Position numbers and translations under genes: made by a program
In this document: positions 1-28,812 of the stretch, piece after piece
Position numbering within the stretch: the stretch's first letter is position 1
Layout: each line of letters starts with the position of its first letter
Notes under the pieces: generated by a model
What the model was told of the DNA's origin: nothing
The model's input: only the letters and a program-made list of their open reading frames with translations
Databases searched by the model: none
IMG/VR virus record: IMGVR_UViG_2693429623_000012
Strand: one strand, 5' to 3'
Length of the DNA: 28,812 nt
Source of the DNA: a virus
Lineage: Duplodnaviria; Heunggongvirae; Uroviricota; Caudoviricetes

Positions 1-28
1 AAAGTGATCTACTATTCCGCGCAGCTAT

Positions 29-493
29 TTAGATTCGTCTCGCCTGCCAGAAATTTTTCTGCCAATAGACATTATCAAGTGAGGAACGCATCACTCCCTT
101 GCTGGTAGAGGCGTGGATAAATTGGTTGTTGGTATCGTAAATACCTACATGCAAACCATTTTGTCCGGAACCCGTTTTGAAAAAGACCAGGTCACCAGGC
201 AGCAACTCGTCTTTATCAATTTGCGTGCCGATAGAGGCTTGTTCTTTGGTTTCTCGGGGCAGCTGCAAATCGAAACGATCGCGCATCGTTACAACCACAA
301 ATCCCGAACAGTCCACACCGCGCCGCGTCATGCCACCATAACGATACGGCGTGCCATGCCAGCTTTGTAGCTGGTCGTTCAAACCGGCAATAACGGTAAT
401 CGAATCAGAAAGTCTGGCATTTGGCGGCGGTGCTTTATGGTGGCTACACCCGGCCAGAAACAGTGCTGTGATCAAAATAAGGCAGAAACGCAT
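29..493 (-). CDS. nlpC: NlpC/P60-family lipoprotein (154 aa); signal peptide with lipobox LAGC
   Basis: ORF track 29..493; N-terminus MRFCLILITALFLAGC is a typical lipoprotein signal; position next to btuD matches the E. coli nlpC-btuD-btuE-btuC arrangement (recalled). Confidence 0.85.
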   Translation of the reverse strand: MRFCLILITALFLAGCSHHKAPPPNARLSDSITVIAGLNDQLQSWHGTPYRYGGMTRRGVDCSGFVVVTMRDRFDLQLPRETKEQASIGTQIDKDELLPGDLVFFKTGSGQNGLHVGIYDTNNQFIHASTSKGVMRSSLDNVYWQKNFWQARRI

Positions 494-570
494 TCCGTAC
501 GGTTCCTCTGTTTTTTATTCTTGCATTAATTTAGCGTCGTAATTACCCGATTTTCAAGATACTAATGAAA

Positions 571-1320
571 TCAGATGGTCGAAATCAGCATTCTGTGACC
601 TTCGATATCCAGACGGCGAAAATTCATCCCATAGGCCTGCGCCAGATTTGGCGGCGTGAGCACCTCTTCTCTGCGTCCACTGGCCAGCATTTTTCCACCT
701 TTTAGCAACCACGCCCGATGCGCATGACGCAATGTGTGGTTGAGATCGTGACTGCTCATCACAATCGCCAGTCCTTGCTGACACAGAGCGCTCAGAATTT
801 TGTCTAACGCACTTTGTTGCGCAACATCAAGACTGTTCATCGGCTCATCAAGAAGCAGCAATTGGCCTGCGGGATTGGCTTGTGGTGTGATTTGCAGCAC
901 CACCGCAGCAAGACGTACGCGTTGCCATTCACCGCCGGAAAGTTGATTGGTGCTACGTCCGAGTTTGTCATCAAGAGCCAGCGCCCCTGCGACATCATTC
1001 AGTAGTTCGGTACGCGTTTTATCGTGCTGATGCAGTGTCAGATAGTGCCAGACCGGCATTGCAAACGGCGGCGTCTGCTGTTGTGAAAGATAGGCGCGAT
1101 GCAGCGCGAGTTTTGTTGCGGACCATGCTTCCAGTGGTTGCCCCGCGAACTGAATACTTCCCTTACCGCTGGTCATTCCGGCCATTCGTGCCAGTAAGGT
1201 ACTCTTACCCGCGCCATTCGGCCCCACCAGGTGCAGGATCTCCCCAGCCCGAACCTCGCCAGAAAGTGGCCCCAGGCGGGTAGATTCCGCAACATCCTGT
1301 AACTGCATCACAATAGACAT
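571..1320 (-). CDS. btuD: Vitamin B12 ABC transporter ATP-binding protein BtuD (249 aa)
   Basis: Walker [13 protein letters not shown] signature LSGGEWQR, Walker B LLLLDEP; sequence matches E. coli BtuD as recalled; start overlaps btuE stop at 1320. Confidence 0.95.
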
Positions 1321-1871
1321 TATTTTGCCAACGCCAGTTTAATGCTTTCCATCACAATGGGGTCTTCCGGCGTCATATCCGGGGAAAAACGCTGGATGAC
1401 CAATCCGTCCCTGCCAACTAAAAATTTCTCAAAATTCCATAAAATATCATCAGGGTACAGCGGTGCACGACCTTTGCTGACCATACGGGCATAGAATCCG
1501 CTCTCTTCCGGCGCGACTGCGGTCGGCGCTGCGGCAATCAATTTTTGATACAGCGGATGGCGTCCTTCGCCGTTAACTTCAATCTTACTGAACATCGGGA
1601 ACGTCACCCCCCATGTGGTGGTACAGTAAGTTTTAATCTCTTCATCGCTGCCCGGTTCTTGTTCCAGAAACTGGTTGCACGGGAATCCCAGCACCACAAA
1701 ACCTCGATCGGCCCAGGCTTTCTGAATATTCTCCAACTGCTCATATTGCGGCGTTAAGCCACACTTTGAGGCGACATTGACAATCAACAGCACATTACCG
1801 GCGTACTTCTCCAGCGTGGTCACTTCACCGTCGATATCTTTCACTACGGTCGTCAGAATGGAATCTTGCAT
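1320..1871 (-). CDS. btuE: Glutathione peroxidase-family protein BtuE (183 aa)
   Basis: Full-length ORF between btuC and btuD; glutathione peroxidase-like motifs ([14 protein letters not shown]); operon context. Confidence 0.95.
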
Positions 1872-1933
1872 CGTTTCTCCTGGGTGTGGTCAGTAAAAAT
1901 CTTAGCTTTTAATCATAGACCGTCTTTTTGCGG

Positions 1934-2914
1934 CTAACGTCCTGCTTTTAACAATAACCAGATAAACACCGGCGCACCCAACGTTGCGGTGACCACGCCA
2001 ATAGGCAGCTCTGCGGCAGCTAATGCCAGGCGCGCTACAATATCGGCCAGCAGCACTGCGCTCGCCCCTGCCAGCGCGCAGCCGGGAAGTAATACGCGAT
2101 GATCGGTTAAACCACACAACCGAAGAATATGTGGGATCACCAGACCAATAAAGCCGATAGCACCCGCCAGCGCCACACTGACGCCAACCATCCAGCCGGT
2201 CGCTGCCACCAGCACATTGCGCCAGAACCACAGGGGTAAACCCAGTTGCCGCGCCGAGATCTCGCCAAGTGCTAACATATTCATCGGCCTGGACTGACAA
2301 CAGATCCACAACAACACGGGGATCAATGCCAGCATCAGCCAGCTTTGCCGCCAGTCTACGCCGCCAAAACCGCCCATCATCCAGTACATCAGCTGACGTA
2401 AATCAACAGAGGTGGAAAAGTAGATAGCCCACGTCATTAGTGCGCTACAGATAATCCCTAATGCAACGCCAGCCAGCAATAACCGACTGGTCGAAAGATG
2501 ACGACGGGCGAAACGTAAGAGTATTAAAGTGATGATAAGCGCGCCAGCAATCGCACACAGCCCTAGCGCCCAGTTGGGGAGTTGCCCTTGCCCAAGCAAT
2601 ACCGCGGCGATAAGCCCCACGCCTGCGCCGTTAGAGACGCCAAGTAGTCCAGGTTCTGCCAGAGGATTTTCAAACAACGCCTGCATTACAGCGCCGGATA
2701 TAGCCAGCGCCGCACCAACCAGCAATACAGCCAGCGTACGTGGCAGGCGAATTTGCCAGACGAACAGTTCGCCACGAGGAGTAAACCAGTCACCTGGCGA
2801 AATCCATTGTTCACCGGCGCAAAGGCTTAAGAGAAGCGCCAGCAGCATCAAAACTGACAGGCATAATAACCAGCGAATATTTTGTCGCTGTTGTTGGCGG
2901 GCAAGTGTCAGCAT
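1934..2914 (-). CDS. btuC: Vitamin B12 ABC transporter permease BtuC (326 aa)
   Basis: Highly hydrophobic multi-TM protein; sequence matches E. coli BtuC as recalled ([17 protein letters not shown]...LLKAGR). Confidence 0.95.
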
Positions 2915-2969
2915 GGTATCCGTTCTGCTGAAGTGTCATGGCGTTGATTTTACGGTGACTCTTCGACAG

Positions 2970-2997
2970 TGAAAAGAAAAAAGGCCGCAGAGCGGCC
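2970..2997 (-). terminator. Intrinsic terminator for a minus-strand transcript: hairpin GGCCGCTCTGCGGCC followed by TTTTTTCTTTTC
   Basis: Plus strand reads gaaaagaaaaaa-ggccgcagagcggcc (2970-2997); on the minus strand this is a 6-bp GC stem with 3-nt loop followed by a T-run. Lies about 110 bp downstream of the cargo ORF stop and about 60 bp upstream of the btuC start. Confidence 0.6.
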
Positions 2998-3106
2998 ATA
3001 AACACAAACAAAAATCAATAAGTTAGGTAATTATCAAAGACTTACAGACACACAAAAACACAGCCAACCACAACAAATAACAGAGATGTGGTCAATTTGT
3101 GGATCA

Positions 3107-3544
3107 TCAGCCAACAAATTTAGCAACAAATACAGCAACCGCCGCTGTGAAAATGGTTGTGCACACTGGCACAATAATGCCACTCCAACGCCACTTCGTA
3201 TTATCATCAACCTTGTCAAACCGCCGATTCATCTCATCCATAATCTTGTCAAAGCGTTTATCCATCGCTTCGGTAAGCTCACCCTTCAGGCTGTTAATGT
3301 CTGATTTGAGCTGCTCTTTCAGGTTAGCTGTATCAGATTTAAGCTCACCTTTCAGATTCGCAATATCGCATTCAAGATCACCTTTCAGATGTGCTATGTC
3401 TGCTTTGAGTTCACCTTTCACCTCACCAACATCGGCTTTAGTTGAGAGGTTTGTAGTGCGTTCAGCAAGCGTCGCAAGGTCGTTTCTTGTTAGCGATAAA
3501 TCACCTTCGAGCCGCTCAATTCGCCTTTCAAGTTTATCTGACAT
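3107..3544 (-). CDS. Membrane-anchored coiled-coil protein with five 11-residue (hendecad) repeats and one C-terminal TM helix; unknown function (alternative upstream start at 3661 gives 184 aa)
   Basis: ORF track 3107..3661. An internal ATG at 3544 is preceded by GGAGG (4-nt spacer) and gives MSDKLERRIERLEG... Repeats like ADIAHLKGDLE / CDIANLKGELK / SDTANLKEQLK; C-terminal hydrophobic segment IIVPVCTTIFTAAVAVFVAKFV. Lower GC than the flanking host genes. Confidence 0.6.
   Translation of the reverse strand: MSDKLERRIERLEGDLSLTRNDLATLAERTTNLSTKADVGEVKGELKADIAHLKGDLECDIANLKGELKSDTANLKEQLKSDINSLKGELTEAMDKRFDKIMDEMNRRFDKVDDNTKWRWSGIIVPVCTTIFTAAVAVFVAKFVG
3277..3441. repeat. Five imperfect tandem 33-bp repeats inside the coiled-coil cargo gene
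   Basis: Units start at 3277, 3310, 3343, 3376, 3409, for example gctcacctttcagattcgcaatatcgcattcaa and gatcacctttcagatgtgctatgtctgctttga; in frame, each encodes one 11-aa repeat. Confidence 0.85.
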
Positions 3545-3644
3545 TCCGCCTCCACTACTGCCGCCATCGCCACCATGATAAAGCACATCACGCTCAGAAT
3601 GCGACACACTACCTGCTGAATTACCGAAAAGATTTCTTGCTACA

Positions 3645-4178
3645 TTACCCATTATCACCATCCTGCGCTTTGTCTTTCTCCAACCACTTCAGCACCGCAG
3701 ACGTACGATAAAGGCTCAGGTAACCACAATTCAGGCAATGCAGCGTGTAATAAGTTTTGCGCATATCAGGTATGCTCTTAACATCACCCAAAAAAGCATA
3801 AGATACATAATGCTTTATGTTCTCTTTAATTAACTCACTCTGTTCCTCCAGGGGTAGATTGTTAAAATTTTCTGGTTTCTTATTTTTATCCCAGCAAAGA
3901 TCCATACTTTCTGGAACAGATAATCGCGACGATCCACATGAAGGGCAGACACTGGAGACCCCCTTCTCAGACAAGAAACGGAAGAAGATTTCTGGCGTAA
4001 TCTCCATCAGCCGCTCTTTATGTTTTNNNNNNNNNNNNNNNNNNNNNNNNNNNNNNNNNNNNNNNNNNNNNNNCGACTTCTTATTGATTTCATCAGCTTC
4101 TTCTTTGCATTTATCTTCTATATATTTCGATAGTAAATAGTCATATAACTCTTTTTTTGTAGGTTTTTTTATTTCCAT
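3645..4178 (-). CDS. Lys-rich protein with two CxxC pairs (CPSCG ... CLNCG), a putative zinc ribbon; unknown function; interrupted by an assembly gap so true length is uncertain
   Basis: ORF track 3645..4178 (16 X residues from the N run). Start ATG at 4178 lies 2 nt after the int stop (TAA at 4183-4181, minus strand) and is preceded by GGGAGGA inside the int 3' end. AT-rich (roughly 40% GC by eye). Confidence 0.55.
   Translation of the reverse strand: MEIKKPTKKELYDYLLSKYIEDKCKEEADEINKKSXXXXXXXXXXXXXXXXKHKERLMEITPEIFFRFLSEKGVSSVCPSCGSSRLSVPESMDLCWDKNKKPENFNNLPLEEQSELIKENIKHYVSYAFLGDVKSIPDMRKTYYTLHCLNCGYLSLYRTSAVLKWLEKDKAQDGDNG
4027..4073. other. Assembly gap (47 N)
   Basis: Run of n characters; not biological sequence. 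Confidence 0.99.
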
Positions 4179-4180
4179 AG

Positions 4181-5158
4181 TTACATTCCTCCCAAGGGAT
4201 TAAACCTCACCGCATCCTGCAAGTAATCCGGCGCAAGATGGGCATAAATCATCGTTGTCTGAATCTTTGCGTGCCCCAGAATTTTCTGGAGCGTCAGAAT
4301 ATTGCCGCCGTTCATCATGAAATGACTGGCGAAGGTGTGGCGCAGCGCATGAACAGCCTGGCCGTCAGGAACATCAGGTGCGACCGTTTTGATGACATCG
4401 CGAACCAATGAATAATCCAGCGTCGGAAACACCAGTTTCCCGCCCCGTTTTTTGATCTTTTCAAACAGGCTTTCAGAAATAGGAACGGTACGGTTTTTGC
4501 TGTTCTTCGTTTTTGAAAAAGTGATTCGACAATGAAGAACACGGCGCTGCTCCAGTGCCGCTACCTCGCCCCATCGCGCCCCGGTCGACAGAAGGATTTC
4601 GACGGCCAGCCGTTCATCGGGATTTTCAGCCAGTGCATCCAGCAACTGAACACATTCAGACTTACTCAGATATCCCATTTCACGCTCGTTAACCTTCATT
4701 CCTTTAAGGCCTTGAACGGGGTTATCGTTAAGAAAATGGCCGGATGAGATGAGTGCGGTAAACATCGCGCTTAACGCCCCAATCTCTCGATTTATGGTGC
4801 TGGGCTGTATCCCCTGCTCTATCCTGGACACACGTAGCTCGGTGAGCATCGTTGTATTAAGTTTATGCACGCACGGGTCATCCATTGCCTCACTCAAGCG
4901 CAGCAATTTAAGGCGCGTGTTATGCCCTGACTTCATTAGCTGGCCGTGGTATTTCCACCACAAGTCAATAAGCACTGACAGCGGACGGCGATCAATGGAG
5001 TTTCCTTTCCACTCATTGTTATGCTGTTGCGCCAGCACCCACCGCTCATATAAAACTGCATCCGATTTCGTTTTAAATTTTTTGCGAATGCGTTTGCCTT
5101 TACGCCCCTCAGGACGCATGTCAAGAAGATACCCTCCCGGAATTGATTTTATGCTCAT
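4181..5158 (-). CDS. int: Tyrosine site-specific integrase, P2 Int-like (about 325 aa)
   Basis: ORF track 4181..5308. Start moved to the ATG at 5158 (MSIKSIPGGYLLDMRPEGRKGKRIRKKF...), which aligns with the P2 Int N-terminus (MAIKKLDDGRYEVDIRPTGRNGKRIRRKF, recalled). C-terminal catalytic region HALRHTFASHFMMNGGNILTLQKILGHAKIQTTMIYAHLAPDYL carries the conserved R..H-x-x-R..Y motifs. Confidence 0.9.
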   Translation of the reverse strand: MSIKSIPGGYLLDMRPEGRKGKRIRKKFKTKSDAVLYERWVLAQQHNNEWKGNSIDRRPLSVLIDLWWKYHGQLMKSGHNTRLKLLRLSEAMDDPCVHKLNTTMLTELRVSRIEQGIQPSTINREIGALSAMFTALISSGHFLNDNPVQGLKGMKVNEREMGYLSKSECVQLLDALAENPDERLAVEILLSTGARWGEVAALEQRRVLHCRITFSKTKNSKNRTVPISESLFEKIKKRGGKLVFPTLDYSLVRDVIKTVAPDVPDGQAVHALRHTFASHFMMNGGNILTLQKILGHAKIQTTMIYAHLAPDYLQDAVRFNPLGGM

Positions 5159-5207
5159 TCGTGAAGCCCCAGCGTTACAAGACCACCATGCCCCCAGCGT
5201 TCCATGA

Positions 5208-5519
5208 TTAGCCGGGCTGTGTGCCAGTCTTGCGGGATTTTTGAGAAGACGATGTGTTTTCTGGCCCATCAGGGGAGAGAGAAGGACTGATCTGCCCAGC
5301 AGCCTCATTTGTTTCGTTACTCATCAACCACGTAGTGTATTTTTTAAATTCCGGGTGCATTGTGATTTTCAGTAAAACCTCCGTTCCCACACCTCGAATA
5401 CCAGTCTCGTATTGCTTAACCGTACCAACCGCAATACCTATTGAATCCGCGAACTTTGCCTGACTAAGCCCCTCAGATTCTCGAATTGCTTTTAGCTTCT
5501 TTGATATCTCTATTGACAT
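5208..5519 (-). CDS. Immunity repressor, P2 C-like (about 104 aa)
   Basis: ORF track 5208..5621; start moved to the ATG at 5519 (MSIEISKKLKAIRESEGLSQAKFADSIGIAVGTVKQYETG..., HTH). C-terminal part ...EFKKYTTWLMSNETNEAAGQISPSL... resembles P2 C (...QFTKYTLWFMTNQIAPESGQIAPAL..., recalled). Divergent from the cox-like gene, upstream of int. Confidence 0.8.
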   Translation of the reverse strand: MSIEISKKLKAIRESEGLSQAKFADSIGIAVGTVKQYETGIRGVGTEVLLKITMHPEFKKYTTWLMSNETNEAAGQISPSLSPDGPENTSSSQKSRKTGTQPG

Positions 5520-5614
5520 GGTGTGCACCTGAATACTATATTGGTTATCAGTTGAGTACCACTTGACGCTACAAAGAGCCACAAATAGCACCAGATTGAA
5601 TAGGTTATCACACC
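5520..5614. promoter_or_regulatory. Divergent lysogenic/early promoter-operator region between C and the cox-like gene
   Basis: 95-bp gap between divergently transcribed C (minus) and cox-like (plus) genes. Contains a direct repeat of GGTTATCA (5543-5550 and 5603-5610) with similar flanks (tattGGTTATCAg / aataGGTTATCAc) and a TTGACG hexamer at 5563-5568. Confidence 0.5.
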
Positions 5615-5893
5615 ATGGCAAAAGTCCTTAACACATACGAACAAGCGGATTTTGAGCGTTTGGCGGCGTTCTACCCATACCGTAATGAACATGGGCTACC
5701 GGTACTTGAAGAAAGCCTAGAGGATTATGCGAAACGCACAAATCAAAGCATTCTCGCTGTAAGAAGGCAGGCTGATAGATCGGTAATTCCCGTTACTCAA
5801 GAAGGAAGAAACACAAAACGCAAAGTAAATCTCTTCGCAATTTTCCTGAAAACCATCAGAAACGCAGAGAAATACGTGCAGATGACAAAATAA
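5615..5893 (+). CDS. Cox-like small early-operon protein (92 aa); assignment is positional
   Basis: First gene of the rightward early operon, divergent from C, about P2 Cox size (91 aa). I could not confirm sequence similarity to P2 Cox by eye. Confidence 0.5.
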   Translation: MAKVLNTYEQADFERLAAFYPYRNEHGLPVLEESLEDYAKRTNQSILAVRRQADRSVIPVTQEGRNTKRKVNLFAIFLKTIRNAEKYVQMTK

Positions 5894-5907
5894 CGAGGTG
5901 TCATTTT

Positions 5908-6246
5908 ATGCTGAAGCAACGCCGTAATTTTTGTACCGGAACAGAACGCCACGCTAACCGTTTCACTACCAGTGCATCACGCAGCAACATCCGCTACAGC
6001 CTGAGTGATACACACGCAACGCCGGATGGCTACCCAGTAAAACAAATCGGCGAGCACGCCTGGCTGATTGAGAAAGCTGGAATCGTGATCCACAAATGCC
6101 CACGCAATCCGTTTACCGGAAACCGCATTTTTGCACTGAGCTGTGGCGACAATCAGTTCGGGCAGGATTTCACATTATACGAAGCACTTCGCACGGTTGA
6201 TCGTCTGCTTCGCGGGCAAAGTTTTATTAAACAGGCTGATTTATAA
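5908..6246 (+). CDS. Hypothetical early-operon protein (112 aa)
   Basis: ORF track 5908..6246; GAGGTG 7 nt upstream of the ATG; no recognisable motif. Confidence 0.5.
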   Translation: MLKQRRNFCTGTERHANRFTTSASRSNIRYSLSDTHATPDGYPVKQIGEHAWLIEKAGIVIHKCPRNPFTGNRIFALSCGDNQFGQDFTLYEALRTVDRLLRGQSFIKQADL

Positions 6247-6256
6247 CAGGTGCTTT

Positions 6257-6544
6257 ATGACCAAAGACAATGCACAAGGTGTATTTATCCGTTTTATTGA
6301 TTTTCGCGGTGAACTGTTATTACGTGCATCCGCTATTGACGGAGTGACTCCGGCGGGTAAAAACGGAGCCGACGAAGCCACTTACGTTTATCTGAACGGC
6401 ACGCGACTGCTTGTGGAACTTCCGTACCAGACCGTACGAGAAATCATCAGCGAAGATGAAAAGGCACGCCAGGTTAATGGCGATGAACCCTATATCGAAA
6501 TTATTTGTATGGATTCAGAAGCTGAAATACAGAAAGCAGATTAA
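6257..6544 (+). CDS. Hypothetical early-operon protein (95 aa)
   Basis: ORF track 6143..6544 trimmed to the ATG at 6257 (MTKDNAQGVFIRF...) so it does not overlap the upstream gene; AGGTG just upstream. Confidence 0.45.
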   Translation: MTKDNAQGVFIRFIDFRGELLLRASAIDGVTPAGKNGADEATYVYLNGTRLLVELPYQTVREIISEDEKARQVNGDEPYIEIICMDSEAEIQKAD

Positions 6545-6552
6545 AGGGCGTT

Positions 6553-6798
6553 GTGATGGGCAAAGAATATAAAACTCTCATTAACAAAGCACTTGAGCGT
6601 TTTTATTTTCGCTTAAGTGCATCAGGCGCTCATGCTGAACGTGCGGCCCGTGACTCATTGACCAGAGCAATCCGAAGTCTGTATGACGTGGCTTTTTACG
6701 CTGATGATCTGGATGCACTTAACGAACTTTCCGAGCTGATCTGTGCCGCAGAATGCGGGGAACATATTGAACCGTATAAGCTGGGAAATATCGCATGA
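6553..6798 (+). CDS. Hypothetical early-operon protein (81 aa)
   Basis: ORF track 6553..6798; tightly packed in the operon. Confidence 0.5.
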   Translation: MMGKEYKTLINKALERFYFRLSASGAHAERAARDSLTRAIRSLYDVAFYADDLDALNELSELICAAECGEHIEPYKLGNIA

Positions 6799-6908
6799 GT
6801 ATATTTATTTCATGGCTTGTTCTGATTATTTCGGTGGTCTGCGCCATTGGGATTATGCGAATTATTAATTCAGTAAAAAAGATTGAACGCTTTTTCACTG
6901 AAGAATAA
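6795..6908 (+). CDS. Small hydrophobic protein (37 aa, one predicted TM helix); not in the ORF track
   Basis: My own translation: ATG at 6795 overlaps the upstream stop (ATGA) and reads MSIFISWLVLIISVVCAIGIMRIINSVKKIERFFTEE, stop at 6906-6908. Confidence 0.35.
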   Translation: MSIFISWLVLIISVVCAIGIMRIINSVKKIERFFTEE

Positions 6909-6994
6909 CCGCGCAAATAAGACCCTAGGTTAAATAAGAAAATGTGAAAACAATCCGCATTCGCGGAGGTATTCGCACACGCCAAGGAGGCGTA

Positions 6995-7198
6995 ATGGCA
7001 ATTAAGCATTTTCCTGTCGTTCGTTTCACCTCCAGAGGACGTGAATACGAAGTTGACGAACGCCTGATTACCACAATCGACAAACACCGTTCAGAAAAGG
7101 ATGCACATCATATCTATCTCACTGACGGCACTTACTTCTGCGCCACCAACGTGGTGCAGGTGAATCTTATCAGACAGGTACAGGAGTCACGCAGATGA
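6995..7198 (+). CDS. Hypothetical early-operon protein (67 aa)
   Basis: ORF track 6944..7198 trimmed to the ATG at 6995 (MAIKHFPVVRF...), preceded by AAGGAGG at 6984-6990. Confidence 0.5.
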   Translation: MAIKHFPVVRFTSRGREYEVDERLITTIDKHRSEKDAHHIYLTDGTYFCATNVVQVNLIRQVQESRR

Positions 7199-7440
7199 CC
7201 ATTCTGGACTACATCGCTGCCAATCCGGGTTGTAGCAGTGGAGAAATCGCCGCAGCACTGAATACACCAACCACAACCATTAATGCGGAGCTACGCCGTC
7301 TCTGGCGCAGCGGTTTAGTCACAAGAAAAGAGCGCAAAACAGGCGGTCGCTTTTCTTATCAGGTAAACCTGATGCCGTTTGGGTGTAGCAACCCACTAAC
7401 CCAGATGTTCAACCAGCTACTGAGGGAAATCAGAGCATGA
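7195..7440 (+). CDS. Small putative winged-helix DNA-binding protein (81 aa)
   Basis: ORF track 7195..7440; segment SSGEIAAALNTPTTTINAELRRLWRSGLVTRKER looks like an HTH with a wing; start overlaps the upstream stop. Confidence 0.45.
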   Translation: MTILDYIAANPGCSSGEIAAALNTPTTTINAELRRLWRSGLVTRKERKTGGRFSYQVNLMPFGCSNPLTQMFNQLLREIRA

Positions 7441-7581
7441 GCACCTCCAACTGCCGGAAACCACGTCGGGCTTCAGCAGCTCATCCGGCAGCAAAACAAA
7501 CTCCATTAATTCCTGTTCCGGGCCTTTCCTGCACCTTGCGGCGGGAGGCCTTCGCACATCTGTAACAAGAGGATTGCCGCA

Positions 7582-7947
7582 ATGATTCTCGCCAACGACT
7601 TTCTTGAATACCTGCTCAACACAGAGCGTGATCTTGCCGCTCGCGTGCGTGATCGTTATGACATGTACCTGAAATCCCTGCCTGTACCGCAGCTCGCTGA
7701 CGGAAAGATTGTTATTGATGGTCGCTACATGATTGACAGCCACGAGGGAAATTACAGGCTTTACCGCATTGAAGGTGGCACCCCGTCCGTTATTGGCATT
7801 TACCAGCGCCCATCCTCTGCAATCGTCGATGTGATTGCCGACAGCATCCGCATCACACATCGCCATGCCGACACAGAAGACACCGTGCTGGAAATTCAGC
7901 GGCTGGCTACAGTCTGCCGCGACACCCTGAATGGCATGACGAAGTAA
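7582..7947 (+). CDS. Hypothetical early-operon protein (121 aa)
   Basis: ORF track 7582..7947; AAGAGGA upstream; immediately precedes the replication gene. Confidence 0.5.
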   Translation: MILANDFLEYLLNTERDLAARVRDRYDMYLKSLPVPQLADGKIVIDGRYMIDSHEGNYRLYRIEGGTPSVIGIYQRPSSAIVDVIADSIRITHRHADTEDTVLEIQRLATVCRDTLNGMTK

Positions 7948-7953
7948 ATCACT

Positions 7954-10776
7954 ATGACGGCAGAGTACATCAGGGACTGGCAACAACCGCGCCACGCAGT
8001 GGGGCGTGAAGGAACGGGGATCCCCGCTCCTGAATCCGCGCTTTCCTCCTGGCTGGATGCCCACCGGGCAGAGAACGAGCGCCGCCAGGAAATGGCTGAT
8101 GCGGCGTTCTCCGCCACGCCACTGGGCAACCTGATTAATAAAAGCCTGGACGCACAGGAAAAACAGGACAAAACCATCACACTGGCAGGAGACGCCAGAA
8201 AACAGGCACGCGGCGCGGTGGATGAAGCCATGGCCTCGCTGCGCCTGCTGCCGTCCTATCTGCGCGATCCGCTTATTCGCCACCTCTCCTTCCTGCGCAA
8301 AAAACAGGAAGCCGATCGCCGGAAAGGCAAAAAGAGCTGGCAGGCGGAACGCTATGCACGCGGAACCCTGCGCAAAATATTCGAACGTCTGGATCGCACT
8401 GACGGACACTGGCTGACACCGGGTTATCGCTCCCTTGCCGGACGTGAACGCCTGGACGATTTGCTTTACCTGCCGCAACTCAACAAACACCAGATACAGA
8501 CGCTGGCCACCATGACGGCGGCGATGTTCAGCAGCACCTTCGAAAAACTCTGCGATGGTTTTGGCGCGACTGATGGCGAGCTGACCATGGATGTAACGCT
8601 GAAGGCGTATCAGATGCTGGCCCGCATGGCGTTACACTTACACGCCATGCCTCCGCATTATGACGCACTGACAACAGACAAAGACCGGAGGCACGAACCG
8701 GACACAGAACTGCTGCCGGGCGCAATCCTTCGCCTGACCTGTGCGGAATGGTGGAAACGCAAACTGTGGCTGTTACGTTGCGAGTGGAGAGAAGAACAAC
8801 TTCGCGCCGCCTGTCTGGTTTCCAGAAAAACATCGCCCTATCTGAGCCAGGACGCGTTAAGCGAGTTTCGCGCACAGCGCGAGAAAACACGCGATTTCCT
8901 GAAAAGTTTCATGCTGGAAAATGAAGACGGGTTCACGATTGATCTCGAGACGGTGTATTACGCGGGAGTAAGTAACCCGGTTCACCGTAAGGCAGAAATG
9001 ATGGCCACCATGAAGGGGCTGGAACTTCTGGCCGAAGCCCGTGGCGACAAAGCGGTGTTTCTGACTGTCACCTGCCCGTCAAAATACCACGCCACAACGG
9101 AGAACGGTCATCCGAATCCCAAATGGAACGGGGCCACAATGCGCGACTCCAGCGATTACCTGGTTAACACGTTTTTTGCGACGGTCCGCAAAAAACTGAA
9201 CCGCGACGGCCTGCGCTGGTATGGCATCCGCACGGCGGAGCCTCACCATGACGGCACCGTGCACTGGCATATGATGGTCTTTGCTCATCCGGAAGAAATC
9301 GACACCATTGTGTCCCACACCCGCGATATTGCCATTCAGGAAGATCGTCACGAGCTGGGCGATGACATAACTCCGCGCTTTAAGGCGGAGTATGTAGACG
9401 GCTCAAAAGGCACGCCAACCAGCTACATCGCCACCTACATCGGGAAAAACCTGGACAGCCGCGCCGTGGATGGCATCGACCCGAAAACGGGCAAGCCACG
9501 CGTTGACCACGAAACCGGAAAATCAATGGCCGAGAGCGTGGAACGCGCCATCGGCTGGGCGCGCCTTCACCGGGTCCGCCAGTTCCAGTTCTTTGGCATC
9601 CCCTCCCGCCAGGTATGGCGTGAACTGCGCCGCCTTGCCAGCCAGATGGCACGCAACCCGGAAGGCCCGCAACGGCTGAAGGATGACGCAATGGATGCGG
9701 TTCTTGCCGCCGCTGATGCCGGATGTTTTGCCACCTACATAGAGAAACAGGGCGGCGTACTTGTTCCACGCAAAGACTACCTGATTCGCACCGCCTACGA
9801 CCTCGCCGATGAGCTGAACGATTACGGCGAACAGAGCGTACAGATTTACGGGATCTGGTCACCACTCATCGGGGAATCCTCCCGTGTGTGCACGCATCCG
9901 GATAACTGGAAGCTGGTAAGACGCAAACCGGAAGCGGAAGACAGCGCCCGCGAAAATGGTTTTGACCTTCAGGGCGGCCCTGCCGCCCCTTGGACTCGTG
10001 GCAATAACTGTCCCCGTGTACAGGAAACGGACAACAACGGGACAGAACAGCCGGAAGAACGGCCAGCACCGTGGCCGCAGCTCCCTGACGGCGTTGATGT
10101 GGATGAATGGATGCGCTCACTGAAACGGCACGAACGCCGGGCGCTGATGCGTTCGCTTCGTGACAAACAGGCAAAAAACAGCAGTGATGAAATGCAGAGC
10201 TGGACACAGAGCCGCAAACAGCAGCGGCCTTTGCCTGATAACCACGAATTACTCGCTAAAGAATGGCGGGAGTCTGCTGAATCTCTCGGCCTGCATATCG
10301 GTGAACAACAGATGCAGCACCTGTTACGGGGCGGCAGTCTGTACGTTGACGGCAGCATCATTGCACCGCAGGGATTTGAAATTGTACGCAAACCGGATAC
10401 CCGCCCGGACAGCCGAATCACGCAGCTCTGGCAGCGCCTGAGCCGTAATCATGGCGTAAGCAGCACGGAGATCCGCCATAACCCGGTCGCCAGCTATCTG
10501 ACACAGCTGGGGGCATCAGACCCTGAAGCCGCCGCACGCCTGGCATCCACACTTCAGCAGGACCAGAACACCATGAAAACACCCGTTACCGTGCTTTCTG
10601 ACATGCTGCGCGCCATCCGCGACGCAGAGCACGCACAGAGAATCAGTGAAACCACTGAACGCGCCCGCCGCAAAGCAGACCTGCTGCGGGGTGGCCTGAC
10701 CAGTGGAAACAAAAAACAGACAGAAACGGGACTCACGAATCCCGTAAATGAGCAAAAAACGCGCAGCGATATATGA
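7954..10776 (+). CDS. A: Rolling-circle replication initiation endonuclease, P2 gpA family (940 aa, long C-terminal extension)
   Basis: HUH motif HWHMMVF encoded at 9262-9282 (residues 437-443) and paired catalytic tyrosines Y-x3-Y (SYIATYIGKN, 9421-9450, residues 491 and 495), as in P2 A; position after the early ORFs matches P2. Confidence 0.9.
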   Translation: MTAEYIRDWQQPRHAVGREGTGIPAPESALSSWLDAHRAENERRQEMADAAFSATPLGNLINKSLDAQEKQDKTITLAGDARKQARGAVDEAMASLRLLPSYLRDPLIRHLSFLRKKQEADRRKGKKSWQAERYARGTLRKIFERLDRTDGHWLTPGYRSLAGRERLDDLLYLPQLNKHQIQTLATMTAAMFSSTFEKLCDGFGATDGELTMDVTLKAYQMLARMALHLHAMPPHYDALTTDKDRRHEPDTELLPGAILRLTCAEWWKRKLWLLRCEWREEQLRAACLVSRKTSPYLSQDALSEFRAQREKTRDFLKSFMLENEDGFTIDLETVYYAGVSNPVHRKAEMMATMKGLELLAEARGDKAVFLTVTCPSKYHATTENGHPNPKWNGATMRDSSDYLVNTFFATVRKKLNRDGLRWYGIRTAEPHHDGTVHWHMMVFAHPEEIDTIVSHTRDIAIQEDRHELGDDITPRFKAEYVDGSKGTPTSYIATYIGKNLDSRAVDGIDPKTGKPRVDHETGKSMAESVERAIGWARLHRVRQFQFFGIPSRQVWRELRRLASQMARNPEGPQRLKDDAMDAVLAAADAGCFATYIEKQGGVLVPRKDYLIRTAYDLADELNDYGEQSVQIYGIWSPLIGESSRVCTHPDNWKLVRRKPEAEDSARENGFDLQGGPAAPWTRGNNCPRVQETDNNGTEQPEERPAPWPQLPDGVDVDEWMRSLKRHERRALMRSLRDKQAKNSSDEMQSWTQSRKQQRPLPDNHELLAKEWRESAESLGLHIGEQQMQHLLRGGSLYVDGSIIAPQGFEIVRKPDTRPDSRITQLWQRLSRNHGVSSTEIRHNPVASYLTQLGASDPEAAARLASTLQQDQNTMKTPVTVLSDMLRAIRDAEHAQRISETTERARRKADLLRGGLTSGNKKQTETGLTNPVNEQKTRSDI

Positions 10777-10821
10777 AGCGCGCACAAAACAGGCAAAAAC
10801 GGGATTTCAGAATCCCGTAAA
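10724..10821. repeat. Two copies of a 25-bp element AAACGGGAyTyAsGAATCCCGTAAA, each an inverted repeat (ACGGGA/TCCCGT); candidate parC-like centromere, operator or replication signal
   Basis: Copy 1 at 10724-10748 (inside the A 3' end), copy 2 at 10797-10821 (intergenic), 73 bp apart, just upstream of the ParM-like gene. Confidence 0.5.
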
Positions 10822-10852
10822 CGATTAATTAATCAACATAAGGAAAAGCGAC

Positions 10853-11812
10853 ATGAAAATTTGTATCGACGACGGCTCCACCAACATCAAGCTGGCATGG
10901 ACTGAGAACGGCGAACGCCGCAACGCCATCAGCCCGAACAGCTTCAAGTCGGAATGGTCTGCGCCGTTCGGTGGCATGCAGCCCGCGAACTACATGCTTG
11001 ATGGCGTGCGCTATGGTTTTGATCCGGTCAGCGATCGCTTTGTCCAGACAACCGACACGCAATACCAGTACAGCGATGTAAATGTCATTGCCATTCATCA
11101 CGCGCTGGTCAAATCAGGCATCACGCCACAGGAGGTGGATGTGGTTGTCACCCTGCCACTGAGCGAGTATTTCGACACAAACGCACAGCCGGACATGGCC
11201 AACATCAACCGCAAAAAAGCGAACGTTATGCGCCCGGTGGAGTACCAGAACGGCGAAGCATTCACTATCCGTAACGTGCGGGTTATGCCTGAATCCATTC
11301 CGGCTGGCTTTAAGGCACTGGCTGACATGAGTCCGTTTGAATCCCTGCTGATTGTGGATTTGGGCGGAACCACGCTGGATGTGGCAAAGGTTCAGGGGCA
11401 ACTGGCAGGTATCAGCCAGGTGTTTTGCGATCCACACGTAGGCGTTTCTCTGATGGCCGATGCCGTACTGTCGGTGATGGCCACTAACGGTATGCGCACC
11501 AGTCACCACATCGCCAATACCATTATCGAACATCGCCATGATGAAGCCTGGCTGCGCCAGCACATCCACAATGACGCGCATTACGCCAGCCTGATGGCGG
11601 TTATTCGTGAAAAGGAAGAAACACTGAAACAACGCGTGATCCGCGCGCTGGCGGGTTTTTCGGGTTACGGGCGGGTGATGGTTGTCGGTGGAGGGGCGGA
11701 GATTGTGGCACCCGCTATCCGCGAAGCCTGCGGAGTTAATGCGACTTTCATCGCGGACGGGGTGCCACAGTTTGCTCTGGTTAATGGGCTGTACGCAATG
11801 GACAAGGAGTAA
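10853..11812 (+). CDS. Actin-like segregation ATPase, ParM/StbA family (319 aa)
   Basis: N-terminus MKICIDDGSTNIKLAW...ISPNSFKSEW...YSDVNVIAIHHAL closely parallels plasmid R1 ParM (MLVFIDDGSTNIKLQW...ISPNSFKREW...YSDVNVVAVHHAL, recalled); AAGGAAAAG upstream. Confidence 0.85.
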   Translation: MKICIDDGSTNIKLAWTENGERRNAISPNSFKSEWSAPFGGMQPANYMLDGVRYGFDPVSDRFVQTTDTQYQYSDVNVIAIHHALVKSGITPQEVDVVVTLPLSEYFDTNAQPDMANINRKKANVMRPVEYQNGEAFTIRNVRVMPESIPAGFKALADMSPFESLLIVDLGGTTLDVAKVQGQLAGISQVFCDPHVGVSLMADAVLSVMATNGMRTSHHIANTIIEHRHDEAWLRQHIHNDAHYASLMAVIREKEETLKQRVIRALAGFSGYGRVMVVGGGAEIVAPAIREACGVNATFIADGVPQFALVNGLYAMDKE

Positions 11813-11816
11813 ACCA

Positions 11817-12128
11817 ATGACGACACCAACCAGACGGATAAGTTTCTATCTGAAGCCTGCGGCCGTCAAGAACGAAAGCGAAGCATGCGCCTGGCTGGGC
11901 AGCCTTACACCAGAAGCCCGCAAAAGCGGCCAACGCGTGGCTTTTCTGGCCGGGCTGGCACTTCTGAAAATGAATCCAGCAGAGGCTTACCGACTGGCTG
12001 CATGGGCTGACGATGAGGCGTTATCGGTGACACAAACCAGGACAGAACGCCCCGTGCCACAGCCAGTACCAACCGCACAGATAACCAGTCAGATAGCAGG
12101 GAATATCCGGGCATTATTTCCTGAATGA
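11817..12128 (+). CDS. Putative ParR-like partition adaptor (103 aa)
   Basis: In-frame ATG 5 nt after the parM-like stop. Weak but collinear resemblance to R1 ParR: RRISFYLKP vs RRTIAFKLNP, AGLAL core, C-terminal IRALFPE vs ILRSLFPKE (recalled). Confidence 0.55.
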   Translation: MTTPTRRISFYLKPAAVKNESEACAWLGSLTPEARKSGQRVAFLAGLALLKMNPAEAYRLAAWADDEALSVTQTRTERPVPQPVPTAQITSQIAGNIRALFPE

Positions 12129-12188
12129 CGAATTTGACGGCTTTTAATTTTATCGGGGTGCACTGTCGCCCCGCACGAGGAAAACACG

Positions 12189-12713
12189 ATGAAAAAATAC
12201 GAATACATGCTAATGAAAGAAGCACTGCGGGCTGGTCTGGCTCCCTGTCCTGTATCCGTAGAAGCTGTTGTTGGGAACACGATTTTCCGAACGCTGCGAA
12301 ATCGCGTATCCGTGAAGATGGTTCACCAACCACCCAAATCTACCAGCATGATCTATCTGCCGCTGCCCGAGGCTATCAAACTTATGCGTTCGCTGAAATT
12401 TGCGATTTGGATGCAGACACAAATCAACAAAGCGGTGCAAAACACCTTCGTTAAGAGACTAATACCGGAGCTTGCTGCCAGATGTGCAAAATGTACCAGA
12501 CCCGCACTTCAATTTGATCTGTCATTGATTCAACAAGCTACGGAGGCAGAACTGTACCGCCTGTCACCTATCCGTGATGCTCACACGGAAGCATCAGAAA
12601 TGTTCCGGCTCATGTTTCAATTTAATTTTGCCGTTCGACGCACACGCGTTCAGGTCAATCGCATGATGCAGGAGCAGGAAGAGTTAACACAGTACAAAGG
12701 GGGCAGCCAGTGA
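12189..12713 (+). CDS. Hypothetical protein (174 aa), accessory-locus cargo
   Basis: ORF track 12189..12713; GAGGA upstream; no recognisable motif. Confidence 0.5.
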   Translation: MKKYEYMLMKEALRAGLAPCPVSVEAVVGNTIFRTLRNRVSVKMVHQPPKSTSMIYLPLPEAIKLMRSLKFAIWMQTQINKAVQNTFVKRLIPELAARCAKCTRPALQFDLSLIQQATEAELYRLSPIRDAHTEASEMFRLMFQFNFAVRRTRVQVNRMMQEQEELTQYKGGSQ

Positions 12714-12949
12714 GTAATTCAGCACGACTACAGCTTGGTTTTTCACCGCTATCAAAAACCATCGTATTGGCAAAAATGCGTGACTTAGGAGACGGAACAA
12801 AACGCCGCGTAGGAAATGATCGCGGTCGCGATGTAACCAACGAGGCCGCTCAACTCGTTTGGCATCTAGTCATGGCAGAAGGCGGTGAAATTAATTGGGA
12901 GCTGGATGATGGTTCTCGTATGATTTTGAGGGCCGAGAAGAGTAAATAG
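12710..12949 (+). CDS. Hypothetical protein (79 aa), accessory-locus cargo
   Basis: ORF track 12710..12949; start overlaps the upstream stop (ATGA). Confidence 0.45.
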   Translation: MSNSARLQLGFSPLSKTIVLAKMRDLGDGTKRRVGNDRGRDVTNEAAQLVWHLVMAEGGEINWELDDGSRMILRAEKSK

Positions 12950-12963
12950 CTCAAGGGGGATTA

Positions 12964-13149
12964 ATGCTAAATGATGATGAAGAAGAGCTGCTTATGCAGG
13001 AATGGTCGCTCGGTGATTATGATAATGGTGAAAATGGGTGCCCGCATTGTGGCCGTTATCGTTTATGTATCTGCCAGAATGGAAAACACAGATGTGAAAA
13101 GTGCAATTGGTCTCCGGAACTTAATGACTACGTGCCGATCGAGTGGTAG
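12964..13149 (+). CDS. Small Cys-rich putative zinc-binding protein (61 aa)
   Basis: ORF track 12964..13149; CPHCGRYRLCICQNGKHRCEKCNW has at least two CxxC pairs. Confidence 0.45.
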   Translation: MLNDDEEELLMQEWSLGDYDNGENGCPHCGRYRLCICQNGKHRCEKCNWSPELNDYVPIEW

Positions 13150-13189
13150 AGGTAAGTCACACTAGGTGTTTTTTAGTTGATTTTATAAA

Positions 13190-13216
13190 TGCACAATAGT
13201 GCACAAATTTGCACAA
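13190..13216. repeat. Three TGCACAA heptamers phased exactly 10 bp apart
   Basis: TGCACAA at 13190-13196, 13200-13206, 13210-13216, with a fourth at 13282-13288. Nearby: direct repeat GGATCCGT (13260-13267 and 13271-13278) and a perfect 16-bp palindrome AAAAAACGCGTTTTTT (13288-13303). Confidence 0.8.
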
Positions 13217-13640
13217 TTTTTTTGAACGACTTTTTGCCCTTCCGGCCCGCGTGGCGGCTGGATCCGTCAAGGATCCGTGCATGCACAAAAAAACGCGTTT
13301 TTTCTGCGCGCAGGTGACGGGGGAACAGCCCGCGTTTCAGGGGGTAAATAGCATTCCCTGAACGATGTCGCAGAGATACAACAGAATGGCTGTATTTCTC
13401 ACGCTGAGCGTGAAAAAGACGTGAGGGCTTTTGATTTGATGGGGTGAAAGGTAAGGCCGTCAAAATCGCACTGAGACGGCGAGAATATGCAGTCAACGAG
13501 GTGGGATTGCGTAAGAGTCTGACTGTCGATGATGGCAATCAGCAGGAAAGCGTCGTGAAATTATCTGACTGATACAGGAGCTGGAGAGTCGGGGCATAAA
13601 TTTTTTATGCCCCGGCGAAGCAGCAGACAAGCGAAGCGCG

Positions 13641-14687
13641 TCAGGATGTGGGCTGGGTGTCTAACAGTGCGTAAGGGTTAAAGCGGATCACCTCTTCGCC
13701 AAGCCAGTCATTGATGTGCTTCATGGCCTCCATGACGGGCATCAGCTCGTTAATTGCGTAAACCCGCGCGGCCTTCTCCACATCACCAAACGCACTTTTT
13801 TCGCCCGGCATCGCCCCCATCAGTTGCGGCGGAACGCGGTGCGCAGCCAGCACATCATCACGGGATGCCGCCTTAACATTCATGAACTCATCCTTTGCGG
13901 TGATCTGCTGGAACGGCAAAATTTGCACCCCCTCTTTGCCCCCGTTGGGCGCATGAATGAGCACGTTTTTAAACGCACCACCACCACGTGCCCCCTGTAG
14001 CGTTTCTTTCAGGGAGTCCATGCTTTCGCGGTTTACCTGCGCTGCACCGATGTAGATGATGCACCCGGCGTGGGATCCGTTGTCGTAGTACAGTTTTCTG
14101 AACATGTCCGCCGAATGAGAAAGGCTGGCCGAGAGTAATGCGCCAAGATATTCCGGCATGCCGTAGATTTCCTGGTTAATATCCGGATTCATCAGGTGGC
14201 ACACTTTGCCAGGACGAAACTGAAACGCATCCTTGCCATCCTGCACATACCACCATGATTCAAGATCGCTTCCGCGTCGCATGTATTTCGCCAGGGCGTG
14301 CCGTAATTTAAGCGGTTCGCCGAGCATATTGCTCCGAAGCTCAAGGAATGCGTTACCGAACACAAACCAGTCCAGCGCCAGCGCCGAGAAATCCTGCCGG
14401 GAAAGCAGCGGGTGCGGAATATAGCAGCCGAGCAATACATTGCGCTTAAAGTAAAGCGCAGACTGATGCCAGGACGTTTGCCGGGCAGCTCTTGCCAGAC
14501 CGTACCAGTCCACCGGGGTTTCATACCACCGCCCGTTATCAGCACAGTACATATTGTCCAGCAGGTCATGCCCGGTCAGGCGGTAAGGACCATCAAATGT
14601 GAATGCACTGAGCGACGATTCTTTCCTGAGCGCATCAGCGAGATCAATGCGTGAACTCATGCGCACTTTTTTATTTTTTCTGCTCAT
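13641..14687 (-). CDS. Q: Portal protein, P2 gpQ-like (348 aa)
   Basis: ORF track 13641..14687; size and position match P2 Q (last gene of the leftward P-Q operon); start codon overlaps the P stop. Confidence 0.85.
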   Translation of the reverse strand: MSRKNKKVRMSSRIDLADALRKESSLSAFTFDGPYRLTGHDLLDNMYCADNGRWYETPVDWYGLARAARQTSWHQSALYFKRNVLLGCYIPHPLLSRQDFSALALDWFVFGNAFLELRSNMLGEPLKLRHALAKYMRRGSDLESWWYVQDGKDAFQFRPGKVCHLMNPDINQEIYGMPEYLGALLSASLSHSADMFRKLYYDNGSHAGCIIYIGAAQVNRESMDSLKETLQGARGGGAFKNVLIHAPNGGKEGVQILPFQQITAKDEFMNVKAASRDDVLAAHRVPPQLMGAMPGEKSAFGDVEKAARVYAINELMPVMEAMKHINDWLGEEVIRFNPYALLDTQPTS

Positions 14688-16438
14688 CAGAACTCCATAA
14701 CCGTGAAACGCTCGTTTTCTCCTTCGCCGCCAATCGGTTCGTTAATGACAGCAAGCATGGTTGCCCACGCAAGGTCGCCGTGGCTGATCCCCCTCGCGCG
14801 GTCCGTTTCGTAAGTGATAAAACCGCCCGGTGTTTTCACCTTACGCACGGCGTTAAAGGCCGCAACCAGCTCGCGTTCGGCGCGATCGTATTCCCACCGC
14901 CCGGCACGCATTATTTGCAGCATTTTCAGTACCAGCGACCGTTTTGATGACAGCGTGAAGGTGTAAGGGATGGCGGCGGGAAAAAACCGTTTCACTATCT
15001 GATAGACGGCATCCCCGTGCCCGCCCGTCGCATCAATGCCGATGTGTTCCACGTTGTAGCGATACGTGAACTCTTCAATAACTCTGGCCTGCTCTTCAAA
15101 TTCCAGCCCCTGAACGCGTCGCGTCTCCACCGTTCTGAAACGACCACCAGGAACAGCCGGAGGAACCACCACGGACACAGCGCCGCTGTCGCCGTTACCA
15201 CTGCTGCCGTTTGCGTCATACCCAATCCATACCGGACGATTCCCCATCGGGCGGGGGGCAAAGGGTTTCCAGTCTTTCCAGTCGTCGTATCCGTCAACAC
15301 CGCAGCCAATCAGGATATTCAGGTTAAATGCCGATTCCCCTTCGCGGACAAACTCACACATATAGAGATTGCGGAACTCGTCTTCGGTGTTTTCATCACG
15401 AATTTCATCAATATCGGTGTGTTTCCAGCCGTGATTAACCACATCTTCCAGCGTGACAATTTGCCGCCACGTCCGGTCAGGGCAGATAAGCCCGTTATGC
15501 AGCGTTTTCCAGTCCACAGAAAAACGCTGGCGTTTATGCGCGGCCTTTTTCTCGTTCCAGCGGTCGCCGTTCCAGTAGGCGTATGCCTCGTGCGTTTCGG
15601 TGGATGGCGTGGAGAAGCAGGTGCGCCGCAGTCCGCTGAGGGTTGCCATAGCGCCAGCCACCTTGCGCAGTTCAGCAAAGCGACTGACCCAGAAAAATTC
15701 ATCAAAATAAAAATTGCCCGTGTAAGATTGCGCCGTCGCAGCAGAAGTGCCGAGAAAATGCATCTCTGCGCCGTTGGAGAGGATGATTTTATCGCCCCCT
15801 TTCAGCTCCACATCGACTTCAGCCGCGGCCTTCTGAATAATGCTTTTAAACTGGAACGCCTGACGACGCGACGCAGACAAAAAAATCTGGTTACGCTGGT
15901 AAGGTTGTGCCACATCGTCACGCAGCGCCATCAGCAGTGCTTCCTGTGCAAAATACCAGGTCGCCCCAATCTGTCGGGATTTCAGGATCATCCTGTTACG
16001 TATCCCGGCTTCCCTGCAAAGCGTCAGGGAGTCAAACCAGCCCCGCTGATGCCACTCCAGCCTGCTGATGATTTTTTCCCGCAGTGCGGCAATCTGTTCC
16101 GGCGTGAAATGATTTTTGAGTTTTTTCGCCCGGCCTTTCTTTCCTGTGGCCGTCGCATCCGGCTGGCCATCATGCAGTTTTTTAAGCTGCCGGGTCAGCA
16201 GGTCTATTTCCTTAAAGTCACCACCTGTTTTATTCTGTTTTTCAGTAAGCTGGATGAGGCGCGCATCGATGGACTGCGTGACACGCTGCACGGGTGGCGT
16301 TTCATCCCACTGGTCGCGTTTTTTCCACGCATAAATCGTGTTCGGGTTTATTCCCATCAGACGTGATATTTCTGCGGGCGGATAACCCTGCCAGTAAAGT
16401 TGCCGCGCACGCTGGCGCACAAAAGCGTCCTGAATCAT
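14687..16438 (-). CDS. P: Terminase large (ATPase) subunit, P2 gpP-like (583 aa)
   Basis: ORF track 14687..16438; size and synteny match P2 P (about 590 aa), divergent from the O-N-M-L operon. Confidence 0.85.
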   Translation of the reverse strand: MIQDAFVRQRARQLYWQGYPPAEISRLMGINPNTIYAWKKRDQWDETPPVQRVTQSIDARLIQLTEKQNKTGGDFKEIDLLTRQLKKLHDGQPDATATGKKGRAKKLKNHFTPEQIAALREKIISRLEWHQRGWFDSLTLCREAGIRNRMILKSRQIGATWYFAQEALLMALRDDVAQPYQRNQIFLSASRRQAFQFKSIIQKAAAEVDVELKGGDKIILSNGAEMHFLGTSAATAQSYTGNFYFDEFFWVSRFAELRKVAGAMATLSGLRRTCFSTPSTETHEAYAYWNGDRWNEKKAAHKRQRFSVDWKTLHNGLICPDRTWRQIVTLEDVVNHGWKHTDIDEIRDENTEDEFRNLYMCEFVREGESAFNLNILIGCGVDGYDDWKDWKPFAPRPMGNRPVWIGYDANGSSGNGDSGAVSVVVPPAVPGGRFRTVETRRVQGLEFEEQARVIEEFTYRYNVEHIGIDATGGHGDAVYQIVKRFFPAAIPYTFTLSSKRSLVLKMLQIMRAGRWEYDRAERELVAAFNAVRKVKTPGGFITYETDRARGISHGDLAWATMLAVINEPIGGEGENERFTVMEF

Positions 16439-16592
16439 TGCTCCCCCTGAGTAATTACAGGAAGATTACCCGCGCGCGAAACCGTTCTCCTTAACCCCCT
16501 GTTCTGGCCGTTTTCTTACAACAAAAGCCCTTTGTATCAGCCTGTTACGCTTTGCCATCATGACTGAAGAACCAGTCAGAGGGGCAAAAACT
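16439..16592. promoter_or_regulatory. Divergent late promoter region between the P-Q and O-N-M-L operons
   Basis: Only noncoding gap between divergent late operons; contains a TGT-N15-ACA dyad at 16490-16510. The P2 late-promoter activator element is recalled as TGT-N12-ACA, so the motif match is imperfect. Confidence 0.4.
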
Positions 16593-17429
16593 ATGGCTAA
16601 TGAAAAAAAGACATCCCGCAAAAAGTTTCGCGTGGCTGTCTCCGGATCAACTGTTGATGGCCGTGAAATCAGTCCGGTGCATCTGCGTGAAGCCGCCGAG
16701 AACTTCAACCCGGATGTTTACGCTGCCCGCGTGAACGTTGAGCACTATCTCTCGCCATGCCCGTCAAGCGAATTTTCCGCAATGGGCGATGTCACCGCAC
16801 TGAGTACGGAAGACATTACGGAAGGTCCGCTGGCCGGACGTACTGCGCTGTATGCAGAAATCGAACCGACCGAGCGCATGAAGCAGCTTGTCGCGGACGG
16901 CAAGAAAATCTATTCCAGTATCGAACTGCACCCGCAGTTCTCCGTTAACGGGCGCGCCTATCTGGTCGGGCTGGCGATGACCGACACCCCGGCAAGCCTG
17001 GGCACTGAGCGCCTGAAATTCACGGCACAGCAACGTCAGGCGGTGATGACGTTCAACAGTATCCAGGGTGAAGCACCGCTTATCTCCGAAGCCATCGAGT
17101 CTGAAATCATCGAAATGGCAGAACAACGCCAGGAAGAAGGCACCCAGTGGTTTAACCGCGTAATGGGGATTATTGGTCGTGGCCGCAAAGCGGATGACGC
17201 CAGTTTCTCCCGTATTCAGGAAGCGGTGGAAAGCGTCGCAACGTCACAGGCCGACATTATCGACCGTTTTAATGCGCTGGAAACACGCCATCAGCAGGAC
17301 AGCCAGAAAATCACTTTACTGACCACGGAGCTGACAGCACTGAAGGAAAAACTGCGCACGCAGGACGGCGATCCGCAGAACCGGTTCACCGCAACGGGCG
17401 CAGCCTCCGACCAGCTGGCTGACTTCTGA
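16593..17429 (+). CDS. O: Capsid scaffolding protein, P2 gpO-like (about 278 aa)
   Basis: ORF track 16560..17429; start moved to the ATG at 16593 (MANEKKTSRKKFRVAVSGSTVDGREISPVHL...), preceded by GAGGGG; parallels P2 O N-terminus (MAKKVSKFFRIGVEGDTCDGRVISAQDI..., recalled). Confidence 0.85.
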   Translation: MANEKKTSRKKFRVAVSGSTVDGREISPVHLREAAENFNPDVYAARVNVEHYLSPCPSSEFSAMGDVTALSTEDITEGPLAGRTALYAEIEPTERMKQLVADGKKIYSSIELHPQFSVNGRAYLVGLAMTDTPASLGTERLKFTAQQRQAVMTFNSIQGEAPLISEAIESEIIEMAEQRQEEGTQWFNRVMGIIGRGRKADDASFSRIQEAVESVATSQADIIDRFNALETRHQQDSQKITLLTTELTALKEKLRTQDGDPQNRFTATGAASDQLADF

Positions 17430-17452
17430 TAAGACAAAGGAGCAAATTTTTT

Positions 17453-18505
17453 ATGAATCTGGTGATGTCAGATATTACCCGCAACAAGCTGGGTTGCTAT
17501 ATGGCGCAGCAGGCGTCGCTTAACAATATCCCGGTTTCTGCACTGGTATCGCGATTTACCGTGGAACCTGCGGTGCAGCAACGTTTTGAAAACGCCTCAA
17601 AGGATAGCACCGAACTTACAAAAAAAATTAACGTGATCGGCGTGACCGACCAGAAAGGCGAAAAAATCCTCCTGGACACCACAGGACCGATTGCACGCAC
17701 AAATACCAGTTATGACGGAACAAAACGCCGTAACCCGAATAACGTGGTTGATCTGAAAAACCGCAAATACCAGTGCGAACAGGTGAACTACGACACGTTT
17801 ATTTCGTATCCGCAGCTTGATGCCTGGTCGGCACACAGCGATTTTCAGTCCCGCATCAGCGCACAGATTGCCCGACAGGTGGCACTTGACCGCATCATGA
17901 TCGGTTTCAACGGCACATCTCACGCGGATGAGTCCAACTTCAGCACCAACAAGCTGCTTCAGGACGTTAACGTGGGGTGGCTGGAGCACATCAGAACCAA
18001 TGCCAGCGAGCGCGTAATGAATGACGTGACGCTGACTTCCCGCAACATGGACAACACCGTGGCGCACGCGGGTAAATACGCGAACCCTGATGCACTGGTA
18101 CAGGACGCGCGCTCATCTCTGCTGGATGAATGGCACAAGGAAGCTGACGACCTCGTGGTGATTATGGGGCGCAACCTGTTTAACTCGCTGCGTCTGCCAG
18201 TGCTGAACAGCATCAGCGGCCAGAATCCCAATGCGGAATTACTTGCCGGGCAGCTCATCCTGTCATCGCGCACCATTGGCGGGCTGGGTGTGTTCCTTGC
18301 ACCGTTCTTCCCGGATGCAACGATGCTGATCACCTCATTCAACAACCTGTCGATTTACTGGCAGAAAGGTTCAATGCGTCGTCTGATGAAAGACGAACCG
18401 GAATACAACCGCATCGCCACCTACCAGTCCATCAATGACGCTTATGTCGTTGAAGACTATGGCAAGTGCGCGATGGTCACTGGCCTGAAGTTCGCCGACA
18501 GCTAA
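17453..18505 (+). CDS. N: Major capsid protein, P2 gpN-like (350 aa)
   Basis: ORF track 17453..18505; AAGGAG upstream; similar to P2 N (for example ...FTVEP...KYECDQ...IMIGFNGT...LSIYW...YVVEDY...). Confidence 0.9.
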   Translation: MNLVMSDITRNKLGCYMAQQASLNNIPVSALVSRFTVEPAVQQRFENASKDSTELTKKINVIGVTDQKGEKILLDTTGPIARTNTSYDGTKRRNPNNVVDLKNRKYQCEQVNYDTFISYPQLDAWSAHSDFQSRISAQIARQVALDRIMIGFNGTSHADESNFSTNKLLQDVNVGWLEHIRTNASERVMNDVTLTSRNMDNTVAHAGKYANPDALVQDARSSLLDEWHKEADDLVVIMGRNLFNSLRLPVLNSISGQNPNAELLAGQLILSSRTIGGLGVFLAPFFPDATMLITSFNNLSIYWQKGSMRRLMKDEPEYNRIATYQSINDAYVVEDYGKCAMVTGLKFADS

Positions 18506-18550
18506 TCAACTCACGGCGGGCATCATGCCCGCCTGTAACGGAGAGAAAAA

Positions 18551-19351
18551 ATGATTACTCCTGCACAGCAACACTGGCAGAACGTGATGGCACAGCGCGC
18601 AGGCCGGGCGAATGAAGGTGTGGACCACGCCGCGCGTACCGCGCATGAAGAGGTGCTGTATCGTCTGCGTCTGGCACAGGCCCGGCTTAAGGGCGTACAG
18701 GCCAGAAGCGCGAAAGCCGACATCAAAAAAGCGTTGTTGCCGGACTTTTCCGGCTGGATTGAGGGAACGCTGGAGGCTGACGGCGGGCAACAGGACGAAG
18801 TGATTGCCACGCTGATGGTGTGGGCGATTGACTGCGGCGATCTTCCGCTTGCGCTGCGTATTGGTGCGTATGCGGTCCGTCACAACCTCATCATGCCGGA
18901 TAACTTTGGCCGTACTGCTGCCACAGTGCTGACCGAAGAAATCTGCAATCCGGTACTGACGCAGGCCGGGACGGATGCCGACGCGGATTTGTCCGTCTTT
19001 ATCGAACCACTGGACACACTTTGGGAAATTGTCGCCAACCAGGATATGCCGGACGAAGTGCGCGCCAAATTATGCAAGGCGTGCGCCTTTGCCCGCCGTG
19101 GCCTGAGCGATGCGGACAGCATGGCCTCATCACTGAAGCTGCTGCGCGAAGCGATGCATCTGAACCAGAACGCAGGTGTGAAACGCGAGATTGCAACCCT
19201 TTCCCGCGCCCTGAAAAAAGCCGATTCCGCAGCCGCACCAGAAGACGCCAGCGCACAGCAGGCGCAGGACGAAAGCAGCGAAAGTAAAAAGACAACGCGG
19301 AAGCCTGCAACACGAAAAACCACCGCGACGCAGAAGGCGAAGCGCGGTTAA
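18551..19351 (+). CDS. M: Terminase small/endonuclease subunit, P2 gpM-like (266 aa)
   Basis: ORF track 18551..19351; contains ...ADMPDEVRAKL...AGVKREI..., closely matching P2 M as recalled; basic C-terminal tail. Confidence 0.85.
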   Translation: MITPAQQHWQNVMAQRAGRANEGVDHAARTAHEEVLYRLRLAQARLKGVQARSAKADIKKALLPDFSGWIEGTLEADGGQQDEVIATLMVWAIDCGDLPLALRIGAYAVRHNLIMPDNFGRTAATVLTEEICNPVLTQAGTDADADLSVFIEPLDTLWEIVANQDMPDEVRAKLCKACAFARRGLSDADSMASSLKLLREAMHLNQNAGVKREIATLSRALKKADSAAAPEDASAQQAQDESSESKKTTRKPATRKTTATQKAKRG

Positions 19352-19452
19352 CGACTGACCCCGTCAGCGGGCGGCGTGCGCGGTGTTCCGGTTTGGCTCC
19401 GTGACCGTTTACACCGCGCACCCACCGCCCGATTTTTTCAGGAGTGAACCCC

Positions 19453-19947
19453 ATGAGTATGGTTGCCAGAACTGAACCCGGACCCGCAGAGGACGACATC
19501 ACCGACACCGAAGATGGCGATACCCGTATTTCAGCGGGTGCATTCTGGCCGGATATTGTGCTGCGCGAGCTGCGTCTGGCGGTACGACTGCCGGGCCGCG
19601 TGACCACCTCCCGCCTGCTGCATACCGCCACCGGGGCCGTGGCACACGTTACCCGCGAGCTGGAAGCATGGCAGCAGGAACAGCAGGCGGCTGGCCATCA
19701 GACGCTGGCCGATGTTCCGGCACCTGTAATTAACGGAGAAAGCGTCAATCTCTGGCACTGGCGCAATGCTGTTTATACCGCCACACGCGCCCTGATTCTG
19801 GAGCGTTACCGCGATGCGGACACAACGGACAAGGGCGACCGCCGGGCGGACGCACTGGATATACAGACATCGGATTTGTGGCGCGATGTGAGCTGGGCCA
19901 TCTCTGACATTCTGTGCCGCCCGCGAATCTTTGCGGAGTTGTGCTGA
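19453..19947 (+). CDS. L: Head completion/stabilisation protein, P2 gpL-like (about 164 aa)
   Basis: ORF track 19444..19947 (GTG); preferred ATG at 19453 after AGGAGTG. C-terminal part ...ADVPAPVINGESVNLWHWRNAV...DKGDRRADALDIQTSDLWRDVSWAI... matches P2 L as recalled. Confidence 0.85.
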   Translation: MSMVARTEPGPAEDDITDTEDGDTRISAGAFWPDIVLRELRLAVRLPGRVTTSRLLHTATGAVAHVTRELEAWQQEQQAAGHQTLADVPAPVINGESVNLWHWRNAVYTATRALILERYRDADTTDKGDRRADALDIQTSDLWRDVSWAISDILCRPRIFAELC

Positions 19948-20144
19948 TGAAAGTGAAGACACTGGAAGGCGACACCGTGGATTCGCTCTGTTTCCGGTAC
20001 TACGGCACGACGCAGGGCGTCACCGAAAAGGTGCTGGATGCCAACCCCGGACTCTGCCGACAGGTATTTCTGGAAGCCGGACAGGAGGTGGAAATGCCGG
20101 AGCCGGAGAAGAAAAAACAACGAGAGATGATACAGCTATGGTAA
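19947..20144 (+). CDS. X: Small tail protein, P2 gpX-like (65 aa)
   Basis: ATG at 19947 overlapping the L stop; MKVKTLEGDTVDSLCFRYYGTTQGVTEKVLDANPGL... resembles P2 X (MKTFALQGDTLDAICVRYYGRTEGVVETVLAANPGL, recalled). Confidence 0.8.
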   Translation: MKVKTLEGDTVDSLCFRYYGTTQGVTEKVLDANPGLCRQVFLEAGQEVEMPEPEKKKQREMIQLW

Positions 20145-20440
20145 CAGGTTTTTTTCAGCGGGTGAGTGACTGGATCACCTTCTGGGCATCAGTCACAGCC
20201 ACCACAATAGGCGTGATGACCATCAGTGAAAAAATCGCCCTTGCCGGGTTGTTACTCGGTTCTCTGTCTGCATTACATGCCTGGCGACATCGCCGCCTGA
20301 TGGAAACCGCCATGCAGCGTCGCAATGAACTCATCGCCAGTATCCTGGCGCAGTCAGACGCACGGCCACTTCACGACAGTGAGCGTCAGGCTCTGAACAT
20401 TCTGCGGGATAACGATACACATGATAAAGCTGCCCGTTAA
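20138..20440 (+). CDS. Holin, two predicted TM helices (100 aa)
   Basis: In-frame ATG at 20138 within ORF track 19931..20440; hydrophobic segments ITFWASVTATTIGVMTI and IALAGLLLGSLSALHAW; charged C-terminus; sits immediately before the endolysin. Confidence 0.7.
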   Translation: MVTGFFQRVSDWITFWASVTATTIGVMTISEKIALAGLLLGSLSALHAWRHRRLMETAMQRRNELIASILAQSDARPLHDSERQALNILRDNDTHDKAAR

Positions 20441-20969
20441 ACGTTACGCCGTAGCCGCCATTGTGGCGCTGGGGTTCTCCATTGCCCCTCACAAACTCCG
20501 GACCAGCCCGGAAGCGCAAATCCGCATTGCCACATGGGAGGACTGTCGCGCAACGCCTTACCGGGATATTGCCGGGGTAATGACCGTGGGGTGCGGCTCG
20601 ACCGGGCATGTGGAAAATCGTCTGTACACCGAAACGGAAGTCGCCGGGCGCTGGGTTAATGATATGCAACATGCAGAAAACTGCATAAATCAGAACTTCA
20701 GCGGCAACGCCATGCCACAGTCCGCGTTTGAGGCAATGACAGATGCCGCCTTTAATCTTGGATGCAGAAATCTTATGTGGTTCAGGGATAAGAACCGTAA
20801 CTACCACCGCACCACTATCTGGAAACATGCACAGGCGCACAACTGGCCTGACATGTGCAACAGACTGACTGACTTCGTGAACAGCGGCGGCGAACGCTCA
20901 CAGGGACTGGTTAACCGTCGTACTGATTTTCGTGCATGGTGCTTACGTGACACCGGAGGCCAGTCATGA
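20421..20969 (+). CDS. Endolysin, T4-lysozyme-like muramidase with N-terminal signal-anchor-release (SAR) segment (182 aa)
   Basis: Hydrophobic N-terminal segment YAVAAIVALGFSIAP followed by the catalytic triad spacing E-x8-D-x5-T (WEDCRATPYRDIAGVMT), as in phage P21-type SAR endolysins (established family feature). Confidence 0.8.
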   Translation: MIKLPVKRYAVAAIVALGFSIAPHKLRTSPEAQIRIATWEDCRATPYRDIAGVMTVGCGSTGHVENRLYTETEVAGRWVNDMQHAENCINQNFSGNAMPQSAFEAMTDAAFNLGCRNLMWFRDKNRNYHRTTIWKHAQAHNWPDMCNRLTDFVNSGGERSQGLVNRRTDFRAWCLRDTGGQS

Positions 20970-21439
20970 AAGTGCGTTACATCCTGATGATGGCACTGAC
21001 CGTCCTCACGCTGCTGACCATAACACTCTGGCAGACATTCAGACTGGGGCAGGAAGACGGACACAACCGTTATACACAGGCGCAACTGGACGATTACAGC
21101 CGGACCCTGAAAGAGGCCGGCACCATCATCAGCACCGCATCCGGTGTACTGCGTGACGTCATGACAGCGCGCCAGAACCGACAACAGGAAGGGGAAATCC
21201 GACGTGAACAGCTACGCAACGATATCACGACAGATGCATGTGCCCGCGCTGTTCCTGACGCTCGCTTTACTGAGCGGTTGCACCAGCACGCAGAACGCGT
21301 CCGCGCCGCCGCCGTCGTTCCGTTTCATCCCGGAAGGGCTGACCGCCCCCGTACTTCCCCCGCCGTTTCCGGTGACGCCATCATGGGGAAACATCGGGAT
21401 ATGGAGCGACAGCCTCATGGACGCACTGGAAACCTGTAA
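20966..21439 (+). CDS. Inner-membrane spanin component (Rz/LysB-like, 157 aa)
   Basis: N-terminal TM helix (ILMMALTVLTLLTITLW) then a charged coiled-coil region; follows the endolysin; start overlaps the endolysin stop. Confidence 0.65.
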   Translation: MKVRYILMMALTVLTLLTITLWQTFRLGQEDGHNRYTQAQLDDYSRTLKEAGTIISTASGVLRDVMTARQNRQQEGEIRREQLRNDITTDACARAVPDARFTERLHQHAERVRAAAVVPFHPGRADRPRTSPAVSGDAIMGKHRDMERQPHGRTGNL

Positions 21440-21524
21440 CGCCGATAAGCGGGCCATTGAATTACTGGAACAGCGCAGGCTGCAACGACTGAACAACGAG
21501 GACAACAACCATGCTGAAAACTGA
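21234..21524 (+). CDS. Outer-membrane lipoprotein spanin component (Rz1/LysC-like), embedded out of frame in and extending beyond the i-spanin gene
   Basis: ORF track 21204..21524 (GTG); ATG at 21234 gives MHVPALFLTLALLSGC with a lipobox, followed by a Pro-rich region, typical of o-spanins. Confidence 0.55.
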   Translation: MHVPALFLTLALLSGCTSTQNASAPPPSFRFIPEGLTAPVLPPPFPVTPSWGNIGIWSDSLMDALETCNADKRAIELLEQRRLQRLNNEDNNHAEN

Positions 21525-21978
21525 TTCCCTGCGTGAAGCCATGACCCGTTCATGCCGGTGGTGTCATGCCAACCCGGAAAAATTCACCATTTTCGTGGAG
21601 AGCGGCAACATTGAAACGACCGGAGAAACCCCATCGTTTGTTTACCGCTATCAGATAGTGATGTTTGTCATGGATTACGCCGGAGAGCTGGACGACCTCA
21701 CGCTGCCGCTGCTGGCGTGGTTATCCGAAAATCAGCCACAGTTGTTGCTCAATCCGGAGCGTAATCAGGACATCAAATTTTCCGCCGTTATCAATGACGA
21801 TGACAGCGCCGATCTCCTGTTTACGCTCCCCCTGCGGGAACGCGTTCGCATCACGCGCAGCAGTCAGGGCACACCGCAGGCAGAACACCTGCCGGAGCCA
21901 AAACCCCGCCTGCCCTCTTCCGAAGGCGACTGGTCGCATGTATTCCAGGATGTGACGTGGGGGGAAAGCGATGGATAA
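21511..21978 (+). CDS. R: Tail completion protein, P2 gpR-like (155 aa)
   Basis: ORF track 21511..21978; same length as P2 R; MLKTDSLREAM...LPLLAWLSENQP... parallels P2 R (MLKPDSLRRAL...VPVLAWLRENQP..., recalled). Confidence 0.8.
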   Translation: MLKTDSLREAMTRSCRWCHANPEKFTIFVESGNIETTGETPSFVYRYQIVMFVMDYAGELDDLTLPLLAWLSENQPQLLLNPERNQDIKFSAVINDDDSADLLFTLPLRERVRITRSSQGTPQAEHLPEPKPRLPSSEGDWSHVFQDVTWGESDG

Positions 21979-22606
21979 GGCATTCACCCGCGTGGATGAA
22001 ACCTTTGAGGCTATCCGCGACAGCCTGAATCAGCAGGCCATTAATAACATCGCCAGAAAGCTGGCACAGGATTTACGCCGCGCCCAGCAGGCGCGTATCC
22101 GGTCACAGAAAGCGCCGGACGGGACCGCATGGACACCACGCAGACGCCGCGTAACCCGGATACAGGAGCGCATTCGCTTTATCTGGAATAACGAAGCACG
22201 CACGCTGAAAAACTGGCATCACGACACGGGGAAATACGGGCGAACCATCACCGGGTGGGATGAGGATAAAAACAATATCCGCACGTTTTACCGGGATGAC
22301 ATCGACCGTTTTCTGGAAATACGCACCCGGCGCATCAACCAGGACAGCACCAGGCGCGTCTCCATGTTCGTAAAACTGCGCACCGCCCGCTACCTGAAAG
22401 CCCGTGCAGATGCTTCCGGTGTGACGGTGGGTTACAGCGGCGTGGCCGCACGTATTGCACGCGTTCATCAGTTCGGTGAGCGCGATCAGGTTGCGCCGGG
22501 CATTTTCACCGATTACCCGGTACGTGAGCTGCTGGGTATCAGCCAGGCAGATGAGCGCCTGATTTATAACACGGTGCTGGGCCGGATTGCGGAGGCTGTA
22601 CGATGA
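21971..22606 (+). CDS. S: Virion morphogenesis/tail completion protein, P2 gpS family (211 aa)
   Basis: ORF track 21971..22606; N-terminal region ...IARKLAQDLRRAQQARIRSQKAPDGTAWTP... is typical of the family; position between R and V. Confidence 0.7.
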   Translation: MDKAFTRVDETFEAIRDSLNQQAINNIARKLAQDLRRAQQARIRSQKAPDGTAWTPRRRRVTRIQERIRFIWNNEARTLKNWHHDTGKYGRTITGWDEDKNNIRTFYRDDIDRFLEIRTRRINQDSTRRVSMFVKLRTARYLKARADASGVTVGYSGVAARIARVHQFGERDQVAPGIFTDYPVRELLGISQADERLIYNTVLGRIAEAVR

Positions 22607-23184
22607 GCGCAGAACTCATGCGACTGCTGAGCAATATCATCCGCACCGGGATCATCTCTGAAGTTGATGAGGAATCCTGGTGCGTGCGCGTTCGCAGCGG
22701 CGAACTGGAAACAGGCTGGCTGCGCTGGAACACCACGCGCGCGGGAGACTTCAACGTGTGGTTTCCGCCATCACCAGGCGAACAGGTGGCAATTGCCTGC
22801 ATCGGCGGCAACCCGGAAACCGCCATGATAATCGGCAGCCTGTGGAGTGATGCCATTCCGGCACCCGGCAAAAGCCTGAAAGAAATCGTGGTCAGCGCGC
22901 CGGACGGCGCGGTGTTCCGCTACGACGCGGACGCAGGCGCACTGAGCGCAAGCGGCATGAAAACGGCCACTTTGCAGGCATCCATCAGCGTGACACTGAA
23001 CACGCCTGTCGTGGAATGCACAGACCTTCTGAGAACAGCGACGCTTGACGTCACAAAAGGGGGAACGATGAGCGGCAATATCACGCACAGCGGCGGCGAT
23101 TTCACCTCAAACGGCATCACAGTGCATACGCATAAGCACGGTGGCGTTAAAGGTGGCAGCGATTCGACAGGAGGCCCGCAGTGA
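22603..23184 (+). CDS. V: Baseplate spike/assembly protein, P2 gpV-like (193 aa)
   Basis: ORF track 22603..23184; ...IRTGII...GWL.W...RAG...GEQV...DGAV...TLDVTKGGTMSGNITHSGGDFTSNGITVHTHKHGG... closely matches P2 V as recalled. Confidence 0.9.
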   Translation: MSAELMRLLSNIIRTGIISEVDEESWCVRVRSGELETGWLRWNTTRAGDFNVWFPPSPGEQVAIACIGGNPETAMIIGSLWSDAIPAPGKSLKEIVVSAPDGAVFRYDADAGALSASGMKTATLQASISVTLNTPVVECTDLLRTATLDVTKGGTMSGNITHSGGDFTSNGITVHTHKHGGVKGGSDSTGGPQ

Positions 23185-23531
23185 CAACCCGCTACACAGG
23201 AATGAACCCGGACGGGACGGGAAACCTGAACGATATGGCGCACCTGAAACAGTCAGTCAGGGACATCCTGACCACCCCGCTGGCAAGCCGGGTTATGCGA
23301 CGGGAATATGGCAGCCTTGTGCCTGATTTGATTGACGAACCCATGAATAACACCACGCGTCTGCAATGCATGAGTGCTACCGTGATTGCACTGACACGAT
23401 GGGAACCACGCATTGCCCTGAACGCCATCGACGTTGTCTGGAAGGCAGGAGGCCACGCCGGGGTGACGCTGTCGGGCACTGTCATGCAGACCATGCAGAA
23501 TGTTGAATTAACCATCACGCTGAGGGAGTAA
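23181..23531 (+). CDS. W: Baseplate wedge protein, P2 gpW-like (116 aa)
   Basis: ORF track 23181..23531 (GTG start overlapping the V stop); size and position match P2 W (115 aa). Confidence 0.8.
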   Translation: MTTRYTGMNPDGTGNLNDMAHLKQSVRDILTTPLASRVMRREYGSLVPDLIDEPMNNTTRLQCMSATVIALTRWEPRIALNAIDVVWKAGGHAGVTLSGTVMQTMQNVELTITLRE

Positions 23532-23534
23532 ATC

Positions 23535-24431
23535 ATGCCTGCCGTTGACCTTTCCCAGTTACCGGAACCCGCCATCATCGCGGAGCCTGACTTTGAGGCA
23601 ATTCTGGCTGACACAAAGGCCATGATGATTGCAGCTTATCCCGCCGAACAGCGTGAAGTCGTCTCCGCCGCACTGGAACTGGAATCGGAACCCCTGAACG
23701 TTATCGCTCAAACCATGTCGTTTCGTGAAATGCTGTTACGCCAGCGGGTCAATGAGGCCGCACGCGCCTGCATGTTGAGCCACAGCGCCGGAACAGACCT
23801 GGACAACCTCGCGGGCAATATGAACACAAAGCGCCTGGTTATCACTCCGGCAACGGATACCACCGACGTGGTGATGGAGAACGACACCTCGCTGAGACTG
23901 CGGGCGCAGCGGGCGTATGACGGCCTGAGTGTTGCAGGCCCGTCAGGCGCATACGAGTATTTTGCCCGCAGCGCCAGCGGTCTGGTGCGCGATGCGCGGG
24001 CCATCAGTCCGTCTCCGGCAAATGTGACGGTTTCCATCCTGTCCACTGAGGGCGACGGCACAGCAACGGAGGCGTTGCTTAATACCGTTCGCGCCGTTCT
24101 GAATGCAGAGGATACCCGCCCGGTGGCCGACCGCCTGACCGTACAGAGTGCCAGAATCGTGACATGGCGGCTGAATGCAAAACTGTACTTTTACCCCGGT
24201 CCGGAATCCGAACCTATTCTGGCTGCGGCTGAATCGTCGTTCAGGAAGTGGCTGGCTGAGCAGGGGCTTATCGGTCAGGACGTGGCGTTGTCCGCCATTG
24301 CTGCCGCACTGCATGTGCACGGTGTGCAACGCGTGGAGATAATCGAACCCACACAGAATATGGCCATCAGCGACATACAGGCGGCGCGCTGTGAGTCATT
24401 CACCATCAGCGAAGGTGGGCGTAATGAGTAA
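23535..24431 (+). CDS. J: Baseplate protein, P2 gpJ-like (298 aa)
   Basis: ORF track 23535..24431; MPAVDLSQLPEPAIIAEPDFEAILADTKAMMIAAYP... vs P2 J MPIIDLNQLPAPDVVEELDFESILAERKATLISLYP... (recalled); C-terminal ...HVHGVQRVEI... also conserved. Confidence 0.9.
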   Translation: MPAVDLSQLPEPAIIAEPDFEAILADTKAMMIAAYPAEQREVVSAALELESEPLNVIAQTMSFREMLLRQRVNEAARACMLSHSAGTDLDNLAGNMNTKRLVITPATDTTDVVMENDTSLRLRAQRAYDGLSVAGPSGAYEYFARSASGLVRDARAISPSPANVTVSILSTEGDGTATEALLNTVRAVLNAEDTRPVADRLTVQSARIVTWRLNAKLYFYPGPESEPILAAAESSFRKWLAEQGLIGQDVALSAIAAALHVHGVQRVEIIEPTQNMAISDIQAARCESFTISEGGRNE

Positions 24432-24954
24432 TTCACTGTTACCACCATCAGCCAGCAATTTCATGCGTTGTGCCGAAGCCGTCGGAACACGCATTACAGA
24501 CATTCCGGCAGACCTCAACACGCTGTGGTCGCCGGACACCTGCCCGGTGCATCTGCTGCCTTATCTCGCCTGGGCGTTTTCCGTTGACCGCTGGGATCGC
24601 AACTGGCCGGAAGAGACAAAGCGACAGGTGATTCGTGATGCATGGCTGATACACCGACACAAAGGAACCATCAGCGCCCTGCGACGGGCCATTGAGCCGC
24701 TGGGATACCTCATTCGCGTGTCTGAGTGGTGGGAGTTCAACGGCGAACCCGGAACATTCAAGATTGATGTTGGCACGCTGGACAGTGGCGTGACGGAGGA
24801 AATGTATCTGGAAATGGAGCGGTTGATTGCTGATGCCCGCCCGGTCAGCCGCCACATGACAGGGCTGAATATCATTCAGGAGATTCAGGGAGATATTTTC
24901 GCGGCAGCAGCAACTTACGACGGTGAAGTCATTACCATTTATCCGGACGATTAA
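24424..24954 (+). CDS. I: Baseplate protein, P2 gpI-like (176 aa)
   Basis: ORF track 24391..24954; start moved to the ATG at 24424 (MSNSLLPPSASNF...), overlapping the J 3' end; length equals P2 I (176 aa). Confidence 0.85.
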   Translation: MSNSLLPPSASNFMRCAEAVGTRITDIPADLNTLWSPDTCPVHLLPYLAWAFSVDRWDRNWPEETKRQVIRDAWLIHRHKGTISALRRAIEPLGYLIRVSEWWEFNGEPGTFKIDVGTLDSGVTEEMYLEMERLIADARPVSRHMTGLNIIQEIQGDIFAAAATYDGEVITIYPDD

Positions 24955-24956
24955 GC

Positions 24957-25825
24957 ATGAGTACCACAACACGAAAATTTAAAACCATTATCACCGATAC
25001 GGGTGCAAAAAAATTAGCGCAGGCAACCGCGCCAGATGGGAAACCTGTCCGCCTGACACATATGGCCGTGGGTGACGGCGGCGGTACTTTACCCACGCCA
25101 GACAGTAAGCAGACCCGTCTTGTGCATGAGGTGTGGCGACATACCGTTAATCGCGTCACCCTGGACGCAACACATCAGAACCACATTATTGCGGAGCTGG
25201 TTATTCCTCCTGAAACGGGCGGATTCTGGATCCGGGAAATTGGTGTGTTTGATGAGCACGGCGATTTGATCGCGGTAGGCAATACTGCCGAAAGTTACAA
25301 GCCAACCGTTGCCGAAGGATCCGGACGTGCACAAACATTTCGCACCATTCTGACCGTATCCAGCACTGCCACTGTGGCGCTTACCGTGGATAACACCATG
25401 GTGATGGCCACAGTGAATTACGTGGATGACAAACTGAAAGAGCATGAACAGTCACGACGTCACCCGGACGCCTCGCTGACCGCAAAAGGCCTTGTCCAGC
25501 TCAGCAACGCCACCAACAGCACGTCTGAAACGCTGGCAGCGACACCAAAAGCCGTTAAGGCAGTAATGGATGAAACGAACAAGAAAGCCCCATTAAACAG
25601 CCCGGCACTGACCGGAACGCCAACAACACCAACTGCGCGACAGGGAACGAATAATACCCAAATCGCAAGCACGGCTTTCGTTATGGCTGCGATTGCCGCA
25701 CTTGTAGACTCTTCGCCTGATGCACTGAACACACTGAACGAGCTGGCGGCGGCGCTGGGCAACGACCCGAATTTTGCGACCACCATGACTAACGCGCTTG
25801 CGGGTAAGCAACCGAAAGATGCCAC
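24957..25825 (+). CDS. H: Tail fibre protein, P2 gpH-like, 3' end truncated by assembly gap
   Basis: ORF track 24957..25907 runs through the N run; only 24957..25825 is real sequence. Follows I as in P2. The C-proximal part shares a near-identical segment with the downstream stf gene. Confidence 0.85.
25493..25825. repeat. Copy 1 of a ~330-bp near-identical direct repeat (tail-fibre module shared by H and stf)
   Basis: 25493-25825 aligns with 27740-28072; exact identity over at least 90 bp (25606-25698 vs 27852-27949), scattered mismatches elsewhere. Copy 1 ends exactly at the N gap. Confidence 0.9.
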
Positions 25826-25852
25826 NNNNNNNNNNNNNNNNNNNNNNNNNNN
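25826..25852. other. Assembly gap (27 N) joining P2-like and lambdoid material
   Basis: Run of n characters placed at the end of the shared repeat; sequence on the two sides belongs to different phage modules. Confidence 0.99.
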
Positions 25853-26209
25853 TACAGCGATACCCGCTGGCATGAAGATTCCGTGCGTAACCGCTGGTTC
25901 AGCGTGATGGCGGGGCCGTCTGTACGCGTGAATGAATGGTTCAGCGCGTATGCGATGGTGGGTGTGGCTTACAGCCGTGTGTCGACTTTCTCCGGGGATT
26001 ATCTCCGCGTAACTGACAACAAGGGGAAAACGCACGATGTGCTGACCGGAAGTGATGACGGTCGCCACAGCAACACGTCTCTGGCGTGGGGGGCTGGCGT
26101 GCAGTTTAACCCGACCGAATCCGTGACCATTGACCTTGCTTATGAAGGTTCCGGTAGTGGTGACTGGCGAACGGATGCATTTATTGTTGGTATCGGATAC
26201 CGTATCTGA
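25853..26209 (+). CDS. lom: Ail/Lom-family outer-membrane beta-barrel protein, 3' fragment (5' end missing at the gap)
   Basis: Reading frame open from the gap edge: YSDTRWHEDSVRNRWFSVMAGPSVRVNEWFSAYAM...SLAWGAGVQFNPTESVTIDLAYEGSGSGDWRTDAFIVGIGYRI, matching the lambda Lom C-terminal half as recalled. Confidence 0.85.
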   Translation, partial: YSDTRWHEDSVRNRWFSVMAGPSVRVNEWFSAYAMVGVAYSRVSTFSGDYLRVTDNKGKTHDVLTGSDDGRHSNTSLAWGAGVQFNPTESVTIDLAYEGSGSGDWRTDAFIVGIGYRI

Positions 26210-26314
26210 CAACAGACGCCGATTTATCTTCTGTAAATATTGTTATGATACGCAGGTTCATCCACCTTATGGGGTGAACTGCGTTTGAGGAAACGTAAAG
26301 TTACACTGTCCTGA

Positions 26315-26348
26315 AGCCCGTGGCGTCACTGCTGCGGGCTTTTTTTAT
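26315..26348 (+). terminator. Possible intrinsic terminator downstream of lom
   Basis: AGCCCG-(14-nt loop)-CGGGCT followed by TTTTTTTATT (26340-26348). The loop is long, so confidence is limited. Confidence 0.4.
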
Positions 26349-26360
26349 TGGTGGAAAAGT

Positions 26361-28812
26361 ATGACAGTAAAAATTTCTGGCGTGCTTAAAGATGGCACAG
26401 GAAAACCAGTACAGAACTGCACCATTGTGCTGAAGGCCAGACGAACCAGCAGCACGATGGTGGTGAACACGGTGGCCTCTGAAAATCCGGATGAAGCCGG
26501 ACGTTACAGCATGGATGTTGAGCATGGTCAGTACAGCGTCACCCTGCTGGTTGAAGGTTTTCCGCCTTCACATGCCGGGACCATTACCGTCTATGAAGGT
26601 TCCAGACCAGGTACGCTGAATGATTTTCTCGGTGCCATGACGGAGGATGATGTCCGACCGGAGGCACTGCGCCGCTTTGAGCAGATGGTGGAAGAGGTGT
26701 CACGTAACGCCTCCGCGGTTGCACAGAATACGGCAGCCGCGAAAAAATCAGCCAGCGAGGCGGCAACTCATGCAACCGATGCTGCAGCCTCAGCACGTGC
26801 CGCCAGCACGTCAGCCGGACAGGCCGCGTCGTCGGCTCAGTCAGCGTCTTCCAGCGCAGGAACGGCATCGACAAAGGCCCGTGAAGCAGCAAAAAGTGCT
26901 GCTGCAGAGTCATCAAAAAGCGCGGCAGCTACCAGCGCCAGTGCCGCGAAAACGTCAGAAACGAATGCCGCAGCATCACAAAAATCGGCAGCCACTTCTG
27001 CATCCACAGCGACCACGAAGGCGTCAGAAGCTGCCACCTCGGCACGGGGTGCGGCGGCCTCAAAAGAGGCAGCGAAATCTTCAGAAACGAATGCATCATC
27101 AAGTGCCAGTAGTGCAGCTTCCTCGGCAACGGCGGCAGGAAATTCCGCGAAGGCGGCAAAAACGTCCGAGACGAACGCTAAGTCTTCTGAAACAGCAGCG
27201 GGACAGAGCGCCTCAGCTGCGGCAGGTTCAAAAACAGCGGCTGCATTATCTGCCAGTGCCGCGTCAACAAGTGCCGGGCAGGCCTCAGCCAGTGCCACCG
27301 CCGCCGGAAAATCGGCAGAAAGCGCCGCATCATCCGCTTCAACAGCCACAACGAAGGCTGGCAAAGCCACTGAGCAAGCCACTGCAGCAGCGAGGTCTGC
27401 TTCTGCAGCAAAAACCTCTGAAACAAATGCAAAGACTTCAGCAGACAATGCTGCTTCCTCTAAGGCAGCAGCCGCATCGTCAGCCAGTTCAGCGGCGTCA
27501 TCGGCATCATCTGCGTCTGCTTCAAAAGATGAGGCGACCAGACAAGCGTCAGCAGCGAAAGGTAGTGCCACGACAGCAACAACGAAAGCATCAGAGGCGG
27601 CAGGCAGTGCGACGGCTGCATCTCAGAGCAAAGTTGCTGCTGAATCCGCGGCAACGCGCGCCGAGACAGCAGCAAAACGGGCAGAGGATATTGCATCCGC
27701 CGTGGCGCTTGAGGATGCGAGCACGACGAAAAAGGGGATAGTACAGCTCAGCAGTGCGACCAACAGCACTTCCGAGTCACTGGCGGCAACGCCAAAAGCG
27801 GTTAAGGCGGTAATGGGTGAAACGAACAAGAAAGCGCCCTTAAATAGTCCTGCACTGACCGGAACGCCAACAACACCAACTGCGCGACAGGGAACGAATA
27901 ATACCCAAATCGCAAGCACGGCTTTCGTTATGGCTGCGATTGCCGCCCTTGTAGATTCGTCACCTGATGCACTGAACACGCTGAACGAGCTGGCTGCGGC
28001 GCTGGGCAACGACCCGAATTTTGCGACCACCATGACTAACGCGCTTGCGGGTAAGCAACCGAAAGATGCCACTCTGACGGCGCTGGCGGGGCTTGCTACT
28101 GCGGCAGACAGGTTTCCGTATTTTACGGGGAATGATGTCGCCAGCCTGGCAACCCTGACAAAAGTCGGGCGGGATATTCTTGCGAAATCGACCGTTGCTG
28201 CCGTTATCGAATACCTCGGTTTACAGGAAACGGTAAACAAGGCTGGTAACGCCGTTCAGCGTTCCGGCGATAAAATGACCGGAGAACTGAAAATTGGCAC
28301 GGTGAATGCGCTGCGAATTTTCAATGATACCTTCGGTCTAATTTTCCGTCGTTCAGAAGATTTTCTTCATTTCATTCCGACGGCTGAAGGACAAGGCGAA
28401 AACGGTAATATCGGCCCATTAAGGCCATTCGCTATAAATCTGAGAACAGGTGCTATATCTGTCAGCCACGGGGCCAAAATTAAAGGAGGTCTAGCTATTG
28501 GAGCTACTGATAACGCACTGGGTGAAAACTCCATTGTTCTGGGAGATAACGACACCGGATTTAGGCAAGATGGAGATGGTATTATTAGCTTCTATTCAAA
28601 TGGTTCGCGCATCGGACATATTGATGAGTTAGGATTACATCTTTATAAAGATATTGAATCTAATGGCAGCAATTTTAGATTAAAAAGTAATTACCGCCAC
28701 CACATTACATTCGCCAACGAAGACGGAAGAATTCGTATGTTTTTGTGGAAAGATAACGGTGGTGATGGTGTTCATATTAATAACGGTTCAGATGGTGGTG
28801 GTGATTTCATTT
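26361..28812 (+). CDS. stf: Side tail fibre protein, lambda Stf-like (partial, continues past window end)
   Basis: My own translation from the ATG at 26361 is open to the end of the window (not in the ORF track because there is no stop): MTVKISGVLKDGTGKPVQNCTIVLKARR...SMDVEHGQYSV..., then a long Ala/Ser/Thr-rich repeat region, then ...KKGIVQLSSATNSTSESLAATPKAVKAV...ALAGKQPKDATLTALAGL..., matching lambda Stf as recalled. Confidence 0.9.
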   Translation, partial: MTVKISGVLKDGTGKPVQNCTIVLKARRTSSTMVVNTVASENPDEAGRYSMDVEHGQYSVTLLVEGFPPSHAGTITVYEGSRPGTLNDFLGAMTEDDVRPEALRRFEQMVEEVSRNASAVAQNTAAAKKSASEAATHATDAAASARAASTSAGQAASSAQSASSSAGTASTKAREAAKSAAAESSKSAAATSASAAKTSETNAAASQKSAATSASTATTKASEAATSARGAAASKEAAKSSETNASSSASSAASSATAAGNSAKAAKTSETNAKSSETAAGQSASAAAGSKTAAALSASAASTSAGQASASATAAGKSAESAASSASTATTKAGKATEQATAAARSASAAKTSETNAKTSADNAASSKAAAASSASSAASSASSASASKDEATRQASAAKGSATTATTKASEAAGSATAASQSKVAAESAATRAETAAKRAEDIASAVALEDASTTKKGIVQLSSATNSTSESLAATPKAVKAVMGETNKKAPLNSPALTGTPTTPTARQGTNNTQIASTAFVMAAIAALVDSSPDALNTLNELAAALGNDPNFATTMTNALAGKQPKDATLTALAGLATAADRFPYFTGNDVASLATLTKVGRDILAKSTVAAVIEYLGLQETVNKAGNAVQRSGDKMTGELKIGTVNALRIFNDTFGLIFRRSEDFLHFIPTAEGQGENGNIGPLRPFAINLRTGAISVSHGAKIKGGLAIGATDNALGENSIVLGDNDTGFRQDGDGIISFYSNGSRIGHIDELGLHLYKDIESNGSNFRLKSNYRHHITFANEDGRIRMFLWKDNGGDGVHINNGSDGGGDFI
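27740..28072. repeat. Copy 2 of the ~330-bp direct repeat shared with gene H
   Basis: See copy 1; here the repeat continues into ...actctgacggcgctggcggggctt..., the sequence expected to follow where copy 1 is cut by the gap. Confidence 0.9.

What the first reader, a model, noticed from the sequence alone, without database searches (positions are those of the whole stretch)
28240..28812. Compositional shift in the distal part of stf suggests an exchanged receptor-binding domain
From about 28.25 kb the stf reading frame changes from GC-rich, Ala/Ser-rich sequence to markedly AT-rich sequence encoding Gly/Asn/Asp-rich motifs (...IGATDNALGENSIVLGDNDTGFRQDGDGIISFYSNGSRIGHIDELGLHLYK...WKDNGGDGVHINNGSDGGGDF...). 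Such a break is the expected signature of a horizontally acquired distal receptor-binding region.
Basis: partly seen in the sequence, partly recalled or inferred. Interest (0 to 1): 0.45.

Follow-up and report, generated by a model that had tools for sequence, protein, structure and literature searches.

The report
Swappable tail-fibre tip at invertase site
The drop in G+C at the end of this prophage tail-fibre gene is real and starts at a 26-bp recombination site like the one phage Mu uses to flip its tail-fibre tip, so it marks a well-known kind of exchangeable host-range cassette, not something new.

Summary
G+C falls from 0.569 (stf, 26361-28229) to 0.420 (28230-28812). Third-codon-position G+C falls from 0.558 to 0.340, and the best change point is 28270.

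The break coincides with three things:
- Collinearity with lambda Stf ends at residue ~623.
- A 26-bp site at 28204-28229 (TTATCGAATACCTCGGTTTACAGGAA) matches the phage Mu gix crossover site at 24 of 26 positions.
- Homology to Mu S/S' variable parts and to T4 gp34/gp37 modules begins there.

Near-identical N-free contigs supply the missing 101 codons. They also show the classic layout: Sv-tfa, then an inverted tfa'-Sv', then a second inverted site. The same cassette occurs in both orientations, with recombinant half-sites. It is joined to lambda-type, P2-type, Mu-type and P1-like fibre bases. Phage P2 H shows the same G+C drop at the same site.

- The boundary is an invertase crossover site.
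- The window holds only the proximal two-thirds of the cassette, not the tip.
- A second mosaic junction lies at ~28450-28560.

One caveat: the window is a scaffold. A run of N at 25826-25852 joins a P2-like prophage to a lambdoid lom'-stf contig.

This is a new member of a known kind, of low interest.

The parts
26361..28812 (+). stf, a lambda-type side tail fibre gene. It is 3'-truncated by the window end: 817 of about 918 codons are present.
   Evidence: The reading frame is open from 26289 to the window end, with ATG at 26361. Pfam PF08400 phage_tail_N scores 2.1e-68. The protein is 75-82% identical to lambda orf-401. The full length of 918 aa is inferred from the N-free contig L024, which is 99.73% identical over 25853-28812.
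26361..26780 (+). N-terminal domain of Stf (prophage tail fibre N-terminal).
   Evidence: Pfam PF08400 matches residues 2-133. G+C is 0.542.
26781..27740 (+). Ala/Ser/Thr-rich shaft.
   Evidence: Composition over approximately this stretch (residues 141-470) is Ala 37%, Ser 24% and Thr 12%. GC2 is 0.794 over 26781-27740. It is collinear with lambda orf-401 apart from a gap in the match between Stf residues ~343 and ~408.
27741..28203 (+). Conserved constant segment shared by lambda-type Stf and P2-type H fibres.
   Evidence: 92.2% nucleotide identity to window 25494-25825, in the P2-type H gene. Matched by P2-type H genes of complete E. coli genomes from 27726 onward. G+C is 0.563 and GC3 is 0.558.
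28204..28229 (+). gix-like crossover site of a Gin/Cin/Pin-family serine invertase: TTATCGAATACC-TC-GGTTTACAGGAA. It encodes (V)IEYLGLQE. The central TC is at 28216-28217.
   Evidence: 24 of 26 positions match the Mu site, which lies on Mu's annotated G-segment boundary. It is the only match in the window at up to 3 mismatches, with 0 expected in 100 shuffles. 25 of 26 positions match the site in P2 H. Half-sites recombine with their flanks across loci.
28230..28561 (+). First module of the variable cassette (Sv). It is shared with ST131-type lambdoid Stf and Mu-like Yersinia phages, and is related to T4 gp34 and T-even gp37 shaft domains.
   Evidence: Lambdoid E. coli hits run to 28561. Yersinia phage vB_YpM_3 is 90% identical over 28204-28603, and T-even gp37 genes are 71.5% identical over 28300-28429. 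PDB sequence hits are 5yvq, 4uxe, 5nxf and 6f45. G+C is 0.467.
28562..28812 (+). Second, rarer module of the cassette. It includes the start of a weak gp37_trimer match and is the most AT-rich part.
   Evidence: G+C is 0.361 and GC3 is 0.274. It is found in only 26 of 5426 complete E. coli genomes, with 13 of the 28 matching places on plasmids. PF20744 scores 22.1 bits against a cut-off of 21.7. Identity to the ST131-type gene decays from 28450 onward.
25853..26209 (+). 3' part of lom (Ail/Lom outer-membrane protein gene). It is cut at its 5' end by the scaffold gap.
   Evidence: Pfam PF06316 matches profile positions 92-198 of 199, E = 5.7e-63. lom is intact in L024. Another assembly (L023) has an N directly before the equivalent of window position 25853.
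25826..25852 (.). Run of 27 N: a scaffold gap between a P2-like prophage contig and the lambdoid lom'-stf contig.
   Evidence: Seen. The left contig ends with 77 nt that appear, by my eye from the printed sequences, to be exactly repeated at 27996-28072 (not checked by a tool). L026 has an N at the equivalent point.
24957..25825 (+). 5' part of a P2-type tail fibre gene H (tail-collar N-terminus plus fibre repeat). It is cut by the gap.
   Evidence: Pfam PF12571 scores 2.5e-55 and PF03406 scores 6.3e-21. It follows the baseplate J and I genes.

Best explanation
The compositional break is the boundary between the constant part and the variable, exchangeable part of a phage tail-fibre gene. It falls on a 26-bp crossover site for a Gin/Cin/Pin-type serine DNA invertase (28204-28229).

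Upstream lies a lambda-type Stf: an N-terminal domain, an Ala/Ser shaft, and a conserved segment also found in P2 H. Downstream begins a Mu-G-segment-like cassette (Sv). In full it encodes about 295 residues and ends in a Mu S/S'-like C-terminal domain.

In near-identical genomes the cassette is followed by its tail-fibre assembly gene, then an inverted tfa'-Sv' pair, then a second site in inverted orientation. Cleavage at the central TC of the two sites and a 180-degree exchange fuse the constant part in frame to either Sv or Sv', which switches receptor specificity.

The site and the adjoining linker (LGLQETVN) are conserved across lambda-, P2-, Mu- and P1-type fibres, so the same junction also serves as the seam where whole cassettes are swapped between phage types. 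The cassette pool is AT-rich (G+C about 0.44) wherever it sits. That is why G+C falls at the site.

Shown here: the break, the site, the end of lambda collinearity, the homologies, and both orientations and several fibre bases in other genomes.

Inferred: that the window's own genome carries the rest of the segment, and that the segment still inverts there. The lambdoid copies have only an invertase remnant, so inversion would need an invertase supplied in trans.
For: Composition:
- The G+C and GC3 break is statistically clear, with the best change point at 28270.

The site:
- 28204-28229 matches Mu gix at 24 of 26 positions, and the Mu site lies on Mu's annotated G-segment boundary.
- Zero matches are expected by chance in the window.

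Lambda:
- Lambda Stf collinearity ends at residue ~623.
- Lambda keeps only the left half-site and diverges just after the centre.
- The distal part has no similarity to the lambda Stf C-terminus.

Near-identical contigs:
- The N-free contigs L020, L022 and L024 are 99.73-99.80% identical over 25853-28812.
- L024 continues into 101 more codons, then tfa, an inverted tfa', an inverted Sv' and an inverted site 2.9 kb away.

Half-site analysis over 64 loci:
- The left half TTATCGAATACC always follows the fibre constant region.
- TTATCTAAAACC always follows the invertase-side flank.
- The right half GGTTTACAGGAA always precedes this Sv, and GGTTTACGAGAA always precedes Sv'.
- All four combinations occur, for example L024 against L026, L045 and L050. 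The same cassette therefore exists in both orientations, with exchange inside the site.

In-frame fusion and invertase:
- In L026 an ORF crosses the recombinant site in frame.
- L026 also carries an intact invertase 85% identical to Mu Gin, next to a P2-like prophage that is 99.78% identical to the one in the window.

Sharp boundary:
- Against the Mu-type contig L010, identity is 26-58% upstream of 28200 and 88-100% downstream.

Same cassette on other fibre bases:
- P2-type H in complete genomes.
- Mu-type S (P0010).
- A P1-like phage-plasmid with a recombinase gene.

Fold and homology:
- Sequence hits to Mu S' (8ju3, 4e-14), Mu S (5yvq, 1e-11), S16 gp37 and T4 gp34.
- The best Foldseek hit is 5yvq_A, E = 1.8e-10.

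Family-wide G+C drop:
- P2 H goes from 0.562 to 0.437. L001, L002, L003 and L024 go from 0.55-0.58 to 0.43-0.47.
Against: - The window ends 583 nt into the cassette. The partner site, Sv', the tfa genes and any invertase are not in the window and are known only by proxy.
- In the lambdoid contexts examined (L003, L005, L024) the neighbouring invertase gene is a remnant (annotated incomplete in L003 and L005; no Pfam hit in L024). Present-day inversion there is therefore unproven.
- The window is a scaffold. In its source genome the cassette could belong to the P2-type H gene, to the lambdoid stf, or to both.
- The orientation polymorphism was seen between assemblies, not in reads from one culture.
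- In Mu itself the G+C difference across the site is small (0.478 against 0.452). The size of the drop therefore owes something to the G+C-rich lambda/P2 constant parts.
- The AlphaFold monomer model is of low confidence (pLDDT 68.6, pTM 0.34).
Confidence: 0.85

Rival explanations
1. Assembly chimera. In the source genome the distal cassette belongs only to the P2-type H gene. A short-read assembler joined it to the lambdoid stf through the roughly 330-480-nt segment the two genes share, so the 'exchanged domain' in this stf would be an artefact.
For: - The window is a scaffold with a 27-N gap at 25826-25852.
- The P2-type H contig stops after 77 nt that appear, by my eye from the printed sequences, to be exactly repeated inside stf (25749-25825 = 27996-28072; not checked by a tool).
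- L026 and L023 show scaffold breaks at the same places.
- Among complete E. coli genomes, the four records that span 27726-28812 contiguously all carry a P2-type fibre gene or lie on a plasmid. None carries a lambda-type stf.
Against: - Three N-free contigs from different genomes (L020, L022, L024) carry lom, the stf N-terminus, the shaft, the site and this cassette contiguously at 99.7-99.8% identity.
- Complete ST131-type genomes have a lambda-type Stf with the same site and the same first ~330 nt of the cassette.
- Even if this rival were true, the compositional break and its cause would be unchanged. Only the identity of the fibre base would differ.
Confidence: 0.08
2. A fixed relic of a past swap. 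The distal part was acquired once by recombination at the conserved linker, as in phage P2 H. The site-like sequence is only a fossil, and no inversion takes place at this locus today.
For: - P2 H has a single site (25 of 26 positions), no partner within 2.5 kb on either side and no recombinase gene annotated in the stretch fetched. It shows the same G+C drop.
- The lambdoid loci have only a truncated recombinase gene.
Against: - Near-identical lambdoid loci keep a well-conserved inverted partner site with the same central TC.
- Lambdoid contigs are found in both orientations with reciprocal half-sites (L024 against the N-free L045 and L050).
- An intact invertase 85% identical to Gin sits in the P2-like prophage of a sister genome.
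- Pin-family invertases are published to act in trans on another prophage's segment (PMC12529663).
Confidence: 0.25
3. The composition shift is only a by-product of amino-acid content (Ala-rich GCN codons against Gly/Asn/Asp/Ile codons) within one co-evolved gene, with no exchange.
For: GC2 is very high in the shaft (0.794) and low distally (0.407).
Against: - GC3 also falls, from 0.558 in the adjacent non-Ala conserved segment to 0.340 (p = 5e-5).
- Homology relationships change abruptly at the same point.
Confidence: 0.02

Closest known systems
Phage Mu G segment (S/S' and U/U' genes, gix sites, Gin invertase)
   Same: - A 26-bp site at the constant/variable boundary inside the fibre gene (24 of 26 positions identical), with the same LGLQETVN linker.
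- A variable part homologous to Mu S (5yvq) and S' (8ju3), including the C-terminal RPIQK..G.WYNVGS domain seen in the full-length proxy.
- The Sv-tfa / tfa'-Sv' layout between inverted sites.
- A related invertase, 85% identical to Gin, in a sister genome.
   Different: - The constant part is a lambda-type Stf of about 620 aa, not Mu Sc of about 170 aa.
- The middle of the cassette differs: overall identity is 35% to the S variable part and 29% to the S' variable part.
- There is no intact invertase next to the lambdoid copies.
- The G+C contrast is much larger than in Mu.
Phage P2 tail fibre H and assembly protein G
   Same: - The same conserved segment upstream.
- The same site sequence at the same place (25 of 26 positions).
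- The same G+C drop (0.562 to 0.437).
- A distal part that is a distant homologue (29.6% over 295 aa) followed by a Caudo_TAP assembly gene.
   Different: - P2 has a tail-collar N-terminus, no second site near H and no recombinase gene annotated in the stretch fetched.
- Its tip is different.
Phage lambda side tail fibre Stf (orf-401/orf-314) and Tfa
   Same: - The N-terminal domain, the Ala/Ser shaft and the conserved segment are collinear at 70-82% aa identity up to residue ~623.
- The gene lies downstream of lom.
   Different: - Lambda keeps only the left half of the site.
- It continues into an unrelated C-terminal domain; BLASTP of the window's distal 194 aa against lambda orf-314 gives only E = 0.35.
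- The G+C drop in lambda is much smaller (0.569 to 0.521).
E. coli e14 P segment (stfP/stfE, tfaP/tfaE, Pin) and the trans-acting PinQ/PinR
   Same: A prophage tail-fibre segment inverted by Pin-family serine invertases, including invertases encoded by other prophages (PMC12529663). This is the precedent for trans inversion of a lambdoid cassette that lacks its own invertase.
   Different: - The published inverted repeats have a different sequence, and the segment is 1.8 kb.
- The e14 genes are remnants.
- No phage-defence role has been tested here.
T4 gp34 and T-even/S16 gp37 long-tail-fibre shaft domains
   Same: - Residues ~640-775 share motifs such as GDNDTGFR.DGDG.
- PDB sequence hits are 6f45 (3e-5), 4uxe (1e-4) and 5nxf (1.6e-4).
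- T-even gp37 genes are 71.5% identical at nucleotide level over 28300-28429.
- Composition is similarly AT-rich.
   Different: - The similarity is local and modular.
- No gp38-type adhesin is involved; the chaperone is a Tfa (Caudo_TAP).

Membership tests
Gin/Cin/Pin-type invertible tail-fibre segment (Mu G-segment kind) | A 26-bp crossover site inside the fibre gene at the constant/variable boundary | tested here: met
   Window 28204-28229 matches Mu gix at 24 of 26 positions, and the Mu site lies on the annotated G-segment boundary. Zero matches are expected by chance.
Gin/Cin/Pin-type invertible tail-fibre segment (Mu G-segment kind) | A second site in inverted orientation bounding the segment, with an identical central dinucleotide | tested here: inconclusive
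   The window ends before the place where the second site would lie. In the N-free contigs L024, L022 and L020 (99.7-99.8% identical) an inverted site with central TC lies about 2.9 kb downstream. This is proxy evidence only.
Gin/Cin/Pin-type invertible tail-fibre segment (Mu G-segment kind) | Two alternative fibre C-termini, each with its own assembly gene, arranged head to head | tested here: inconclusive
   Not in the window. In L024 there is a tfa at 6890-7417 (+), a tfa' at 7446-7979 (-) and an Sv' at 8132-8743 (-). The two tfa genes match Caudo_TAP and the Sv' matches gp37_C in Pfam.
Gin/Cin/Pin-type invertible tail-fibre segment (Mu G-segment kind) | An adjacent serine invertase gene | tested here: not met
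   There is none in the window. In the lambdoid proxies the gene is annotated as incomplete, and the corresponding ORF in L024 has no Pfam hit. Intact invertases exist in P2-like and P1-like contexts (L002, L062, L063, and L026 at 85% identity to Gin).
Gin/Cin/Pin-type invertible tail-fibre segment (Mu G-segment kind) | Both orientations occur, with reciprocal exchange at the site | tested here: met
   Across assemblies, all four half-site/flank combinations are found: const+Sv with rec+Sv' in L024, L022, L003 and others, and const+Sv' with rec+Sv in L026, L045 and L050. Not tested within one culture.
Lambda Stf side tail fibre | An N-terminal PF08400 domain, with the gene downstream of lom | tested here: met
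   PF08400 scores 2.1e-68. A lom fragment lies at 25883-26209.
Lambda Stf side tail fibre | Collinear with lambda Stf through the C-terminal receptor-binding part | tested here: not met
   Similarity stops at residue ~623. The distal part against orf-314 gives E = 0.35.
Mu S/S'-type variable fibre part | Sequence and fold similarity to the solved Mu S and S' structures | tested here: met
   phmmer with the 95%-identical full cassette of L001 gives 8ju3 at 4.3e-14 and 5yvq at 1.1e-11. Foldseek with the model of P0003 gives 5yvq_A at 1.8e-10. The strongest match, the last 66 residues, lies outside the window.
T4 gp37 trimerization region (PF20744) | Pfam gathering score reached | tested here: met
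   The window fragment scores 22.1 bits against a cut-off of 21.7, which is marginal and truncated. The full-length proxy L024 scores 27.5 bits.

The most novel reading that the evidence does not exclude
In the source strain the lambdoid side-tail-fibre gene, which has lost its own invertase, has its host-range cassette flipped in trans. The Gin-like invertase doing this would belong to the co-resident P2-like prophage that the scaffold places beside it. The two unrelated prophages would then draw on one shared cassette pool. This particular cassette is absent from all cultured phages in the collection searched (best match 44% aa identity), so it may recognise a receptor not yet assigned to any phage.
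Probability: 0.3. Interest if true: 0.4.

Novelty: new member of a known kind. Interest (0 to 1): 0.18.

Why it matters
The practical value is for annotation. A G+C drop inside an enterobacterial tail-fibre gene can be pinned to the nucleotide by looking for the gix-like 26-mer. That gives the limits of the host-range cassette and predicts what lies downstream: tfa, an inverted tfa'-Sv' pair and a partner site.

The result also warns that short-read assemblies break or mis-scaffold at these shared segments, as this window does.

Biologically it adds one more uncharacterised receptor-binding cassette. It is rare, present in 26 of 5426 complete E. coli genomes, half of the matches on phage-plasmids, and also in Shigella, Salmonella and E. 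albertii. It adds to the known pool that circulates among lambda-, P2-, Mu- and P1-type phages. It opens no new question.

Tried and rejected
- A protein-pattern scan of the 185,579 species-representative genomes with the distal 194 aa found no relative. I did not use the second scan that was allowed.
- The first tblastn against loci gave mixed output because all loci were stored in one file. I repeated it per locus.
- I first took 26364 as the stf start. BLASTP showed the ATG is at 26361, so residue numbers are one too low. This is corrected in the report.
- The AlphaFold2 monomer of the cassette was only moderately confident (pLDDT 68.6, pTM 0.34). I use the Foldseek hits only as support for the sequence-level matches, and global TM scores (0.2-0.36) are not meaningful for an elongated trimer subunit.
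- The 1992 P2 tail-fibre paper (PMC206541) and the P2 review (PMC4836473) are not in the held library. What I say about them rests on the reference title and my own knowledge.
- I considered and rejected an amino-acid-composition artefact (GC3 also drops).
- I considered that the N-run might be a length-preserving mask. The flanks are an H gene and mid-lom, so it is a scaffold join.
- I did not try to locate the exact source contig, because it would end where the window ends.
Full report
**Context of the window**

The window opens with chromosomal genes whose Pfam families and lengths match the E. coli nlpC-btuD-btuE-btuC cluster (the gene assignment is my own knowledge). An integrase follows at 4181-5308. 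After it comes a P2-like prophage:
- a GPA replication gene at 7954-10776;
- portal and terminase genes on the minus strand;
- baseplate J and I genes;
- a P2-type fibre gene H starting at 24957.

At 25826-25852 there is a run of 27 N. To its left, H stops at '...ALAGKQPKDAT'. To its right, the sequence resumes in the middle of lom (Ail/Lom profile positions 92-198). It then continues into a lambda-type stf (ATG 26361, PF08400 at 2.1e-68), which runs off the window end after 817 codons.

The finding therefore lies on a 2960-nt lambdoid contig that has been scaffolded behind a P2-like prophage contig. Three observations fit this:
- The left contig ends after 77 nt that, by my reading of the printed sequences, recur exactly inside stf (25749-25825 = 27996-28072; not checked by a tool).
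- The wider repeat 25494-25825 against 27741-28072 is 92% identical.
- Other assemblies break at the same two points (L026 and L023).

Yes. G+C is 0.569 for stf up to 28229 and 0.420 from 28230 to the end. The drop survives a control for the Ala-rich shaft. The neighbouring non-Ala conserved segment 27741-28203 has G+C 0.563 and GC3 0.558, against 0.421 and 0.340 distally (Fisher p = 5e-6 and 5e-5).

The best two-segment change point is 28270, with a log-likelihood ratio of 22.5. In 300 codon shuffles the maximum was 8.3.

The fall has two steps: 0.467 over 28230-28561 and 0.361 over 28562-28811.

**What sits at the break**

Protein comparison with lambda shows collinear similarity of 70-82% up to residue ~623, which is nucleotide ~28229, and nothing after it. 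The distal 194 residues against lambda orf-314 give E = 0.35.

Exactly there, at 28204-28229, lies TTATCGAATACCTCGGTTTACAGGAA.
- In phage Mu, TTATCCAAAACCTCGGTTTACAGGAA (24 of 26 positions identical) straddles the annotated G-segment boundary. It recurs inverted at the other boundary, next to the gene annotated 'G-segment invertase'.
- A search of the window with the Mu site at up to 3 mismatches finds only this place. None is expected in 100 shuffles.
- The site encodes (V)IEYLGLQE. Its central TC is in the Leu619 codon.
- Lambda retains only the left half (TTCTTGAATACC) and diverges just after the centre.
- Phage P2 H has a single copy (25 of 26 positions) at the same position.

**What the distal sequence is**

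The full cassette, taken from a 95%-identical P2-type gene (L001), hits several solved structures:
- Mu S' (8ju3, 4.3e-14, last 66 residues);
- Mu S (5yvq, 1.1e-11, three stretches, including the linker GLQETVN.A.NAVQ);
- the S16 gp37 tip (6f45, 2.9e-5, the GDNDTG.R..GDG motif);
- T4 gp34 (4uxe and 5nxf, ~1e-4).

PHROGs places it in tail-fibre families. Pfam gives a marginal gp37_trimer match.

An AlphaFold2 monomer of a 94%-identical stand-alone cassette ORF (P0003) was only moderately confident (pLDDT 68.6). Its best Foldseek match in the PDB is nonetheless the Mu fibre-chaperone complex 5yvq_A (1.8e-10), followed by 8ju3 and T4 gp34.

An alignment with Mu S and S' shows three parts: a shared linker, a variable middle, and a shared C-terminal domain (...VRDIRLG...SGYV.T...RPIQK.I.G.WYNVGS). 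That last domain is outside the window.

**The missing 3' end and the layout**

IMG/VR contigs L013 and L020-L024 match window 25853-28812 at 99.73-99.80%. L020, L022 and L024 contain no N. L024 shows the following:
- a complete Stf of 918 aa, so the window lacks 101 codons;
- a Caudo_TAP assembly gene, then a second one inverted;
- an inverted fibre C-terminus (Pfam gp37_C);
- an inverted site (TTATCTAAAACCTCGGTTTACGAGAA when read inward) 2.9 kb from the first.

No intact invertase follows. In the complete ST131-type genomes the gene there is annotated as an incomplete recombinase.

P2-like prophages with the same cassette do carry a recombinase gene (L002). So do a P1-like 93-kb phage-plasmid and a 48.7-kb phage-plasmid. 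In L026, which is a scaffold, the P2-like part is 99.78% identical to the window's. It has an intact 201-aa Resolvase+HTH_7 protein, 85% identical to Mu Gin, beside a site.

**Evidence that exchange happens at the site**

I oriented every occurrence of the site in 64 loci and compared half-sites with flanks. The half-sites track their flanks without exception:
- TTATCGAATACC follows a fibre constant region.
- TTATCTAAAACC follows the invertase-side flank.
- TTATCCAAAACC follows the Mu Sc flank.
- GGTTTACAGGAA precedes this cassette.
- GGTTTACGAGAA precedes the alternative Sv'.

All four combinations exist. L024, L022 and the ST131-type genomes L003 and L005 have const+Sv and rec+Sv'. L026 and the N-free L045 and L050 have const+Sv' and rec+Sv.

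That is the reciprocal product expected from cleavage at the central dinucleotide, which is TC in all of these sites. In L026 an ORF crosses the recombinant site in frame. One contig (L020) carries the constant region on both sides of the segment. This would be expected if both orientations were present in the sequenced culture, but that is an inference.

**Evidence for exchange between phage types**

The same cassette follows three other kinds of fibre base:
- a Mu-type S constant part (L010, L049; protein P0010);
- a P2-type H constant part (L001, L002, L007, L018, L027);
- P1-like fibres (L062).

Against the Mu-type contig L010, identity to the window is at background level (26-58% in a forced global alignment) upstream of 28200. 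It is 88-100% from 28200 onward.

Within the cassette there is a second seam. ST131-type lambdoid genes are ~100% identical to 28450 and then decay to 30-58%, across the conserved GDNDTGFRQ motif. One database variant (P0013) lacks the first module altogether.

The 28562-28812 module is rare. It occurs in 26 of 5426 complete E. coli genomes, and 13 of the 28 matching places are on plasmids. No phage in the INPHARED collection has the whole cassette. The best matches are the Mu-like Yersinia phages vB_YpM_3 and vB_YpM_23, at 44% aa identity.

Database relatives come from E. coli, Escherichia sp., E. albertii, Salmonella and Shigella. A Shigella sonnei fragment is 100% identical over the first 89 residues.

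**Why the composition changes**

The cassette pool is AT-rich wherever it is found. The whole invertible segment has G+C 0.436-0.442 in L024, L002 and L003, next to constant parts at 0.55-0.58. P2 H itself goes from 0.562 to 0.437 at the site, and P2 G is 0.438.

The drop is therefore a family-wide property of these cassettes. It does not show that this particular gene acquired its tip recently.

Part of the cassette is 71.5% identical at nucleotide level to T-even gp37 genes. From my own knowledge, T-even genomes are AT-rich. A shared origin or exchange with that pool is a plausible source of the composition, but I have not shown it.

**Comparison with what is known**

Gin-mediated inversion of the Mu G segment, and its effect on the tail-fibre proteins, is textbook (PMC3575834). 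Programmed inversions in prophage tail-fibre genes have been catalogued and confirmed by long reads (PMC9881135). Pin-family invertases acting in trans on another prophage's segment are published (PMC12529663).

The relatedness of P2 H to the fibres of other phages was the subject of Haggard-Ljungquist et al. 1992. I could see only the title, in a reference list; the rest is my own knowledge.

The present case is one more instance: a lambda-type Stf base carrying a G-segment-type cassette.

**Verdict**

- The mechanism is a known kind.
- This specific cassette is uncharacterised.
- Interest is low.

Noticed in passing
window 25826-25852: A run of 27 N joins a P2-type H gene (cut at '...KQPKDAT') to mid-lom, so the window is a scaffold of two contigs from two different prophage types. 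The left contig ends in 77 nt that, by my eye, recur exactly at 27996-28072 (not checked by a tool). Other assemblies break at the same points, so the join may be a mis-scaffold.
   Followed up: partly
window 4027-4073: A second run of N (47 bases) lies just downstream of the prophage integrase gene (4181-5308, minus strand), inside a 177-aa minus-strand ORF (3645-4178).
   Followed up: no
window 25494-25825 and 27741-28072: A 332-nt direct repeat at 92% identity. It is the conserved fibre segment shared by the P2-type H gene and the lambda-type stf. It is a likely substrate for homologous recombination between co-resident prophages and for assembly errors.
   Followed up: partly
window 28450-28560: A second mosaic junction lies inside the cassette. 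ST131-type lambdoid stf genes are ~100% identical up to ~28450 and then diverge across the conserved GDNDTGFRQ motif. G+C drops further, to 0.36.
   Followed up: partly
window 1-5308: The left end is chromosomal. Its genes have the Pfam families and lengths of E. coli nlpC, btuD, btuE and btuC. A 184-aa coiled-coil ORF and the integrase follow, so the P2-like prophage sits next to btuC. The AT-rich stretch at 2750-3500 is the only other place in the window as AT-rich as the finding.
   Followed up: no
window 10853-11812: A ParM/StbA-type actin-like segregation gene (PF06406 at 2.7e-82) lies right after the 940-aa GPA replication gene of the P2-like prophage. As far as I recall, P2 itself has no such gene.
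   Followed up: no
window 26837-27571 and 27623-28240, minus strand: Long antisense ORFs (244 and 205 aa) overlap the Ala/Ser-rich shaft of stf, as orf206b does in lambda. They are probably a by-product of the GCN-rich codon pattern.
   Followed up: no
L020 (IMGVR_UViG_2531839193_000006), 8890-9084: This N-free contig has the fibre constant region on both sides of the invertible segment: const-site-Sv ... Sv'-site-const in reverse complement. This would be expected if both orientations were present in the sequenced culture.
   Followed up: partly
L024 9352-10020, L003 9047-9715: A class I SAM-dependent methyltransferase gene lies immediately beyond the invertase remnant in the lambdoid loci. 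The region has the same low G+C (0.43) as the invertible segment.
   Followed up: no
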